In this document: one piece after another, positions 1 to 64,000 of the stretch
How positions within the stretch are numbered: position 1 is the first letter of the stretch
Layout of the letters: each line of letters begins with the position of its first letter
Virus record (IMG/VR): IMGVR_UViG_3300020331_000002
Length of the DNA: 64,000 bases
Source: a virus
Taxonomy: Duplodnaviria > Caudoviricetes
Direction: 5' to 3' (one strand)
Notes under the pieces: generated by a model
Database searches by the model: none
The model's input: only the letters and a program-made list of their open reading frames with translations
Told to the model about the DNA's origin: nothing
Made by a program: the position numbers and the translations under genes

Positions 1-151
1 CAGGTTCAGTCGGTAGTGACCCGTTTTCTTTATAATACAATACATCGGATTTAATTCTCGGCACTTTGTCATTCCTCACTACAGGCATCTTAATCGGGTC
101 TGGTGATTTTAGCTTTTTCGGCCTTACCGGGCCTCTGAATCTAATTGGCAT
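1..151 (-). CDS. Partial gene (runs off the window); 4th member of the MPIRF N-terminal-module family
   Basis: Not in the ORF track. Manual translation from ATG at 151 gives MPIRFRGPVRPKKLKSPDPIKMPVVRNDKVPRIKSDVLYYKENGSLPTEP, near-identical to the start of 1917..2708. TAATG overlap with the stop of 151..1317. Confidence 0.9.
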   Translation of the reverse strand, partial: MPIRFRGPVRPKKLKSPDPIKMPVVRNDKVPRIKSDVLYYKENGSLPTEP

Positions 152-1317
152 TACTTTGTCACCTTCATTATTCTCCCAGTACTGTCTTGGTACGGGATTA
201 GAATTTCAGTTTTACTGAGCATGGTGATGTTGTACATCATGCCACTGCGTGCCTGTGTTCCTGTATATATTTCAGTCGGTAAGGTATACCAACTGTCTTG
301 GACATATTCGGTGCCATTCCAAGTATACTCAATAATACTGAAAGCGTTTGCGTTATCTTGTTCTTTACTACCGGTACACACCACAAACATGGTACCGCCT
401 TGGCCGCGCACAGCAATAGGCCTATAAGAGTTGCCCGGCAATGGGTACGGGTTAGGTATGCGCTGAACTTCCGTCATCGTTGCAGCTACGTCGTCATACT
501 CAAACACAGATATAAAGGCATGGGCGCCAGAGTTTTCTGATGGACTTGCGATTGCCGTCACTAGCAGTCTATCTTGGTCAACACCCATAGAGCCGCCGAA
601 TAGCAAATCATCGTTTGGAAACTGATACCCTATCAATGCCGTAGACGTATATGTAGACGAATCGGCGAGCGTATGGGTAATTGACTTGCGTGCAGATGGA
701 TCAGTTCTAAGCCTGTACCCGATCATGCCGCCGTAATCAGTACCTTGACGCCAATGAGGCGACGACGTTATTTGCAAGTCTTTGTAAACTACGCTCTGTC
801 GTCCTTCTAGTCCAGCAGACGATGTAAGGTCCGCACACACTACACCAGCATCAGTTACTGTACCTGTAGTAAAATCAAAACCGTATCTACGTGTTTGGCC
901 AGAGTTACTAGAGAAAGTCGGGCGGCCAATATACACACAATCATATTCACGATCAAATACTGTCTGGCCTGTTATGATATTAGACAACGCCAACGTGTCA
1001 GTTTGCTGCCATGCTGAGCCGTCCCATTTGTAAAAGTACACACTAGCCGCAACGTCACCGACGTGTAGCGCCATGACGTCGCCGTCTATGACTATACAGT
1101 CAGCGCCACGTGAGCCGTCGGCAGCAGCAGGCAGGCTAAAATACTCACTTATAGATGTCCACGGGTCTGATACTCTTGGCATCTCACCGTGTTCTTTATA
1201 GTATTGTACTTCGGTCTTAACTCTCGTAGACCTATTGTCGCGCACTAAAGGCATATTGATTGGATCTGGTGATTTTAGTTTACGTGGCTTCACCGGGCCT
1301 CTGAATCTAATTGGCAT
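151..1317 (-). CDS. Putative virion adhesin/receptor-binding protein: MPIRF module plus beta-propeller-like C-terminal domain
   Basis: 388 aa; shared ~47-aa N-terminus followed by a beta-rich, aromatic, blade-like repeat region; lies in the structural operon. Confidence 0.55.
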   Translation of the reverse strand: MPIRFRGPVKPRKLKSPDPINMPLVRDNRSTRVKTEVQYYKEHGEMPRVSDPWTSISEYFSLPAAADGSRGADCIVIDGDVMALHVGDVAASVYFYKWDGSAWQQTDTLALSNIITGQTVFDREYDCVYIGRPTFSSNSGQTRRYGFDFTTGTVTDAGVVCADLTSSAGLEGRQSVVYKDLQITSSPHWRQGTDYGGMIGYRLRTDPSARKSITHTLADSSTYTSTALIGYQFPNDDLLFGGSMGVDQDRLLVTAIASPSENSGAHAFISVFEYDDVAATMTEVQRIPNPYPLPGNSYRPIAVRGQGGTMFVVCTGSKEQDNANAFSIIEYTWNGTEYVQDSWYTLPTEIYTGTQARSGMMYNITMLSKTEILIPYQDSTGRIMKVTK

Positions 1318-1319
1318 GG

Positions 1320-1907
1320 TTACTCCATTAATTCAAGCGATCGTATTCTAAACGCTGGGCCGCCGCCGCCAGTATGTTGGCCCCTAAATACAATAAGGTT
1401 CATATCAGTAACAGAAAAATCCATCTCGTATCTTGTCCAGCTACCCTTAACCGCAAGCGGCATATGAGTGTTATTATATGCATATGTATTTTGACCAGAA
1501 GTATTATTCCACGATATACGGAATAGTCCGGTTTTCGGGCTCGTGGTATTTGACCCCACGTCAAATACGCATCGTATTGTTCCAGTAAAAGGCAAGGTTG
1601 TTGACCACTGTGCCTTAACAAAACTACTGGTCATAGAACAATACCATCGCTCGGTGACAGTATCTGTATTTCCGTCCAATGCGTAACTGCGGGTCATGTC
1701 TGTATTTTCATCGACGTATGTTCCGCTACCCAGGGTAGATCCGAATACCAAGTGAGCGGTATCACTAGGCATCTCGCCGTTCTCTTTGTAATACTGTACT
1801 TCGGATTTAATCTTCGGTACTTTATCATTCCTTATGGCCGGAATATTGATCGGGTCTGGTGTTATTAGTTTTTTCGGCTTCACCGGGCCTCTGAATCTAA
1901 TTGGCAT
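1320..1907 (-). CDS. Putative virion adhesin: MPIRF module plus carbohydrate-binding jelly-roll-like domain
   Basis: 195 aa; shared N-terminus; C-terminal ~140 aa resembles a galactose-binding-like beta-sandwich (W..YE.DF, FRIRSLEL end). Confidence 0.5.
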   Translation of the reverse strand: MPIRFRGPVKPKKLITPDPINIPAIRNDKVPKIKSEVQYYKENGEMPSDTAHLVFGSTLGSGTYVDENTDMTRSYALDGNTDTVTERWYCSMTSSFVKAQWSTTLPFTGTIRCVFDVGSNTTSPKTGLFRISWNNTSGQNTYAYNNTHMPLAVKGSWTRYEMDFSVTDMNLIVFRGQHTGGGGPAFRIRSLELME

Positions 1908-1916
1908 ACGATATCC

Positions 1917-2708
1917 TTATGCGTTCGGGTCAGTTACGGTTAGCCTAAAGTTGCCAACACGGGTAGTACTGTTATTAGCCCCTAATCTAAGAGTAGGAGC
2001 GAAGGTACTATCATACGTCCACAATGTGGTTCCGACTTGCACTGCATTAACGAATACAGTCACTACATTACCGGTTTTAGTAATCTTAAACGTCTGCGGG
2101 TAATCGAAGTTCCACCCGCCTCCACTAGTGGGGTCGAATTCCGCATCAAGTACACCAATTGTGTTACTCGCGTAATAGGTTCCAAACGGCGTAATCTGGT
2201 TCCAAAGTCGACCGTCGTTGTTTGTTTGCCACCACCAGTAAAATAGCGGCGCACACGACGTACCTTGATAGTTTTGGTCATCCAGAGCAACGAAAGCGGA
2301 TATGTTTGCTCCGTACGCGGCACGATTACATTCTAATGTCAATGTAAAATCGTGGCCGGGAAGAATCGGAAACGTTTTTATTTGATTATCGGATACCTTA
2401 GTTAGCTGCGTAAACGCCCAATCATCGCCGTGTTGTACAGACACGTAGGTACTGCCATAAGTCTTTTCAGCGGAGCGCAACTCATCTGTTAGGTAAAATG
2501 CACCCGACGGATCGAACGAGCCCGTCTCGTTGTTACTCGATATATCATAAACCACGGCAGGTTCAGTCGGTAGTGAGCCGTGCTCTTTGTAATACAATAC
2601 TTCGGATTTAATTCTTGGCACTTTGTCGTTCCTCACTACAGGCATTTTGATTGGATCAGGTGATTTTAATTTACGTGGCCTCACCGGGCCTTTGAATCTA
2701 ATTGGCAT
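1917..2708 (-). CDS. Putative virion adhesin: MPIRF module plus ConA/LamG-like lectin domain
   Basis: 263 aa; shared N-terminus; the C-terminal pattern FKITKTGNVVTVFVNAVQVG is typical of ConA-like beta-sandwiches. Confidence 0.5.
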   Translation of the reverse strand: MPIRFKGPVRPRKLKSPDPIKMPVVRNDKVPRIKSEVLYYKEHGSLPTEPAVVYDISSNNETGSFDPSGAFYLTDELRSAEKTYGSTYVSVQHGDDWAFTQLTKVSDNQIKTFPILPGHDFTLTLECNRAAYGANISAFVALDDQNYQGTSCAPLFYWWWQTNNDGRLWNQITPFGTYYASNTIGVLDAEFDPTSGGGWNFDYPQTFKITKTGNVVTVFVNAVQVGTTLWTYDSTFAPTLRLGANNSTTRVGNFRLTVTDPNA

Positions 2709-2725
2709 TCTTATCCCTTAAAAGA

Positions 2726-4720
2726 TTACATGTACGAAACGCTAATTATTGCCGAACCCACAGTTGAGCCGTTTGGCTTGTAAGCAGCAATAATAACCGA
2801 GTCTGTACCGTCTCCGTTGTCTAGCACCATGTCGGATTGTATCGAATATGTACCCTCGGTTGCTAAGTCAAGCAAGTCGTTATCCATAAGTCTGTCAGGG
2901 TCAGTGCTAGGCCCTAGTGTAAGTTCAGCACTGCCGTCGAATTCCGTCGTTACCGTGACAGTAATCAACGTTATTCTTGAACCAGGCGATACACTACCGA
3001 TTATTAAGGTAGGTTGAGAGTCAAAATTCAACTCAACAGTCATCGTATCAGCATCAGTGCGTGCACTGTCTTCGTCTGCGGTTCTTACCCAGTCTTGTCC
3101 AGTCCACAAGTAGATAGCCCATTCGCTATTGCCGTCGTCTATCACATATGCTTGGTCACCAACAAGTGGATTAAGTATGTCACGACTATTTACATCGGCT
3201 ACCACAGTCATGCTCGAGCCGCCCGATCCGGAAGATATGACACGTAAGCCTTGCTCAACATACATCGCTTCGGCTTTTGCACCGTTTTCTACTGTATATA
3301 AGCCGGTGTCTTCTACCGGAGTACCAGAAACGTTTCGTGTACTAATAGGACCGGCGTCACTGCCTTCTACTTTGATTTGGACGTCACTAGTACCAGATGT
3401 GCTCAACGGCAAGCCAGTAGACGAGGCAGGGCCTGCGAAGTTATTACCGGAACCGTCGGACGCGATATTAGTGATGTTAATTGCGCCACCTGTGCGATCA
3501 TATAACCGCAAAAGACCATTATTGTCTTCACCGTATATGTCAGCGTTGCCGGCCGCGTTCATATCTCTTTCGATGGCAGCAATCATATCATCCACGTTGG
3601 CCGCGGTAGTGCCAAATTGCGCGGTTCCGTTGGTAGTCAAGTCGAATGTGACCAACACTCCGTTTATTTCTGCCTGTGACGTGTTGCCTATTGCGCCCGT
3701 AACACCATAAGCCAAGTCGCCTACACTACCAGTTACACTAGTCGGAGGCGCCACAGAGCTCGCAAGAACGCCAGTCGTGCCCGTTACTGCGTTAATAGAA
3801 CTGATGATATCGCTTGTATCACCTACACTAAAAGTAACTTCTACGCCGTTCACAGACATTTTATTACCCGCGGTAGTTGTCGGGTTTATTACGTCAGAAA
3901 TGTGTTCGGTTACCGTTGCTTCTTTAGTCTTTATGTACATAATGTGGTCAGTAACATTGGTTGTTATCTTACCAGCATTGTTTTCGTCAAGATAAAGAAT
4001 AGACGCAACGTCCCCAGGAAGAGAGTCTAAATCATCAATTATGCGCTGTACAGGTGTTACGTAGAATCCGTCAGGTCCCGGGCCTAATGCACTAACACGA
4101 CCAACGATATACGGATACTCAGGCGCGGATAAAACCCAACTATTAGTAGAGGGGTCTGCCGCGACTATATCGCCTATCTGGAACGAGTGCCCTTCCTGTG
4201 TCATCGGGTAATCGTACTCGAGGTTGATGTTCTGGAAGCGACTCATCAGGTTAGCAAAGAATATAGAACTAATAGTCCCCGGCGTCAGGCCGTCTAGTAA
4301 CGGTTCGCCTTCTTCGTTTAGTGTGAATATAAGAGCAGAACCAGCTTGCGGTGCACCTGATCCTTGTGCGCCAGGATCACGATACGTGTTATAACGATCA
4401 ACATCCTCTAAGATAAAAGACAGTGTTGTTTCTGACTTGCTTACTATGCCTACTATCTTATGCGCAGTACCAGTTGACGTGTTTGCTAGCCAATCACCGA
4501 TGGCTACATCATAACCATTATATTCGAATGGCTTGCGTGTTAAGTGGCTAGAGTGATTTGATTTAGTGACAGTGACATCTACTGTCCAGCGATAAAAGCG
4601 AGGGCTTGAGCCCCCGCTCCAATAAGGATCACCAGTGCCGTCGTCGTATATCCAACGTTCGTATCCCGAGATATTAGATACTTCGGCACGGATGAGCTTT
4701 GAGGGTAAAGAAATGGCCAT
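2726..4720 (-). CDS. Virion structural protein (tail/baseplate-associated)
   Basis: ~664 aa, G/T/S/D-rich; carries a fibre-type segment VVADVNSRDIL..GDQAYVIDDGNSEWAIYLW. ATG at 4720 with an AAGGA RBS is preferred over the track's TTG at 4726. Confidence 0.6.
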   Translation of the reverse strand: MAISLPSKLIRAEVSNISGYERWIYDDGTGDPYWSGGSSPRFYRWTVDVTVTKSNHSSHLTRKPFEYNGYDVAIGDWLANTSTGTAHKIVGIVSKSETTLSFILEDVDRYNTYRDPGAQGSGAPQAGSALIFTLNEEGEPLLDGLTPGTISSIFFANLMSRFQNINLEYDYPMTQEGHSFQIGDIVAADPSTNSWVLSAPEYPYIVGRVSALGPGPDGFYVTPVQRIIDDLDSLPGDVASILYLDENNAGKITTNVTDHIMYIKTKEATVTEHISDVINPTTTAGNKMSVNGVEVTFSVGDTSDIISSINAVTGTTGVLASSVAPPTSVTGSVGDLAYGVTGAIGNTSQAEINGVLVTFDLTTNGTAQFGTTAANVDDMIAAIERDMNAAGNADIYGEDNNGLLRLYDRTGGAINITNIASDGSGNNFAGPASSTGLPLSTSGTSDVQIKVEGSDAGPISTRNVSGTPVEDTGLYTVENGAKAEAMYVEQGLRVISSGSGGSSMTVVADVNSRDILNPLVGDQAYVIDDGNSEWAIYLWTGQDWVRTADEDSARTDADTMTVELNFDSQPTLIIGSVSPGSRITLITVTVTTEFDGSAELTLGPSTDPDRLMDNDLLDLATEGTYSIQSDMVLDNGDGTDSVIIAAYKPNGSTVGSAIISVSYM

Positions 4721-4742
4721 TTCCAATAAATCCTTTTTCTAT

Positions 4743-4748
4743 TATTTA
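4743..4748 (-). promoter_or_regulatory. TAAATA putative late promoter inside a 10-bp inverted repeat (4735-4756)
   Basis: TTTTCTATTAAATAATAGAAAA upstream of a structural gene. Confidence 0.5.
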
Positions 4749-4756
4749 ATAGAAAA

Positions 4757-7168
4757 TTATCCTGGGATATGGAAAAGAACAAACACCCTCGCATAGTACG
4801 TCGGCAAACCATTAAGGTTATTTGCGCCCGTGTTAGCACGTGACATTGCCATTTGCCATTGCCCCACATTCTCTTGCGTAGTCTTAGGCAAGTCTGGATC
4901 AGTATAGCTTTTGCCGTTTGGATCAGTCATAAACAATTGTTGGTCGACAATCTCTGTCGTATCTATGATGTTCCATTTACCAGTAAACAAGTTCTGAGCA
5001 TAAATCATACAAGCAACGGGTGGCAAGTTATAACCAGAGAATGTAAACCCTGTTAAGTTCTGCTCGTCTGCGGTGATATATTCAATTGCCACACCTGCAG
5101 AGTGCTGTGTTGCTGCCTGATCAAATGTGTCACCTGCTTGGTACTGGAATACAGCCCATTCATAACCGCCTGAGCCACTACCACCAGATCCAGCCGGTGC
5201 TGTTAGTGCGAACGTGCCTGCGCCTAAGTCAATCGAACCAGTAACGTTACCGCCTGATTGCGACAATGTAGGTAATGCTGTAATCTCAGACCACGCATGG
5301 GTGTGAGTACTTGGCGGGAACTCAGTTGGCACATCAGTCAAGTCGTTATAACTATATGTTGCTGATCCGCCTGTTGGTGTAGCCGCTACCCACTGTCCGC
5401 TCTGATACGTTAGTACATCACCTTCACTTCCTGTAGGGAAATCCGAAATGTCACTGAATGAGTGAGTGTGTGCACTAGGTGCAAACGTACTAGGTACATT
5501 TGACAGGTTACTATAATTACCATCAAACGGTGTGTATACTTCCCATGTTAGCACGCCGTAACGTATACTCTGCCCTTGTGACGGAGACAAGTCAAACAAG
5601 TTATAAAACTGTTCGAATCCCAGCTGTCCATTACCGTCTGTTACCATTACTTGGCCAGCACTGCCGTCAGCAGTCGGTAAGTTGAATCCGTCTATAGTGA
5701 ACGATCCGGTAGTCAAGTCGCCGCCTAGTACAGGGTTGGTGTCGTCAGATACTGCCGTTAAGCCGTTAGCCGAAATCGTTGCCGCTACCCACTCAGTGCC
5801 ATTATATCGAAGCACCTGACCTGATGTTGCTCCAGACACGTCTGTATCAGATAGCCCTGTAAGAGATGTTGCTGCGGTTTGTGGTGCTTGTGCTAACCAC
5901 TGCGTGCCGTTCCACGTTAGTAGATCACCGCTTGTGCTACCTTGCGGGAAGCCTGTAATCTGACCAAATGTATGGGTGTGAGCACTCGGTGTAAACGACG
6001 TCGGTCTATTCTGTATGGCTGACCATTCCGGATTAGCAGATGAGTCACTGACGTTTACTACTAGTGTTCCGTTTGCTAGGTTTAGTGTGCCTGAATCAAT
6101 ATTCTGCCCGGTAACTGGAATATCAGTCGGTTTGTTCTGTACCAGATTCCAGTACGTTTGTCCAGTTGTGTTAGCCTGTGCTACCCAGCCGCCTGTAGCA
6201 GAGTTCCATACTAGAATCTGTCCGTTAGACGTGCCTTGCGGAATTGTGCCTTGCGGGGCGTCTGATATAACCCATGTAGACCCATCCCAGGTAAAGATCT
6301 GTCCAGGTGACGTGCCGACCGGCAAATTGCCATTACGAATCTTGTCAAACTTTAGTGAACCGTCCGAGTCTACAACTAATATATCACCTGCACTACCAAC
6401 AGCGTCGGGGAATAAGTAGCCACTGATCCCGACACGCCCTTGATCACCGCCTTCGAGCATCAAGTCATCACTGCCGTCAGCACGTATGGTAGACGGGCCT
6501 GCACCAGTGTCGAATATAATGCCGCCTTCACCGGTAATGGCCTGTCCGTTAGTCTTTAATGGTGCGCTAAGTGTTGGATCAGGATCACCAAACAAGCTAA
6601 ACGAGCCGCCTGTGCCGCCGCCACCGCTTCCGCCTGTGCCGCCTACTTGACCCACATATACGTAACCTTCGACTGTCAGACCTGTACCGACGTTAGGTAC
6701 ATTGTTTACAAATTGCAGTACTCCAGATACGTAATCAAATACCCACTCAAAACCATTGTTAAGCGGGTTTAACGAGTTAGCAGGGTCAACTGTATTGTCG
6801 CTATAAACTTTTAATAGATAATCAGACCCAAACGACGGCGGGATCCAATTTCTTACACGGTTAGCAGGGTCAGTAGTAGAGCCATTCGGATCTACTAGAG
6901 CAAGCCATGCTTTGTTACCAGGTACCGTGGGGTCGGGCACTAACGTCACCGCGTCTGCACCCGTACGAAGTTCTATTTGTGACGTAGTGATAAGAGGGGC
7001 AGTAGTTGGTATCACTGAAGCCTCGCTCCAAACGAAACGCGCATCTACTACTATCGGACTGGCTATCGTTTCGTTAGCAGCCGCCTTACCGCCTATATTG
7101 GTGTTCGAGACACCGAATATAAGCTTCTTCCACAAATAATCAACTTTTTGACTATCACTAATTGCCAT
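4757..7168 (-). CDS. Tail fibre-like protein with G[QD]xLxW[DN]GxxWV repeats and HTH (HxH) fibre repeats
   Basis: 803 aa; ~7 WxGxxW-type repeats and 3 PS[AT]HTH repeats; the N-terminal ~185 aa is paralogous to 7179..9269. Confidence 0.7.
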   Translation of the reverse strand: MAISDSQKVDYLWKKLIFGVSNTNIGGKAAANETIASPIVVDARFVWSEASVIPTTAPLITTSQIELRTGADAVTLVPDPTVPGNKAWLALVDPNGSTTDPANRVRNWIPPSFGSDYLLKVYSDNTVDPANSLNPLNNGFEWVFDYVSGVLQFVNNVPNVGTGLTVEGYVYVGQVGGTGGSGGGGTGGSFSLFGDPDPTLSAPLKTNGQAITGEGGIIFDTGAGPSTIRADGSDDLMLEGGDQGRVGISGYLFPDAVGSAGDILVVDSDGSLKFDKIRNGNLPVGTSPGQIFTWDGSTWVISDAPQGTIPQGTSNGQILVWNSATGGWVAQANTTGQTYWNLVQNKPTDIPVTGQNIDSGTLNLANGTLVVNVSDSSANPEWSAIQNRPTSFTPSAHTHTFGQITGFPQGSTSGDLLTWNGTQWLAQAPQTAATSLTGLSDTDVSGATSGQVLRYNGTEWVAATISANGLTAVSDDTNPVLGGDLTTGSFTIDGFNLPTADGSAGQVMVTDGNGQLGFEQFYNLFDLSPSQGQSIRYGVLTWEVYTPFDGNYSNLSNVPSTFAPSAHTHSFSDISDFPTGSEGDVLTYQSGQWVAATPTGGSATYSYNDLTDVPTEFPPSTHTHAWSEITALPTLSQSGGNVTGSIDLGAGTFALTAPAGSGGSGSGGYEWAVFQYQAGDTFDQAATQHSAGVAIEYITADEQNLTGFTFSGYNLPPVACMIYAQNLFTGKWNIIDTTEIVDQQLFMTDPNGKSYTDPDLPKTTQENVGQWQMAMSRANTGANNLNGLPTYYARVFVLFHIPG

Positions 7169-7178
7169 GTCTTATCCT

Positions 7179-9269
7179 TTACTTGATCTCTATGCCCGTA
7201 ATAGAATCATTTGCTTCCATACGGAAACGAACATAAATCTTGTTATCCGTTGCGTTCGTAGATGTCTCAGTACCGAAAGTGGCTCTAAATGTACCGGATG
7301 ATCCAGTTGCTACTGAACCCAATGCGCACCCCGCTGTGGGAACGCCAGCGCCGCCGTATAGTTGGAACATATCCCACCATCCAGCAACTCCCGGTATCTG
7401 TACTTCAAGGCCACTGTATGTGCCTGTGACTTGAATATCAAATAACGATACTGCCGAGCGTCTAAACTCAACTGTAAAATACTGCACAGCAGCCTTACTA
7501 GAGTAGTCAGGGCCAGCTGGTAGATAGCCACTTGTGTAATCAGTGTTGTCGTGGCGCATAACGCCGCCCACTACCGTCGCCTCATCTGATGCTACTAACG
7601 TAGAAGAATCCCATGCAGAAAAATCACTAGTATTTACGCGATATCCATTTGTACTTGCGCCAGAAGGAATACTGCCTAAACTAGACCTAACCGGTATATT
7701 AAGTTCCTTTACCGGTGATGTTGGGTTGCCACTCATTACTAGCACAGTCGAGCCAAAGCTACTTGAGCCGTCTTTATCTGGATTGTGTGCCGAAACACTA
7801 ATTGTAGAAGAACGATGGTGATTGCCGGATATAGTAAGGGGCATGTCTGTGATTGAGCCACTTGCATAATTCACAACAAGCGGATCAGGTAAGCCATAGT
7901 CACCAGCGCCTGCTTGAGTAGAAGCTACCGAGCCTGAAATGGATCCTACGAATATGCCTTTTTGTAGATATGTTTGTGTAGACAAGTTAGTGGCAGACGC
8001 ACTGACAAGCAACACACTACCGGCGTCATAATGCGGTACACCACTACTAAGTGATGTATTGATAGTTGAGCCTTCCGTTACAGAAACACCACTCACAGTC
8101 ACAGTGTCACCCACAGTGTCTACCAAGAAATCAGCAGTATTAGTCGTACCAGTTTCACTGTGCTCTAGCACGGCGTTGTTTAGACCAAGTGTTGTTATAT
8201 TGGCTATACGTGCGCTCAAGTCCTGGAAGAAGCCGGGTGTCTGTTGCGGGAAGTCATCGTTGGCCGTGATAGTAATAAAGCCATTCGCGCTTGTGCCAGT
8301 ATCATCGCCGCCTGTTAACGGTATGCTGTCAATCGAGCTGCCGTTTAACGTCGCAGATAATACACCACTATTACCGGATCCAAAGCTGGTAACGAGTGCG
8401 CTAGATGCACTATTCGTACTTCTATTAGCCGCAGGAGATCCAGCCGCTGGACCGCTGCCTGTATTATCGGTATACCCGTCTGCGTAATAAAGCGCACCGT
8501 TAGGTCGAGTATTAGGAAACGACAGTGTCTTAGTAGACAGATCATCGGGCCCGTCTGGTAATAATAGACCCAATATCTCATTCAAGCTATCAACCGCATC
8601 TACTATTTTTGTATTCGTTGTCCATCCAGTAACAGCAGGGGACTTGCCACCAGTTACTCTAGGTGCATCAAAGTCACCATCAGCCGGAAGCTCAGTAAAG
8701 ATAGGTGTGCCGCCTGTGCCGCCGCCAGACGATCCTGTGCCGCCTACCTCACCGATATATCGGTAGCCCTCTACTATAATACCAGTGCCTGCAGGCGGGA
8801 TATTATTGATGAATTGTAACACACCAGAAGCATAGTCGAATACCCACTCATTATTGGCAGCTAATAAGTTAAGGGAATTACCAGGCGCCACTGTTTGATC
8901 ACTATAGACTTTGACAAGATAGTCAGGTCCAAATGATGCCGGGATCCAGTTGCCAAGCCTGTTAGCGGGATCAGCCGGGTCGCCGTTGACATCACTTACC
9001 GCAATCCAAGTCCTGTCATTAGCCACAGTAGGATCTGGTACAAACACCACAGCATTAGCGCCCGTCAGGACTTCTATAACACTAGTATCACTCGCAGGTG
9101 GTGTCGCTGGTATAGATGCCGCTTCGCTCCAGACATTGCGTGAGTCTACTATAACCGGACTCGGTATAGTTTCGTTAGCCGCTTGCTTAGCGGTAGTAGA
9201 TGTGGAAGATTGCCCGTATATTAGCTTCTTCCATAAAAAGTCTACTTTTTGTGAATCGTTAATAGCCAT
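7179..9269 (-). CDS. Virion structural/fibre protein
   Basis: 696 aa; N-terminus MAINDSQKVDFLWKKL shared with 4757..7168; C-terminal ~500 aa shared with 9282..11276. Confidence 0.65.
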   Translation of the reverse strand: MAINDSQKVDFLWKKLIYGQSSTSTTAKQAANETIPSPVIVDSRNVWSEAASIPATPPASDTSVIEVLTGANAVVFVPDPTVANDRTWIAVSDVNGDPADPANRLGNWIPASFGPDYLVKVYSDQTVAPGNSLNLLAANNEWVFDYASGVLQFINNIPPAGTGIIVEGYRYIGEVGGTGSSGGGTGGTPIFTELPADGDFDAPRVTGGKSPAVTGWTTNTKIVDAVDSLNEILGLLLPDGPDDLSTKTLSFPNTRPNGALYYADGYTDNTGSGPAAGSPAANRSTNSASSALVTSFGSGNSGVLSATLNGSSIDSIPLTGGDDTGTSANGFITITANDDFPQQTPGFFQDLSARIANITTLGLNNAVLEHSETGTTNTADFLVDTVGDTVTVSGVSVTEGSTINTSLSSGVPHYDAGSVLLVSASATNLSTQTYLQKGIFVGSISGSVASTQAGAGDYGLPDPLVVNYASGSITDMPLTISGNHHRSSTISVSAHNPDKDGSSSFGSTVLVMSGNPTSPVKELNIPVRSSLGSIPSGASTNGYRVNTSDFSAWDSSTLVASDEATVVGGVMRHDNTDYTSGYLPAGPDYSSKAAVQYFTVEFRRSAVSLFDIQVTGTYSGLEVQIPGVAGWWDMFQLYGGAGVPTAGCALGSVATGSSGTFRATFGTETSTNATDNKIYVRFRMEANDSITGIEIK

Positions 9270-9281
9270 TATTCAAAATCC

Positions 9282-11276
9282 TTATGATCTAATTTGGATG
9301 CCGCTTACTGCGTCGCCTGCTTCTAATTTAATCCTTACGTACACTTTATTGTCAGTGGCGTTTGTAGAACTCTGTGTACCGAATGTGCAAGTGAAAGTAC
9401 CTGTTGAACCTGTTGCTATGCTACCCAACGCACACCCAGGGTTAGGTACGCCGGATCCGCTGTATAGTTGGTACATGTCCCACCATCCTGCAACGCCTGG
9501 TAGTTGCACCTCTATGCCTGAATACGAGCCTGTAATCTGTATATCGAATAACGATACGGCTGTTCGTCTAAACTCAAACGTAAGATATTGGGTTGAGTTT
9601 TTGTTGCTGTAATCAGGACCAGCTGGTAGATAGCCACTTGTGTAATCAGTGTTGTCGTGTTTTAAAATACCACCGACCACTGAAGCTTCATCCGGTGCGG
9701 TACTAGCTGATGAATCCCAAGCAGAAAAATCACTGCCGTTTACTCGATAACCGTCTGTAGCGGCACCTGAAGGAATACTCCCCAACGATGCTGATACTGG
9801 TATTTGCATTTCAATAACAGGGCCTGAGCTTGTCGGTGTAGGGTTACCTGACATCACAAGTAAGGTCTCTGCTACGTTCGCTTTAGAGGATGTTTTATCC
9901 GGGTTATGCGATACTAGACCGAGCTTACTAGTGCTATGTATATTGCCGCCTATCGTAAACACTGCACCTGTAAATGACGCACTTGCCAAGTCCTTATCAA
10001 ATATAGCAGGTAGGCCATTTGAGCCAGGATTAATAGATACATTAGATCCTGTTCCGTTTGTTGCGCTGATAACGAACACCCCGGATGATTTATATGCGTT
10101 AGTGGCCAAGTTAGTACCGGTTCCGTCTAGCGTAATAGTCGTGCCGTTTACATAATGCGGTATACCGGAAGACTGTGTTAATACGGAATTCGTCACAGTA
10201 TACGAATCGATAGTTGCTGTGGTATCAGGTGCAACCGTGTCATACAACACATGCGCTGTATTAGTCTCGCCAGTTTCACTGTGCAAGAGTTTGGCTTGGT
10301 TTAAACCAACTGACATGTTTACACCGCGCATACGCGCACTCAAGTCTTGGAAGAAGCCTGGTGTAGTAGCAGGATAGTCGTTATTGGCCGTGATGGTAAG
10401 CGACGCGTCAGTACCACTATTATCGGTACCGTCTAGTGTAACAGATCCGTCTACTACACCGTTTATCACAGCATCAAGCACACCGCTATTGCCAGAACCG
10501 AAGCCACTGATAATAGAAGTTTGCGGAACAGACGTGGTGCGTGATGGTATATCATCACCAGCAGCAGGACCCGAACCAGTATTGTCGATATAATTGTTCG
10601 CATATTTTAGGCCGTTCGTGTTACCGAACGTAAGTGTTTTGGTACTAAGTAGAGCAGGCGCGTCAGGCAATAACAACCCGACGATTTCATTCAGACTGTC
10701 AAACGCGTCTACTATTCTACTAGTACTTAGTAGGCCTTGAACAGCAGGAGTCTTGCCGCCTGCTATCCTCGGCGCATCAAAGTCACCGTCTTGCGGCAAT
10801 GCACCAAACACAGGAACGGCTTGTCCGCCTGTTCCGGTTGGCATGTCTACAGCGACCCAGGTTCCGCTTGCTGCGTCGTACGATAATACTTGTCCGTCTG
10901 TTGCTGCCGGGAATTGATCCACGGCTACCCAAGCCGAGTTGGTTGCATCCCAAGCAAGGACCTGACCGTCTGCGACATTGGTTGGCATTTGAACAGAGCT
11001 GTCTGACACTGCTACCCATTGGGCGCCATCCCATTTAATTATGTCATTGACGTTTACACCAACCGGTACATTGCCGCCAGTACCCGACGCGGTCAGTAAC
11101 ACGAGGTTGTTATTTGCATCAACACCAACAACCTGGTTTGGTGTAGCCGTATCTTTACCCAGTACGTTTAACTCACGTAAACCGACCGCGCTTTCTTGAA
11201 TGTCTTCGGAGGCAACGCCACCGTCTTTAATTACTTCGGAGGTTACCCTTGTTAATCCTCGTCTAGCCATAGTCAT
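9282..11276 (-). CDS. Virion structural/fibre protein
   Basis: 664 aa; three GQVLxWD..xWVAV-type repeats followed by a C-terminal region paralogous to 7179..9269. Confidence 0.65.
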   Translation of the reverse strand: MTMARRGLTRVTSEVIKDGGVASEDIQESAVGLRELNVLGKDTATPNQVVGVDANNNLVLLTASGTGGNVPVGVNVNDIIKWDGAQWVAVSDSSVQMPTNVADGQVLAWDATNSAWVAVDQFPAATDGQVLSYDAASGTWVAVDMPTGTGGQAVPVFGALPQDGDFDAPRIAGGKTPAVQGLLSTSRIVDAFDSLNEIVGLLLPDAPALLSTKTLTFGNTNGLKYANNYIDNTGSGPAAGDDIPSRTTSVPQTSIISGFGSGNSGVLDAVINGVVDGSVTLDGTDNSGTDASLTITANNDYPATTPGFFQDLSARMRGVNMSVGLNQAKLLHSETGETNTAHVLYDTVAPDTTATIDSYTVTNSVLTQSSGIPHYVNGTTITLDGTGTNLATNAYKSSGVFVISATNGTGSNVSINPGSNGLPAIFDKDLASASFTGAVFTIGGNIHSTSKLGLVSHNPDKTSSKANVAETLLVMSGNPTPTSSGPVIEMQIPVSASLGSIPSGAATDGYRVNGSDFSAWDSSASTAPDEASVVGGILKHDNTDYTSGYLPAGPDYSNKNSTQYLTFEFRRTAVSLFDIQITGSYSGIEVQLPGVAGWWDMYQLYSGSGVPNPGCALGSIATGSTGTFTCTFGTQSSTNATDNKVYVRIKLEAGDAVSGIQIRS

Positions 11277-12832
11277 TAATCCTTATACATATTGATAATT
11301 GACCAACCAGTGCCGTTGTGATACAGCGTTACTGATGCGTATGGCTGCGTAAGTGTTAGCGACACCTGTCCATCAATTGGCTGATTAGCGTTAATCGTTA
11401 TATTACCAGTGCCCGCAACGTCTTTGATAGTCAATTGCTTGCCTGCATCAGCGATCATCATATTCGGTAATGTGATTACTGTGTTGGGCTGTGTAACACT
11501 TATTACCCCGTCAAGAGGGTCTGCGGTGTAAGCAGAGGTAGACACACTAACGTGGCCACCAGTAAGTCTGTTGCTGATTTCGATTACATCATTGACCACA
11601 CGCATACACAATCCGGGGCCAGTGCGTAGTGTTCTGATATCACCGTCTTGGTTGACTAGCTGATATCCATTTCCTGCGTTGCTTACTGCTAATTGTGTAG
11701 GCGCAGTAATGTCGCGACCGATTACCAAGTCGCCATTTACGTCAACATCTATGCGAATATCATCAGCAGCCGAAATCGACGGCACGTCTGGTATCGCATT
11801 AATTTGGTTTTTTAGTGCCTGTGATAAAGCAAAGTCAACAGTATCGGCATTCTCGGTCACGATTATATCATCATCGCCCCGCATTCTACGCATATGAAGT
11901 TCATAGCCAGTCTTAGTTCTACGCAACTCCTTGAGGTTTCGAGCCCCGTCTTCGGTTATATAGAACGCCGCCATTGCACAGGCGCAGCCGTCAGTATCAT
12001 CCACGTTGGACTCAAACGTAATGCCCAGTATTTCAACCTCTGTCTGGTTGGCTGGTATCTCATTTAGTCTGAATATAGTAGATCCGTCAGTCTGCGGTAT
12101 TACTTCAAAGGTTTGTCTACCTTGTTTAATACCATCTAGTGTCAATATAATCTTAGAGCCAATTGCTGACCACGGCACCACAAAGTCAGAGGTCGCACCA
12201 TCAGCGACATAGTTGGCAACCGAGAATGTATTGTTAGGATAACCACGTAGACCGAATACCTCTATCTCAACGCCGACCGGAATGTCTTCGACAAATCGTA
12301 TTGCTGATTGACCGTCTGCCGGATAGTATAGATCATATGCGCCGATGTGCTGTATGACACCATCTAGTGTCACTATTAGCGAAGCGGTATTAGTCGCATA
12401 CCACGGCAACCCAAAGTCGCGTTGGCCACCAGGCGCTACTCGTGTGAAAAGGCCAAGTCGCGACGGTGTTAAAGTTTGGAACCCGTAAACTTCTAGTCGT
12501 TGGCCTTCTACTAAATTCTCACTGAACTCTAATACAGTAACCGAGTCGCCGATGTTTATAGAGAATGAGTCAGCGTGTTGCTTAACACCGTCAATAGTAA
12601 CAAGCAAACTCGTCGTAGAGATCGCGCTCCAAGGCAATGTGAACCTTGATTCGTTGCTCATCACATCTAGTTGGAAACATTCAATAGTTTCACTTATTGT
12701 TGGTTCTTTGGTACCGCCTGGTACTTCAGGCAAGGTACCGCCATGCTCGCCCGATAAAACAAGACAGCCTTCTGCCATGATCTTTAAAGCGAGTGATTGA
12801 CTGTAAAGAGTGTTGCATGCATTAATAGCCAT
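11276..12832 (-). CDS. Virion structural protein with three internal repeats
   Basis: 518 aa; three F.[LV]PW..L.[VL]T[IL]DG[VI].Q repeats; C-terminal ITLP..GKQLTIKD..IDGQ..YASVTL fibre-tip-like domain. Confidence 0.6.
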   Translation of the reverse strand: MAINACNTLYSQSLALKIMAEGCLVLSGEHGGTLPEVPGGTKEPTISETIECFQLDVMSNESRFTLPWSAISTTSLLVTIDGVKQHADSFSINIGDSVTVLEFSENLVEGQRLEVYGFQTLTPSRLGLFTRVAPGGQRDFGLPWYATNTASLIVTLDGVIQHIGAYDLYYPADGQSAIRFVEDIPVGVEIEVFGLRGYPNNTFSVANYVADGATSDFVVPWSAIGSKIILTLDGIKQGRQTFEVIPQTDGSTIFRLNEIPANQTEVEILGITFESNVDDTDGCACAMAAFYITEDGARNLKELRRTKTGYELHMRRMRGDDDIIVTENADTVDFALSQALKNQINAIPDVPSISAADDIRIDVDVNGDLVIGRDITAPTQLAVSNAGNGYQLVNQDGDIRTLRTGPGLCMRVVNDVIEISNRLTGGHVSVSTSAYTADPLDGVISVTQPNTVITLPNMMIADAGKQLTIKDVAGTGNITINANQPIDGQVSLTLTQPYASVTLYHNGTGWSIINMYKD

Positions 12833-12843
12833 GTGTCACCTCC

Positions 12844-13257
12844 TTATAGACTTAACAGAACTTTGTCTATCGCACCGTGTGTAAGCTTGAGATCAGGTAT
12901 CTGTAAACTGTCAGTGCTTATGTAACTTCTGTCTTGCACAAAGCGTAAGAATGTAAAGTTACCGCAGAAGGTAAATGCCGCAACGCCAGACTCAGGGTCA
13001 TCGTTTAACGGGAATTCGATGAAGGCGCCGTCACAAGAACACGTATAGCCTCGTAACGTTATATCAAACCAATCGTCGTCGTCTGGGTTTAGTGAAAGGG
13101 TGCCTTGTATCTTTATACGGCCTATGAAATCCTGATAGTGGATAGACACGGTGTGCAGGCCATCTACACTACCGTACCATCCGTCAGCGCGTACACGCTC
13201 ACCTACATAATTCCATTCTTGACCTGTATTAGATGTAAGAAGAACGGGTTGTCTCAT
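12844..13257 (-). CDS. Conserved phage protein, probably structural; first gene of the putative late operon
   Basis: 137 aa; DGWYG..DGLHTVS..FIGRIKIQGTL..DWFDI pattern; preceded by a TAAATA motif. Confidence 0.5.
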   Translation of the reverse strand: MRQPVLLTSNTGQEWNYVGERVRADGWYGSVDGLHTVSIHYQDFIGRIKIQGTLSLNPDDDDWFDITLRGYTCSCDGAFIEFPLNDDPESGVAAFTFCGNFTFLRFVQDRSYISTDSLQIPDLKLTHGAIDKVLLSL

Positions 13258-13290
13258 TGGGTATCCTACTAGAAAGTTTTATCTTTCCAG

Positions 13291-13296
13291 TATTTA
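13291..13296 (-). promoter_or_regulatory. TAAATA putative late promoter for the structural operon
   Basis: CTAAATA in a 53-bp gap, 34 nt before the ATG at 13257. Confidence 0.55.
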
Positions 13297-13310
13297 GTGA
13301 TACCATTTTA

Positions 13311-14156
13311 TTAGCTGGCTACTAGGCCGTATTGTATTACCGCTAGTGTTAGTGATTCTTTCGGGATTCCTAGTACGGTGATATCGTCTAGATGAAGCTC
13401 GATGGCATCACGTAGTTCGTTAGGTAGTTGCCCTTTGTTCATGTCATGATCCATGATATAACAACCGTAGCGATAGAAGTCCATTAAATCAGCTTTGGAT
13501 GGCATAAACACAGGCTTGCCCATAGTGATAGTCCAGCCTGTACTTTCTAATTTAGATTCAGTCATACCATTACAACGACTGATCACAGTGTTAGGTATAC
13601 CGATAGTGGTCTCGTCACGGACTAGTTTCACCACCGTCTCGTAGTCTTCTTTAAAGTTAAGCACAACAATGGCGTTGGCCATTCGCATACATATCTCGTC
13701 ATTGCGCTTATCATTATGAAGTCCAAATGTACGGTAATGTGCTATGATATAGAAGCTGCCTGAATCAGGATCCAGCTTTAAGATGTCGAGTGTACCGTTC
13801 ATCATACGCAGGTAATACTTTTCGTCACCGTTTTGGTATGCAACATTACCATCAACGCCGGTATTCACATACATTAAGTCGGATGCGATTTTTAATTTGC
13901 CGTCGAAGTCGTCTTCCCGTACTGCCGCTAAAAAGGTTTTAGAACTGCGGTACATCTTTACGCGCGGTGATTTGAATTGTTGCTCAATCACATATGATGC
14001 GCCGCGCACCCACTTTTCTACGCGTGCGGTGTGGTTCTTCAAATCTAGTACCTCTGCAGGTGATAGATAAGAAGTCTCCTTTTTGTGCACGTCGAGTAAG
14101 GTAGTCAAGCAAGCAATAAACGACGGTATCGATTTTGTATACTGTTTTTGATGCAT
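13311..14156 (-). CDS. Hypothetical protein, C-terminal-motif array (ends KESLTLAVIQYGLVAS)
   Basis: 281-aa ORF, last gene of the tandem array. Confidence 0.75.
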   Translation of the reverse strand: MHQKQYTKSIPSFIACLTTLLDVHKKETSYLSPAEVLDLKNHTARVEKWVRGASYVIEQQFKSPRVKMYRSSKTFLAAVREDDFDGKLKIASDLMYVNTGVDGNVAYQNGDEKYYLRMMNGTLDILKLDPDSGSFYIIAHYRTFGLHNDKRNDEICMRMANAIVVLNFKEDYETVVKLVRDETTIGIPNTVISRCNGMTESKLESTGWTITMGKPVFMPSKADLMDFYRYGCYIMDHDMNKGQLPNELRDAIELHLDDITVLGIPKESLTLAVIQYGLVAS

Positions 14157-14158
14157 AA

Positions 14159-15025
14159 TTAATCCACTACTTGGTACTGATCCTCAATACCGTTTAATTT
14201 GACTTGTGCTATTATATTGTTTTTAACCTCGTCGTCAAGGTTTTTAACGCGGCCAAGCTCATTTATGTTGATAGTTTGGTTATAAGAATATCCGTGATCG
14301 TTTAATAGTTCGCTTGTCTTTGGTTTTGCCACATCACTTATGTACTCTACGGTGCTATCAAGCAACGGACCGTAACGTCTGAGTACCAGCCATCCTTTCT
14401 TATACTCGATACCATGAGTCCCAAAGCTATGGTCTATCAATGCCAGCTTCGAGTTACCGTCAGTGATATCACTATCCGGGACTTCTTCACAGTATTGAAT
14501 TGTATCAACACGACCCGTCTGCGCGACAGTATGGTACCGCACAAACTTTCTGTCGCTGCGCACTACTAGCGAACAATTACCGACTGTGCCTTTGACTGCG
14601 TGTATCTCATAGCTCGGACTGTCATCAACACCTGCCGGTGTAAGATTCATTTTGGTAGACACGTCTGGACTGCCTGCTCGGTCGGCTGTGCGCGTTATTG
14701 TTATGAAGCATTTCCCGGACTCAGGAAACCCGGTGCTAATCCTCATGATACGCCGTATGGCACTAAATGCGACAACGTTTATCTTTGCGCCGGAACTTGT
14801 GGTGAATTTAGACTTAGTACCACGCAATATTGGCTCATTCAATTCGTTCCATTCAAACTCGCTTTCTACATAGTCAAAAAATAGGTTAGCAGCCGTGTTC
14901 ACTTGTACTATCATGTGGCGCAGTTTGGCAGCATCTGTAGCCGGGTGTTCTAGCGAAAATACCGTTTCAAGTCTCCTAACAATAATCTTTAGGTTAGCTT
15001 CGGCGATATCAAGAATACTTTCCAT
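14159..15025 (-). CDS. Hypothetical protein, C-terminal-motif array (LDDEVKNNIIAQVKLNG)
   Basis: 288 aa; TAATG-coupled to the upstream gene; C-terminal third resembles 15025..15858. Confidence 0.75.
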   Translation of the reverse strand: MESILDIAEANLKIIVRRLETVFSLEHPATDAAKLRHMIVQVNTAANLFFDYVESEFEWNELNEPILRGTKSKFTTSSGAKINVVAFSAIRRIMRISTGFPESGKCFITITRTADRAGSPDVSTKMNLTPAGVDDSPSYEIHAVKGTVGNCSLVVRSDRKFVRYHTVAQTGRVDTIQYCEEVPDSDITDGNSKLALIDHSFGTHGIEYKKGWLVLRRYGPLLDSTVEYISDVAKPKTSELLNDHGYSYNQTININELGRVKNLDDEVKNNIIAQVKLNGIEDQYQVVD

Positions 15026-15858
15026 TATTTTAAGTCTCCCCTAAGACGCAATTTCGCTATAGTTGCAACCTTTTCTTCATCGGATAAATTGTCAATCTCC
15101 ATGAAGCGATTGGCGCCTACTATGACACGGTACTGGTTGTTAAATACACCATCCAAGTCGCCTGCGACAGAGGTCAATAACGGTACCACATCCGGTGTTA
15201 TCTCGTCTACTATTCTTAACTTACTACTGTCCGCATGCTTAGTCACCAACCACCCGTTGATGTGCTTGACCGGAAGAGCCGGATCCTGCGGGTAGACTGC
15301 GCAACATGACACCGGCATGCCTCGTTCATCTTTGTCCGGCTCTTCTATCCTGTATACCAAGAGTGAAGTGTCTCCCATATACATGATGTGTGTTTCACCT
15401 GGGCTACGTAATACGACTGATGCACCGCGGTGCGGTTCGCGTGCTACAAAGCATGATATATTGTTTCCAGTAGATTCAAACCCGTATAAGGTAATCTCTG
15501 AATCCATAACGAAGCTTACTATACGGTCTGGCTTGTAAGTGTAATCAGGCGGCACTGTGCTATGCGCTGCGGCGATTACATTCGCAGTAGTAAAACGGTA
15601 ATAGTCAACTGTTTTTCTAAGCGTGGTGAGTGACTTGCTGGTAAAATATGCGGTGCCTTGTATATCACCGCGTGTCACGTCCCAGTACATGGTACCCATC
15701 GAATGCAAGGCAGTAACGCACCCAATTAAATCAAGAATGGTACCCGATATGGTATCTTTGATAGTTGTGCTTTTTATTGTAGCTAGCGAATCTTTGAGTA
15801 CAGCAGGGGCTTCAAGAACTGCCTCTGCTATTACTCTATCCATAGACGTAGTAGTCAT
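15025..15858 (-). CDS. Hypothetical protein, C-terminal-motif array (LSDEEKVATIAKLRLRG)
   Basis: 277 aa; ATGA-coupled. Confidence 0.75.
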   Translation of the reverse strand: MTTTSMDRVIAEAVLEAPAVLKDSLATIKSTTIKDTISGTILDLIGCVTALHSMGTMYWDVTRGDIQGTAYFTSKSLTTLRKTVDYYRFTTANVIAAAHSTVPPDYTYKPDRIVSFVMDSEITLYGFESTGNNISCFVAREPHRGASVVLRSPGETHIMYMGDTSLLVYRIEEPDKDERGMPVSCCAVYPQDPALPVKHINGWLVTKHADSSKLRIVDEITPDVVPLLTSVAGDLDGVFNNQYRVIVGANRFMEIDNLSDEEKVATIAKLRLRGDLK

Positions 15859-16601
15859 ACCATCCCCTGTATACGTAACATAGGCAGTGCTATATTATTG
15901 GCTAGTAAAGGTTCATATGTCGCTACTACTGATTTCAAACTATAGTACTCCACCCGCTCAATCAACCACCTGTGAACTGTCTTTAGTTCAACCGAGTCGC
16001 TGATTTTTTTCTTTTCCTGTGTTACTGCGTTGCTGTCTAATGTGTTGAAATCAAATTCAGTAGACCACGACACCCGATCAACATCACGGTTTTGCTCAGA
16101 CGTAATTTTAATAAAACCTTGCTCCGTTGTTCCGATTGTGTCTGTCACCGTAAACGAACCGTGGTAGCCGTGAGCCGGCACCACAAGATTATAACTAAGG
16201 TAACGATCACGTTCCATATCTTTAATGATGAACTTGCTATTGTTTAATAAAGCAGTGTACTTGAGCGCCCCTCTACTATAAAGGTTAACTACATGGCTAG
16301 TAACTGTTCCGCGCTTGTACTCCACATCGTATTGGGTAACAGGAGGCTTTGTTTGCTTAGCCGAGTTTCTAAGGCACCTATGATGCATGTGCATCATCAT
16401 CGCAACCATTGGACGTTTCTGCTTGTTGTGAAAGTTAAGGAACGCCCAGCGCACGAACAACATTAGACGCGATTCGTCTGAATTTGGCAGAGACTTTAAT
16501 GGCTTTCTAAAGCTGCGCGTTTTGTTATGCGCCGATGCTTGATAAGCCTTAGTCGGCAAATATACGTCGTCCCATATATGATTAATCATCTCATATCCCA
16601 A
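15855..16601 (-). CDS. Hypothetical protein, C-terminal-motif array (LPMLRIQGMV)
   Basis: 248 aa; the true start may be 16589 (ATGA overlap). Confidence 0.75.
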   Translation of the reverse strand: MGYEMINHIWDDVYLPTKAYQASAHNKTRSFRKPLKSLPNSDESRLMLFVRWAFLNFHNKQKRPMVAMMMHMHHRCLRNSAKQTKPPVTQYDVEYKRGTVTSHVVNLYSRGALKYTALLNNSKFIIKDMERDRYLSYNLVVPAHGYHGSFTVTDTIGTTEQGFIKITSEQNRDVDRVSWSTEFDFNTLDSNAVTQEKKKISDSVELKTVHRWLIERVEYYSLKSVVATYEPLLANNIALPMLRIQGMV

Positions 16602-17413
16602 TTTAATAATGCGTTACTTATTACTTCTTTTGAACAGAAGCCTCGTACCAATACCAATAAGTCACGTATGTTACCGAACGTCCTTATTTCATCACTACTG
16701 TCACGGTAAATCCACATAGAGCTAGTGAGTGTGAATTCTCCAGTATCGGAGTCATACGCGTAAGAGTGGTAATTCTTATCTAGTGTGTTCCAGTCAATTA
16801 CCGTAGTCCATATCGAGTACGACACCAACTTCGAAGGGAACCCGTCTCTAGTTGTGCCTTTATAGTTCATACGGTAAACTGACGTTTCTTTATAGCTGCG
16901 CCTAGAAGTAACAGTAAATTCCATTAGCCCTGTGCTAAACAGGCCACCTCGTATGAATTCTACCAAGACCACAGCAAAACCATCACCGGTAGCCATTTCT
17001 GTTAACGTTACGCCCCTATGCGTCGAATAATACACATTGTATACAAGTCGATCCTTAAAGTAAACATCAATATCAATGCCATATTCTCTAGCAGTCTGGT
17101 AGTGTACCTGTACCGTAATGTGGTAGTCGGTGTTGAAAGAAGTTTCTTCTTTTCCTATAGTCGTATTCATAACCTTTTCGACTGATCCGCCACCGCATAC
17201 TGCATAAAAGGACTTGAGCATGCGTTCTTTTAAGAGCCATGTACTGAGCGCGATGTCAGAACTATTCCCTTGTTTATTCTTCCTTAGTAGTGCACGACAC
17301 ACGGCGTACCAGGTTTTGCCATCTAATACTTGACTATACACATTATGCGAGTTCGTGGCGTGTTCGTGCATTGTAGAGAACAAATTACCAAACAGTTTCA
17401 AGTCAACATCCAT
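16586..17413 (-). CDS. Hypothetical protein, array member with a weak motif (SKEVISNALLNW)
   Basis: 275 aa; its start lies in the TAT-GGA codons of the upstream gene. Confidence 0.7.
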   Translation of the reverse strand: MDVDLKLFGNLFSTMHEHATNSHNVYSQVLDGKTWYAVCRALLRKNKQGNSSDIALSTWLLKERMLKSFYAVCGGGSVEKVMNTTIGKEETSFNTDYHITVQVHYQTAREYGIDIDVYFKDRLVYNVYYSTHRGVTLTEMATGDGFAVVLVEFIRGGLFSTGLMEFTVTSRRSYKETSVYRMNYKGTTRDGFPSKLVSYSIWTTVIDWNTLDKNYHSYAYDSDTGEFTLTSSMWIYRDSSDEIRTFGNIRDLLVLVRGFCSKEVISNALLNWDMR

Positions 17414-18347
17414 ACTGTAACCTCATCATAGCCATATCTTCTTCTGGCATTAATACTGTCCCGAGTTTTTCCTGTTCCACTAGTATGCGGCCGATGTGCG
17501 TACGCACAGAGTCGTAGTCGTGCGGGTTGCTAGCTGTAAGCAACCCAGACATAGAGAAGCAATCTATCTCAAGCCCATTATCATCCCGGCGGTATCTTAT
17601 CGCGCCTGCGCGGTATAGCCCCTTCGCCACAATAGTGCCAGTGCCATTAACACGGTAAGCAGAAAATACCGGCCTATTAACAACGATTTCTCGCATGCAC
17701 AATGACGCTGCCGCAGGACAGACTATCGGTATACTACTGAACGGCACTGTGAACTTCGCGGTGACTCGTAAGGCTAGTGTATTAGCGTCTTTTAAGAAAG
17801 GCTTCTCAGAAGGTATTGCGGCCTCTACGTGGTCGCAATTATAACCATCATGACGCAAGTAAATGGCCAATTGCTTGATTCTTTCATATATCGGGATAGC
17901 TGGATGGCCGGTAATCGTGTACTCGATACTAGACGTTCTCACTATGCCATTCGGGGTTTTTCTGCGCAGTTCGACAGTGACTGAGTAACTTGCCTCTATA
18001 CTAGTACTAACATTCGCAACGTACCGCACTTCAGCTAGGTAGTTCTTGCTAATTTGCCAGGCAACCGTCATACCGACATCAGCCCAATTGGCCTGTCTGG
18101 ACCTTATACTAAAAGTACCCAAGTCGTTTAGCATGAAAGCTTCGTTCAAATTCTTGTAAACGGATAACTTATCTGCTATCGCGGCTATCCCGGTACCTTC
18201 ATCAGAAACAAGTTTCAAAAACATCCAAAAGTCGAACGGTTCATCTGATCCTTTACCGATAGACGCGAAACGATATAATTGTCGGTAATCATTCATTGCG
18301 ATTTCAGCAATAGCAGCACTATGCCTACAAAGTGTTTCAAATACCAT
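17403..18347 (-). CDS. Hypothetical protein, C-terminal-motif array (MPEEDMAMMRLQYGC)
   Basis: 314 aa; 11-nt overlaps on both sides. Confidence 0.75.
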   Translation of the reverse strand: MVFETLCRHSAAIAEIAMNDYRQLYRFASIGKGSDEPFDFWMFLKLVSDEGTGIAAIADKLSVYKNLNEAFMLNDLGTFSIRSRQANWADVGMTVAWQISKNYLAEVRYVANVSTSIEASYSVTVELRRKTPNGIVRTSSIEYTITGHPAIPIYERIKQLAIYLRHDGYNCDHVEAAIPSEKPFLKDANTLALRVTAKFTVPFSSIPIVCPAAASLCMREIVVNRPVFSAYRVNGTGTIVAKGLYRAGAIRYRRDDNGLEIDCFSMSGLLTASNPHDYDSVRTHIGRILVEQEKLGTVLMPEEDMAMMRLQYGC

Positions 18348-19197
18348 AATTGAGAGCCATAATTGTTGCGTCAGTATCGTTTAGTATTCTCAGGCCTGTT
18401 TCATCTTCTGCCTCTCGTACTTCTTTTAAGTGATGCACAGGCGTCAACCAATCACCACTTAATTCGTCGTAGCCGAACCCAGCTCTTTGGTTTACGACAC
18501 GACCTTCAATGTCATAGTCCACTACTGCGCGAACCGGCTTGTACGGATTAATGACATAAAATTTAGTGCCTTTAGAAAACGGATAGTTATCGCCATATAC
18601 AGCAAATGGACGGCGTAGTATTTCCCTTCGCAACAGTATGCCGACGCCGGTGTATTCTTGGTTCTTTGTTAAGTAGCGCCTTGTGTATATGTTTCCCGGA
18701 ACATACGCAGGTATAGCAACATACCGCGACGCGCGAAATTCAACGGCGCCGGCTTTATACACCACCATTGTTAAATGGCGTGTGGCATTTGATCCACGAT
18801 CCACGGCACGGTGCCCGCCTGGCATTGACTTATGAAGACCCATAAACAAGCGTGTACGAGATGTGCGCGGGCTGAGGCGTATAACCGCATCATATCGCTT
18901 GCCGGTACCAAAATCAATACCATCTATGTATATGCCGACTGAGCGTATTCTCTCAGAGTTGCGCACGGTAATATTCAAGTCGCACATTTTGTATTCGTAC
19001 TCAAACCCTTCACCATCGCTATCCGATGCATACGGCAGCGCTTCTAATAATTTTTCAGCAAAGTATCGGACAGTATTCATGCGCCATTCAGTATATGTTT
19101 CATTCATACAGCGCATATAGATCCGCCCAAAGTGTCGCAAGCCGGACATAATAATACCTAGTGTGTGGTGGTTGAATGCTTCGTTTTTAGAAACCAT
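18337..19197 (-). CDS. Hypothetical protein, C-terminal-motif array (LNDTDATIMALNYGI)
   Basis: 286 aa; 11-nt overlaps. Confidence 0.75.
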   Translation of the reverse strand: MVSKNEAFNHHTLGIIMSGLRHFGRIYMRCMNETYTEWRMNTVRYFAEKLLEALPYASDSDGEGFEYEYKMCDLNITVRNSERIRSVGIYIDGIDFGTGKRYDAVIRLSPRTSRTRLFMGLHKSMPGGHRAVDRGSNATRHLTMVVYKAGAVEFRASRYVAIPAYVPGNIYTRRYLTKNQEYTGVGILLRREILRRPFAVYGDNYPFSKGTKFYVINPYKPVRAVVDYDIEGRVVNQRAGFGYDELSGDWLTPVHHLKEVREAEDETGLRILNDTDATIMALNYGI

Positions 19198-19942
19198 TTA
19201 ATATACCCATCCATATTTCTTTAGTTTCAACTGGTGCTAGCTTTCCTGTACTTTTGCGATAGGTGTTAACGAGCGACATCCGGCGTGCGAGTGTGCTTTC
19301 TTCACCATAGTCACGTAAAACACCAGACACTTCCGGTAAGTCAGTTATTTCGAGCGGTAGGCTCCATTCCCTAGTAACTCTTGTTTCACCTGTTTCGAAG
19401 TTCTTAGAACTCACTTGTATTGCAGGAATATGTGCTTTTATCGGTGCAGCATCAGTAAATGTAACGTTGCGGTATAGGTAACGTATAGTGATCTCGTCGT
19501 TTTCGTAATCAATAATAAGCTTCGAACCGCTCAATGAGGAAAACTGAATCGAAATATATTTATATCTACCGCCTCTGGACACTATATCAAGGCTTAGCGC
19601 GGGTTTACGACAAGCAGCAAGGCCGATTCGGCCTTTAAGGAATTCATGCGATACGCGTTCTTCTACGCCTCGTTTTTGATACACTGATAACTTAACTGTG
19701 TTGAAGTAGTCGCTGACTTTGCTACCGATTCGGAGGTGTGTTTGACGATTGCCTATTTCGTGCGTTTCGCTGAACACACTACCTTTTTTGACTTGGGTAA
19801 GGATACGTGCGTTGTGCTCAACTATTGCTTCAAGCTTTTCTCGAAGCGCATCGAAATCAGGTTTACGCGCACGAGATACGGTAGGTAGTATCTCCATCAC
19901 GTAACCATAGAACTCTTTAGTTAGGCCGTACATGTCAAACAT
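19187..19942 (-). CDS. Hypothetical protein, C-terminal-motif array (ETKEIWMGILNGF)
   Basis: 251 aa; own sigma70 promoter and AAGGAG RBS. Confidence 0.75.
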   Translation of the reverse strand: MFDMYGLTKEFYGYVMEILPTVSRARKPDFDALREKLEAIVEHNARILTQVKKGSVFSETHEIGNRQTHLRIGSKVSDYFNTVKLSVYQKRGVEERVSHEFLKGRIGLAACRKPALSLDIVSRGGRYKYISIQFSSLSGSKLIIDYENDEITIRYLYRNVTFTDAAPIKAHIPAIQVSSKNFETGETRVTREWSLPLEITDLPEVSGVLRDYGEESTLARRMSLVNTYRKSTGKLAPVETKEIWMGILNGF

Positions 19943-19968
19943 TAAATGCTCTCCTTTATCATAAGCAC

Positions 19969-19997
19969 AATATACGACACAAACAACCGTTAGTAAA
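19969..19997 (-). promoter_or_regulatory. Sigma70-type promoter internal to the array
   Basis: TTTACT-N17-TATATT, followed by AAGGAG. Confidence 0.7.
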
Positions 19998-20014
19998 GAA
20001 AGTTTTCTAATTGA

Positions 20015-20791
20015 TTATGTGTACTGTATTCTGTTTGTGAAAATCTCAGGATAAGTTAAAGGTGGTTGGTTATATTGTATGCGCTTTTTGTCGACATAGT
20101 CCATAGCGCTGTTGAAACTACGTTCACCGACAATTGCCCATTCTTGCTGCAATAAGCGCTCGCTAGACGGCGTGTCATTTACGAAATCGGTGTTTAATAC
20201 AAACTGGCGCGGTAGGTGTACTCGTAAAGGTACCCGTTCCTCCCAAAGTCTGCGCTGGGATAGGGTTTCGTAATTGGCCAGAGTTAGCCCTTCGTCAGTT
20301 AATGTCACTGAGCGAGATCCAAAAAAGTCAGACTCGGTGCGCATGCACAAACCGGCAGAGCTAAGTTCTGATTTCTTTGTTAAGTTAACATTCATAGAAA
20401 CGTCAAGAACGCGTCTATACGGGTGTGTTTTTCGTCCACGCTTGCTAGGATACGTGCGCAGTGCGTAAACGTTGAAAGACCAGTACATGCTCGCAAGGAC
20501 AGAGCGACCTACACGTATTTTAAATTCGCGGCCATTGACTACCAAATTTGGTGATGAATGCTCCCAAGTACCAGTGCTTTCATCGTTCTGGTTCCTGAGT
20601 TCAGCACAAGCCGTCGCGATTTCAACAATAGTAGTGTGCCATTTCGTGCGAAGCGCTCTCATGGTGTCATAAGTAGCTTGCGGATCGGGGCGTCTGACTT
20701 GACTAACACCGGTAACAATACCGAAGCCAGTTTTTATGAAATCAAGTGCACAGCTTTCAGCTGCCTGTATTATTGCTTCACTAGGCTTCAC
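20015..20791 (-). CDS. Hypothetical protein, C-terminal-motif array (LTYPEIFTNRIQYT)
   Basis: 258 aa; GTG start overlapping the upstream gene. Confidence 0.7.
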   Translation of the reverse strand: MKPSEAIIQAAESCALDFIKTGFGIVTGVSQVRRPDPQATYDTMRALRTKWHTTIVEIATACAELRNQNDESTGTWEHSSPNLVVNGREFKIRVGRSVLASMYWSFNVYALRTYPSKRGRKTHPYRRVLDVSMNVNLTKKSELSSAGLCMRTESDFFGSRSVTLTDEGLTLANYETLSQRRLWEERVPLRVHLPRQFVLNTDFVNDTPSSERLLQQEWAIVGERSFNSAMDYVDKKRIQYNQPPLTYPEIFTNRIQYT

Positions 20792-21503
20792 AAGTTACTC
20801 CGTGTTGTAAACAAAGCATTGAGCGCTCAGCGGGGTCAGCTACGTGCTTTAATTTGTCGTATACTTGCATTGCAAGCGATCCGCCCATATAGTTTCTACC
20901 GCGCTCAACGATAGTGCTATCCGGGTGTAAGCGCCATACAGCAAGTGTCGGTGAGTCCATAAACAGTGCGTTTTTGTTTGTAACGCCAACTTCGCGTGAA
21001 ATATTGATTATTTTTTCTTTCGGCGATGTTGAGTCAAACATTTTTTTATGACTTTTTTTCAACGATGCGTCAATGTTAAATGGGAAGTGGTATGTCGCTG
21101 CTTCAAGGCTGACGTGTTTAACACGATATTTGTCGTCGCTATATGAACTGAACACTGTACTCAGCTCAACATATGCACGGTCATGCAAGTTTACTCTGCC
21201 GTTTGAACGTTCTAACATACTAATTGTAGCAGTTACTCGCACGGTGCCCGGGCGATAATCTTCAAACGTATTGTTTTCAGCCACATCTAAAGTCAAGCAA
21301 TACTTGGTACGCTTTGTATCAAGCAATGTCATCGGGGCGCCGCGGTACAGATCAGCTTTGAGCAACGTATCACATAAACCAGGAATCAAATTAAGGATTT
21401 CTTCAGCGCCTTCGTACGATGCACTATCACGAAGTCTAAAGTGGTGACGCGCTTTGATTAACTTTTTCACAAACGTATTGATTTCAGCAGCTAATTCTTT
21501 CAT
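20781..21503 (-). CDS. Hypothetical protein, C-terminal-motif array (DPAERSMLCLQHG)
   Basis: 240 aa; ATGA-coupled. Confidence 0.75.
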   Translation of the reverse strand: MKELAAEINTFVKKLIKARHHFRLRDSASYEGAEEILNLIPGLCDTLLKADLYRGAPMTLLDTKRTKYCLTLDVAENNTFEDYRPGTVRVTATISMLERSNGRVNLHDRAYVELSTVFSSYSDDKYRVKHVSLEAATYHFPFNIDASLKKSHKKMFDSTSPKEKIINISREVGVTNKNALFMDSPTLAVWRLHPDSTIVERGRNYMGGSLAMQVYDKLKHVADPAERSMLCLQHGVTCEA

Positions 21504-22156
21504 AAACCTTGCAACCTTGTAAGAGTAATAAGTCTAGTCTTTTCTTCGTCAGCAATGTCTAATCTCTTTATCTGTTCAACAACACTGCCACCGCTATAAT
21601 TGGAATTATAACTGATTGTCTGTTTGGTTGTCAAGCAGATTTCTGCATTTTGTGTCATTGGTATTAGCGGAAACGTAAGACCAAGTTCAGATCGTAAGTA
21701 TTCATCCTCTCTAGTCCACGATATATAAGGCTTGCCTGACACATCATACAAAACAAGAGTAATGGAACTTGTACCAAATCTTGTGTCACTCATTACCACA
21801 GTAGTAGGGCTATTATGCTTTGTGATCACCGTAAGCCTACGTGTTACATGGCGCTCTTCGTCATTTGACAGTATTTGTTTTTGTATCGATAATAACTCAA
21901 ATCGCCTGGCCTCTACACGAGTTGCGGGCTTACGTGCGCTCACACCTACTTTATGTGTGTCAGTATCGTATATGATCGCATCGCGCATCATAGTCGCGTT
22001 CGGGCATACTTCTTTCACTGCGAGGCGACTTAAGCTTTCCATCTGCTCAATAAACAATACCATGGCATCGATATCATCTGCTCTTCTTAGTGAACGAACA
22101 TTGCTGGTTACCAGCTTGCCTATGTGGTTTACAATTTCTAATATTTCATCATACAT
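21500..22156 (-). CDS. Hypothetical protein, C-terminal-motif array (IADEEKTRLITLTRLQGL)
   Basis: 218 aa; 8-nt overlap with the upstream gene. Confidence 0.75.
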   Translation of the reverse strand: MYDEILEIVNHIGKLVTSNVRSLRRADDIDAMVLFIEQMESLSRLAVKEVCPNATMMRDAIIYDTDTHKVGVSARKPATRVEARRFELLSIQKQILSNDEERHVTRRLTVITKHNSPTTVVMSDTRFGTSSITLVLYDVSGKPYISWTREDEYLRSELGLTFPLIPMTQNAEICLTTKQTISYNSNYSGGSVVEQIKRLDIADEEKTRLITLTRLQGL

Positions 22157-22931
22157 GTTGAAGCCTTAGCAATGCGATACGAGACGGGTCAACTTTGTCT
22201 TTATTATTACCTAGACGATTGCGTATGTGTATGTCAATATCATTTCGTATGAAATACGCATTACCGCTAAACTGTTTATCGTCAGCGCTAAATACCGATG
22301 TTTCAATTTCCGGCGATTCCAAAAACAACGGATAGCTTTCTACATTACCTACGTTACGTTTGAACTGCATATATGCGGTGCCTGTTTGCGACAATATTTT
22401 AATAGGTAACTTAGACATACTGTACGACACACGAATTACTGATCTCGGATCAGACCCGCTCTTACCAGGCACATTGGCTGATCGAATAGATAACTTAAAT
22501 GGTTTCTTTGCTAGGTACGAGTTGGATATTGTTACCGTAAAGCCGTTGTCGCTCTCTGAATTATAAAAGGTACTTATTGTCAACGTGATCTCGTGTATGA
22601 ATACCGATAGTGACAGGCTTTCTGCCTTAAACGGATCCTTTATAAGTTGTATCTGTCTAGGGTATAAACCAGTCGAGTGTGCTAATTCAGCATAAGACAT
22701 CGCTTCCACGACTTTGCGGGCTTTGTTGGCTATCGATACATGTGCGCGTCTAGTTCGCTTATACTTGCCTCTAGTTGTAGTCAGATACAACCTGTTCTTT
22801 AACACACACTCGATCAGATCTTTAGTGGTTTTCATATACCGCTTATAGCCAGGCGTGTTATCGTATACTCTACGATTCCTAATAGGCTCATATACTCGTT
22901 GCGAGAACGTATCTTTATCCATAATGTCCAT
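22149..22931 (-). CDS. Hypothetical protein, C-terminal-motif array (VDPSRIALLRLQHV)
   Basis: 260 aa, basic. Confidence 0.75.
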   Translation of the reverse strand: MDIMDKDTFSQRVYEPIRNRRVYDNTPGYKRYMKTTKDLIECVLKNRLYLTTTRGKYKRTRRAHVSIANKARKVVEAMSYAELAHSTGLYPRQIQLIKDPFKAESLSLSVFIHEITLTISTFYNSESDNGFTVTISNSYLAKKPFKLSIRSANVPGKSGSDPRSVIRVSYSMSKLPIKILSQTGTAYMQFKRNVGNVESYPLFLESPEIETSVFSADDKQFSGNAYFIRNDIDIHIRNRLGNNKDKVDPSRIALLRLQHV

Positions 22932-22932
22932 G

Positions 22933-23835
22933 TTAATATTGCTCTCCGAGTACGAACAATGCTGCGGTAGACCGCTTTAGTATAGGCCCATGCATCTCTT
23001 CAACCAATTTGGCTTCTTCTAAATACTGACGCAATGTTAGCGTTATATCAAACCCGTAACGCCAACGTCTTAGGTTTAGTTTTAGTTTGTTAGTGCCTGA
23101 TACCTGCACATACGTAGAAACCACAGGCACAAACGGTCTGAACAATTCTAGTGATTCGTACATCCAATGATCCGCGGTACATAGTGCCTTATCAGTCACA
23201 GTACATGACATCATACGGACGTCTGTATGTTTATTTGCCACAAACACTATCTCGCCAATATTAGACGAAAGACGAACCTTTCTTTCAGCTGAAGGTATAC
23301 CGTCCCAGTTAGACCATAATCCAGTGCGTGCGGTTGCTGTTACCATACGGTGCTCCATATAATGCTCATATGAAGCCCTAGACCAGCGCCTATAGAATAC
23401 CGCACTTGGTCCATATAACCTTGTCTTAACGAGTTTGCTATGTTTACTGAATGTTATTTGCACCGTATACACGACGTCGTTATATTCAATAGTAACACCG
23501 TAACTTTCACAAGTGTAATCACCATCCACGATACATACGTTAACGGGATCAACAGTGTGTATCCGCTTACGCGTCAATGTTACTTTTACGTCAGTGCCAG
23601 GCAAACGACACAAGTAAACTGGGTTGAAGTCACCTGACTTTAAGATGGCCGGGCCAATTTCTTCATCAACGAACGTTATTAAGTCGCCCAGCATCTTATG
23701 CACTGCTTTACCTACAGCGACAACGCCTACATCTTCCCGTGGACCAAATCTAAACGACACCTTTCGTCTAGTTTCAACACGTTCTTTGCGTAGGCGCATT
23801 AGGTGCGTCAGTAGTTTGTTTCCTGGATTACGCAT
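22933..23835 (-). CDS. Hypothetical protein, array member with a weak motif (RSTAALFVLGEQY)
   Basis: 300 aa; its start lies in the TAT-GCG codons of the upstream gene. Confidence 0.7.
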   Translation of the reverse strand: MRNPGNKLLTHLMRLRKERVETRRKVSFRFGPREDVGVVAVGKAVHKMLGDLITFVDEEIGPAILKSGDFNPVYLCRLPGTDVKVTLTRKRIHTVDPVNVCIVDGDYTCESYGVTIEYNDVVYTVQITFSKHSKLVKTRLYGPSAVFYRRWSRASYEHYMEHRMVTATARTGLWSNWDGIPSAERKVRLSSNIGEIVFVANKHTDVRMMSCTVTDKALCTADHWMYESLELFRPFVPVVSTYVQVSGTNKLKLNLRRWRYGFDITLTLRQYLEEAKLVEEMHGPILKRSTAALFVLGEQY

Positions 23836-24700
23836 AATTCAACCTCATCAAGGCAAACTGTTCTTCTGTTAGACGATCACCGATGCACCACTCAGCCACT
23901 GTTTCGCAAGAATTGCTTATCTCTGGCAGGGACTCGTAATCAGCGAGATACACGTTTTCTGCTATTACGGTGTTACTAGTATCGTAATACTTGTCGAAAC
24001 TAGCAAACATCATGGCAGACTCTTCATTGTTGAGAATATTAGCCCCGGGGTGGTAACGACACGAGATTGCATTAGGACCTGGGTTATCGTAGTCAAACCG
24101 TCTCATATACACTATCTGTGACCCGTGTTTATATGCAAGTGAATGTCCACGCACCCAGATCGCACATAGCCCTCTTCTCGAGGAGGCATACGCTAGATGA
24201 ATAGGGCGCTCGATAGACATGTCTTTGTTTGGGCTGCTCATGTTTATAGTCAACATGTAGTCGTTTCTGGGCTGGTGTTTATAAAAGTGTAACGTGAAGT
24301 CAACATGCACATTACCAGCGACCACAATAGTTACCCGACGAGAAAACCTGTCCCGCAAAGTTACTTTGGGATCATACTCTGCTACTTCTTCAAGTTCGAC
24401 TTTGGGAATGAAATCCACGTTGTATAGCTTAGACGCAATATAAGTAGATAACGATGAGCTGCCGACAAGTCGAAACACTGCGCGTTCAACCGGGCGGCCT
24501 TCATCATCCATTACACGGTTAATACGTTTGGCTACTGCTAGGTGAGTCATCTTGCAATCGTCGGAAAGTGCATTGCTTATAGCCTTTATGTTGGCCACAA
24601 CATCATACCCAAACACGTAGGAATCCTTATAATTTTCCATCACCGTACTCCAATTTAAGTCGTATACGTTCTTCGGCTGATACGCGGGATAGTATGTCAC
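23828..24700 (-). CDS. Hypothetical protein, C-terminal-motif array (LTEEQFALMRLNYA)
   Basis: 290 aa as called; the true start may be 24640 (MENYKD). Confidence 0.75.
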   Translation of the reverse strand: MTYYPAYQPKNVYDLNWSTVMENYKDSYVFGYDVVANIKAISNALSDDCKMTHLAVAKRINRVMDDEGRPVERAVFRLVGSSSLSTYIASKLYNVDFIPKVELEEVAEYDPKVTLRDRFSRRVTIVVAGNVHVDFTLHFYKHQPRNDYMLTINMSSPNKDMSIERPIHLAYASSRRGLCAIWVRGHSLAYKHGSQIVYMRRFDYDNPGPNAISCRYHPGANILNNEESAMMFASFDKYYDTSNTVIAENVYLADYESLPEISNSCETVAEWCIGDRLTEEQFALMRLNYA

Positions 24701-25367
24701 TAAACTCTACCGGCGAGTCATTTAACATCCACTGTGACCTTAGTACCTGTTTCACCTTACTAAAGTCATCAATATCGTACTGGACTGTCATAGTAGCAGG
24801 CCGTTCTAATGAATGAATGACAAAATCAGTAGTTATTTGATCTGCATTCATATTAGCCGGATTTAGGTCGGTATTACTATAATAACCATATGACGTAACA
24901 CATGGCGTATGGCCGTTAACAATTTTTTTCGTACCGTTTATGTGTTCTGTGGCAAGGTTCATTGACGTTGACGAGTTATAAACATACTTGACCGCGTTTG
25001 ACGTACCGACACCTTTAATAATCATTACAGTAGGCGGCCATTTTCCTTGGCGAGACTCTTCAAGTGAGCGGGTGGCAATCGCTGCCATTGTTTCACGAGT
25101 AAACTGGGTGTGGAATGTCATACCGATACTAGTACGCGTGGCCGGACTCGTAAACATTACGCTAGTCACCAACCTACGATTGGCACTCACAACGATGCCG
25201 TATTGTCGTTTGATTGCAGGTGCGCGGCCGTTTATGTAAGTGACTGCACAATCATGTAGAGGCGGTACGCCCACTATGGTTGTCATTGTAGTCATCTTAA
25301 AGATAAGGTCTTCAAGATTTCTAGGCAATGCAGATAAACTGGATACCGTGTCTAGCATCGTTGTCAT
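24627..25367 (-). CDS. Hypothetical protein, C-terminal-motif array (VSAEERIRLKLEYG)
   Basis: 246 aa. Confidence 0.75.
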   Translation of the reverse strand: MTTMLDTVSSLSALPRNLEDLIFKMTTMTTIVGVPPLHDCAVTYINGRAPAIKRQYGIVVSANRRLVTSVMFTSPATRTSIGMTFHTQFTRETMAAIATRSLEESRQGKWPPTVMIIKGVGTSNAVKYVYNSSTSMNLATEHINGTKKIVNGHTPCVTSYGYYSNTDLNPANMNADQITTDFVIHSLERPATMTVQYDIDDFSKVKQVLRSQWMLNDSPVEFSDILSRVSAEERIRLKLEYGDGKL

Positions 25368-25433
25368 TAATGTTGCCTTCTTTGTTAAACGTGTATATTA
25401 TTAGATTAACAAAATCGGCAACAAGACACAAGA

Positions 25434-26258
25434 TTATCCGTAATTTAATCTATATAAGAGGTATTCTGAAGGGCTAAGGTGTCGTTTAAGATAGTAGTCA
25501 CCCATGCCACCGAGTGCGGATTTCAAATCACATAAATCAATCAGTGTATATGAGCTATGCACTGGTCCATCGCTGTTCGGTGGCCTATGATGTGATTCAT
25601 ACATAGCAAAGCATTCGTCAACTGCAACGTTTTTTACTCTACCGCTTGGTCTAAAGTCGTCATGAAGAGGCATCCAGAGTTTAATTGACCGCCCAAACGG
25701 CATAGGCGCGTCAGTCATTTTACGACCTAATACTTTAGCCGGGTTTGGAAGATACGATACCCGTTGGTGATAGTCACTTATGGATATAGATAATACTGAC
25801 CTCCCGCTTGATATTCGCACATCAAGAGCAGGTATACCGTGTGCATGGTTATTCAGAGTGAGCTTTGTTATGAAACGAGCGGTATCATTTGGGTTTATTA
25901 AACTAAGATATTCTGACTTATTAATCTCCCAAACCTGATCTTTACTGGTGACTGATTTTCCGTTTATCACTAAATCAGTCATAGGCCAAGCTGGTGACAC
26001 AGTATCGCCGACATACCTTATACGTGCCTTCACAATTATCCCTGACAGTTCAGTGACACAAGAGTGGATGCATTTCAAATCATTTGCTAGTTGATCAGCA
26101 AAATTACCGAAGTCCTTTTTATGACGTGTCAGTTTACGCACTCGGCGAAAACTACCCAACACGTCATCGAAGTTAGACGACAGCTCTACTTTCTTGTCAC
26201 CAAATTCTGCATAACTAATCATTGCATCTCCAAGAGTGAACAGAACCTGCTTGTACAT
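25434..26258 (-). CDS. Hypothetical protein, C-terminal-motif array (LSPSEYLLYRLNYG)
   Basis: 274 aa; first gene of the array. Confidence 0.75.
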   Translation of the reverse strand: MYKQVLFTLGDAMISYAEFGDKKVELSSNFDDVLGSFRRVRKLTRHKKDFGNFADQLANDLKCIHSCVTELSGIIVKARIRYVGDTVSPAWPMTDLVINGKSVTSKDQVWEINKSEYLSLINPNDTARFITKLTLNNHAHGIPALDVRISSGRSVLSISISDYHQRVSYLPNPAKVLGRKMTDAPMPFGRSIKLWMPLHDDFRPSGRVKNVAVDECFAMYESHHRPPNSDGPVHSSYTLIDLCDLKSALGGMGDYYLKRHLSPSEYLLYRLNYG

Positions 26259-26812
26259 TCAGGCTTCTTGCTGACTAGATTAAAACGATTCTTAATGCGC
26301 GTGATACATAGCTTGATAAGACCTGCTTTTTGGGTAACATCTTCTGAATACTCAAGACCGCGTCGATATACAAACCCAGCATTATACGACGCAAGGGCCA
26401 TAGGATGATTGCCACCACGTATGCGTAACCAGTAGTTTATCTCGTTTATGGCTAGACGCGCACCGAGACCCTGATCCATCACCAAATCTTGGGCAAGTAC
26501 GTTTGCCATAAACGATTCCCTGTCTATTCCAAGACGGCTTGTAGCTGTGTCGATATGTATTGCATAAGGACCAAAGCTAGGGTCATTTATGTTCATCAAA
26601 TACTTGCCGAGATTACTTTCCCGCCACGCAATGGCAGGAAGCACAGTCTCGAGACCGTACTCCTTGCCAAACTCGTAGCTGGTTACCAATACGTTTGCTT
26701 GATCGCTGTTTATCCTGATGTTCGCGTCACAGAACTCATCTATAGCCTGGTGCTGTGTACTACTCACAGATAATCCCAACGTAACTCCTACGACAGCGAA
26801 TATGTTAATCAT
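26219..26812 (-). CDS. SLT-family lytic transglycosylase with a hydrophobic N-terminus
   Basis: AIAWRES (catalytic Glu) and ALASYNAG motifs of the lysozyme-like SLT family. Confidence 0.8.
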   Translation of the reverse strand: MINIFAVVGVTLGLSVSSTQHQAIDEFCDANIRINSDQANVLVTSYEFGKEYGLETVLPAIAWRESNLGKYLMNINDPSFGPYAIHIDTATSRLGIDRESFMANVLAQDLVMDQGLGARLAINEINYWLRIRGGNHPMALASYNAGFVYRRGLEYSEDVTQKAGLIKLCITRIKNRFNLVSKKPECTSRFCSLLEMQ

Positions 26813-28116
26813 AGCGTTGTTATGTCATTAATCAAGTGGGCTTCAAACTTGTTGCCGCCGTTCGCTTCTTCATCAATAAGACGCTTGGCGAACATAGTTA
26901 TCTCGCGCACGGTTTCGTAGGGGCTGCACTTGTTTTCTTTTGACAACAAGAGAATCGCTTTAATCATTGCCGCTTGTGCTTGGTGTGTATGCAACTCAGG
27001 ATCGTAGTTGTCTGCCACTTCCAAGTAACCGTAGTACTGCATCATACTGAACACAGTGTTATCGAGCCGGAAACTAGAATCGTACATCGATCTTCCATTG
27101 TTGCGAAGAATTTGTATTCCCTCGTTGGCAGCCTGTAGTCCAACTGTCGCAACAATTATATCGTATGCTGTCTGTACCACATATCCGGAGAATGACATAA
27201 ACGGATCACTAGGTGCGCCCGGTAGTTCACTAAGAGCAAGACCAAGCAATGCCCCGCTCTGGCCGCAACTCGAGTGCATCGGATTAGTAAACCAGTGTAT
27301 GGTATTGTGAAAGGACGCGTGTGCATCTGTACGGTAGTACTCGTTGTTCTTGAATACCTCGGCTTTTAGGCTTTCGTCAAAACCGATGAATTTTTTCTTA
27401 TAACTCATGAACGCGTTAACCAAAGACTGTGTTCTGCGGGTAGCTTCCCTGGAGTCATATAGGTGCCCGATTTTTGCGCATGACTGCGTCATTTCGATTG
27501 GCGAAAACCCGGTCAGCAAAGCTTGTGTTATATTGTCGGCGTACGGCCATTTGGTCAGGTTACAAAAGCCACTCAACGTGGCCGCGTGGTTGAATAACAG
27601 TGACACCTCGCACGAGTCAGCATAAGAGAAAGTATTAGAGTTCACTTTATTCAAAAAGGTGCCGCAGTCCTCTCGATCAGCCAGCAGGCGCTCAGCAGTC
27701 GTTAAACCGGTTTTATCAGCACGGATCATTCCGTATACGAGCATCGACAGAAGCTTGTACGGGAAGATTGTCGTACCACGTTCCGTATCATTTGTGCTGT
27801 GCATGCCCGGGTGCTCAGGAATAAACGGATCCGGTTTATGTGCTGCCTTTGCCAAAAAGCTTTCAGAATGAGGTTCTTGGTTAACTGACGCTAGCTTGTC
27901 AGCAAGTGCGTTAGACAGTTCAAGCTGTTTGAGTACTTCTTTCTTCTCGTTCGCCTCTCTGATAGACTGCACGGTGACCCTGGGCTGCACTACCGAATCA
28001 GAGTCGTGTAATTCTGTAGCCAATCGGTACGGTGTTAAGACACCATGTGCGTTCATCTCTTGCATGCTAAATTCCTTTGTCTTAGCCGATGCGATGGGTT
28101 GGTTTCCGGTGTTCAT
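26809..28116 (-). CDS. Hypothetical protein
   Basis: 435-aa coupled ORF; no motif recognised. Confidence 0.7.
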   Translation of the reverse strand: MNTGNQPIASAKTKEFSMQEMNAHGVLTPYRLATELHDSDSVVQPRVTVQSIREANEKKEVLKQLELSNALADKLASVNQEPHSESFLAKAAHKPDPFIPEHPGMHSTNDTERGTTIFPYKLLSMLVYGMIRADKTGLTTAERLLADREDCGTFLNKVNSNTFSYADSCEVSLLFNHAATLSGFCNLTKWPYADNITQALLTGFSPIEMTQSCAKIGHLYDSREATRRTQSLVNAFMSYKKKFIGFDESLKAEVFKNNEYYRTDAHASFHNTIHWFTNPMHSSCGQSGALLGLALSELPGAPSDPFMSFSGYVVQTAYDIIVATVGLQAANEGIQILRNNGRSMYDSSFRLDNTVFSMMQYYGYLEVADNYDPELHTHQAQAAMIKAILLLSKENKCSPYETVREITMFAKRLIDEEANGGNKFEAHLINDITTL

Positions 28117-28760
28117 CGTCTATCCTTACTTTTTCTAACCAATGTGAGTATGGTATCGGATATATCTCTGAATGGCTGGATTATATCATGCTGAGCAATA
28201 TCCGGGTTATTGTATCGCGCAACCAATGCGTAATACTTACGGTATAATTCATACATTTCGTTCCAGTCATCACACAAACGAAGATAATCTGCGTGAAATT
28301 CGGAATCGGTTTTACTGCGTATGAATCCAGTAATGTTAGAGTCGTTGGTGACGTTCATATCCAGCATAGGCCAATTGTCTGCGCCAGTGCGTATACCAGC
28401 AGCGTCTAGGAAGTCTAGATACTCGTGTAACAAGCGAATACTGGCCGAAGTGTCTAACACCTTAATGCCGTGTACTTTACGATATAGGGTTTCACTGAAC
28501 GCGATAATTTGATCATCACTGTTAATCGGTACGTCTTCTGATTCGGATTCAGAGTAACGCTGTATAACTTTTTGATCAACGAGGCTCGCAGCAAGCATGG
28601 CTGGATCACCAACTGACGGAGCGCCTGCGGGTGATAGTATAGACATTAGTCTACAAAAGTAAGGACACTCGCTGTGGTCGTTTGTGCTGAACATCACCAC
28701 ACGTTCGCTGGCCAACGCCTTTAGGTTGGCTTCGATATATTCATCCGGATCTAAAATCAT
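28113..28760 (-). CDS. Hypothetical protein
   Basis: 215 aa; ATGA-coupled on both sides. Confidence 0.7.
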   Translation of the reverse strand: MILDPDEYIEANLKALASERVVMFSTNDHSECPYFCRLMSILSPAGAPSVGDPAMLAASLVDQKVIQRYSESESEDVPINSDDQIIAFSETLYRKVHGIKVLDTSASIRLLHEYLDFLDAAGIRTGADNWPMLDMNVTNDSNITGFIRSKTDSEFHADYLRLCDDWNEMYELYRKYYALVARYNNPDIAQHDIIQPFRDISDTILTLVRKSKDRR

Positions 28761-29263
28761 CTACTATACTCCACACAAGTATGGTCTAAGCCGACCAAGT
28801 AGGTATCAATAATGAATTCAACTATGCGCCAGTCACCGCCGGCAAGACCGCAGCCGATTTGAGGGTATGCAATTCGTATCGGCGGCACTCCGTTAGCTTC
28901 GCGTTCAGCGGCAGAGTCACGTAAATCATTACCCAACTCCCTAAAGAAGTCAACCAAAGCAGTGTAGTCGACAGGACAGTCTTCAGGTGAAGTTCGCGGG
29001 GCGTACTGTGTGTAAGCATTAAGGACAACAAACTCGTGATCGTTTATTGTTAACATCGCAGCCGAAAAGCTGCCTAGCTTAGAACGATCACCTTTTTCAG
29101 TCTGTTCTTTATCAGCTTGCAGCACTGCTTGCCAGCCAGGTCGTCGTGCTATTTGACCCGCTATACCGGAGCCCATCGCATGCAGACAATTACAGCCGTG
29201 AACCATAATGTCGAACTGCGCGTTCTCCATCATTTCGAGTAAATCACCTTTAACTTTTTTCAT
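28757..29263 (-). CDS. Macro domain protein (ADP-ribose binding/hydrolase)
   Basis: KGDLL..VHGCNC..MGSGIA..NAYTQ..IAYPQIGCGLAGGDW macrodomain motifs. Confidence 0.9.
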   Translation of the reverse strand: MKKVKGDLLEMMENAQFDIMVHGCNCLHAMGSGIAGQIARRPGWQAVLQADKEQTEKGDRSKLGSFSAAMLTINDHEFVVLNAYTQYAPRTSPEDCPVDYTALVDFFRELGNDLRDSAAEREANGVPPIRIAYPQIGCGLAGGDWRIVEFIIDTYLVGLDHTCVEYSR

Positions 29264-29525
29264 ACTTCACCTTTTCTAAGTACGCTTCGTACTCAATTTC
29301 ATCTATATAGACAAATACACTGCCTTCTTGTACGGCAAGTCCATAGTCAGCCAAGTTGTCGGCTACACTATGTTGTAATTCGTCTCCGCCCCAAATCAAC
29401 GCAACTAAGTAGGCTTGAAACCACATAAAGCGTTCTTCAGGGTCATTAATCCACAGCCATACAAAGGCTTCAGTATTACTGAGCTCGTCGTATTTCTTGA
29501 CTGACCGATGCTTCTTCTTGCTCAT
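29250..29525 (-). CDS. Hypothetical protein
   Basis: 91-aa coupled ORF. Confidence 0.6.
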   Translation of the reverse strand: MSKKKHRSVKKYDELSNTEAFVWLWINDPEERFMWFQAYLVALIWGGDELQHSVADNLADYGLAVQEGSVFVYIDEIEYEAYLEKVKYEKS

Positions 29526-29872
29526 GGCACGTACATTGTATCAACGGTAAACCCACACTCGTTGCTCAACACAGCAAGAAATTCAACAAGCATAGGATCC
29601 AACAATTCATCAGCGGTGGCCGGAACAACCATTGTCTCGCCACTGATTGTTTCTTCTTTACCTAGGTAAACACCAACGATAAAAGGAGGCTCACCAAAAT
29701 GTCTACCTTCGACTTTTAAGTCAGTAACGAACAGCCTTTCGCCGGCACATAAGTTATGGGACAGAAATAAACTGATCGTGTTGCGAAGCTCAGACATGTT
29801 CGGTCTTATCTCTGTCACTTCACGCACGTACTCAGTGGAGTACCTGTTCTTCTTGCTAATTTTAGCTGACAT
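29522..29872 (-). CDS. Hypothetical protein
   Basis: Start moved to MSAKISKK (29872, GGGGA RBS) from the track's 29917. Confidence 0.55.
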   Translation of the reverse strand: MSAKISKKNRYSTEYVREVTEIRPNMSELRNTISLFLSHNLCAGERLFVTDLKVEGRHFGEPPFIVGVYLGKEETISGETMVVPATADELLDPMLVEFLAVLSNECGFTVDTMYVP

Positions 29873-30176
29873 TGCTTTCCCCTTTGTAACGCCACACAAC
29901 ACGCGTATCGCGGTCATAAACTGCGTCTTTTGTTTTTAAAACTACATTATTGCCATCACGCACCGCAACACCGTCGGCAACTTCGCCAGAACTAGAGATC
30001 ACTTCAATCTCACTATCGTCTAAAGGAATTGCAAACGGGAAAGTATCATAAGCTGCGGTATAAGAACTGATTGATTGCATGGATCGCGCTCCGGTATATA
30101 GATCACTGAATACGCGCCGACTTACGACGGCGTCGTAAACAAGTCGGTTAATTTGAGTCAGTAAGTTGGTCTGCAT
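29862..30176 (-). CDS. Hypothetical protein
   Basis: 104 aa; fills the operon gap. Confidence 0.5.
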   Translation of the reverse strand: MQTNLLTQINRLVYDAVVSRRVFSDLYTGARSMQSISSYTAAYDTFPFAIPLDDSEIEVISSSGEVADGVAVRDGNNVVLKTKDAVYDRDTRVVWRYKGESNVS

Positions 30177-30525
30177 AGTTGCGGTAGTGCTCGTATGAAG
30201 CCTGCATGTTTTCAGCGCCGATTGGGTTCCTGGTATGAATCATGATCGGCGGTAGCGGTAGTTCAGCGGCAATATACTCCTCACACATGAATTTAAGACA
30301 GTCGTGTCCTGTGCGTTCTACTCTGCGGCCTCGGCCTTCTTTAAAATCTTGTATATCGTGGTCAAAGCTATAAACACACTCTTCCTCTGACTGCACCACA
30401 TCAAGAACAGCATCTACGAAGTCATCGTACGTGCGCACTACTGTCCATTCAACATCTTGCCATAATGAAACCCACACTACGTCAGCAACATTGCGTTCGT
30501 CGTCTAAGAATATGCCTTTACGCAT
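30148..30525 (-). CDS. Cyclic-phosphate processing receiver-like domain protein
   Basis: IFLDDER, SFDHD and HTRNPIGAENM motifs characteristic of this stand-alone phage receiver-like family. Confidence 0.75.
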   Translation of the reverse strand: MRKGIFLDDERNVADVVWVSLWQDVEWTVVRTYDDFVDAVLDVVQSEEECVYSFDHDIQDFKEGRGRRVERTGHDCLKFMCEEYIAAELPLPPIMIHTRNPIGAENMQASYEHYRNYADQLTDSN

Positions 30526-30554
30526 ATAATTTCATCCTTTTTATACTTTTTTAT

Positions 30555-30582
30555 ATTGTAGCATCTGGGAAAAGTTTTACAA
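30555..30582 (-). promoter_or_regulatory. Sigma70-type promoter with extended -10
   Basis: TTGTAA-N16-TACAAT with TG at -15/-14; heads the operon starting at 30525. Confidence 0.65.
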
Positions 30583-30635
30583 GTAGAAAACACAAATGAA
30601 AAACTTTTATTTGTTGTGTGAAAACGAAAGATGAA

Positions 30636-30657
30636 GAAAGGGGCAATTGCCCCTTTC
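30636..30657 (-). terminator. Intrinsic terminator after clpA
   Basis: Perfect palindrome GAAAGGGGCAATTGCCCCTTTC with a pyrimidine tail. Confidence 0.8.
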
Positions 30658-30659
30658 AA

Positions 30660-32915
30660 TTATTCTGCGCTGGCTTCTTCTTGCTTGGCTCGCTGCGCTT
30701 TGCGATCTAATGTCACGTTAACCACTAGTTCGTTATTAGCAACTTCTAAGCGCACAATACCGCCTTCGGTTAACTTACCGTACAAGACTTCCTTGGCAAT
30801 CGGCTTACGGACCGCAGTCTTAAACAAGCGTTTAAGAGGTCGTGCACCGTACTTATCGTCAATCCCGTTGTCACGCAACCAACGAGTAGCGTCAGGTGTT
30901 ACGGATACTTGGATATTCTTAGTACTCAAGTCTTGATTTAACTCAGTAATGTACGTTTTAAGGATTCGATTAATGCTAATCTCGTCGAGCGGTGCAAACA
31001 CGTGAATATCATCAACACGGTTAATCAGTTCCGGCTTAAAGAAGCGTTTCACTTCCGCGTCAATTTCTGATGTCATGTTTGCACTGCTAGATGCAAAGCC
31101 TATACGACTGCCGCTTGCTTTGGCTGCGCCCGGGTTACCGGTATAAAAGATAACCGTATTAGAGAAGTCTGCGACTACGCCTGACGACGACGTAAGCTTA
31201 CCGTGATCATGTATCTGTAAAAATAAATCATATACGCTTCGGTGCGCTTTTTCAGATTCATCCATCAGTATTACGCAAACAGGGTTTTCAGATACTTCTG
31301 TAACCAACTTACCATTCTTGTAGCGACCTTCGCCGTGGCCCTTATAGCCAGGAGGTGCGCCAATTAGTAACGCGTCGGAGTGTTCAGCTGAATACTCACT
31401 CATATCGTAGCGCAGTAACGGCACGCCCCATTCTTCCGCAAGTACTTTCACCAGGTGTGTTTTACCAGTACCTGTGATACCAGCAATAATACCACCGTAA
31501 ATAGGTCCTTCGGAATTGTCAAGGCCAGCTTTGCGCGTTTCAATAGCTTCAACCACTGTGTCAATAACATCGTCATGCCCAAACACACGATCCTTAACAC
31601 GGGCAGCAAGTGTCGACATGCTGTCACTGTCGTTTGCTGTTAAGTCTTTTTCAGGAATGCCTGTAGTCAAACTTAGTGCGCGAGTGATGTTCTCGTCGGT
31701 TACTTCGTCTTGACCTTTAATCTTAGCGTTAATCATCGCTAAATCAAGTAGGTCAAAACTTCTGTCCGGGTTGTGCTTTTGTTGCACATATTTGGTAGCC
31801 AAATCAACCAGCTTCGGTAAGGCGGCCATGTTAAACGACACGTTATGAAAGTCTTCGTACGAGAACAGGCTCTGGGCAAGTATACGCACAGTTTCATCAC
31901 GTGATGGCTCAGGCACATCAACTAATGCAAAGCGGCGCACAAGTGCTCTATCACTTTCAATTTGTTCGTAATACTCAGCGTTAGTAGTAGCGCCGATTAC
32001 TTTAATTTCACCGTTTGCTAGTTTAGGCTTAAGCATATTGCCCAAGTCAAGCGCTGAATCTTTAGTTTGTCCAGCTGACATCGCAGAGTGCATCTCGTCA
32101 ATAAACAAGATAACTTTGTCCTTAGAACACAGCTCGTCAATAATTGACTTAATACGTTCTTCAGCATCACCACGGAACTTGGTACCTGCCATCAGGGCAG
32201 CAACATCAAGTGAATAAATTTCGTAGTCTTTTAGTGAATCTGGAATTTCACCGTCTACAATTCGTTTAGCCAGGCCTTCGACGATTGCTGTTTTACCAAC
32301 GCCGGCTTCGCCTGTCAAAATTGCGTTTGACTTTTTGCGACGTCCTAGCACGTGAACTAGTTGATCAATAATGTCGTCGCGACCGACAAGCGGATCAATT
32401 TTCTCAGCTTGTTCAGTCAAGTTTACACAGTATGCGCCTAAAGGATCAGTTACGTTTGATCCAGTACCAGTTCCGGATTGAAGGGCAGGCTCCAGGATTT
32501 CTAAAATCTTTTCACGAGTAACGCCATGCTTTTTAAGATATGCGGCCGAGTGCGAACGCTCTTCGGTAACCATCATTAATACTAGCGATACAAGTGTCAA
32601 ATCAGAATTGCCTGAAATCGCGTCTTGTGCTGATGCACGACGGATAAGTTCAATTAGGCGCTTGGATTCTTTGGGTTCAATGTCAGTGCCAGTCCATGGT
32701 GAGCGTAGCGACTCGCTTGACAAATAAGTTTCAACATCAGTGATAAGGCCGTTAAGCGTGCCTTTACAGCGCGTAACTAAATCAGTGAATGTTTTTTCTT
32801 GTGTAAGGGATAAGAGCAAATGCTCGGTAAGTAGGTATTCGTGATAGCGGCTAACCGCCTCGTTTGTAGCGCGTTCCATAACACGCTTGATGAACTGTAA
32901 GTCTTTATCAGCCAT
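30660..32915 (-). CDS. clpA: ATP-dependent Clp protease ATPase subunit ClpA
   Basis: Clp N-domain (TEHLLLSL); NBD1 [13 protein letters not shown]; NBD2 [16 protein letters not shown]; ClpP-docking IGF loop (SRIGFA); no ClpB M-domain. Confidence 0.9.
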
Positions 32916-32940
32916 ATTTTGCTCCTTGTGTTTAATCTAT

Positions 32941-33330
32941 TTATTCACCCGATTGTGAATTATTCTGTATTTGTTGCTCATATGCTTTTATCACAGCTTG
33001 CTGGTCCTTAATATAACGTAATAAGTCAGCGGTGTTATACGACAGATTTTCATAGTCCTTTGCACTCAATACAAAGTACGCTTGATCGTCTGTCATATTA
33101 TCAGTTAAGTCAACCATAATAGCCCGGTTGGCAACCTTGAATTCGACTGCGGCCATATTAACTGGCTCGGGTCTGCCGAACGTGCCGTATATAGGGCATA
33201 TAGCGTCACTGACGTCCACAGTCTGCGTCTGTTCCTCATCCGTTAAAGTACAAGCCGGCGTCGTAAGAATAATTCCTACGGTTATACCGAGCACGATAAT
33301 AGACTTCACACCGTTATTCAGTTTCTTCAT
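32941..33330 (-). CDS. Outer-membrane spanin (Rz1-like lipoprotein)
   Basis: Signal peptide with lipobox-like TPA-C; C-terminal LSAKDYENLSYN..LLRYIKDQQAVIKAYE helix; directly downstream of the i-spanin candidate. Confidence 0.65.
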   Translation of the reverse strand: MKKLNNGVKSIIVLGITVGIILTTPACTLTDEEQTQTVDVSDAICPIYGTFGRPEPVNMAAVEFKVANRAIMVDLTDNMTDDQAYFVLSAKDYENLSYNTADLLRYIKDQQAVIKAYEQQIQNNSQSGE

Positions 33331-33763
33331 CGATTTTAGTCACTTCTTCAATGTCAGTACCCAGCTTAGCTATGGCTCGATTTACTCGAGTTTCTATTAA
33401 GCCTGGCTTTTTGCTGGCTAGATATTCAAGGTCATGTTTACGCAACACATCTTTGATCTTGTTCTGTTCAGCTACGTTTTCGTTATACAGTTCACGTAAC
33501 TCAGAATGCTGTTTCAACAGTTGCTCAACTTTGGTTGCTTGGACCCCAAGCCGTTTGACTAAGTTTTCATTCTTATTTGTAACATTAGTGATTTCGGTTG
33601 TCAAGGTATTAACTTCTTTTTGTAACTCAGTGTTATCTTCAATTACAGAAGTTAAGTACGAGTAGCCAAGGTAAACAGCAAACAGAACACCCGCAAAGGC
33701 GGCGAGCACGGCTATTGTACCCCAAGTCTTTTTAGATCCTAATGCGGCGAGTCCTGCTAACAT
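33314..33763 (-). CDS. Inner-membrane spanin (Rz-like)
   Basis: N-terminal TM helix, long coiled coil, KHDL..LA.KKPGLIE.RVN motif. Confidence 0.65.
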   Translation of the reverse strand: MLAGLAALGSKKTWGTIAVLAAFAGVLFAVYLGYSYLTSVIEDNTELQKEVNTLTTEITNVTNKNENLVKRLGVQATKVEQLLKQHSELRELYNENVAEQNKIKDVLRKHDLEYLASKKPGLIETRVNRAIAKLGTDIEEVTKIDEETE

Positions 33764-33764
33764 G

Positions 33765-34499
33765 TTATCCGTTCCTTGTTACTTTAAGACAGTGGTTGTC
33801 ATCGTTAACCACTAATATATGCGAGTCGCCCGTGCCGAATACAGAATAGCTGGCACCTAGCGAGCGCTCTAAGAATACTATATCAGTACCGCTCGAAAAC
33901 GGTGATACCTGACTATGAAATCCTTTAAAGTCGCCTTCATCGACAACACGATAAGAACTCCCCTCCAACGAGAATGTAGATTTCTTCGTAGTTGTACGGC
34001 TAGCGGCTTTAGCAAGAAACTTGGCTATTGCGGCTTGGCCTTTGTTAGCCAAATACTTTTTGTGAGTCATGTACTTATCAGGATCGAGAGGTAAGTCAGC
34101 ATATGGATGTCCTGGGCGGTATTGCTTAACTTCGCCTGTCATATAAAAACTAAGACTCCATTTCACCTTATCAGTCATATTTTCAATGTCGGCAATCATC
34201 TCGTCAAAGTTCTTCCAAAAGTCACGATCACGTCTATACTCAACGTGCACTTTCCACATGTTGTTGGTGTCGCTAAGTTCAGTGAACTCTGTATCAATCG
34301 TATCATACGGCGACATTTCAATAAACATTGCAAAATCACGAGCGGCAGCTTCGTCTACTACATTAAACGTCACTACTACCACTTCTTCAGGTGTCCCTGA
34401 CTTGGGCTTAAAGGAATCAATTAGAATGACCGGATCAACCATATGCTCAAGTTGATGGCGTCTAAACCTTTCGTTTAACTGTCTTTTTTTATACTTCAT
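33765..34499 (-). CDS. Conserved hypothetical phage protein
   Basis: Start moved to MKYKK (34499); IDSFKPKSG..VVVVTFNV..AA.D..FIE pattern. Confidence 0.65.
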   Translation of the reverse strand: MKYKKRQLNERFRRHQLEHMVDPVILIDSFKPKSGTPEEVVVVTFNVVDEAAARDFAMFIEMSPYDTIDTEFTELSDTNNMWKVHVEYRRDRDFWKNFDEMIADIENMTDKVKWSLSFYMTGEVKQYRPGHPYADLPLDPDKYMTHKKYLANKGQAAIAKFLAKAASRTTTKKSTFSLEGSSYRVVDEGDFKGFHSQVSPFSSGTDIVFLERSLGASYSVFGTGDSHILVVNDDNHCLKVTRNG

Positions 34500-35034
34500 C
34501 GTCGCCTTCATCCTGTGTTGGTTCCTGGTCATCATCGATGTCGTCATCGCCAAATATGTCATCAGTGTCGTCGATTTTCTCATCTCGATAATCAACGCCG
34601 CTTAGCGCAGTAGACAGATTTAAGTAATCAGCAATGTTGCTGGCAATTAGACGTTTGGGGAATTTCAAATCAACTACTGATACCCTATAAAGCTCGCTCT
34701 TAATCGGAGCAGTAGGATTATCGTCAAACTCTTCAGCAGTCGGTACACCTGTCATATTGAACGCTTCGTTTCGCAGGGTATACTTAATGCCGAACTTCTC
34801 CAAACGCGGCAGGCCCTTTACATCAGGCGGCCTAGACTTGGGGTACATAATAGACACGTCAACCCAGTACTCTGTGATCTCAGGCCCTGCTATAACTTCG
34901 CCTTCTTCCCAGTTCTCATACGCATAGACACCGGTCTCGCCAAGGATACTCTCGCACTCTAGCAAGTAATCCATAGCAGTAATGTCGCCCATAATATACT
35001 GGTAGTTTTGTTGTAATGAATCAAATTCTATCAT
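34489..35034 (-). CDS. Conserved hypothetical phage protein, acidic C-terminus
   Basis: 181 aa; VYAYENW.EGE...GPEI..YWV..MYP..PD pattern; preceded by TAAATA. Confidence 0.65.
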   Translation of the reverse strand: MIEFDSLQQNYQYIMGDITAMDYLLECESILGETGVYAYENWEEGEVIAGPEITEYWVDVSIMYPKSRPPDVKGLPRLEKFGIKYTLRNEAFNMTGVPTAEEFDDNPTAPIKSELYRVSVVDLKFPKRLIASNIADYLNLSTALSGVDYRDEKIDDTDDIFGDDDIDDDQEPTQDEGDDEV

Positions 35035-35059
35035 TATATCGCCTGTTTAGTCTTTACCA

Positions 35060-35122
35060 TATTTAGTGCTTGAGCAAATGTAAAGAAAGATTAATCTACA
35101 AAATGGATTCTGGTCGTAAATA
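35060..35122. promoter_or_regulatory. Divergent pair of TAAATA motifs (minus 35060-35065, plus 35117-35122)
   Basis: Each is oriented toward the adjacent gene (34489..35034 and phoH). Confidence 0.45.
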
Positions 35123-35259
35123 CTTTTGAACACTACGGTGTTCAAGGAACCCCGGATGATAGTAAATTCATATACTTACAATCCATGCAACACGCCAAAG
35201 ACTCTTGTTACTAGAACGAAGGGTCACCACTTCTTTAACCCTAATAAAGGAACTATTTT

Positions 35260-36015
35260 ATGGCAAAACAGGCTAAGTACGACCAAAATTCAACCAAGCA
35301 CGGTAAACATAATCAAAAAGCAACTGTTTACGATATAAACTCGCTTACTAAGAAGAGCCCGCCGTCTACTAAAGACGTGCGTCCGATTCCTAGAAACGTT
35401 GCTCAGGAAGAATACGTACAATACCTCAATAACGAAAGCGTTCGTCTAGTTTTCGGCACAGGGCCTGCAGGTACCGGTAAAACACTACTAGCTACACTGA
35501 AGGCAATTCAACTATTTTTAGAAGGCCATGTTACCAAAATTATCATTACTCGCCCTGCTGTGGCAGTAGACGGAGAATCACACGGTTTCCTACCTGGCGA
35601 TATATTCGCTAAATTAGAGCCGTGGACAAAACCTATCTTGGATGTATTTTTAAAGTTCTTTTCACATTCCCAGATAGCAGATATGATCGACACCGATGTT
35701 TTAGAAATTTGCCCGCTTGGTTTCATGCGTGGCAGAACATTTGATAACGCGGTGCTTTTACTTGACGAAGCACAAAACTCAACTGACGTACAGATGAAAA
35801 TGTTCTTAACTCGTATAGGTACCGGCACGCGTGCGTTTATTACAGGTGACTTAGAACAAAGTGACCGCGAAAAAGGCATCAACGGCCTAGAAGACTTTGC
35901 ACGCCGAGCTAACGACCGTGCACCGGACAGTATTAAGTTCGTTAATTTTCAACGCAAAGACGTGGAGCGTGATGCGATTGTAGAGACTGTATTGGCGCTA
36001 TACGAAGACGAGTAA
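35260..36015 (+). CDS. phoH: PhoH-family ATPase
   Basis: GPAGTGKT, IIITRPAV, GFLPG, FMRGRTF, DEAQN, TRIG..GDLEQSD motifs. Confidence 0.95.
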   Translation: MAKQAKYDQNSTKHGKHNQKATVYDINSLTKKSPPSTKDVRPIPRNVAQEEYVQYLNNESVRLVFGTGPAGTGKTLLATLKAIQLFLEGHVTKIIITRPAVAVDGESHGFLPGDIFAKLEPWTKPILDVFLKFFSHSQIADMIDTDVLEICPLGFMRGRTFDNAVLLLDEAQNSTDVQMKMFLTRIGTGTRAFITGDLEQSDREKGINGLEDFARRANDRAPDSIKFVNFQRKDVERDAIVETVLALYEDE

Positions 36016-36024
36016 TATGATGTG

Positions 36025-36052
36025 AAAAAGCCGCATTTAATGCGGCTTTTTT
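36025..36052. terminator. Bidirectional intrinsic terminator between phoH and the HAD gene
   Basis: AAAAAGCCGCATTTAATGCGGCTTTTTT between convergent genes. Confidence 0.9.
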
Positions 36053-36066
36053 GTCTTTGGATTTTA

Positions 36067-36669
36067 TTATGCTGCGGCCGCGTCTACTGCGCCAATCACA
36101 TCAGACCAGCTATTGACAACCGGAAATTTGTCTACATGTACGCCGCTGTTATACTCTTGATAAAAGTTTAAAACTTTTAAGCCATATTCGTGCGCTGCTA
36201 GTGCATGTTTTAGATGATCTTCTACATAAAACAAACCAGTGTCTTTATAATGGTCAAACGCTTCTTCTTTGTGGTGGTGAATATCCACAGCCCAAAGCTT
36301 GTCAAAATCAAAGGCGACCGCGCCAAACACAGCGGTAAGATTATCGATGCGATGTTGACGTGTTTCAGGTGACGTTCCCATTAACGTAATAGGCACAAGC
36401 GTATAACCGCGTTTTACTAACTCTTTGACACCTTCTACTGCGTCCAAATGTGGTTTTAGTTGTGCGAACTTATCACTGCCGTTAAACTCTTTAATGAGCG
36501 CTATGGCGTCCTGAATAGTATCTATACCTTCGAATCGGTCGTTTACGTTATAAAGGTGACCGGTATCTGGGATGGGTGTGTAGCCTTTATCAACCATCCA
36601 CTCGGTAAAGCCGCCAAACCAGTCAAGCAGGCATCCATCAACATCTGTTAAAAATAGTTTTTTACTCAT
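36067..36669 (-). CDS. HAD-superfamily 5'(3')-nucleotidase-like protein
   Basis: HAD motif I DVDGCL and C-terminal VED motif. Confidence 0.8.
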   Translation of the reverse strand: MSKKLFLTDVDGCLLDWFGGFTEWMVDKGYTPIPDTGHLYNVNDRFEGIDTIQDAIALIKEFNGSDKFAQLKPHLDAVEGVKELVKRGYTLVPITLMGTSPETRQHRIDNLTAVFGAVAFDFDKLWAVDIHHHKEEAFDHYKDTGLFYVEDHLKHALAAHEYGLKVLNFYQEYNSGVHVDKFPVVNSWSDVIGAVDAAAA

Positions 36670-37567
36670 CTGAGATTCTCTCTCTTATTATTGTTGTCAT
36701 TAAGTAGTCAACAGCTTCGTCGCTAAAAGCCGATTTAAGACGCGAATGTCGGCGAATCTTAATCGGGTCTGAAGTTTTGAGTCTGTTGTCGAGACGGCCT
36801 TCGTACAACTCACCATCCATATCCAGGCCTAAGATATGCAAACGTGATCCGGGGTTGTGTTCAAGTACTACTGACGCGAACGCTCGTTCAGCCGGAATTT
36901 CAGTAGTGCGCTTGATGCCGTGAGTCAAGTACTTCACGACACGCTCGATACGCGATGTATCTGTCACATACATGTTACCTTTGTTGAGTATTTGGCCAGG
37001 CATCATATTAGTGTTGATCCACGATACGGTGTCAACTGCCAAGCTTAAGGCAGCAATCGCGGGGTCATAACTCATTGACATCATGTCTTTTACCTTAAGC
37101 GACATCCTAGCCGTATAAGGCATGTTGCCGCAATTATTGTAAAAGTTTGTCTCAAAGTCGCCGACCACGCAGGGGTTTAACTCTCGGTACATTTCGTCGT
37201 TAAAAGCACGAACCTCGTCCAAGTACCCAACAAGGTTATACATTTTGTGTCTACTATCCATCTTACAGGAAGCAACATTGCTGGGCGGGCCGAGGCGTCT
37301 TCCAGTCGACACAAATAGCGAATTTATAGGCATCATCGGAGTAGTCCGTAGCGCGAAAATTTCGGGCTCGAGGCTGTCCCATTTACCGACAGCAATTCTA
37401 CTAGACACCATAGCGTAAGGATCCGTAAACGGCGTGTGAAAGGGACGTCTGGGCATCGCATAAATGACAGAACCATCGTTGCGTTCCAAGCCATACATTA
37501 CCCGTGGGCAATTCTTAGTTGACATGAAATGCATCTGATCCGGTACACTCATAAAGATACCCAGCAT
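36662..37567 (-). CDS. Hypothetical protein
   Basis: 301-aa coupled ORF. Confidence 0.65.
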   Translation of the reverse strand: MLGIFMSVPDQMHFMSTKNCPRVMYGLERNDGSVIYAMPRRPFHTPFTDPYAMVSSRIAVGKWDSLEPEIFALRTTPMMPINSLFVSTGRRLGPPSNVASCKMDSRHKMYNLVGYLDEVRAFNDEMYRELNPCVVGDFETNFYNNCGNMPYTARMSLKVKDMMSMSYDPAIAALSLAVDTVSWINTNMMPGQILNKGNMYVTDTSRIERVVKYLTHGIKRTTEIPAERAFASVVLEHNPGSRLHILGLDMDGELYEGRLDNRLKTSDPIKIRRHSRLKSAFSDEAVDYLMTTIIRERISDE

Positions 37568-37568
37568 A

Positions 37569-38507
37569 TTACGCGCCTTCTACTGCGAGCTCTAACTCAA
37601 CCAAAGTTGCTGCTAGATTAAGTTCAGGGTCAGCACACAGCGGTGCCTTAGCCATGCCGTTGCGCAGTGCCACAACACAGCTTCTTTCAATATTAGGATC
37701 ACCATTAGACCAGAAATTGATATTGTTATACAAAAAAGTCCAGATCTCGTCGTACTCGTTGGGCTGTGCCTTAGCGCACATCAATTTACGTCCTTCCACG
37801 TATTGCTTTTCACGGAAGTAAGCCACGGCATGTACGCGCCAGTCTTCTGTATCACCACCTTTAGACGACGGTGATTCAAGCTTGCCATTCACTGTGTTTT
37901 GTTGTAGTAAATTTAGGCACTTACGCAAGTCAGGATAAGTTGAGTCTATCACTTCGCCAAGCGCGTCTGGATCTATCTCTACTTGTTCTTCAAGCAGTAC
38001 ACGAACCGCACGCTCTTCAAACTGCGGCTTGTCTGGCTTTGAAATCTCATACTCTTGTAAACGAGATTTAAGCGCAGGAATAATGCGGTTAGGGTAGTTA
38101 CACGTCATAACGAAACGACACTGGTGTGCATATGTTTCCATCAAGTTACGAAGTGTGGCTTGTGCTTCCGGACTTAAGTGATCAGCCTCGTCAAGCAGAA
38201 TATAACTGAACTGGCTCATAAAAGGCATGTTAGATGCAAAGCCCTCAACCGTTGTTCTGATATACTCGACACCGTTTTTCAATGACGCGTTGATAATTTT
38301 GATGTTCGACTTATCCACGCCCAGCATGTTGAACAATACTTTTGCAAGTGTGGTCTTGCCGGTACCTGGACCGCCGTGGAATAGCAAGTGCGGAATGGTT
38401 TGTTCAGACACCCACTGGTGTATTTTGTTTTTGAGACTTTCGTCTTTAAGAACATACCCGTCTAAGGTAGCAGGTCGGTACTTTTCAACCCATAAATCAG
38501 TTGCCAT
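37569..38507 (-). CDS. Sliding-clamp loader AAA+ subunit (T4 gp44/RFC small-subunit-like)
   Basis: LWVEKYRP, GGPGTGKTT, LLDEADHL and CNYPNRIIPALKSR motifs. Confidence 0.92.
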   Translation of the reverse strand: MATDLWVEKYRPATLDGYVLKDESLKNKIHQWVSEQTIPHLLFHGGPGTGKTTLAKVLFNMLGVDKSNIKIINASLKNGVEYIRTTVEGFASNMPFMSQFSYILLDEADHLSPEAQATLRNLMETYAHQCRFVMTCNYPNRIIPALKSRLQEYEISKPDKPQFEERAVRVLLEEQVEIDPDALGEVIDSTYPDLRKCLNLLQQNTVNGKLESPSSKGGDTEDWRVHAVAYFREKQYVEGRKLMCAKAQPNEYDEIWTFLYNNINFWSNGDPNIERSCVVALRNGMAKAPLCADPELNLAATLVELELAVEGA

Positions 38508-38536
38508 GTGTTTGTATTCCTCTAAGGAAGGGGAGG

Positions 38537-38902
38537 TTACTCCCCTGTGTTTCTCTTGTTGTATTCATGTAATTGTGATATGGCGCGTACCACAACACGT
38601 GAAATTTCGATATCAACACCGTATGACGCAATACGCGGCACAAGCTCGCCAGCTGCTTCGCTGTCGTTGGGGACAATCTCTACCAGCTGAATAAACATGT
38701 CTTTGTCTTCATCTGAAAGAGTTTCCCAAGTAGGTTCAGCGAACGCTATGCCGTAAACGATACGTGCTATTTCGTTATTACTCAGGGGTGCTTTCAAAGA
38801 ACTCTCCCCATGATTCGTCGCCTGGATAGGTGTCTGAGACGGCGATGACTGACTTCGGATACTCGAGCATATAGACTCGTAAAGGTTCTTTAGTTTCTTC
38901 AT
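38537..38902 (-). CDS. Hypothetical protein
   Basis: As called it overlaps the groES-like gene by 125 nt; the true start may be TTG at ~38797 after GGAG. Confidence 0.5.
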   Translation of the reverse strand: MKKLKNLYESICSSIRSQSSPSQTPIQATNHGESSLKAPLSNNEIARIVYGIAFAEPTWETLSDEDKDMFIQLVEIVPNDSEAAGELVPRIASYGVDIEISRVVVRAISQLHEYNKRNTGE

Positions 38903-39149
38903 CTATGATTTCCGGGATTTTACGTGAGCGCGTCCAGCGCCCGTGCTCTACTAGAACCCAATTACCAGGTTCTATATCAACAACGTCGTCACCAACAGCG
39001 AAGACGTGTGCCCAACGATTACGTACACCGTGCGCTTTACCATCATCATTAGCGATAATGATACTGCCCACCTTACGCTCGCCGTGGACTATTTTGTCTA
39101 CTAGCACTCTACCGGGTAGAGGTTTTACTATGGGATTCAAAGTTTTCAT
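38778..39149 (-). CDS. GroES/Cpn10-like co-chaperonin
   Basis: KPLPGRVLV..mobile loop GSIII..V.AVG..IEPG.WVL pattern of Cpn10. Confidence 0.75.
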   Translation of the reverse strand: MKTLNPIVKPLPGRVLVDKIVHGERKVGSIIIANDDGKAHGVRNRWAHVFAVGDDVVDIEPGNWVLVEHGRWTRSRKIPEIIDEETKEPLRVYMLEYPKSVIAVSDTYPGDESWGEFFESTPE

Positions 39150-39180
39150 ATTTTTATTCTTATTATTACTTTGTCTGTCT

Positions 39181-39208
39181 ATTTTACACTAAATTCATTT
39201 TTTATCAA
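39181..39208 (-). promoter_or_regulatory. Sigma70-type promoter for the groES-like gene
   Basis: TTGATA-N16-TAAAAT. Confidence 0.55.
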
Positions 39209-39222
39209 GATGAATTTGCGTT

Positions 39223-40044
39223 TTACCAAACATCAGTGTATGAGTGCCCTTTGATATTGTGAGTTTTGATATGCGATCGACGCGTAGAAACAAGGGTGCT
39301 CAACGGTACTTTGTCCTTTGCTACTATGTCATAGGTTAAGTGCCCGGCTAACAACAAGGAACCCAATTCCTCACGCGTCATGTAATCATCAGTTTCTTTG
39401 GCTTTTGCAGCACACAACACAAAGTCAGACTCACAATCATACACCAACTCATGGTAATCAAGACTATGTTCAAATACAGATATTTTAAGGATATCGTCTG
39501 TGTTCTCTTTGAACTCAACAACGATATTTTTATCACTGGCGCCTATGTTACCGACTGTGTCGAAATACATTGTGTGGCTGTGCAACACACACAAGATACA
39601 CTGGTTGTCCGAGTAAAGTGCCGCGGTGGGTATATCGAAGGTCATTGGATTCTCGTAAACCAATGTCTTGCCATGGCTTTTTAAGATAAAGTGACCCTGG
39701 GAATATATATCACGTGGCCTTCCACTTGCGGCTTCCTCACTATAAAGGATTTGACTTAATGTCTGCATCGAAGCTCGATCAGTTGCTTTGGCCATAGCCT
39801 TCGTCAGATCCCAAATCTGCCCGAATACTTTATCTATCATGTCGTTTTCGAAGATATGATTTTCATACCGCGCGTAACCGTGCAATTCAGAAAGTCGAAA
39901 TTCACACGAGCTAAAACCCGGCAAGTCTTGATGGCCATTATCGGATTGTTCGACTCTAATACGAACAGTCATATCAACAGGGTTTTTTATAGCCCTAAGC
40001 CGTAGTGTTCCTAGCTCTAGTGTATTTGGGTTAGTGGTTGCCAT
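39223..40044 (-). CDS. Hypothetical protein
   Basis: 273 aa; no motif recognised. Confidence 0.65.
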   Translation of the reverse strand: MATTNPNTLELGTLRLRAIKNPVDMTVRIRVEQSDNGHQDLPGFSSCEFRLSELHGYARYENHIFENDMIDKVFGQIWDLTKAMAKATDRASMQTLSQILYSEEAASGRPRDIYSQGHFILKSHGKTLVYENPMTFDIPTAALYSDNQCILCVLHSHTMYFDTVGNIGASDKNIVVEFKENTDDILKISVFEHSLDYHELVYDCESDFVLCAAKAKETDDYMTREELGSLLLAGHLTYDIVAKDKVPLSTLVSTRRSHIKTHNIKGHSYTDVW

Positions 40045-40054
40045 TCGGTGTCCC

Positions 40055-40513
40055 TTATACTTCTCTGTATATTACGCCAGTCTCGTGAAACATTTCAAGC
40101 GAAGCGCTATAGCCGTCAGAGTGTCTTGCAGCGTACCAGTTAGATCCTACACCACCGTTCTTGTCTACAATCACCTCGGCTATTTGTACCTGAATGATAG
40201 CACGGGCACAATCAGCGCACGGTGTGTGGGTGACGTAGATTCGACAACCAACAAGTGACTGGCCTTGGTTTTGATAAATAGCGTTCCGTTCCGCGTGCTC
40301 AAAATAAGATCGTTTAGTCGGGCGTTCATGACGTGCAGGTACATCATCATTTACGCCCCTAGGAAAGCCATTGTAACCAGCAGAAACCATCGTATTCCTG
40401 CTGTCTACAATTACACTACCTACCTGGGTACTCTCGTCTTTGGACCAAGTGGCTATTAGACGAGCAACGTCGATGAAGCGCTGGTCCCATTTCTCTTGTC
40501 TAGTAACGGTCAT
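40055..40513 (-). CDS. dCMP deaminase
   Basis: SKD..TQVG, GYNGFPRG, HAERNAI and PCADC zinc motifs. Confidence 0.92.
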   Translation of the reverse strand: MTVTRQEKWDQRFIDVARLIATWSKDESTQVGSVIVDSRNTMVSAGYNGFPRGVNDDVPARHERPTKRSYFEHAERNAIYQNQGQSLVGCRIYVTHTPCADCARAIIQVQIAEVIVDKNGGVGSNWYAARHSDGYSASLEMFHETGVIYREV

Positions 40514-40872
40514 TCTCCTACGATCTCGTCAGGCGCTTCGTCGCCGGAGTCAGCCTTTGGCTTTGATTTAGAACGTGATCTCGGCGCAGGTTTTTCTTCC
40601 GTTTTCTCTTCGGCTTTGGTCTCTTCAACCTTAGTCTTAATCTCCGCTTCGTCCGCATCTGGTTTAATGCTTACGTTTTTAACCGAGTTAGGAGATCGCG
40701 AGTAATACTCTTCCGACACTTGCTTGGCTGTTTTAATAATTTTGCCTTGGCTGTCGATAATATCACCGCGTGCGTTCATGGATGCGTTGCCTACGGCAGG
40801 TACAGTGTCATTACTGCGCATTAGTTGACCGAAATCAATATCACGGCCGCGTTTGGTTTTAACTTTCTTCAT
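40510..40872 (-). CDS. Conserved hypothetical phage protein
   Basis: 120 aa; AVGN..MNARGD core with a charged low-complexity tail. Confidence 0.65.
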   Translation of the reverse strand: MKKVKTKRGRDIDFGQLMRSNDTVPAVGNASMNARGDIIDSQGKIIKTAKQVSEEYYSRSPNSVKNVSIKPDADEAEIKTKVEETKAEEKTEEKPAPRSRSKSKPKADSGDEAPDEIVGE

Positions 40873-41419
40873 CGTTGTTCCCTAAGTCTTTTGCAAATTC
40901 TGCGAAATCTAGATCGTAAAGCATCGAATCTACATCATGTAGGCCTAACTTATACAGCAAGTAAGAACTAACACTTGATCCACGCCCTACTCCCCACGTT
41001 ACGTTTGAAACTTCACATACATAAAGTACGTAAAGCAAATATTTAAGAAGCGGTATCGAGTCGCACTCAAGGAAATAGTCATATTCCATTTTAATGCGTT
41101 CTTTTTCTTCGTCAGTTGTGCACAACCCGTATAAGTAATCAAGCAAATCAAGGTCAGCAAATTCAGGCGGTGTAAGCCATTCGGACTTACATCTTTCAAG
41201 GAATGGTAAAGTTTTTTCGTAGTCGTAATCAGGCGTGGTTATTGCCATCTTGTCGAACAAGTCGGCAGCTTCATGATACCGTTTGACTTCGTCTTCGTCG
41301 CTTACTACTACAACGTCAGTCGGTTTGACGCCTTCTAGAATCGCGTTCACTACGTCGGCTCGGTCGAATATTGGCCGAGCGAGAGCGTCTAGCTTTCTTA
41401 CTTTTGCGTTCATCTGCAC
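40859..41419 (-). CDS. Stand-alone fragment of DNA polymerase III alpha (DnaE) palm region
   Basis: GVGRGSSVSSYLLYKLGLHDVD..YDL.F matches DnaE GxGRGSxAGSLVAYxLxITxxDPxxxxLxFERF; ends before the catalytic PDxDxD. Confidence 0.8.
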   Translation of the reverse strand: MQMNAKVRKLDALARPIFDRADVVNAILEGVKPTDVVVVSDEDEVKRYHEAADLFDKMAITTPDYDYEKTLPFLERCKSEWLTPPEFADLDLLDYLYGLCTTDEEKERIKMEYDYFLECDSIPLLKYLLYVLYVCEVSNVTWGVGRGSSVSSYLLYKLGLHDVDSMLYDLDFAEFAKDLGNNDEES

Positions 41420-41609
41420 CGTTCATCTTATCTTCAATTTCTTTCTGTTGTTTTTCTTCCAGATCAGAAATAAGTACGTCAAGCTGGGCTAACATTTGAT
41501 GATAGCCCTTGCTCATCGCGTTGGCACGGCGCTGTCTCAAATGCATGAGTTTTTGCTGAGTATTCAGCTTATCCACATCTAGTTGATTTTCATCGCCGTT
41601 ACCGTTCAT
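41316..41609 (-). CDS. Hypothetical helical protein
   Basis: 97 aa; 3' end overlaps the dnaE fragment. Confidence 0.55.
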   Translation of the reverse strand: MNGNGDENQLDVDKLNTQQKLMHLRQRRANAMSKGYHQMLAQLDVLISDLEEKQQKEIEDKMNGADERKSKKARRSRSANIRPSRRSERDSRRRQTD

Positions 41610-41612
41610 TGA

Positions 41613-42062
41613 TTAGACATCCGTCTTAGTACGCTTTTCAGAACGATCCACGTCAAATCCTGTCGGGAATCGTGCTTCTAGTTTTGCTCGGTTAAGTTCC
41701 ATGAGTTCACTAGGTTTCATACCCAGCGCCATCACAGCCTGTACCCAGTAAAAGATAACATCACCGAGTTCTTTCTTGAGGTGGTCGGTGGTTTTCTCGT
41801 CAAGGTCCTTGCCTTGGAACAGCACTTTCTTCATGATATCAAGTGCTTCGCCTGATTCTGAAGAAAGGCCAATAACACCGGTCATTAGACGAGAAAGTGA
41901 TTCGTGCTCTTGTAAAGAGATTAAGCGATGGATAACTTTGAGAAGTTCATCGCTGTCTTTTGTAGGCAGCGATGACACCGAGTCTACAAATCTTGAGTAT
42001 TCGTGTATATCAAAGTTATCCGGAGTGCTTAGGTCAGTTTGTTTAATAGGAGTTGATGACAT
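41613..42062 (-). CDS. mazG: MazG-like NTP pyrophosphohydrolase
   Basis: GLSSESGEALD..KK, KELGDVIFY and N..KL..RFP motifs. Confidence 0.85.
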   Translation of the reverse strand: MSSTPIKQTDLSTPDNFDIHEYSRFVDSVSSLPTKDSDELLKVIHRLISLQEHESLSRLMTGVIGLSSESGEALDIMKKVLFQGKDLDEKTTDHLKKELGDVIFYWVQAVMALGMKPSELMELNRAKLEARFPTGFDVDRSEKRTKTDV

Positions 42063-42120
42063 CTTTATTATTATCCTTAGTGTGTCTTTAATGCGTATAT
42101 TTAATGTTGTACTAACTTAT

Positions 42121-42149
42121 ATGATACAAAAATGCATCACTTTTGTCAA
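42121..42149 (-). promoter_or_regulatory. Sigma70 promoter for mazG
   Basis: TTGACA-N17-TATCAT; a TAAATA motif also lies at 42098-42103. Confidence 0.8.
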
Positions 42150-42580
42150 TACTCGTTGTGTCTTTCGCTTCTTATAAACTGGAAAAGCATATCTAATGTC
42201 TTTTCTACTTTTTGCTCTACTCGAGCAATTTTCACATCGTTCGCATCATGTGAACGTTGAATTTCTTGACGCAATTGTGCCTGATAGTCGTTATTGTTTT
42301 CTCTAGTTTGATCAACACGACCGTTAAGCGCGTCAATCCTAGATACTAACTCATTATAATTGTTAACAGACCCCGTTTCTAATTTAGATAGGCGCTCTTT
42401 TAACTCTGTTAATGTACTATCGACATCCTTCTTATACTGCTCATTGAAATCGGATTTGCTCTGCAAGCTTTTTTCTTTGGACTGGTGTTTAACCAGCGTA
42501 ATTATTCCAATTACTACAGCTATAACCGAGCCAACTATTGCGATGCCTGCGCCGAGCGTTATAGTTGTTGGTTCTGCCAT
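42146..42580 (-). CDS. Single-pass membrane protein with a coiled-coil C-terminus (holin-like candidate)
   Basis: TM segment LGAGIAIVGSVIAVVIGIITLV followed by a hydrophilic heptad region. Confidence 0.45.
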   Translation of the reverse strand: MAEPTTITLGAGIAIVGSVIAVVIGIITLVKHQSKEKSLQSKSDFNEQYKKDVDSTLTELKERLSKLETGSVNNYNELVSRIDALNGRVDQTRENNNDYQAQLRQEIQRSHDANDVKIARVEQKVEKTLDMLFQFIRSERHNEY

Positions 42581-42587
42581 GACTACC

Positions 42588-43022
42588 TCACATAGACTTA
42601 ATTTTTGTTAACTCTTCCAACATCAGGTCGAGTTGATTTTTGCGTGATGTTCTTGCTTTTTGGAGGTATGTATGTGTTTTATCATATGCCCACTGTACCA
42701 ATTCCTTGGCGTATTTGGTGCACAACAAGTCAACGGGTAATAAACAATTCTTACTACGAGTTACTTTCAGTTCATCATTAGTAATATACGCCGCTGGTAC
42801 TCCTTTACTGTTAATCAGTGTCGCGTAATTACTAGTTACCATATCTTGATCGATTAAGATAACCGCGGTAATTACGCCATCCGCATAACGGAGCGCACGG
42901 TCAATATCATTAAAAGATACCACCGCTATTTCAGTGACAAACGATTCTAAATTTTGAACGACTTCTTCGTACTGAGTGACAATGATAACTTCTAATATAG
43001 GATGTTTTTCTGTAGATACCAT
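42588..43022 (-). CDS. Degenerate response-regulator receiver-like protein
   Basis: Receiver-like order of elements: VIIVT, ILIDQDM, VPAAYIT, LLP; lacks the acidic pair and the conserved Lys. Confidence 0.4.
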   Translation of the reverse strand: MVSTEKHPILEVIIVTQYEEVVQNLESFVTEIAVVSFNDIDRALRYADGVITAVILIDQDMVTSNYATLINSKGVPAAYITNDELKVTRSKNCLLPVDLLCTKYAKELVQWAYDKTHTYLQKARTSRKNQLDLMLEELTKIKSM

Positions 43023-43065
43023 ACTTAGTTTACCACGTTTTGTTTAACTTTATTTAGCTAAAGAC

Positions 43066-43094
43066 AAAGAAGCCGCTTTAAAAGCGGCTTCTTT
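43066..43094 (-). terminator. Intrinsic terminator after clpP
   Basis: AAAGAAGCCGCTTT/AAAGCGGCTTCTTT inverted repeat; TAAATA follows at 43051-43056. Confidence 0.8.
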
Positions 43095-43112
43095 CTTAAT
43101 GTTTGTGTACAG

Positions 43113-43679
43113 TTATTTTAAGTCGTTGATAGACTTGATTACCTCGTCAATCAAGCCATACTCCTTGGCTTCAGCTGCTGACATAAAATTGTCGCGGTCA
43201 GTATCAGCTTCAATCTTATCGAGCGGCTGTTTGGTGAAATCAGCGAGCATTCGGTTTAGTTTGTCTTTAATAGACAGAATCTCTTTGGCGTGTATTTCAA
43301 AGTCAGATGCTTGGCCTTGGAATCCACCTAAAGGCTGATGAATCATTACACGGCAATTAGGTAGCGCGTAACGGACATCGCCGGCTGCCAATAAGAACGA
43401 ACCCATCGAACAACACTGACCGGTGCCAACTGTAATAATACGAGAGTTCACAAACTTCATCGTATCATACATGGATAAGCCCGCAGTTACGGCGCCGCCT
43501 GGTGAATTAACGTATACGTAAATGTCAGCTTCCATCTTGGATTCAAGGTAAAGTATCTGAGCATTTACCGACTCAGCCATGTGATCATTTACAGGACCGT
43601 TAATTAGTACAATGCGGTCTTCCAAAAGTCGTGAAGCCAAGTCAACTACACGGTTATTCTCTATGATCATTGGAATCAT
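43113..43679 (-). CDS. clpP: ATP-dependent Clp protease proteolytic subunit ClpP
   Basis: SRLL.DRI, NSPGG, CCSMGS (Ser), MIHQP (His) and DRDNFMSA (Asp); catalytic triad intact. Confidence 0.95.
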
Positions 43680-43688
43680 ATATTTTCC

Positions 43689-44465
43689 TTATTGTGGTAA
43701 AACTTTGTCAATAGTAGCTAGTAAATCCGGATCAAACGCTAGCTTGTTTTCTGGATTAAGTGAATCCATATTCTCAATACACCATAACCAGTAATCAGCC
43801 GGAACTTCTGAGAACGGTTTGCCTTTGTGTTTTCCAAAAGGCACTGTTTGGTATATTGTCGGTTCTTGCGCGTACTGAACAACGTCGGCGAGCATATCAG
43901 GTCCGGGCTCTATGATACCGCGTACGAGCATCGTTTCTACCATGACCTCTAGTAATCTGGCAGTGAAATACGCATCGTGCGGGGCTCTGTGAAGCTGCAA
44001 ATTATCTAATTCAGGGCGGTCTTCCGACAGGTCGAAGTGATATCGCATGTCAGGCAAATTGTATGATTCCAACTCCGGGAACAACTTGCGGCCTAAACGT
44101 AGAGTACAGATAAACTGTTCTTCAGGGATATTTGCGCCATAAGCGTCCGATACAAGGAATTCATACTTTGCATTGTGTGCAACAATAAAACGATCTCTGA
44201 TAGAGTCAAAAAACTCGTTACGCTTGTATATGAACTCTTCGCGCCCTTCGAGCATACGCGGGGTAATCAAGCACACTGATTGGGTTTTAACAGGTAGGGC
44301 TCCTGCTACGTTGAATAGCTCGCCTTCCATTGACCACGTATTGCCATCAAAACTAGAAGTACCAGTTTCAATAACTTCGACATCGTACGGGTCCAACCCG
44401 GTGGTCTCATAGTCTATTACGACTAATGATTTATAGAAATTCTTAACAAATAAATTCATTGACAT
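43689..44465 (-). CDS. DEDDh 3'-5' exonuclease (DnaQ/ExoX-like) with a C-terminal PFGKHKG domain
   Basis: DYETTG (ExoI), VAHNAKYE (ExoII) and HRAPHDA (ExoIII). Confidence 0.88.
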   Translation of the reverse strand: MSMNLFVKNFYKSLVVIDYETTGLDPYDVEVIETGTSSFDGNTWSMEGELFNVAGALPVKTQSVCLITPRMLEGREEFIYKRNEFFDSIRDRFIVAHNAKYEFLVSDAYGANIPEEQFICTLRLGRKLFPELESYNLPDMRYHFDLSEDRPELDNLQLHRAPHDAYFTARLLEVMVETMLVRGIIEPGPDMLADVVQYAQEPTIYQTVPFGKHKGKPFSEVPADYWLWCIENMDSLNPENKLAFDPDLLATIDKVLPQ

Positions 44466-44692
44466 ATTCTCGTGTGTAGTCTAGATATATAGGACTCCGA
44501 CTTAGTAGACAATTCTTCGTAACTATAGCGCGGATTAAAAGGATCTTCAACGGCGTAGTAATCAACAATTTCTTGCACTTGTTGATCAAAACTATCTAGT
44601 TGGGTCAAGACATGGTGGTTTACCGACCCGCGGCCGAGGTCGTCAAATACGGTTAAGTCTAAGCGATCGTCAAACTCGATATCGTCGTCCAT
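44456..44692 (-). CDS. Hypothetical acidic protein
   Basis: 78 aa, downstream of a sigma70 promoter. Confidence 0.55.
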   Translation of the reverse strand: MDDDIEFDDRLDLTVFDDLGRGSVNHHVLTQLDSFDQQVQEIVDYYAVEDPFNPRYSYEELSTKSESYISRLHTRICQ

Positions 44693-44769
44693 AATATATA
44701 CTCTTTGTGTTTGTTATTATATCTAGCGCACATAATGATTATGTGTGAATTTTTTTAATCATTATGTGC

Positions 44770-44798
44770 AACATACACAAAAAGTGGTCAACGGTCAA
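44770..44798 (-). promoter_or_regulatory. Sigma70-type promoter for the exonuclease-clpP operon
   Basis: TTGACC-N17-TATGTT. Confidence 0.55.
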
Positions 44799-44816
44799 AC
44801 TGTTTTTAAAAACTTT

Positions 44817-45164
44817 TTAAAGTTTTTTACCTAGTGCTTCATTCTCCAAGCGCACAGCGCCAATCTCTTTTAAGACACTAAACGGATTAATACTGGATTC
44901 TATCATATCCATTATGCATTCTACTTCACTTGCCAAATCATTTACCGGAAAATCTCGATGACTCTCGTCCCAGTAAGCGTATATGTGTTCGGGTTTCATA
45001 TCCCTGAGTATTTCACTAAACTGGTCGTCTTGCATGGCAATGTTGAAGTTATTATACACGCCCGCATCTGCTATAAGGCGATTAGGTTCGTTTTCTTCGT
45101 GGCGTAACGAAATCAAAAGTACAGGTATATCTAGCGCTGATTTCAAGGTTGTTATTGTTGTCAT
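44817..45164 (-). CDS. Hypothetical protein
   Basis: 115 aa; GGA RBS. Confidence 0.6.
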   Translation of the reverse strand: MTTITTLKSALDIPVLLISLRHEENEPNRLIADAGVYNNFNIAMQDDQFSEILRDMKPEHIYAYWDESHRDFPVNDLASEVECIMDMIESSINPFSVLKEIGAVRLENEALGKKL

Positions 45165-45172
45165 TCTGTATC

Positions 45173-45511
45173 CTAGCTAATATTACTGACGTCAACACCA
45201 ATGGTAACTACAGTGTTGGTCTTCTCCGCAATTGCGGTATTCATCGCGTCTATGACTTTTTCCATGTCTGTCTCAGCCGTGCCATAATATGCGTTATAAA
45301 CTGAAAAATTCCAACCGTTGAGGTCTTGGCCTGCAAGGGCTACCGCTTCATTGAAAAGCTTCGGTGTGATATCCTTATAAGACTTAATTCGGTCAACTTT
45401 AAGATATTTAATGAGCCTTTCCATAGGTAGTATTAGAAACGTGCCAATTTCTCTGCCGGCGTCATCGCGTCCGTGGACTAGGCGACCAATGCTTTGTATG
45501 CTTGAGCTCAT
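45173..45511 (-). CDS. Hypothetical protein
   Basis: Start moved to MSSSIQ (45511) after GAGGAG. Confidence 0.6.
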   Translation of the reverse strand: MSSSIQSIGRLVHGRDDAGREIGTFLILPMERLIKYLKVDRIKSYKDITPKLFNEAVALAGQDLNGWNFSVYNAYYGTAETDMEKVIDAMNTAIAEKTNTVVTIGVDVSNIS

Positions 45512-45554
45512 ATAACTTCTCCTCATTATACAATAAGTATTTACGCCACAGATG

Positions 45555-45583
45555 AAAAAGCCAGCTAGTAAACTAACCGGCTT
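45555..45583 (-). terminator. Intrinsic terminator after clpS and the small peptide
   Basis: AAGCCGGTTAG-TTTA-CTAGCTGGCTT stem (two G-U pairs) plus a U tract. Confidence 0.75.
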
Positions 45584-45629
45584 CGCCTTAGTGTTTTACA
45601 CATGTTGACCCCAGTTTAGGGAGCCTGTA

Positions 45630-45752
45630 TTAAACAGCCAGAACGGCAAGTACAATAACAGTCGTCACGACTAGTAAAGTACCGTTCAATACAGCTTCTT
45701 CCCATCGTGATACCTGTGAAAAATTAAACTTATTCACAAGATTTTTAAGCAT
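45630..45752 (-). CDS. 40-aa predicted membrane peptide (below the ORF-track cutoff)
   Basis: Manual translation MLKNLVNKFNFSQVSRWEEAVLNGTLLVVTTVIVLAVLAV; TAATG-coupled to the clpS stop and followed by a terminator. Confidence 0.55.
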   Translation of the reverse strand: MLKNLVNKFNFSQVSRWEEAVLNGTLLVVTTVIVLAVLAV

Positions 45753-46063
45753 TATTCTTCCTCAATAGATACCTTTAATTTTGCCCCATTGAGTTTGTTG
45801 GCACTGTCAACTTCATTTACTTTAGTCTCAGCGATCTCGTAGGGGTAAGAGCCCACAACGCCGCGCTCACCGTTGTGCACAGTAAACATAAAGTTTATAG
45901 CTTTTTCTTGGCTGTAACCGAAAACGTTAACTAAGATGAATATGACATAGTCCATATGCGTTACTTCGTCATTATGCATGACTACCACTACGTCTTTAGG
46001 AATTTCAAAGTCTTCGTTAGTGTCGATATCGGTTCTTTGGATAGTATCTGTTTGTTGAGCCAT
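45752..46063 (-). CDS. clpS: ClpS N-degron adaptor
   Basis: VVMHNDEVTHMDYV..L..VF..A..MF.VH..G.GVVG.Y.YEIAETKV; ATG at 46063 after GAGG. Confidence 0.92.
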   Translation of the reverse strand: MAQQTDTIQRTDIDTNEDFEIPKDVVVVMHNDEVTHMDYVIFILVNVFGYSQEKAINFMFTVHNGERGVVGSYPYEIAETKVNEVDSANKLNGAKLKVSIEEE

Positions 46064-46142
46064 TGTTACCTCTTTAATAAGATTTTTTAACAATCTCTAC
46101 TACAAAACTGAGTAGAGCGTGATAGTTACATATCACGCTCTA

Positions 46143-46171
46143 ATTATACTGATTTCACCAAGCATTGTCTA
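46143..46171 (-). promoter_or_regulatory. Sigma70 promoter for clpS
   Basis: TAGACA-N17-TATAAT; a TAAATA motif lies further upstream at 46200-46205. Confidence 0.8.
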
Positions 46172-46285
46172 GACTTTACGATCACGTCGTTGCTATCTTT
46201 ATTTACGTAAATCAGTTACAGATTTGAGCATTTTTGTTTAAAATTAAAACTATATTTTCTAATACAGTGTATTAGGAAAACTTAT

Positions 46286-47089
46286 TCATCCGTAATTTAA
46301 TCGCAACATAGCAAGCTCGGATTCACTGAGCTCAGTGTGTTGCGCAAATTCAAGGACATCTTTACACCAGAGACCATTATAGTGAAATTCAGCGATACTA
46401 TCGCCGCTAGCGGATTCAACTACTACCGCAGGAGAGTGTGTATGATGCATTCTACCAAAACGATGATAGACAATCCCTTCTTTGCAATCTACTGTACCCA
46501 ATGAATTGACATATATTGTGCCGCCGTATTGTACCAAAGAAGGGATGCCGTTGAAAGAATGAGGGCGCCAGCGGACAGACGAAGAACGATTTTTGTTATA
46601 AGGGTGCCTACTATCCATCCCGTTTGTGTCGGCAATGAAAGTAGATAACCTTTCATAATAAACTTCAGTCTCACCGGGCGCAGTATTAAAGACGCTATGT
46701 TCGATTTTTTTGAACTCACTACCTAGTTCGTCAGTGTATACCTCCACAGTAGCATTTTTAACAGGACCTGCATACTCTTCAATTATGGCAGCTTTACCGC
46801 CATCTCTTACAAAATTAGATCCGTTAAACCACGAGTGGGTGACAATACTGTATTCTTTTGTCTGGTTCGTGTACTTGGTAATAAACGCAGGTTCGTCGTT
46901 CTCCGACTTCACTTCACCTGTCTTGTCACGTATCCAGGTTTCTAGCACTATCTTTTCATTTATTTTCTGGGGCCTTTTTGCATCGTCGTCCATAAAAATG
47001 CTTGGTGCTATACCTAAAGTTTGAACAATGTGTTTGTTATCTGATTTAGTATACTCACGTATACTGTAAGAGTAGTTATCCATACTCAT
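46286..47089 (-). CDS. Hypothetical protein; outlying member of the C-terminal-motif family (ELSESELAMLRLNYG)
   Basis: 267 aa; own sigma70 promoter. Confidence 0.75.
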   Translation of the reverse strand: MSMDNYSYSIREYTKSDNKHIVQTLGIAPSIFMDDDAKRPQKINEKIVLETWIRDKTGEVKSENDEPAFITKYTNQTKEYSIVTHSWFNGSNFVRDGGKAAIIEEYAGPVKNATVEVYTDELGSEFKKIEHSVFNTAPGETEVYYERLSTFIADTNGMDSRHPYNKNRSSSVRWRPHSFNGIPSLVQYGGTIYVNSLGTVDCKEGIVYHRFGRMHHTHSPAVVVESASGDSIAEFHYNGLWCKDVLEFAQHTELSESELAMLRLNYG

Positions 47090-47114
47090 ACCTGATGTGT
47101 AGCTTTTTGAGTCT

Positions 47115-47143
47115 ATTATACTGACGAACTACGTTTTCAGCAA
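47115..47143 (-). promoter_or_regulatory. Sigma70 promoter for 46286..47089
   Basis: TTGCTG-N17-TATAAT. Confidence 0.7.
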
Positions 47144-47146
47144 GAC

Positions 47147-47152
47147 TAAATA
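47147..47152 (+). promoter_or_regulatory. TAAATA putative late promoter for the GT/MTase/GNAT operon
   Basis: CTAAATA 30 nt before the ATG at 47182. Confidence 0.5.
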
Positions 47153-47181
47153 TTATAAAATCCACAAACACGAGTCCGTCC

Positions 47182-48810
47182 ATGAAAGATATTGTATATT
47201 ACTCAAAGTCGTTGTCTGCCTTAGAATCATTTAAAAAACAATGGCCCCATGCCTTAATAGTAAACACGTCTGATATGGCGGAGGCAGTGCGAGTTTTAAA
47301 AAATACTTTTACTTCTGTAAGATACCTTATCGCAGAGGGTGACGAAGACTTCCTACAGTATGTGCCTACGGGCAGTGATGCTGACTTAATCCACACCTTT
47401 AATAACTCTCTTATTGTGCCCTGGCACACTGAAGTCACAAGCGACTTTCATGGTTTCGGCATAGCTGTTTCAGCTAACATGAATCCAGAGTATGTCGAAT
47501 TTGAAGGATTACAAAACATAACAGAGCCGGTTGATTACGTGCCGACCGATTCTATTACTGTGGTATACGGCACCGAAGAACGTTTTTATAGTGAGGATGT
47601 AATACACATACCGTCGTTAGGCGAGGATGCATTATGGCCATCACTTGCCACCCAACCAAAGTCATGGATCCATTTTCAACATGTGTCGGTTGCTCAATCT
47701 GATACTACCTTGCGCAGTAAACTTGACCCCAACTCTATACACAGACGCGGGTCTAATTACTGCTTCACAATGCACAAGGACTTGATCGACACCAATCGTA
47801 AGTTTAAATTGGCACACTTAAAAGTTAAGGACCATCACGCGCCTAATACAGTAGTGAACCGAGCTTCATGGCCTGTTTATCAAGATATCAATAAACTAGA
47901 AGCCAGCAATCACACCGAAGCACTCTTAGTGCCGATCGGATCTACTGTCAACGACACTGCGTTAGAGTATGTGCCAGAGATACACGAGCACGAAGCATCT
48001 GTCTTAATGAGGGAAACTGATTCACGTGGTTTTAGCATCGGCGGAGGCGGCGTCAAACTAGTCAACAAAGGCACTAATAAGTCAGTATACAGCAAAGCAA
48101 TCGGCTCTTCCATTGCTGAGTTTGATATCATATTCTTATCAAACAACGAGTCGTTTGCTGACGATCACTACGCTCAATTGAAAGAACGGTTCCCGCGTGC
48201 TAAACGAGTTAACGGCGTGAAGGGAATCGGCAAAGCACACCAAGTGTGTGCCGAAGTCGCCAACACTGATATGTTCTGGGTAGTAGACGCCGACAGCGTA
48301 ATTGTCCCAGATTTCAAGTTTGATTTTATCCCGCCTCGTAGCGCATGGCACAAGGTGTACGTATTCAGGAGTAAGAACCCTGTTAATAATTTAATATACG
48401 GCCACGGCGGCGTCAAGCTTTTTCCAAGGAACAGAGTTCTAGATGCAGAGACTGATGTAGTAGACTTCACTACTAGTTTAGGTGACTTCTGTGCTGTCAG
48501 TGTACTGAGCAACGTCAACGCGTACGATAAAAGCGGCTGGCATGTGTGGCGTACTGCCGTTCGAGAAGCGGCAAAGTTACAGAACCAAGTAAAACATAAT
48601 CCAGAAGACCTCGTATCGGCACGTCGGCTAGAACAATGGCTAACGGTAGGTGAAGGCGAGTACGGTAGCATTTCATTAAAAGGCGCTCGTTTTGGTGCTG
48701 ACCTATCACTAAATACGATTAGCATATCTCCGATAAACAACGACGGGTGGCTACGAGGATATTATGATGAGGTTCATGAATATGGAGATGACGTTTCTGA
48801 ATTGGAGTGA
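47182..48810 (+). CDS. Glycosyltransferase-like protein (GT-A type DxD motif in the C-terminal half)
   Basis: FDIIFLSNNE..AKRVNGVKGI..AH..CA....TDMFWVVDAD and W.TAVREAAKL. Confidence 0.6.
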   Translation: MKDIVYYSKSLSALESFKKQWPHALIVNTSDMAEAVRVLKNTFTSVRYLIAEGDEDFLQYVPTGSDADLIHTFNNSLIVPWHTEVTSDFHGFGIAVSANMNPEYVEFEGLQNITEPVDYVPTDSITVVYGTEERFYSEDVIHIPSLGEDALWPSLATQPKSWIHFQHVSVAQSDTTLRSKLDPNSIHRRGSNYCFTMHKDLIDTNRKFKLAHLKVKDHHAPNTVVNRASWPVYQDINKLEASNHTEALLVPIGSTVNDTALEYVPEIHEHEASVLMRETDSRGFSIGGGGVKLVNKGTNKSVYSKAIGSSIAEFDIIFLSNNESFADDHYAQLKERFPRAKRVNGVKGIGKAHQVCAEVANTDMFWVVDADSVIVPDFKFDFIPPRSAWHKVYVFRSKNPVNNLIYGHGGVKLFPRNRVLDAETDVVDFTTSLGDFCAVSVLSNVNAYDKSGWHVWRTAVREAAKLQNQVKHNPEDLVSARRLEQWLTVGEGEYGSISLKGARFGADLSLNTISISPINNDGWLRGYYDEVHEYGDDVSELE

Positions 48811-49381
48811 CGTCGACATATACAACGCACAACACACAATGTCCGCTAAACTGACAAATTTCTTGTCAAGTAATTTTTCAGACTACGACAATATTTTAAA
48901 CGACAAAGCAAGGCTCGCCACTATGTTTTGGATTTCCGCCGCCATACGTGATATGGATATTCTAAACGACAAAAACATGGTTATATGCGGCGATAACGGT
49001 ATACTGGGATCACACTTGGCAAGTACTACAGAGCTTCGCAGAATAGTCACGGTCGGCCACGGACTGTGTAGTGATCTACAACACATAAACCGCGCCAACG
49101 TAATTGAAACACCTATTAACCACACCCATGATTACGAGTCCAGCGATTTTATTTTACACTGTTCATTTGACTCAATTGAAAATGCAGGTGACTGGTTTTC
49201 TGGAACTACAAGAAAACCATTATTTGGTCTTGTCGCAACGCACGCTAGTGAAGGATCAACACAACCTATAAAGTGCGCTGATGACCTTATACGCTTGTCT
49301 GGATTAAATACCGTATATTACAATGGCACTATACACTTTCCCGGTCAATCTAAGACGATGATAATAGGTAAATTCGAATGA
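48764..49381 (+). CDS. Putative Rossmann-fold SAM methyltransferase-like protein (divergent)
   Basis: Weak motif-I-like MVICGDNGILG, then D-F-I-L-H-C-S; start uncertain (48764-48788). Confidence 0.4.
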   Translation: MMRFMNMEMTFLNWSDVDIYNAQHTMSAKLTNFLSSNFSDYDNILNDKARLATMFWISAAIRDMDILNDKNMVICGDNGILGSHLASTTELRRIVTVGHGLCSDLQHINRANVIETPINHTHDYESSDFILHCSFDSIENAGDWFSGTTRKPLFGLVATHASEGSTQPIKCADDLIRLSGLNTVYYNGTIHFPGQSKTMIIGKFE

Positions 49382-49839
49382 CAGTAAATGTGGTAAAGAT
49401 CAGTTTTGACGAAATCAAAGAGATATGGTCGAATGAACTATGGCCGGGACGAAAAGATGTGAATCCTTTCAGTACTATGCTACCATACGGCGGTAACGAT
49501 ATCGATATGGATAAGATTGCTAGGCCTGTATTTATTGCAGTCATGCATGACGACTTATTAGCTGGTGTGAATAGTGTGCATTATACAGGCCACGGCATGG
49601 CTCGTAGTCGCGGGCTGTATGTTCGTCCAGCATACAGAGGAAAAGGTTACGGTGTGACCTTACTCAACGAAAGTAAAAAGGCAGCAAGGGATGAATATAA
49701 CGCCGATTACTTGTGGTCGTTACCGAAGAAGTCGGGGTGGAAAACATATTCAGCCGCTGACTTCGTAAAGTACAGCGACTGGCTTTCGGGTTTTGAGTAC
49801 GGCCCTAACGCATACGCCATGGCCAAACTATCTGGTTGA
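49378..49839 (+). CDS. GNAT-family acetyltransferase
   Basis: GNAT motif A: RGLYVRPAYRGKGYGVTLL. Confidence 0.85.
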   Translation: MTVNVVKISFDEIKEIWSNELWPGRKDVNPFSTMLPYGGNDIDMDKIARPVFIAVMHDDLLAGVNSVHYTGHGMARSRGLYVRPAYRGKGYGVTLLNESKKAARDEYNADYLWSLPKKSGWKTYSAADFVKYSDWLSGFEYGPNAYAMAKLSG

Positions 49840-50133
49840 GGCCCATACCTTTTCTTCTATTTCGCGCGCCAAACGGAGAACGTGGTCGACGTCTATGACC
49901 ACTTTCACCATCATTATATCATTCTTGCTTAACTTTTCGTTAATCATTTCTAATAACGAAACCCTCGCATCAGGTTCGTAATCAACTTCAGTTACTTCCC
50001 CGCTTACGTGTATTAAATCAATCCTGACAATGAACTTGAACGATAGCTGCTTTATAGACAAACTAGATATGAGCTCACTCGCCTCGTATGGATCCGCTGT
50101 ACAAAAGTCAGCCGCGGCGAGTACTATGTTCAT
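49828..50133 (-). CDS. Hypothetical protein
   Basis: 101 aa; converges on the GNAT gene with a 12-nt overlap. Confidence 0.55.
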   Translation of the reverse strand: MNIVLAAADFCTADPYEASELISSLSIKQLSFKFIVRIDLIHVSGEVTEVDYEPDARVSLLEMINEKLSKNDIMMVKVVIDVDHVLRLAREIEEKVWASTR

Positions 50134-50795
50134 CGAGTAGACGCTCGCTTGCCGCCTTTGCGCAAATCAGGCTCAAGTTCATACGCACGTTTGCGAAGTT
50201 CTTTGCCTGCTTTTTCCAAGTCACGTGCCATTTCGATAATAACACGAGCGTCGCTTTTGGCAGTGTATTGCTCAACCACAGTAGTTAGCTCAAACTCAGT
50301 ACCGGATGACCCAGTAGTTGGCGCAGTGGTGTTGTCAGCTTGCGTCACGGATTCTTGAATGTTTTCTACTTTACCGGCTTGGGCTAGTTCGGCGACGGCT
50401 TCAGCTGCGCCAATATCGTCGCCGTGCATCTTTGCGTTGAGTTCACGCAGGCCAATTGACTTGGCATCGTTTAAAATCATCACAACGGTGTCCACAGGAA
50501 CCTTTTTAATGTAGCCGTAGTCTTGTAGAGTTTTAAGCACATTACCTTTGTTTGTACTGAAAACACAGTCACGAGAACCAAGATAAGTCGCAACGTCATT
50601 TGCTTGTTGTCCAGCAGTGCTACGGACAAACGTCATCATTTCAGTGTCATACGGGGCTGTAAGAGACTCAAACGGACATACCAGCGCATGCTCGTTATCA
50701 TACGTATTCGGTGTAAGCGGAACACGGTGCCACAGCACGACATACTTCGTTCCGGTATTCGCGCATTTGGCTAAGTGTTTAGTAATTGTTTGCAT
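50130..50795 (-). CDS. Conserved hypothetical phage protein
   Basis: Start moved to MQTITKH (50795, GGAG RBS). Confidence 0.65.
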   Translation of the reverse strand: MQTITKHLAKCANTGTKYVVLWHRVPLTPNTYDNEHALVCPFESLTAPYDTEMMTFVRSTAGQQANDVATYLGSRDCVFSTNKGNVLKTLQDYGYIKKVPVDTVVMILNDAKSIGLRELNAKMHGDDIGAAEAVAELAQAGKVENIQESVTQADNTTAPTTGSSGTEFELTTVVEQYTAKSDARVIIEMARDLEKAGKELRKRAYELEPDLRKGGKRASTR

Positions 50796-50796
50796 G

Positions 50797-51231
50797 TTAT
50801 TCTCCGGTTTCTTCTTGTTCTTCTTGTTCTTGTTCCTTCGACTGTTCGGCGTTGGAACGATCAACTGACATTAACAAGCCTTTGAGCTTAGAAGCAACGA
50901 CACCTATTTGTGCAAATTCTTCTAGCTGGAACGCACCTCTGTTCGCAGCCAAAGACAGCGCTTCAAGTAATATTCTCAAGTCAGCTACTGTTAACGAAGC
51001 TTGGTGTTGACTAACGGCAGCGGCTTGTGCAGGCGCATCATTAGACGTTTGTGTTTCTAGCGCCGCGGTTAAGTCGGAAATCATCACCTTAATATCTTTA
51101 AGGCGGAGTTTCTCCGTGCCGTTTACTGTGTATTGACCACCTTTAAAAATTTCAATACTGGGTTCTTCACCATGAACTTGCTTGTATAGATCACTGAACT
51201 CGGCGATAATTTTCTCAGATTGTTTTGACAT
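50797..51231 (-). CDS. Conserved hypothetical phage protein
   Basis: LTVADL..L..A..RGAF.LEE..IG pattern; preceded by TAAATA. Confidence 0.65.
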   Translation of the reverse strand: MSKQSEKIIAEFSDLYKQVHGEEPSIEIFKGGQYTVNGTEKLRLKDIKVMISDLTAALETQTSNDAPAQAAAVSQHQASLTVADLRILLEALSLAANRGAFQLEEFAQIGVVASKLKGLLMSVDRSNAEQSKEQEQEEQEETGE

Positions 51232-51299
51232 TTTATATTTCTCACTGTGAATATGTTTTGTTGTATGTGTTATTTACGCGATGCGTTTTTCAGGGCATG

Positions 51300-51322
51300 A
51301 AAAAGCCGCTCAAAAGCGGCTT
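51300..51322 (-). terminator. Intrinsic terminator after the VWA gene
   Basis: AAGCCGCTTTTGAGCGGCTTTTT; TAAATA follows at 51271-51276. Confidence 0.8.
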
Positions 51323-51366
51323 GCAAAAATGTGTAACATTTTAAAATGTTACTAGATCTTGTAACA

Positions 51367-52803
51367 TTATTTCTTGGTACTGTCGTACCATACTGTTTTG
51401 CCGAACGGTGCTTCGATATTATGCTCCGGATCGTCACAGATCAACCAAATAGTCTCACAGTACTTCGGGTCGCCCCAGCTGCCGTACGGGTAGCCGTCAG
51501 TAGCAACAAGCAGGATCTTAGGTACTTCACGCTCACGCTTCAAATAATCGAAGATTGATGTAAAGCTGGTACCACCACAGCCCACGAACTCAACTTTTTC
51601 TACATCAGCGATGTTGTTACGTGTAAAGTGGAAAATATTACGCGAATCAACTTCATCATCAAACGCAAACACCTTCAAGCTAATTTGACTAAACTGAGAA
51701 AGCATGCCTTTAACTTCTGAAAGGAACTCGTTAAGGTTGCGTTGACTAATTGATCCTGAGTTGTCAATCGCAATTACTACTTCAACCTCATCGTCATACT
51801 CTTGCCCGGGTAGTACAAATGTACCGCGTCCAAATTGACGTCTATTAGGGCGAGCGTATGTGTGTAAGTTGCGGATATAACCTTTAGTGCGAGCCATAAA
51901 GTATTGTTTCCAATTCACTTGCGGCTTTCTCAAGTCACGCACAAAACGACGCACGTTGCCAGGAACGTTGCCTGCTCCTTTGCCTTGTGTCATATCAGCG
52001 TTGTCGTGTGCCTGTTGTACAGCACCAACGATCTCGCGTTGCAATTCTTGAATCTCGGCACGGGTTAATTTGTTGCCTTTACCGTCACCTTCTTGATCGC
52101 CGTCTTTGGAGTCGCCTGACTGGCTTTCTGCGTGATCGTCAAGTGTTGAACCGTAAGCTTCTCTGAGCAACTGTTCTAGTTCTTCACGCGTAATTTGCTG
52201 TGAGCCTTCATCACTACCATCACCGCCGTCGCCGCCTTGGCCGCCGCCTTGGCCGCCGCCGGGTACTTTCAACCCTCCGCCTTGGCCTGAGCCAGATTCA
52301 TCAACGTCAATGCCGTGCTCGTTCTTCAGTTCATCTTTTAACAAGTCATAAACTTGCTCTGAAGTCATGCCACTATACTTAGGGTCATACAAGCCAGTTG
52401 TTTCACCGTTAATAGTAGGTAGCGAGGTACCAAAGATTGTTGAGTTGAGTTCAATCATCTCACCATTAATAACATAGTCGGTTGCCCAACCCCATAACGT
52501 GTGGTTGCGATTACCCACGCGAGCAATACCACCGTGTTCGTATACGTTATGCATGATTTCATGGCCAATAACAAACGTTACGCCTTTTTGGTCATCAATT
52601 GACTCAGTCCACTTTTCGTTGAACTTAACCCATCGGCCGTTTGTTGCCATAGTATGAATGCGCGGGTCATCACCGGGCACTTGAGAAAATGCTAAGCGGC
52701 TAACTAATACACCGAAAAACGGTTCGCTTAACATGATGTTTACTACGGCCTGCTTGACTCGAAACTTCGCGTCATGCTTGTCTTTACTAAACGGGTTTCT
52801 CAT
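51367..52803 (-). CDS. VWA-domain protein with an N-terminal HExxH metallopeptidase-like domain (DUF2201-like)
   Basis: MATNG, HEIMH, MIDAS DNSGS, GGTSF and TDG motifs; Gly/Asp-rich linker. Confidence 0.88.
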   Translation of the reverse strand: MRNPFSKDKHDAKFRVKQAVVNIMLSEPFFGVLVSRLAFSQVPGDDPRIHTMATNGRWVKFNEKWTESIDDQKGVTFVIGHEIMHNVYEHGGIARVGNRNHTLWGWATDYVINGEMIELNSTIFGTSLPTINGETTGLYDPKYSGMTSEQVYDLLKDELKNEHGIDVDESGSGQGGGLKVPGGGQGGGQGGDGGDGSDEGSQQITREELEQLLREAYGSTLDDHAESQSGDSKDGDQEGDGKGNKLTRAEIQELQREIVGAVQQAHDNADMTQGKGAGNVPGNVRRFVRDLRKPQVNWKQYFMARTKGYIRNLHTYARPNRRQFGRGTFVLPGQEYDDEVEVVIAIDNSGSISQRNLNEFLSEVKGMLSQFSQISLKVFAFDDEVDSRNIFHFTRNNIADVEKVEFVGCGGTSFTSIFDYLKREREVPKILLVATDGYPYGSWGDPKYCETIWLICDDPEHNIEAPFGKTVWYDSTKK

Positions 52804-52836
52804 AATCTTAAACCTTATTTGTTATTAAGTACGTCG

Positions 52837-52865
52837 AATATAACAAAGGCAACCAAAGTAGTAAA
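52837..52865 (-). promoter_or_regulatory. Sigma70-type promoter for the VWA gene
   Basis: TTTACT-N17-TATATT with TG extension; same boxes as 19969-19997. Confidence 0.7.
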
Positions 52866-52897
52866 CACTTCTGGTCACTTTTTATATTTTTTTTATT

Positions 52898-53191
52898 TTA
52901 CTCGTCGTTTCCGCAGTGAACACAAATATATGAGCGGTGTGTTGGTTTCTTGCAAGCTCTGCAACGCGCAGTGGGAACAAAAGCGTCGACTAGGGTGCGC
53001 AGAAGCTCGTTTTCTTCGCGTAGCGACTTCAATTCGTTTTCCAAGTCGCTGTTAGCTCGAGCGGGCGAGGCATCCGTTGTTGGTGCCTGCGGCGCTTGGA
53101 GATCTTCTAGCTCAGCAATCTTTGTTTTCATCTGCTCAAGACATGTGGTAGTTGCTGCGTTGAGCTCGCGTAACTTCTTTAAATATTCCAT
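52898..53191 (-). CDS. Coiled-coil protein with a C-terminal Zn ribbon
   Basis: CRAC..CVHC; start moved to MEYLKK (53191). Confidence 0.6.
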   Translation of the reverse strand: MEYLKKLRELNAATTTCLEQMKTKIAELEDLQAPQAPTTDASPARANSDLENELKSLREENELLRTLVDAFVPTARCRACKKPTHRSYICVHCGNDE

Positions 53192-53192
53192 T

Positions 53193-53444
53193 TTATTCCT
53201 CGTCAGCAAACGTAACACAAAGCAACTTGTCACCGCACCATGCGTGAGCTGTGGCTTCTTCTAGCGCTGTATCAGTTGTGTGAGTTACTAAGTCCGCTGG
53301 TATATCGAACGTAGCTAGTAGGGTTTCTGCGGCGCTGCGCCAGTTGTTGGTTGCAGCCATATCGAAAGTACATTTGAGTTTCGAAAAGCTATGCTCTAGA
53401 ACTTCAACAGTAACAACGGGACGAGTAAATTTTTCAGTAACCAT
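53193..53444 (-). CDS. Hypothetical protein
   Basis: Start moved to MVTEKF (53444) after AAGGAG. Confidence 0.6.
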   Translation of the reverse strand: MVTEKFTRPVVTVEVLEHSFSKLKCTFDMAATNNWRSAAETLLATFDIPADLVTHTTDTALEEATAHAWCGDKLLCVTFADEE

Positions 53445-53475
53445 AATATTATGCTCCTTAGTCAGCAGGGAGGCC

Positions 53476-54687
53476 TTATGCCTCCGCTCCTTTGTTTGCT
53501 TTTTTCTCTTCAAGCAGGAATCTGAACTTAGCTTCACGACGCATCAAGCTGTACACCGCGCTCTTTTTCCACGCGTTCGGGTTGCGGCGCGCTAGTCCGC
53601 CAATTTTAAGCGCTGTTCGGATACTAACTTCATCCAAGTCATGCATATACACATTCAGGAAGTCAACGATTTCTTGCTTCATTTCGTCGTTCAACTCTAA
53701 ACGGTTCTTCTCAAACAGGCCTGTACTAACAAGGCTTTTAATTCTGCGAATTTTATCTTCAACTGTACCGATTTCCAAATCATAGTACAAGCTTCTTGAC
53801 TTAAGTGCATCCAAGTGAGGTTTAATACGCACGCTACGAACACGATCAAAGTCAAGGTTAGAGATAAATATCACACTACCGCAGAAGTCAAACTGTCTCG
53901 GAACGCCCTCTTCTTCAAGGATACGTGACTCAGCCATCCAGCTAATTGTACGTTTATGGTCAGTATCAAGCGCCGCTTTTAAAATGTTTAGGCTAACGTC
54001 GTCATAAAACAAAGTATCACAGTCATCAAACACCAATACTTGGCCTTTGTCTCTGTACTGAAATAGCTCTTGATAAAGCGCTATCGGGGTAATTGTGCCT
54101 TTAATAACGCGATATGTGCGTTCTTCAGAACCAAACGGGTTGGTTGCTGTGTGGTCACCTGTCAGGAACATGCCGTTCGTGCACAAAAAGCGATAATACT
54201 CTTTGGCCACCGCGTTCACTAAGTGGCTTTTACCAATACCTGCCGGGCCACTAATAATCATGCTTGACACGTCACCTTCACACACTGACCAAGCAATGTC
54301 GCGTAATATATCAAAGCTCTGTTCAATACGCTCTAGAGCTTCTTCTTCAGTTTCAGAGTTACGGTATGCTAGCTCGTAACTTGTTTCGTCGCATGCTTCG
54401 CCAACCGCTTCAGCGATCGCTGTTTTCTGCGCTTGTGCTTTTTTAGCGTCTTTCATTGCTTTGCTTTGCAAAGTAATTGTTTCACCGTCATATTCTTCTA
54501 AAAACTCGAAGTTTTCAACGTCGTCAGAAAAAACACGCTTGCCTTTCTTTTGCATTGGAACAGGAACAGTAACGTAATATGAATTTTTAACAGGAAGAAA
54601 AGTTGCAGAATTAGAGGTAGTTTCTAAAACACCGTTTAGTTCAGAATCGCCAGTAGTAGTCCAGCCATCAACAATACGTACAAACAT
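53476..54687 (-). CDS. AAA+ ATPase
   Basis: Walker A GPAGIGKS; Walker B VLVFDDCD; ALKSRS. Confidence 0.85.
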   Translation of the reverse strand: MFVRIVDGWTTTGDSELNGVLETTSNSATFLPVKNSYYVTVPVPMQKKGKRVFSDDVENFEFLEEYDGETITLQSKAMKDAKKAQAQKTAIAEAVGEACDETSYELAYRNSETEEEALERIEQSFDILRDIAWSVCEGDVSSMIISGPAGIGKSHLVNAVAKEYYRFLCTNGMFLTGDHTATNPFGSEERTYRVIKGTITPIALYQELFQYRDKGQVLVFDDCDTLFYDDVSLNILKAALDTDHKRTISWMAESRILEEEGVPRQFDFCGSVIFISNLDFDRVRSVRIKPHLDALKSRSLYYDLEIGTVEDKIRRIKSLVSTGLFEKNRLELNDEMKQEIVDFLNVYMHDLDEVSIRTALKIGGLARRNPNAWKKSAVYSLMRREAKFRFLLEEKKANKGAEA

Positions 54688-54744
54688 AATTTCACCTTTA
54701 AATTCTGCGTTACTGCCTAATTGCTGTAACGCGTCAATATCTTA

Positions 54745-54773
54745 ATAGTAGACTATTAGGTGGTTGGTAGCAA
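54745..54773 (-). promoter_or_regulatory. Sigma70-type promoter for the AAA ATPase gene
   Basis: TTGCTA-N17-TACTAT. Confidence 0.6.
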
Positions 54774-54811
54774 GAAAAGATTAAAAGAAAAGTGAAGTTT
54801 TTTTCAAACAT

Positions 54812-54838
54812 AAAAAAAGGCTGCAATATTGCAGCCTT
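54812..54838 (-). terminator. Intrinsic terminator after the moxR-like gene
   Basis: Palindrome AAGGCTGCAATATTGCAGCCTT plus a U tract. Confidence 0.85.
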
Positions 54839-54873
54839 CAAAGGGTAGGGCGTAGCCGCCCTTGTCAGAAATC

Positions 54874-56010
54874 TTAAGCTAAGCCAAGCATTGGGCCGTA
54901 CTCAGTAATAAATTTCGCAAAGTTCTTGTTTTGGGGCGGTACAATTTGTTCGCGGTTTGCCGCTGTCATGTACTTCGCTCTCCAGCGTCTGATTAGTGAA
55001 CTAACAGTAAAGAACGTCATTTCTGAAGTACAGAACTTTTCACAGAACTCGTATAAGTTGTCGAACATGACACTTGTGTTAGTGTTACCGATGCCCGTTT
55101 CCTTTTTGTCCTTGTCGTACTGCTCAATCATCTCAAGCACAGCACCGTAAGTCAAGCTATAAAACGCTGATTGCTTTTCGATTTTTAAGTTCTTGTCGTA
55201 GTTGCCTTCAAGGATTTGTCGCGGAGTCGGTAGCGAGCTAATATACTCCATGTGCACAACAAACTCGTTCGCAATACCGTCACCGACAGCACCGGCAACC
55301 ATCAAGTCAAGTGTTTCGTTGTCAGCTTCACCTTTTAGTAGGATGTCGCTAACCACTTCCCATGAACGCGGTGTTGCAAAGCTGTACGACTCGTTTTTAA
55401 GCGCTTCGTCAAATGTGTTCAAGTGGCTCTTACGGTGCATCAAGTAAGCAATAACCTCACGTGCCAAGCCGTTTTCGATTGCCCATTCTTGCCATTCTTC
55501 GAAGTTAACTTCAAGATTTACAAAGATAAAGCGGTTACGTAGCGGCATAGCCATGTCGAAAGTAGCGCCGCGATCTTCTGTTCTGTTACCGGCAGCAACA
55601 ATGTCAACACCCGGCGGAAGTTCGTAATCACCTAACTTGCGATCAAGTACTAGCTGATAAGCTGCCGACTGTACAAGAGGCGGTGCAGTGTTAAGCTCGT
55701 CAAGGAAAATAATAGCGTTCGCTAGTTTTTCGTTAGTAGGAAGCGTTGACGGCTCTGCCCATTCCATCTTTTTAGTTTCTGGGTCAAAGTAAGGTACACC
55801 ACGAATATCGGTGCTGTCAAACTGTGCCAAGCGCATGTCAATTACCGGACGGTTTGAGCGGTTTGCAATTTGTGCAATAATTTGAGATTTACCTACGCCA
55901 GGCTGTCCCATAATCATAATAGAACGCTTGATACGGAATGCTGTTTCAACGCACTTAACAAGTGATTTCGGCGTTGCTTTGCGTGCGGTGTCTATACTAT
56001 TCTCTGACAT
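54874..56010 (-). CDS. MoxR-like AAA+ ATPase
   Basis: GQPGVGKS, DIRGVP, IIFLDE, AAGNR, PLRNRF and ATPRSWE motifs. Confidence 0.88.
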   Translation of the reverse strand: MSENSIDTARKATPKSLVKCVETAFRIKRSIMIMGQPGVGKSQIIAQIANRSNRPVIDMRLAQFDSTDIRGVPYFDPETKKMEWAEPSTLPTNEKLANAIIFLDELNTAPPLVQSAAYQLVLDRKLGDYELPPGVDIVAAGNRTEDRGATFDMAMPLRNRFIFVNLEVNFEEWQEWAIENGLAREVIAYLMHRKSHLNTFDEALKNESYSFATPRSWEVVSDILLKGEADNETLDLMVAGAVGDGIANEFVVHMEYISSLPTPRQILEGNYDKNLKIEKQSAFYSLTYGAVLEMIEQYDKDKKETGIGNTNTSVMFDNLYEFCEKFCTSEMTFFTVSSLIRRWRAKYMTAANREQIVPPQNKNFAKFITEYGPMLGLA

Positions 56011-56052
56011 TTTCTAACCCTTTTTAATGTTGGTTTGTTTAAGACAGTACCT

Positions 56053-56080
56053 AGTATAGACATCCATATTTTTTTGTCAA
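56053..56080 (-). promoter_or_regulatory. Sigma70 promoter for the moxR-like gene
   Basis: TTGACA-N16-TATACT with an A-rich UP-like element. Confidence 0.7.
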
Positions 56081-56104
56081 CTAGTTTTTCTATTTTTTTA
56101 AAAA

Positions 56105-59100
56105 TTATTTTTTGTCGACACTCCCGTCTATATTGATTACGAACTGATCACTGTTAATTGGGTTGTCTATCTGCTTAAGTACACCCAAGTCGCCAGGTAT
56201 TGTTCTATCTACTCTCAATTCCCATACCTCTGTATCGAAGTTATAAACGTAAACTTGGTCAGTTTGCACTACATATACAGTGCCTTGGTCAAAAGCGCCT
56301 TCTAAATATATGTTGGACCAAGTACTCTTTGGCTGGCTGCGGTTCGCATATCCATAACTATGTGGCTCATTTCCTACCCATGCTAATTCCGGGTATTCTT
56401 CAGTGTTAACTTCTATTAGTGAGTTAGGATTATCCTTGGGATCACCGTTTGGATTGCCGCGCGTTGTTACCCACATACGTATAATAGGACCGTCACGTTC
56501 TATACGACAGCGCCTTGCACTGGGACGCCACTCGTTTATCCCGTTATGTGTAGCAGTATAAGTCGCTCTAATAGTAAGCGGCGCTTCTACCAAGTCATCA
56601 GGGTTTGCCGCATTTGATCGAGTATACACAAAAGCCCAACCGGTGGCCAAGCTCATGCCTCTATAGCCAGCGCCGTTTTGTGTATTAAATGCGAGTATGG
56701 CATGGTTAACTGAGCCTTCACGCTTAAAGGCAGCAATCATATCAATCTCGTCGTCATCGTTGTGGTCAGAAGAAAGAGTAGCCTCAAAAGTCAAGCTACT
56801 TGTTTTATCCGGACTAACAAAGCCAGTCAAGTTAGGGTGGTTCTCTGTTCCGATTATTTGCTCAAGCGATGCGTCATAATAATATGAGTCGGCGCCGTTA
56901 GCCGCAGCGGTGCCGCCAGGATAGAAGTGACCGTTAGAAAAACGGTCCCAATTGTTGAACACCTCAGCCGGAGTAGGCGCGTTGTAATCGCGCATGTACG
57001 CTTGAGCTTCAGATAATGTTTCGAACATAAGAGCTTGTTGAATAGGTAACACCGCTGCTGAAATTGTAACTATACCTTCATGATTGGAAGCCAACATCCT
57101 TTCTTCTAAGTTTGTTATAGCCACACGGAACTGTTCTTCTGTTTCGGTAACGTTGTCGCGCAACACACGAACGGATATATTCTTAACGCTGTCACCTTCA
57201 TTAAACGTTACTGACGCATTAGTCACATTGAAGTCCGGTTCAAGCACGGTGTTGTAGTTCTCAATCTCTGCTGTATTTGACAACCCAGCATGACTACCTG
57301 TCAACTGCTCTAGCCCGTCTATAATAGGGTTGCCACCGTATGTTGCTCGATAGTTGTCAAAGTTAGTAGCGACAAGTGAGCGGTGCACGCTGCCCTTAAA
57401 GTTAGCATAAAACCTACGAGCAAGGTTATTGGCGTTGGCAACGTACCCGGATGATCCTGTGTCATTCCCGTTAGACGTCACTATATACAGACCCACTTTA
57501 TCACGACGAACGGCACTTTCAATAGCATCACCTAGTAAACTAGATATGTTGCCAGGGTAATCCTGCGACAAGCTACTAACGAAAATAATTGCACCATAGT
57601 CAGTAAGCGTGGTTGAATCCACTTCACTAATATATTTGGTGTTCACTGTATAACCGGCTTCGTTTAACAAATTGCGCATAGCTTTGCCATATGACGTACC
57701 CGATGTAGAATCCTTTACACTCAGCGAGCTTTCATTATCACCAAGTATAAGTACGTTGGATTTGCCAGTGCCGTATGTTAGGAAATCCATAATATTCCTA
57801 AACATTTTGTATTCAACAGTGTTGTTCGAAGGACGGTTATCCCATGTATTGTTCCTGTACTTTTGCACAGACGGATCAAACACAACTTTAATATCGCTGA
57901 AGTCACAATACATTAACCCAGTTCTTCCCGAGGTGTCACTAAATGCTTCTAACGGGCGAGATTCTGTACTGTTAGACCTAGCCGTTTCATCTACGGTAGC
58001 GTAATTAACAGTTATATTACGTCCCTCGACAGGCTCACTCGCAATTATCTGCAAGTCAACGTCAATATACGCACTATCTTCTGGTTCCGACACAGTGGCT
58101 GATGTGATACGGAACTTAGGATAGTTAACAAGGTTTCGTATTGTTAAGGTTGCGTTGCCGTCAACTACTTCTCCGGTGTCATTATCTGTTACTGCTAAAT
58201 TAATAGTTACTTCAGTATCATCCGGCACATCAAAAGTAGTAAGAAGCGCGTTTAATAAGTGCGGGGCTGATATGCTGTAAAAACTATTGCCAGATACTTG
58301 GCTCCACTGGTAGCTAAAATTACCGCTGCCGCCCGTAATAACCGGCACCAATCCAAGACCTGCGTCTTGTTGATTCTCATCCACTGACATTGAGTTCATA
58401 CGCAGAGATAGCCGTCCGCGTGTGTCGATCACATTTATAGTCGACTCTGCTAGGTACTCTTCCCATGAATACAAATCAATAACGCGCACTTGCAACACCA
58501 GGGACTCATTCTGGTAAAATACAGGGTTGGTGCCTGCGTTCAATACGGCCGAGAGTTGGTCAGGATCTGTTATAGTAAGGTCCATGCCGGGCTCACTCGT
58601 ACTCAAAATCCTCCATGCATAGTTAAACGCTTCAGATCCACCAGTAACAGTAACCAAATTTGACAGGTTTAGCGACGAGCGGTGATCCATAGTTGCGCCT
58701 TCCAACGTAACTACGGCTTCTGATACCTCGTAACCGTCTTGTTCATCTAAGTGCGTAACAACCGTATACTCTGGCTTAGAGTCAGTCATGTCAATATTAG
58801 CCACACTATACGAGTGGTCAACATTTATTCTGAACTCGCCACCTATCGGTTGCGTCTCCGGGTCACTATGACATAACACTCTAAACGAAACAAAGTTAGC
58901 CTGGACTGCCGTCTGTAGCGCGTTCAGTTGTATACCAGGATCGCCCGGGCCAAATTTGGCTTGGACTTCAATGCGATTGGAGGTACCCGCGTCGTAATAT
59001 CCGCTTGGTAAACTATACTCGTATACAGTTTGATACTCGTTAGTCAGGTCATAAAATCCCAGTATATTACCTGTGCCCACGTTGTTCTCAGAAGACATGC

Positions 59101-59890
59101 CATACACAGTGAACTTGAGCGCGCCTACGTTATCAACTAGCGTTTGCCACTTTGCATTTTCTGCAGGGTCTCCCGGCGGTGCACCCTCAAGCGGATCAGT
59201 GTCGTAATAGCTAGGCGCATCGTATGAATTGGGTTCAGTATAAGTAGGCGTAACAATAATACTTGACCCGGCGTTAAAGAAATACCTAGCCAGATTATAC
59301 TCATCCCAGACGGCCTCGAACTCAAATTCCAAACTTTCAGACCATAACTTTGTACGAGTACTAGACGCGCCGAACCCATCAACTGTGGTTAGCAAGTTGC
59401 CGGGTTCTACAGTAAAGCGCTTCGCAGCAATATTCTCCAAGAGCGCAGTAAGCGGTGATGCGGTGCGCTGATCGTGGGCGTAAATCAGATCGCCTTGTTG
59501 TATATCAGCAGGGAACGAATCCGTGATTGTTTGCCTTTCAGTTTCACTCAAGTTAATGTGATTAACTAACTTACGAATTATACCTGCAAGTGTACCCCAC
59601 TCTTGCTGAAACTTGTACTTGTAGTCAGCAGTAGACCCTGTCGTTGTGCCTGACACGAGGTCTGAAATATCACTTACTTCGCCCGAGCCGTCACTCGCAT
59701 TTTCAGGAGCAATGACATCTGAACGACCGTAACCAAAGCCACCGTCGTTTATGCCTGTTTCGCCCAGGTGACGATCGTTGTAAAGTTCGTTAACAATAAA
59801 CGCAAAGCCGTTATAGTCTTCAGCATCTATCGATCCGCCTTCTACATAAGACGCCATTAATTCTAAAATGTTATTTTTTGTTGCTGCCAT
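56105..59890 (-). CDS. Large tail fibre-like protein with Ig-like/Calx-beta repeats
   Basis: 1261 aa; RYFFNAG anchor-like region, GGS..[FY].Y.W repeats, Calx-beta-like VNYATVDETA and ETEEQFRVAI. Confidence 0.65.
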   Translation of the reverse strand: MAATKNNILELMASYVEGGSIDAEDYNGFAFIVNELYNDRHLGETGINDGGFGYGRSDVIAPENASDGSGEVSDISDLVSGTTTGSTADYKYKFQQEWGTLAGIIRKLVNHINLSETERQTITDSFPADIQQGDLIYAHDQRTASPLTALLENIAAKRFTVEPGNLLTTVDGFGASSTRTKLWSESLEFEFEAVWDEYNLARYFFNAGSSIIVTPTYTEPNSYDAPSYYDTDPLEGAPPGDPAENAKWQTLVDNVGALKFTVYGMSSENNVGTGNILGFYDLTNEYQTVYEYSLPSGYYDAGTSNRIEVQAKFGPGDPGIQLNALQTAVQANFVSFRVLCHSDPETQPIGGEFRINVDHSYSVANIDMTDSKPEYTVVTHLDEQDGYEVSEAVVTLEGATMDHRSSLNLSNLVTVTGGSEAFNYAWRILSTSEPGMDLTITDPDQLSAVLNAGTNPVFYQNESLVLQVRVIDLYSWEEYLAESTINVIDTRGRLSLRMNSMSVDENQQDAGLGLVPVITGGSGNFSYQWSQVSGNSFYSISAPHLLNALLTTFDVPDDTEVTINLAVTDNDTGEVVDGNATLTIRNLVNYPKFRITSATVSEPEDSAYIDVDLQIIASEPVEGRNITVNYATVDETARSNSTESRPLEAFSDTSGRTGLMYCDFSDIKVVFDPSVQKYRNNTWDNRPSNNTVEYKMFRNIMDFLTYGTGKSNVLILGDNESSLSVKDSTSGTSYGKAMRNLLNEAGYTVNTKYISEVDSTTLTDYGAIIFVSSLSQDYPGNISSLLGDAIESAVRRDKVGLYIVTSNGNDTGSSGYVANANNLARRFYANFKGSVHRSLVATNFDNYRATYGGNPIIDGLEQLTGSHAGLSNTAEIENYNTVLEPDFNVTNASVTFNEGDSVKNISVRVLRDNVTETEEQFRVAITNLEERMLASNHEGIVTISAAVLPIQQALMFETLSEAQAYMRDYNAPTPAEVFNNWDRFSNGHFYPGGTAAANGADSYYYDASLEQIIGTENHPNLTGFVSPDKTSSLTFEATLSSDHNDDDEIDMIAAFKREGSVNHAILAFNTQNGAGYRGMSLATGWAFVYTRSNAANPDDLVEAPLTIRATYTATHNGINEWRPSARRCRIERDGPIIRMWVTTRGNPNGDPKDNPNSLIEVNTEEYPELAWVGNEPHSYGYANRSQPKSTWSNIYLEGAFDQGTVYVVQTDQVYVYNFDTEVWELRVDRTIPGDLGVLKQIDNPINSDQFVINIDGSVDKK

Positions 59891-62800
59891 TATGACCTTT
59901 CACTTATTGTTCTTGTAGACACTGCTCGTATTTCATAATACTCGGTACCGCTTACCACCACAGCCAGAGTGTCTGCAACTGAATCCCATTCGATAAATAT
60001 ACCTGCGCTCGGCGCAGTGTGCGGGTTACCCTTAGACGACATGGTATAGCCGTTGGGTGCTACCATGTAATATTTATTACCAGTGGCGTTCGCATTAGTG
60101 AGCACATTAGTAAACAAGTCACGATAATTACTTGGCAAATAAAAGTAACCAAAAGTTAAAAACTCTGCATTTTCTAGTGTTGTGCCTCCGTGTGAGTTTG
60201 TTCCTCTACACTGTGCCCATACACATATTTCTATGTCATTTGTTGCGCTTGCTACTGATGCAGGCAAGTCGTACTCAACATTTACCTTATTCCATGTATC
60301 GACTGATGTCGATTGCAATAGTAAGGCAGAGTAGTCAACCGGCGCGTAAGACCTTTCCATAACACTAACAATATTAGGCAGCGGTGTGCCGGTATTATCC
60401 AATAGCTCACATAACCTAACAGTGCCATCAAACGTAAGTACCAAACGATACGTTGGCGAGCACTCAATAACCGCGACATAATTGTCAGTGCTGCGCACGT
60501 CATAAGCAGTCATACCGCTTGAGCTGAATATATTGTCGTCTAAAACAAAGTGATACTGTGTGGATAAAATATCAGTATTGCCGAGCGCACTCGTGTCAAC
60601 TGTTATTACATACTCTTTACCCGAGTCCCAATTAAATGAGCTTACATTAGGCGCGACAACTTCTGTCCAAATCTGGTTGGGTGCAGTGCCTGCAGGTGCT
60701 GTATTACCTGCGTTATCGTAATAAACAGGCCTTTCGTTCAGTTCTAGTATCTGTGACCCGGTGCTAATATCAGGAATAGTTTTAAATTTAGACCTATTTG
60801 TCTTCCAGTCAGTGTCAGTATCTCTATTAGACGATCCCCTAAATATAGCCGATATGCCAACCGACTGGCTGCGTGACGAGCCACCTATCACTATTTCGCT
60901 TGCATGCGTTGCTGACGAATTAAACGGCTGTAATACTTCATAAGCAGGGACTATTCTGTTCGAAACTAAACTTACCAAATCAGTATTCGATGCGCCTCTA
61001 TCAGTTACACTTAATAAGGCATATTCGTGGATGCCGCCTCTAAATGTATTGTGATTCACTGCGAAACCATCTTGCTCTTGATAAGGTTGTGTACGTTCAG
61101 TTTTTGGCTCAACCCAAATAGTAGCAGGATAGTCGCCATTGTCGATTGTGCTCAAGCCAGATCCACTGTAATAGTTTACCCAACTAAAGTTAGCGTTTTC
61201 AATCGTTACCGTAGCACTGAAGTTAGCTGAACGACTCGCAGTAGTATCGGTAACCGTTACATCAACAGTAATTGTCTGCGATACACCAAGATCAGGAATA
61301 GTTAACGTTGGGTTAGCTGCGGCTGGATCATCAATTGTAATGCCTTGATTACTAGGATTAAATGACCAAGCGTAGGTGTAATCACCGGATCCACCAGCTA
61401 AATTATCAATTGACATCACGGTAGTGTCATCATCATTGACAGATTTGTCGTTTAGTGTACCAGTAATCTGTGGCCAATTGTATTTGACATCGAAAATAAT
61501 CTCATTACTAGACTGCACTGTGCCTTCGTCGTCAGTTACCACTAATGTTAGTGTTTTAGACTGCGGTGTACTGTCACCGTCTATAGCACCGGTAAACGTC
61601 AAATCAGTCCCGTTAACATTTACGTCAGCCGGGGTAGTCCATGCGTACGAGTAAGGCGAGTAACCACCGCTGATTGATATTAGCGAACTCAAATTATACG
61701 TTGCATCATGTAACATAGTAAACGAAGGCGATGCGTTATTACCATTACCTAGCGTAACAGATAACGGTGTTGTTTGATCACTAACTGTAATCTCGGATAC
61801 AACTTGCTCTACTTCGCCGGTATTATCGTCTGTCACGGTTACGCGTACCGGTAGCACAAACGTATAGTCAACATAGTCGACATCAATTACCGGTGTGCTA
61901 CCGGAGTCGGACACGTTATACACGTCAATAAAACGAGCAGTGTTGCCTGCTGAATCAAGTACCGGTGCATTTTTATCGTATGCCCAGCTTACACTGTAAG
62001 AACCAGAACCGCCGGTCACCCCTAAATAATCACCAAGAGTTATTGCTGATTTTTCAGTCATGTTGTTAGCGGTAAACACCACTTCAAGAGGCGGCACATT
62101 GTTGTTTATTGTTATTGTGCTTGTCGCGGTTGCCACTTCGCCGGGCTCAGCCAAGTCAGTCACTGTGATTTGGTAATCAACTGTCTGAGGCTCGGTGCCG
62201 CCAATATAGTTACTTGTGTAAACTGACCCTACAAGATTGCCGTATCCCGGCGTTAGAATTTCATAAACCACGTCTAACGGTCCGTGCCCGCCCGAATATG
62301 ATACAACTGTACTCAAGTCAACGCTCTGTGTCTCGTCAACTGAAATAGTACCCGCACTCGCAGTAACGGGCGGCGTTAAATCATACACGTTCACGGTGGC
62401 TGTATCGGTAACAGTTGTGCCGTCACCTGTATCGGTTACTTCGACAATAAGAGTAAACGCCTTGTCGCCTATGGCTTCTGTTACTTGGATTTGCGGTGCT
62501 TCTATATCACTAGCAGTTATGAACGAGTACAAGGAGTTATTGTCAGGGAATACGGACCACTCATAAGTGAAAGGACCTATACCGCCAGTAAGGTTCAGTT
62601 TGCCTGCCATGTCAAGCACCGTATTTTCATCCACATCGTACGAGTCTTGATTTAAACTCGCACTGAATGGCGCAGTTGTATCTTTAACAAGAACTACTCC
62701 GTAGCCCGTTACTTGTTCATTTAAGATGGTATCAGTAACAGTAAGGGTCATTTGAACTGCGCGATCACTGTTCACGTTGGATGCGGTGAGTTGCGCGTTA

Positions 62801-64000
62801 AGGCTGGCACTGTCGTCTATTGTCAGGAAACTAGCAGAGTATGACCAACTGTACGCATAAGAACCGGAGCCACCAGTTAAGGTAACAAGACTCCCCAAGT
62901 TGTAACTTGTACCTTCATCTATTGTCACATCGTCGACTGATAAATCCATTTCCGGCGTAGTATCAGTGACCGACAACGTAACAGTGAAATCGTAATTTTG
63001 GCGCGTTACTGTATCATAGACGTTGAGATTAAAATCAACATCGTATGCGAAATAATAACTACCGTTGTATGTCGGGGTAAACAAGGCGCGTAATTTGTCG
63101 GCGTCAGTTAACGTATAGCCTGCAGGAAGTACACTAGGCGGTGACGGAATTGACCAAATGAACTCAAAGTCGCCAGAGCCGCCTAGTACAGAAACTACCG
63201 TTGACATATCAACGTCAACATCATCCTCAGTTATTGATAGTACTTGCTGCGACACCTGCACCGGCTGATATACCACTGCGTCTACCGAATCTAGACCGGT
63301 AACAATAATAGACGAAGGTAGTAATGGTCTAAATTCATCATTAGCATACACCAAGTCAATATTCACGTACAACTCAGTACCAACCGGATTGCCCGAAATG
63401 TCTAAGTACCTCACACGGATGTATATATCCTTGTCAACTCTACGTAGTTGCACATTTACTGAGTTCCCGTCAGCGTCTTCCAAACGATATATTGTGCTGA
63501 ACGTACTACTTAGCGAGTAAAACCCGATGTTATCGACAGGCTGTTCACTATTAGACAATGTTGTGTTATTAAAGTCAACTACTATTTCAGGGAAGTCAGG
63601 CAATAATGATTCCCAGGCCGCGTTGCTTGTTGGGTTACCTGTACTACCGGGCGCAAAGTCTGCGTTAATCTTTATCTTGCCACCAGTGTTAAAGAAGTAA
63701 CGCATATCCTTATAACTATTGAACACTAATCGTGACTCATGTTGGACTGCACTTTCCCAGAGCTCTGTTCTCGAAGATGCGCCGTATACGCCTCCAGAGC
63801 TGCTAGAAACTCTATTAACGGCAACGTTAAACCTATTGTCGCTAATTTGATCTAGAGCATCTGTGATCTTCTTCGGGTCACTTACGAATGCACTAATAAT
63901 GTCGTTTACTGCCGGATTATTGTCATCAGTTAACACATCATCAACTGAAATATCATCTTCCAACACTGTGCCTTGATGTGCCGCAATACGATTAATATTG
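59890..64000 (-). CDS. Very large tail fibre-like protein with ~6-7 Ig-like repeats (5' partial)
   Basis: Frame stays open from GTG 63966 to the window edge (NINRIAAHQGT); RYFFNTGG region paralogous to 56105..59890; repeated GG[SYI]G.Y.Y.W units. Confidence 0.7.
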   Translation of the reverse strand, partial: NINRIAAHQGTVLEDDISVDDVLTDDNNPAVNDIISAFVSDPKKITDALDQISDNRFNVAVNRVSSSSGGVYGASSRTELWESAVQHESRLVFNSYKDMRYFFNTGGKIKINADFAPGSTGNPTSNAAWESLLPDFPEIVVDFNNTTLSNSEQPVDNIGFYSLSSTFSTIYRLEDADGNSVNVQLRRVDKDIYIRVRYLDISGNPVGTELYVNIDLVYANDEFRPLLPSSIIVTGLDSVDAVVYQPVQVSQQVLSITEDDVDVDMSTVVSVLGGSGDFEFIWSIPSPPSVLPAGYTLTDADKLRALFTPTYNGSYYFAYDVDFNLNVYDTVTRQNYDFTVTLSVTDTTPEMDLSVDDVTIDEGTSYNLGSLVTLTGGSGSYAYSWSYSASFLTIDDSASLNAQLTASNVNSDRAVQMTLTVTDTILNEQVTGYGVVLVKDTTAPFSASLNQDSYDVDENTVLDMAGKLNLTGGIGPFTYEWSVFPDNNSLYSFITASDIEAPQIQVTEAIGDKAFTLIVEVTDTGDGTTVTDTATVNVYDLTPPVTASAGTISVDETQSVDLSTVVSYSGGHGPLDVVYEILTPGYGNLVGSVYTSNYIGGTEPQTVDYQITVTDLAEPGEVATATSTITINNNVPPLEVVFTANNMTEKSAITLGDYLGVTGGSGSYSVSWAYDKNAPVLDSAGNTARFIDVYNVSDSGSTPVIDVDYVDYTFVLPVRVTVTDDNTGEVEQVVSEITVSDQTTPLSVTLGNGNNASPSFTMLHDATYNLSSLISISGGYSPYSYAWTTPADVNVNGTDLTFTGAIDGDSTPQSKTLTLVVTDDEGTVQSSNEIIFDVKYNWPQITGTLNDKSVNDDDTTVMSIDNLAGGSGDYTYAWSFNPSNQGITIDDPAAANPTLTIPDLGVSQTITVDVTVTDTTASRSANFSATVTIENANFSWVNYYSGSGLSTIDNGDYPATIWVEPKTERTQPYQEQDGFAVNHNTFRGGIHEYALLSVTDRGASNTDLVSLVSNRIVPAYEVLQPFNSSATHASEIVIGGSSRSQSVGISAIFRGSSNRDTDTDWKTNRSKFKTIPDISTGSQILELNERPVYYDNAGNTAPAGTAPNQIWTEVVAPNVSSFNWDSGKEYVITVDTSALGNTDILSTQYHFVLDDNIFSSSGMTAYDVRSTDNYVAVIECSPTYRLVLTFDGTVRLCELLDNTGTPLPNIVSVMERSYAPVDYSALLLQSTSVDTWNKVNVEYDLPASVASATNDIEICVWAQCRGTNSHGGTTLENAEFLTFGYFYLPSNYRDLFTNVLTNANATGNKYYMVAPNGYTMSSKGNPHTAPSAGIFIEWDSVADTLAVVVSGTEYYEIRAVSTRTISERS

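Follow-up and report, generated by a model that had tools for sequence, protein, structure and literature searches.

A common basic arm on unrelated lectin-like heads in a marine jumbo phage: a candidate docking peptide for interchangeable adhesins

What is the role of a short N-terminal peptide that is carried by proteins whose remaining parts are unrelated? The question is raised by four minus-strand open reading frames at positions 2-2708 of the window (the whole stretch of 64,000 nucleotides that was analysed), which belongs to the 310-kb genome of an uncultured, widespread marine phage, present in metagenomes from seven studies. All four start with a common basic, proline-rich arm of 47 residues (25 invariant positions), beyond which nothing can be aligned and unrelated folds follow. 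The reading that we favour, at slightly better than even chances, is that the arm serves this lineage as a docking peptide by which interchangeable, probably glycan-binding heads are attached to the virion.

The three complete genes, all on the minus strand, encode proteins of 388 aa with a beta-propeller-like head (151..1317; arm 1177-1317), of 195 aa with a galactose-binding-like/CBM beta-sandwich head (1320..1907; arm 1767-1907) and of 263 aa with a concanavalin-like beta-sandwich head (1917..2708; arm 2568-2708). The fourth gene is open-ended in the window, where its first 50 codons, carrying the arm, occupy 2..151 on the minus strand. The first 11 bases of the window are identical to C1:67-77; with the circular record joined, the fourth gene encodes 372 aa with two TGLxW domains. 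Because a 66-bp terminal repeat of the record corresponds to arm codons 25-47 of this gene, the pairing of arm and head in the 372-aa protein depends on the assembly's circular join. The original prediction of a cassette of at least four genes with a shared arm, the fourth being cut by the window edge, was borne out for the arm (present in the three complete genes and in the truncated one) and for the truncation; the cluster has five genes, not four. The fifth, of 373 aa, lies across the record's origin.

In total, the genome carries ten arm genes in two clusters of five: cluster A, at the window locus, and cluster B (C1:97882-102471), approximately 100 kb from the record's start and surrounded by small genes of unknown function, with no recognisable structural genes adjacent. 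The heads of the window's four genes are mutually unrelated, as predicted, but genome-wide the heads group into families, including three propellers and four TGLxW proteins; the 388-aa protein has paralogues of 395 and 384 aa (~28% identical) in cluster B. One relative carries five arm genes and another has six at the cluster A locus. Head content varies from relative to relative: 2, 5 or 6 cassette genes were found between the same flanks (the 664-aa and 938/949-aa genes), depending on the genome, and in more distant relatives the cassette is absent from this slot. Among the INPHARED phages, neither the locus (megablast) nor the 195-aa protein (tblastn) had a match.

The arm profile was searched against 1.84 billion proteins and matched only 13 protein clusters, all from a small clade of marine jumbo phages, in which the heads fall into six unrelated families. 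The matches (E 1e-17 to 1e-26) were confined to arm-first proteins and always lay at residue 1, which by sequence comparison is far beyond chance. Alignment of 20 arms from three lineages, distinguished by their starts (RFRGPV, KF[TS]GPV and RFSGSA), gave 16 invariant residues. The arm contains 11 K/R and 6 D/E; residues 1-24 (MPIRFRGPVRPRKLKSPDPINMP) are extended, basic and Pro-rich, and residues 25-47 contain a predicted short helix and terminate in G-x-x-P. In AF2 models, in which it has no partner, the arm was disordered (pLDDT <40); a peptide that becomes ordered on binding would be expected to look like this. Pfam, PHROGs and NCBIfam scans covering every arm protein gave no family match, and the profile search of PDB sequences returned chance-level matches only (the C-terminal helix of archaeal uS15, E 0.3; an anti-sigma factor, E 1.1). 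In these searches the arm thus matched no known domain, in keeping with its earlier description as an unrecognised anchor.

Substitution patterns indicate that the arm is under purifying selection at the protein level, with a mean pN of 0.15 against a pS of 0.60 (pN/pS ~0.24 overall). Divergence at synonymous sites varied by segment, being lowest (pS 0.38) in codons 1-12 and near saturation (0.80) in codons 25-47. Residues 1-12 were 89% identical when paralogues with unrelated heads were compared within one genome and 68% identical when orthologous heads were compared across genomes, a pattern that indicates concerted evolution, in which this segment is homogenised within each genome regardless of the head. 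Such uniformity across loci approximately 100 kb apart is as expected if every copy must fit one partner; gene conversion alone could explain part of it, pS being lowest in the same codons.

A recombination breakpoint was located within the arm itself. The phage genome (G000) and that of a 315-kb relative are 99.8% identical across three cassette genes and on into the arm of the next, for its first 80 nt; beyond this point the heads are unrelated until just past the last cassette gene, which places the breakpoint at about codon 27. Similarly, the genes for the 195-aa protein and B246 have arms that are 92% identical in DNA and heads that are unrelated.

The head folds were assigned tentatively, from models of moderate or low confidence. 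The 388-aa protein had no match in Pfam; by language-model features only, its head looks like an FG-GAP propeller (of the 100 clusters nearest in ESM features, 91 carry FG-GAP_2, PF14312; best score 0.92). The 195-aa head, for which Pfam gave no sequence-family match, looks like a CBM/discoidin sandwich in structural comparisons: its Atlas structure gave TM 0.63-0.68 to discoidin/CBM4_9 clusters, and VIA-align gave Z 7-8.3, within the range called common for such searches, to CBM32, CBM22 and IFT25 (residues 49-195, rmsd ~3-3.6 Å). The single-sequence AF2 model of this protein had a mean pLDDT of ~50 (head ~70, arm <40). The Atlas model of the 263-aa protein (pTM 0.65) matched clusters of SO2946-like_C, 3-keto-disaccharide hydrolase, DUF6645 and the GH59 lectin domain (TM 0.59-0.70 over residues 50-263), so that its head looks, from the model, like a ConA-like sandwich. 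The 263-aa protein had no Pfam match, and its only sequence relative was P0105, which is 73% identical and bears the arm of its own lineage. As far as they were checked, the folds guessed in the original prediction (a propeller for 388 aa, a jelly-roll, here CBM-like, for 195 aa and a ConA-like fold for 263 aa) agree with these tentative matches, the propeller by language-model features only.

The TGLxW domain appears specific to the clade: when 5.8 billion proteins were searched, matches occurred only in arm-bearing proteins, and its profile found nothing among PDB sequences. A suspected likeness to DUF1566/Lcl-C found no support in Pfam at E <= 1. The AF2 model of the 373-aa protein (10-row alignment, mean pLDDT ~50) returned nothing in Foldseek at E <= 0.001; the top rows were tandem C-type-lectin-like domains (E >= 0.019, TM ~0.15), a hint only. 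Among the heads of the arm proteins, no depolymerase or beta-helix matches were found in Pfam, PHROGs or NCBIfam. Lectin- and CBM-type folds have been reported on the fibres and virion surfaces of jumbo phages (PMC7824862), and the predicted cassette heads are of these kinds, which was counted in favour of docked adhesins.

The genomic setting of cluster A is that of virion genes, as had been proposed. Its genes, separated by spacers of 0-17 nt, are embedded between two virion-protein genes whose PA5oct orthologues were both detected in virions by ESI-MS/MS, as annotated (PMC7318152). Directly upstream, at the left flank of the variable slot, lies the gene for a conserved 664-aa virion protein (2726..4720, minus strand), which aligns along its whole length with PA5oct EST35_0303 at 36% identity; the annotation of the latter reads 'structural protein, ESI-MS/MS'. 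The 664-aa protein is a candidate hub for the arms. Its family has 87 clusters, from jumbo phages that mostly lack arm genes, and is so much wider than the arm family that phylogenetic profiling speaks neither for nor against a socket role. Complex prediction with the arm (20-row alignment) and the 664-aa protein (30-row alignment) gave scores of 0.00 and 0.00, which weigh neither way. Further upstream, four fibre-type genes (803, 696, 664 and 518 aa; 4757..12832, minus strand) of PHROG tail/tail-fibre families belong to the same tightly packed block and share an N-terminal phrog_9417 and a C-terminal phrog_8578.

Two details of the predicted operon were not upheld. The cassette does not end the operon, as a 949-aa fibre gene follows it; the 949-aa protein also weakly matches a 'head decoration' PHROG. 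The suggested TAAATA-type promoter is represented by one CTAAATA (13291..13297, minus strand) upstream of the gene that opens the block (137 aa, start 13256), and since neither TATAAATA nor CTAAATA was more frequent in the window than expected by chance, this late-promoter core is only a candidate.

The closest parallels are found in branched receptor-binding systems, in which short conserved N-terminal docking peptides are known on secondary receptor-binding proteins; examples are the Klebsiella KP32/KP34 groups, K1E/K1-5/SP6, the Menlow group, PhiK64-1/RaK2, E. coli G7C gp63.1-gp66 and CBA120 TSP1-4 (PMC6872550, PMC13352976). PA5oct-type phages have been reported to be relatives of RaK2 and K64-1 (10.1101/406421). 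As in these systems, several unrelated proteins of one phage share a short, group-specific N-terminal segment followed by exchangeable modules, and the cassette gene set breaks synteny between conserved structural genes. In contrast to them, the arm sequence, at 47 residues a long one, is strongly basic and Pro-rich and has no relative outside the clade; the heads are predicted to be small lectin, CBM or propeller domains rather than trimeric beta-helix depolymerases; and up to ten copies occur at two distant loci. A further difference is that PF07880 (T4_gp9_10_N), a family that includes known branching/docking sites, gave no hit at E <= 1 across the 310-kb genome, and docking by the arm is here what we infer; T4 gp10-like branching domains are usually detected only by profile-profile or structural comparison (PMC6872550). 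The cassette is best read as a variant of the known conserved-docking-peptide principle.

PA5oct has this slot too, flanked by orthologous virion genes (EST35_0303 and EST35_0305). There it holds a single gene, EST35_0304, which is unrelated to the cassette genes and encodes a 211-aa protein that was detected in virions by ESI-MS/MS (PMC7318152). Its N-terminus resembles that of the downstream fibre EST35_0305, so that, like the cassette proteins, it is a small accessory protein reusing an N-terminal module, in this case that of another virion protein. Unlike them, it has a fibre-type 'LQFGKKGGK...YVD' start and no MPIRF arm.

In the mechanism that we propose, the arm would give small heads, probably carbohydrate-binding and changeable as a set, a single shared attachment site on the virion of a PA5oct-related marine jumbo myovirus; the tail-fibre/baseplate apparatus is the most likely place for this site. 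The heads so attached would be the FG-GAP-type propeller, the CBM/discoidin-type sandwich, the ConA-like sandwich, the TGLxW domains and two further types encoded elsewhere. Residues 1-24 would act as the common plug, kept uniform within each genome, and residues 25-47 as a spacer, part of which would be exchanged together with the head. Because the arm DNA is common to all copies, it could supply the homology for head exchange and serve as a recombination seam for head gain, loss, duplication and exchange; closely related phages would differ in their head sets as a consequence. More tentatively, and probably beyond what will prove correct in full, the clade may have its own plug-and-socket, with a disordered basic plug of 24 residues, at least ten non-trimeric heads competing for one class of site, a stochastic combinatorial adhesin coat on each particle, plug DNA as the seam at which heads are reshuffled between co-circulating genomes, and a socket unrelated to T4 gp10-type domains. 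Several observations were counted against docking: the family of the candidate 664-aa hub is widespread in phages without arm genes, cluster B lies away from recognisable structural genes, the small lectin-type heads are unlike the trimeric beta-helix spikes of known systems, and PF07880 (E <= 1) is without a match in the genome.

A comparison can also be drawn with capsid decoration adhesins such as T4 Hoc, dispensable proteins of the virion surface that combine adhesion-type domains with one small binding element. Hoc is one protein, made up of Ig-like domains and a capsid-binding domain at its C-terminus, whereas here a family of heads with an N-terminal peptide is encoded in a fibre gene block. 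If the arm fixed the heads to the capsid surface, the phage would bear a Hoc-like mixed-lectin coat aiding adhesion to particles, mucus or cell surfaces, and any available head could fill each of many equivalent sites. Heads with small single- or tandem-domain lectin-type folds need not be trimeric, a surface offering numerous equivalent positions would suit ten near-identical arms in competition for one kind of site, a weak 'head decoration' match is seen for the downstream 949-aa protein, and lectin domains have been reported on jumbo-phage head decorations (PMC7824862). With cluster A among tail-fibre-type genes and no capsid gene adjacent, we nonetheless consider a capsid coat unlikely. 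A similarly low probability is given to arm proteins that act outside the virion, the arm being a handle for a chaperone, for an adaptor of the phage's ClpS/ClpAP system or for a host factor, and the heads working inside the infected cell, at its surface or once it has lysed, where they might mask receptors on debris or on cells already infected. ClpA is indeed encoded in the same window, and cluster B lies apart from structural genes, surrounded by small genes of unknown function; against this, inspection of the sequences revealed no signal peptide or hydrophobic export segment, cluster A is embedded with its 0-17 nt spacers between two virion-protein genes, the N-terminus after Met removal (Pro-Ile) is not a classical ClpS N-degron, and such head turnover is typical of receptor-binding modules.

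Two other explanations concern the arm itself. As in the capsid-targeting sequence of T4 internal proteins, a short common N-terminal tag is borne by unrelated, fast-evolving proteins in hypervariable arrays, and so basic an arm (11 K/R against 6 D/E) could bind DNA; the arm might then be a capsid-targeting or propeptide signal (T4 internal-protein or jumbo-phage inner-body type) that is cleaved after prohead loading. This is improbable, given that no prohead-protease motif, either (L/I)-x-E of T4-like phages or (S/A/G)-x-E of phiKZ-like phages, was found at or near the arm/head border in the 20 aligned arms inspected (in which Glu occurs in K-S-E, K-A-E and Y-K-E contexts), that the heads have predicted extracellular-type lectin, CBM and propeller folds, and that the locus is a fibre block and not a head-morphogenesis block. 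Finally, what is conserved in the 5' segment could chiefly be the nucleic acid, DNA or RNA, serving as a recombination site, as translation-initiation context or as a regulatory element, while the encoded peptide is functionless. The low pS in codons 1-12 (0.38 against 0.80 in codons 25-47) and the breakpoints within the arm would suit such an element, which is made very improbable by the whole-arm pN/pS of ~0.24 at strongly diverged synonymous sites, by the 16 residues invariant across 20 arms of three lineages and by the constant position of the arm, in frame at residue 1.

Should the arm be a docking plug, as we favour, it would offer an abundant ocean phage a compact route to a multi-specific adhesin set, with many small lectin-type heads on one peptide handle and a head content that differs between near-identical genomes. 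It would also extend the docking-peptide principle, which was defined on depolymerase spikes in enterobacterial phages, and imply a socket on the PA5oct-type virion; the 47-residue tag could in principle be used for displaying foreign binding domains on the phage particle. The polymorphism of head sets at a fixed slot could serve as a molecular marker for jumbo-phage host-range microdiversity in ocean metagenomes.

In contigs of other samples mapped to the locus, loose ends clustered at arm borders (18-21, 90, 165, 2560, 2650 and 2709-2713), which fits head polymorphism but also simple assembly breaks at repeats. The contig joints 1323>1768 and 2709>1233 had short sides and lay in arm repeats, and at least one loose contig end was due to cross-mapping from cluster B. 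Contigs from an RNA library, in which DNA carry-over is possible, span 153-1101 and 1440-1905 at depths like those of the fibre genes.

Three ORFs on the minus strand of the window, at 1917-2708 (263 aa), 1320-1907 (195 aa) and 151-1317 (388 aa), and a fourth, open-ended ORF at 2-151 (also minus strand) shared the start MPIRF[RK]GPV[KR]P[RK]KL. When the four proteins were aligned, 25 invariant positions were located within residues 1-47 (the arm), and no alignable sequence was found beyond (the head). The genes were separated by spacers of 0 to 17 nt; the third gene ends at position 151, where the fourth also starts, its start overlapping the stop. The window corresponds, in reverse complement, to the end of a 310,672-bp record (C1, of the phage genome G000) that carries a 66-bp direct terminal repeat (window 12-77 = C1:310607-310672 and C1:1-66). 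Its first 11 bases correspond to C1:67-77, which shows that it was taken from the genome after circularisation. After the circle was joined, the fourth gene encoded 372 aa and was followed, across the join, by a fifth arm gene (373 aa). The arm/head pairing of the fourth gene rests on a join through a ten-copy repeat, since the terminal repeat is made up of its arm codons 25-47. In principle, further cassette genes could lie hidden behind this join if it were an assembly shortcut.

Searching the genome with the arm gave 10 arm genes in two clusters: cluster A, which spans the record origin (proteins of 263, 195, 388, 372 and 373 aa), and cluster B, on the opposite strand at C1:97882-102471 (395, 246, 243, 384 and 255 aa). 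The original prediction of at least four genes with a constant N-terminal arm and unrelated heads was borne out, on a larger scale than claimed. A profile built from the ten G000 arms was searched against 1.84 billion representative proteins, as had been proposed, and only 13 matched, each at the N-terminus (residues 1 to ~49): some were G000's own proteins and the rest came from close relatives in marine metagenomes. Neither the arm nor the whole arm proteins matched any Pfam, PHROG or NCBIfam family, PDB sequence or INPHARED phage. Five arm genes were present in a complete 306.5-kb relative, six at cluster A of a 315-kb relative contig, and at least seven in a third lineage (known from short contigs). 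Two cluster B arm genes of the 306.5-kb relative (L016:1498, L017:1498) had a GTG start in place of ATG, with the arm peptide otherwise retained. In a search of PDB sequences, arm residues 31-48 (for example window 1174-1227, minus strand; PRIKSEVxYYKENGxxP) gave a match at E 0.3 to archaeal ribosomal protein uS15, at its C-terminal helix (SKIRRLVKYYKRKGKLPK). The match is probably due to chance, though consistent with the helix predicted at residues 32-43.

The distinct heads, whose counting had also been proposed, were sorted by all-against-all BLAST across the clade into six families: a propeller type (11 sequences), a type with one, two or three copies of a domain carrying the motif D..TG[LI].W (TGLxW domain; 14 sequences), the 263-aa, 195-aa and 255-aa types, and a 243-aa type found in the third lineage only. 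The ESM Atlas model of the 263-aa protein (pTM 0.65) aligned over residues 50-263, with TM 0.59-0.70, to concanavalin-like clusters (SO2946-like_C, mostly viral; 3-keto-disaccharide hydrolase; DUF6645; GH59 lectin domain). The 195-aa head matched discoidin/CBM4_9 clusters (TM 0.63-0.68), and its AF2 model gave Z scores of 7-8.3, middling values in a coherent list, to CBM32, CBM22, CBM35 and IFT25 sandwiches. The 388-aa head resembled FG-GAP_2 propellers by language-model features only. For the TGLxW domain, sequence searches found no relative beyond the arm proteins; its AF2 model was poor (pLDDT 50), and the best Foldseek rows, all non-significant, were tandem C-type-lectin-like domains. Fibres and virion surfaces of jumbo phages have been reported to carry discoidin-type and concanavalin-fold lectin domains (PMC7824862). 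Given these reports and the fold matches, the folds originally guessed (propeller, jelly-roll and ConA-like) seem reasonable when read as fold resemblance.

Cluster A is located within a tightly packed gene block. The block starts with a 137-aa gene (start 13256, minus strand), preceded by a single CTAAATA (13291-13297, minus strand), and continues on the same strand with a 518-aa gene and three fibre-type genes (664, 696 and 803 aa) with modules shared at both termini; the cassette follows the 664-aa gene at 2726-4720 and is itself followed by a fibre gene of 949 aa. CTAAATA was not enriched in the window, so the "TAAATA-driven" operon originally described is a possibility only. Full-length identity of the 664-aa protein to EST35_0303 of the related jumbo phage PA5oct was 36%, and the 949-aa protein was homologous to EST35_0305; the annotation of both PA5oct proteins records their detection in virions by ESI-MS/MS (PMC7318152). 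Between these flanks PA5oct carries one unrelated 211-aa protein, EST35_0304 (L025:14012-14647), also detected by mass spectrometry, and in metagenomic relatives with a ~50% identical 664-aa orthologue both flanking genes are directly adjacent, with no cassette between them. The content of the slot varies with evolutionary distance, and the cassette is thus the occupant specific to this clade between two conserved virion genes. No recognisable structural genes neighboured cluster B.

The first ~60 residues of EST35_0304 (..LQFGKKGGK....YVD) are common with the downstream 894-aa fibre EST35_0305 (L025:14714-17398), a second, unrelated case of N-terminal module reuse at the slot. The family of the 664-aa protein (~650-670 aa) is well conserved, with 87 clusters at 31-54% identity, the longest of their jumbo-phage contigs reaching 561 kb; the protein itself carries weak flagellin-IN-like motifs mid-protein and a phrog_4042 domain at its C-terminal end. 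An N-terminal domain of ~190 aa (phrog_9417) is common to two of the fibre proteins, of 803 and 696 aa (4757-7168 and 7179-9269, minus strand); "tail protein" genes of Caulobacter and Brevundimonas jumbo phages and of Salicola phage SCTP-2 have an N-terminus 43% identical to it.

Between G000 and the 315-kb relative, 99.8% identity extended from the fibre genes across the 263-, 195- and 388-aa genes and 80 nt into the arm that follows; past this point mismatches built up and were followed by unrelated heads. The divergent stretch contained two TGLxW genes in one phage; in the other it held a second propeller and TGLxW genes with one and with three domains. Just beyond the last cassette gene, 98% identity returned. 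Compared with the 306.5-kb genome, G000 had an arm-bounded insertion and a duplicated TGLxW gene. Heads are thus not invariant among relatives, in keeping with the original prediction: the head sets of G000 and of both relatives differ. Within G000, the 195-aa (cluster A) and 246-aa (cluster B) genes had 92% identical arm DNA and unrelated heads. On these alignments the arm most likely doubles as the recombination seam.

The best-supported reading is that the arm is a docking peptide. It is plausible and partly supported, and we consider it somewhat better than an even bet, docking to the virion being the inferred step. The plug would be residues 1-24, extended, basic and Pro-rich, and residues 25-47 would provide a spacer to the head in the form of a short helix ending in G-x-x-P; a helix was present at residues 32-43 in a low-confidence AF2 model, and the arm was disordered on its own in both AF2 models. 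The arm is under constraint at the peptide level and its copies show concerted evolution. Among the ten G000 arms mean pS was 0.60 and mean pN 0.15, so the conservation reflects more than recent copying; these rates weaken the alternative of an arm conserved as a nucleic-acid-level element, which is very improbable. From 5' to 3', pS per arm quarter was 0.38, 0.51, 0.80 and 0.80; the 5' end has either been homogenised more recently or is constrained as nucleic acid too. A comparison of three lineages divided the arm into two parts. Residues 1-12 were 89% identical between same-genome paralogues with unrelated heads, against 68% between orthologous heads of different genomes; for residues 25-47, arms from different genomes were 66% identical for orthologous and 57% for non-orthologous heads, a slight tracking of the head. 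Lineage signatures (RFRGPV, KF[TS]GPV and RFSGSA) were kept in both clusters, ~100 kb apart, and P0105, an orthologue of the ConA-like protein with a 73% identical head, carried the arm of its own lineage. Such within-genome uniformity is what would be expected if all arms had to fit one shared partner; gene conversion probably also contributes.

An arm serving as a capsid-targeting propeptide is hardly more probable than a nucleic-acid element, as the aligned arms contained no protease motifs. Somewhat less improbable, though still unlikely, are heads that decorate the capsid and, to the same degree, an arm that is a handle for a non-virion function. The docking-peptide reading has a precedent in branched receptor-binding systems: there, N-terminal "conserved peptides", 7 to several tens of residues long and specific to each group, attach to branching domains of the T4 gp10 type (PMC6872550, PMC13352976). 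In contrast to these, the arm is unrelated in sequence and positively charged, the heads are lectin-like instead of depolymerase spikes, and up to ten copies occur in two loci; a Pfam profile search of the genome found no match to the T4 gp9/gp10 N-terminal domain (PF07880) at E <= 1. The arm system is plausibly a variation on the known principle of conserved docking peptides, with virion docking presumed.

Parts of the 388-aa and 195-aa genes that are unique in sequence were covered by RNA-library contigs, at a depth similar to that of the fibre genes, DNA carry-over being a possible source. A 426-aa RCC1-repeat propeller gene was found a few kb downstream of the cassette (L019:8286-9566, identical to C1:8286-9566). 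Mass spectrometry of PA5oct virions detected two proteins encoded at a comparable position, one "kelch-like" and one a "putative adhesin".

Follow-up and report, generated by a model that had tools for sequence, protein, structure and literature searches.

Why should a run of neighbouring phage proteins that look unrelated along most of their length end in much the same way? The question is raised by a stretch of 64,000 nucleotides (the window) from the 310,672-bp genome of a marine jumbo phage, in which positions 13311-26258 of the minus strand hold 16 closely packed ORFs of 218-314 aa. An earlier note on this DNA had described consecutive, uniformly sized and mostly overlapping genes whose products share little more than a helical C-terminal tag.

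A compact array of sixteen genes

All 16 minus-strand ORFs are confirmed at the coordinates in Table 1, every C-terminal peptide quoted in the note was found in the sequence, and the uniformity of size holds: only 12.3% of the genome's other genes fall within 218-314 aa. Overlap is also the rule, with 11 of the 15 internal junctions overlapping by 1-16 nt after correction of the g14 start. (Longest-ORF calls give overlaps at 12 of 15 junctions; the 74 nt by which g14 then seems to overlap g15 are an artefact.) Comparison with relatives – two related marine phage contigs, L001 and L003 – shows shorter true starts for g04, g14, g15 and g16. Both contigs keep all 16 genes in identical order. The genes are under purifying selection (dN/dS 0.13-0.37), and the array evolves faster than its flanks (73-95% vs. 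94-99% identity to relatives). The phage lineage itself recurs across marine metagenomes of seven studies.

Table 1. Features of the array and its surroundings; C-terminal peptides are given up to the stop codon unless residues are added.
Feature	Coordinates	Strand	Length (aa)	C-terminal end	Remarks
g16	25434-26219	-	261	LSPSEYLLYRLNYG	length from likely true start (longest ORF to 26258); downstream gene non-overlapping
g15	24627-25358	-	243	VSAEERIRLKLEYGDGKL	g14 served by GGAG (E-Y codons) and ATG (D-G codons)
g14	23828-24640	-	270	LTEEQFALMRLNYA	corrected start; Arg AGG is SD, TATGC contains g13 ATG
g13	22933-23835	-	300	STAALFVLGEQY	tag weak
g12	22149-22931	-	260	DPSRIALLRLQHV	
g11	21500-22156	-	218	DEEKTRLITLTRLQGL	promoter-like site within
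g10	20781-21503	-	240	DPAERSMLCLQHGVTCEA	
g09	20015-20791	-	258	PEIFTNRIQYT	downstream gene non-overlapping
g08	19187-19942	-	251	KEIWMGILNGF	tag weak
g07	18337-19197	-	286	LNDTDATIMALNYGI	
g06	17403-18347	-	314	MPEEDMAMMRLQYGC	evolves fastest; orthologs 73% identical
g05	16586-17413	-	275	SKEVISNALLNWDMR	tag doubtful
g04	15855-16589	-	244	IALPMLRIQGMV	corrected start
g03	15025-15858	-	277	SDEEKVATIAKLRLRGDLK	
g02	14159-15025	-	288	NIIAQVKLNG + 9 aa	tag weak
g01	13311-14156	-	281	ESLTLAVIQYGLVAS	final array gene
x17	46286-47089	-	267	LSESELAMLRLNYG	20 kb outside array; best tag copy; downstream gene non-overlapping
Promoter-like site	21605-21634	-			perfect TTGACA-18-TATAAT; within g11, ~100 nt before g10 start
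Sigma70-like promoter	19969-19997	-			TTTACT-17-TATATT; g09-g08 gap
Late-promoter-like motif	13291-13297	-			CTAAATA; 40 nt before 137-aa virion-protein gene
ClpA gene	30660-32915	-			4.4 kb upstream of array
ClpP-like gene	43113-43679				
Candidate polB ORF	72030-74963		977	GEVFGNLFTFN	

None of the 16 array proteins matches any Pfam family (E<=0.01-0.1) or has a match in PHROGs, and searches of PADLOC (10 array proteins) and the PDB (one profile) were equally without match. Homologues of two array members were absent outside the lineage, and a g12 profile compared to 1.84 billion representatives recovered its own ortholog as the sole match. The note's claim of little similarity between bodies survives closer scrutiny: blastp and phmmer, comparing the bodies with one another and with each ORF of the genome, gave nothing significant, and ortholog profiles stripped of the tag aligned (hhalign) no better than reversed controls (P=0.11). 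Weak similarity links the last 72-82 aa within the pairs g02-g03 and g10-g12. Homology of the bodies is not demonstrable by sequence or profile comparison; common descent is favoured by this pairwise similarity, by uniform size, by a beta-rich composition and by a tandem, translationally coupled arrangement, and the 16 tandem genes are probably paralogous.

A C-terminal motif inside and outside the array

The tag itself is real. A gapless 10-column motif, obtained by EM on the last 25 aa and scored as a leave-one-out total, reaches 100.8 bits for the 16 array C-termini, about 5 SD above 60 random sets of 16 C-termini (42.3 +/- 11.9 bits, maximum 72.5); 23 blocks of 16 neighbouring genes give 43.6 +/- 11.2 bits. 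The consensus is h-[STD]-x-E-E-x-h-x-h-h-[RK]-[LI]-[QN]-[YH]-G, with a conserved segment of ~14 aa that every carrier has within its last 25 aa, preceded by variable linkers and followed by 0-11 variable residues. Overall the tag is strong in about 10 members; scored individually, it is strong in g04, g06, g09, g10, g12 and g14 and moderate in g01, g03, g07, g11, g15 and g16, while it is weak in g13 and indistinguishable from background in g02, g05 and g08. The tag profile matches nothing among all PDB sequences at E<=10. A resemblance to the first helix of sigma70 region 4 or of an HTH was not borne out, there being no Pfam or PDB matches and the ORFs ending directly after the helix.

The motif also occurs beyond the array. 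The best copy of all ends x17, a 267-aa protein outside the array; a 145-aa protein (x18), likewise outside the array, ends in the tag helix as well; and gp371 (119 aa) of phage PA5oct matches the tag profile (E=0.0028) 11 residues before its end. At E<=10 the profile found no match in T4 or in five other jumbo phages, 2.2 Mb of sequence over the six genomes. Among the best non-array matches, 6 of 9 fall within 25 aa of a C-terminus (88,864 positions), which argues that the tag is specific to C-termini, and since it ends smaller, differently built proteins and PA5oct gp371, the helix behaves as a portable module. MORN_2 (PF07661), a rank-32 language-model lead for x17 and gp371, had no hit (E<=10) in either this genome or PA5oct. 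A separate late gene family with an N-terminal tag is found elsewhere in the same genome.

Tag codons and the signals of the next gene

At about nine junctions the codons of the tag also provide the Shine-Dalgarno sequence (SD) or start codon of the following gene. The next ATG lies within the [Y/H/N]-[G/A/V] codons of the tag in g14, g12, g06, g07 and g08; AGG or GGAG/GGGG falls in tag codons 5-10 nt before the next start in seven genes (g14, g12, g06, g03, g04, g10 and g15); and where the tag Arg is a possible SD it is encoded by AGG in 4/4 junctions, vs. 9% of Arg codons genome-wide. All of this would fit a tag that is simply the protein shadow of the next gene's ribosome-binding site and start, copied with each duplication. 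However, six carriers with no overlapping gene (g16, g09, g01, g02, x17 and x18) keep the motif with other codons (TAC, AAC, AGA or CGA), the N-cap and acidic half lie 30-42 nt upstream, outside the reach of any ribosome-binding site, and synonymous changes occur inside tags at about the gene-wide rate. The Arg is AGA, CGA or CGT where no gene overlaps, and the Tyr, which is TAC in g16, g09, g01 and x17, is TAT or TAC across tags. As the sole cause of the tag a nucleotide-level artefact is largely refuted, and we consider it highly improbable. Because Arg and Tyr are kept with differing codons, and because synonymous changes are found within tags, the tag can be said to be selected at the peptide level. 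(The first reading of the sequence had missed this dual role of the tag codons.) Translation signals and protein motif constrain the same nucleotides, and such dual coding can explain old tandem arrays that are recognisable at gene ends only.

Expression, partner and fold

Sigma70 promoters had been said to feed the array. As a class such sites are not enriched (36 vs. 35.7 expected), but the best of them are conserved in relatives: both hexamers of the site within g11 are preserved in the Tara relative, although the spacer varies, and the site in the g09-g08 gap reads TTGACT-17-TATATT in both relatives. The late-promoter-like CTAAATA is found only after g01 and delimits the transcription unit of the array on its downstream side, and metatranscriptome (RNA-library) contigs from four runs cover 13.0-26.5 kb and leave 11.2-12.9 kb without cover. 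On these three lines the suggestion of early expression can be retained as early or middle; non-late expression of the array is plausible. On one side of the array is the ClpA gene and on the other the 137-aa virion-protein gene. In PA5oct, Atu_ph07 and Phosso these two genes are neighbours or nearly so, and judged by gene order the array appears to be a lineage-specific insertion relative to these phages. Virion-protein genes flank the region.

The explanation that we tentatively prefer is that the array consists of early or middle tandem paralogs carrying a C-terminal docking helix for one shared partner; both the paralogy and the docking are what we infer. The family would be specific to one lineage, that of a marine jumbo phage of which PA5oct, Atu_ph07 and Phosso are distant relatives, and would comprise the 16 fast-evolving genes plus at least one further member elsewhere in the genome (x17). 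Tandem duplication would have been followed by divergence until the putatively beta-rich bodies became unrecognisable, while selection would have kept a ~14-residue alpha-helix with a hydrophobic staple, an S/T/D N-cap, E-E, h-x-h-h-[RK]-[LI]-[QN]-[YH] and a Gly C-cap. This helix would bring differing bodies to one partner, be it a hub of phage or host origin or subunits of the family itself, and dual coding reinforces conservation of the tag, with Arg (AGG) or Gly (GGN) codons as SD and the [Y/H/N]-[G/A/V] codons holding the ATG of the coupled gene. That the same helix ends other phage proteins, and one in a distant relative, makes a shared docking handle probable. The docking is harder to reconcile with tags that are weak at best in g02, g05, g08 and g13, and with g10 and g12, whose orthologs differ more in the tag region than in the body; moreover, the hydrophobic positions of the helix occupy more than one face, which would suit a buried structural helix too.

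Such a buried helix would fit if the proteins are paralogs that share one fold and have diverged over their full length, the C-terminal helix being the best-conserved structural element of that fold and having no docking role – packing, for example, against an N-terminal helical hairpin. Uniform size and tandem coupled genes fit this well, as do a beta-prone mid-body (P=7e-5) and a modest N-terminal motif common to the array proteins (z=3.1). Predicted models are of low confidence (ESM Atlas pLDDT 0.33; AF2 pLDDT 40 and 33), but the AF2 model of g11 has helices at both ends only (H2-25, H29-50, H192-197, H203-215). The model of x17 (pLDDT 33), on the other hand, has no N-terminal helix; x17, x18 and gp371 share the tag helix yet differ in size, and their N-termini are by eye unlike a helical hairpin; the bodies lack detectable homology even by profile comparison; and a buried element sits uneasily with the variable linkers before the helix and the variable residues after it. 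We regard a single fold with no partner as possible but doubtful.

If there is a partner, which might it be? One proposal takes the array for a library of adaptors or substrates of the phage ClpA/ClpP, the bodies binding targets and the helix docking on the ClpA N-domain. Clp/Hsp100 N-domains can bind amphipathic helices, the XB peptide of SspB on ClpX and the VipB helix on ClpV-N are also short terminal elements on substrate-binding bodies, and here ClpA lies upstream on the same strand, with the array inserted directly downstream of it relative to PA5oct synteny, a ClpP-like gene in the window and expression apparently non-late. The tag nevertheless shows no sequence likeness to the SspB and VipB tails, PA5oct, Atu_ph07 and Phosso possess ClpA without such an array, and because the Gly is followed by variable residues, a C-terminal degron recognised at the free end is disfavoured. 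A complex prediction for ClpA 1-150 with x17 226-267 scored 0.00, rated as no answer by the tool. This proposal is unlikely on present evidence, and we hold it equally unlikely that the helix is a portable address label bringing no fewer than 18 early, fast-evolving proteins to a single hub, ClpA/ClpP being the most attractive.

A signal for capsid targeting or cargo loading, placed at the C-terminus but otherwise analogous to the T4 capsid-targeting sequence (CTS) or to encapsulin cargo peptides, would account for unrelated bodies with one short terminal peptide and for the flanking virion-protein genes. Short shared N-terminal peptides are known on late, virion-bound diversified phage proteins, and the T4 CTS, which is one of these, is cleaved off by the prohead protease at an L/I-x-E site. 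Like the array, the hypervariable locus of the T4 internal proteins (IPI-III, Alt) encodes unrelated-looking, fast-evolving neighbours with a short terminal peptide; their tag, however, is N-terminal, cleaved and borne by late, packaged proteins, whereas here a capped helix sits within 25 aa of the C-terminus in every carrier and the genes are apparently non-late. A role as capsid cargo is hard to square with expression that appears to be non-late: the late-promoter motif comes only after the array, and RNA contigs cover the array but are missing over the late genes next to it. PA5oct gp371, moreover, carries no ESI-MS/MS virion flag in a record where many neighbour genes do. We think this reading very remote, and place no more weight on a sliding-clamp-binding tail that tethers proteins to the phage clamp, as in T4 gp43, gp55 and gp33. 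The T4 tails are C-terminal, acidic plus hydrophobic (gp43 ends DYEEKASLDFLFG, gp55 SLDFLYEAND) and interchangeable between proteins (PMC2988020), gp43 ends in aromatic-Gly, and MRLQYG has the same h-x-h-x-aromatic-G spacing. However, all T4 clamp tails are near-identical, whereas the tail of the candidate polB is unlike the tag, has no tag-like score and was not found on any other protein; no sliding clamp was identified by Pfam or a T4 gp45 query.

The poxvirus ankyrin proteins with PRANC provide a further parallel: a large paralog family combines a variable binding body with a docking element that stays constant at the C-terminus. In the poxvirus proteins this element is PRANC, an F-box-like domain of several helices that binds Skp1, whereas the phage proteins bear a single ~14-residue helix on bodies of no recognisable repeat family. 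With 0/16 Pfam matches and so short a conserved segment, they do not carry a PRANC or F-box domain (~40-50 aa). We know of no description of a fully capped helix at the C-terminus of ~18 ORFan proteins whose expression is separate from that of the late genes. If the Clp proposal were true, the array would be a set of interchangeable adaptors sending host proteins, such as defence factors, to a viral degradation machine, the bacterial-virus counterpart of the poxvirus Ank/PRANC plus SCF arrangement. A motif of this small size suits peptide pull-downs, and PA5oct carries an echo of it; should the helix dock on one hub, it would offer a handle for finding the role of a large block of viral dark matter.

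Organization and insertion site of the array

The stretch lies at the end of a phage genome (310,672 bp) that carries direct terminal repeats, and the 16-gene array reported from it in the earlier note is confirmed: the genes (g01 to g16, with g16 at the upstream end and g01 last) are consecutive ORFs, of which neighbors overlap by 1-16 nt at 11 of the 15 internal junctions; of the remaining four pairs, one abuts and three are separated by 2, 66 and 72 nt. The same 16 genes are present in the same order in two related marine phages, the Logan assembly L001 and the 306-kb Tara Oceans scaffold L003, with protein identities of 73-96%. Against L003, dN/dS falls between 0.13 and 0.37 for each of the 16: all are therefore real coding genes. 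Sequences of the relatives place the true starts of g04, g14, g15 and g16 downstream of the longest-ORF start, and the apparent 74-nt overlap between g14 and g15 therefore vanishes.

In PA5oct, a distantly related jumbo phage, the gene homologous to that for the 137-aa virion protein directly follows ClpA, and the distance between the two is 0.6 kb in Atu_ph07 and 2.2 kb in Phosso (likewise distant jumbo phages), whereas in the present phage ~17 kb, array included, separate them. The array is thus an insertion specific to this lineage. Its genes diverge faster than their surroundings (73-95% identity vs. 94-99% for the flanks), and identities within it are mosaic – g12 is 96% identical to L001 and 83% to L003, g06 73% to both – a pattern that would indicate recombination within the array among co-circulating phages. 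Just upstream of a transglycosylase-like gene and the array is a 435-aa ORFan that evolves as fast as the array (77% identity to its Tara ortholog vs. 94-98% for its neighbors) and may share a functional link with it.

Coordinates of the array, of tag carriers and of other features (window, position in the stretch; C1 and genome, whole-genome position; L013, PA5oct)
Feature	Coordinates	Strand	Remarks
Array g01-g16	window 13311-26258	-	16 consecutive ORFs, 218-314 aa
Virion-protein gene	window 12844-13257		137 aa
CTAAATA	window 13297	-	late-promoter-like
Perfect sigma70 consensus	window 21605-21634	-	within g11
ORFan	window 26809-28116	-	435 aa
x17	window 46286-47089		267 aa; ends LSESELAMLRLNYG
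x18	genome 85265-85702		145 aa; ends ...EAVTLLKLQHGGV
gp371 (EST35_0371)	L013:1557-1916	+	119-aa hypothetical protein; VPKEHIMMLKLQHG then ten acidic residues to end
Weaker candidate	C1 57302-57667	+	121 aa
Weaker candidate	C1 58297-58626	+	109 aa
Weaker candidate	C1 118446-119000	-	184 aa
Weaker candidate	C1 161867-162778	-	303 aa
Five tandem genes	C1 97882-102498	-	N-termini all MPIRFRGPVRPRKL...PDPINxPVVRDN
Downstream gene	C1 71174-72055	-	293 aa
Large ORF	C1 72030-74963	-	977 aa; ends ...GEVFGNLFTFN

The C-terminal tag and its carriers

Searched by EM, the last 25 residues yielded one gapless motif in all 16 array proteins. The comparison with control C-termini that the earlier note had proposed shows clear enrichment: leave-one-out information for the 16 array C-termini is 100.8 bits, compared to 42.3 ± 11.9 bits (maximum 72.5) for random sets of 16 C-termini and 43.6 ± 11.2 bits for blocks of neighboring genes. 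The tag had been put at about 14 proteins; it is strong in only ~10 members and weak in g02, g05, g08 and g13. With its upstream part the full motif reads hydrophobic, S/T/D, x, E/D, E/D, x, h, x, h, h, R/K, L/I, Q/N, Y/H, G, which by established helix-capping rules would form a helix that opens with an N-cap and a hydrophobic staple and closes with a Gly C-cap.

A genome scan for the tag (88,864 positions, 374 other gene-like ORFs) gave nine matches of at least 11 bits, six of them within 25 residues of the C-terminus. Two proteins encoded outside the array, x17 and x18, are excellent matches; the x17 gene opens a leftward unit and has no overlapping neighbor. The 23-column tag profile also matched PA5oct gp371 (E=0.0028), a protein that carries no virion mass-spectrometry flag in the PA5oct record, is not mentioned in the PA5oct paper, and aligns with x17 by BLASTP at E=0.19; the same profile had no match at E<=10 in Phosso, Atu_ph07, three Rak2-like phages and T4 (2.2 Mb in total). 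The helix, being found on x17, x18 and gp371, therefore occurs on more than one type of body and in more than one phage. A MORN_2 lead for x17 and gp371 was rejected for want of a match.

Weaker tag-like segments, 8-24 residues from the C-terminus, occur in four more proteins; each is conserved within the 90% cluster of its protein, and these proteins may be additional carriers. Elsewhere in the genome, five tandem genes have N-termini that are all alike, and diverge beyond: they make up an array of the phage's own that is built on an N-terminal module and is separate from the family with the C-terminal tag.

Codons of the tag also serve the next gene. In g14, g12, g06, g07 and g08 the ATG of the following gene lies within the Y/H/N-G/A/V codons (TATGG, CATGT, AATGG); in the first three of these, Arg is encoded by an AGG that stands 7 nt ahead of that ATG, and in g03, g04, g10 and g15 Gly or Glu codons make GGAG or GGGG 5-10 nt ahead of the next start. 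AGG accounts for 9% of Arg codons genome-wide, yet for 4/4 at such junction positions (a count that includes g11, whose next start is 11 nt further on). Where nothing overlaps, the Arg codon is AGA (g16 and g09) or CGA (x17); in g04 and g03 it is CGT despite overlap with the next gene. The tag Tyr is TAC in g16, g09, g01 and x17, and synonymous differences in the tags run at about the gene-wide rate. Since the peptide is kept without overlap, with other codons and through synonymous change, the motif is selected as protein. Translation signals are a second constraint on the same codons, and this helps explain, in part, why only the gene ends remain alike.

Transcription of the array

The array had been described as fed by sigma70-type promoters. 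Such sites show no overall enrichment (36 found vs. 35.7 expected), and what stands of the claim is a pair of sites conserved in relatives: a perfect 12/12 consensus, TTGACA-18-TATAAT, in the g11 coding sequence, with both hexamers kept in L003 and several changes in the spacer, and TTGACT-17-TATATT in the g09-g08 gap, present in both L001 and L003. On the minus strand CTAAATA occurs only once, 40 nt ahead of the virion-protein gene.

Metatranscriptome contigs of at least 99% identity (four runs, two studies) cover most of 13.0-26.5 kb, and none in those four runs covers 11.2-12.9 kb. Coverage of the array without this region suggests RNA, not contaminating DNA, and a unit of transcription to which the adjacent late genes do not belong; the contigs give neither expression levels nor transcript ends, and the coverage is supportive only. 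In one contig of metatranscriptome run X17, ten non-templated T precede window position 16004 (+ strand); for a minus-sense RNA with its end inside g04 they read as an A-tail, and this RNA may be a decay intermediate that was polyadenylated.

Bodies, partners and the nature of the tag

Bodies of the array proteins (everything but the tag) had seemed unrelated, and homology among them is indeed not detectable. Pfam and PHROGs gave no match for the 16 proteins or x17, nor Pfam for x18; PADLOC gave none for nine of the 16 and x17. Blastp and phmmer all-against-all comparisons, including every ORF of the genome, found no significant match, and a leave-one-out full-length HMM found no body homology. 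With the tag removed, hhalign of two- and three-sequence ortholog profiles (global and local) did not outperform reversed controls (P=0.11), and EM searches for a second motif at -95 to -18 (z=2.0-2.8) and in the N-terminal 70 aa (z=3.1) gave signals too weak to use. Among 5.8 billion protein clusters g06, g12 and x17 matched close orthologs only; the g12 profile, searched against 1.84 billion representatives, matched no protein but the g12 ortholog and had no match among PDB sequences, and g06 had no match in INPHARED or IMG/VR. Indirect signs of common descent nevertheless exist: the length range takes in just 12.3% of the remaining genes, the middle of the body has a higher beta propensity than in other 180-350 aa proteins (P=7e-5), and the last 72-82 residues align weakly between g02 and g03 and between g10 and g12. 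The array proteins are thus probably old tandem paralogs, not truly unrelated.

Structure predictions had low pLDDT – 0.33 for the ESM Atlas model of a g12 ortholog (whose language-model leads were weak and HTH-like), 40 for AF2 of g11 (45-sequence family alignment) and 33 for AF2 of x17 – and for this reason are too poor for fold searches; the Atlas holds no model of x17 or x18.

What, then, of the earlier proposal that variable bodies carry a constant tag for docking? It is supported in part. The tag is genuine and portable, is under selection as a peptide and is specific to C-termini; the array proteins themselves are probably old paralogs. A strong rival is that the helix is purely structural. 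A resemblance of the tag to the initial helix of sigma region 4 or HTH domains found no support: the tag profile had no match in the PDB. Of the proposed partners, the capsid is disfavored by the evidence on timing: the conserved sigma70-like sites, CTAAATA only after the array, and the RNA contigs. The predicted complex of the ClpA N-domain (1-150) with x17 (226-267) scored 0.00, which counts neither for nor against binding. In spacing, the tag resembles the clamp-binding tails of T4 gp43 (...EEKASLDFLFG) and gp55 (...SLDFLYEAND). The tail of a 977-aa ORF is like the T4/RB69 clamp-binding epitope, and no other protein of the phage ends in the same GNLFTFN; the 293-aa gene directly downstream matches neither Pfam gp45 models nor T4 gp45. 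No sliding clamp was found with PF02916, PF09116 or T4 gp45, no homologue with T4 gp55 as query of the phage genome, and no relatives of the ORFans beside the clamp loader.

The array observation is confirmed, and extended by carriers outside the array, by dual coding and by timing. Terminal-tag multigene families of large phages are known: array and tag fall among them, the array with its C-terminal tag being a variant.
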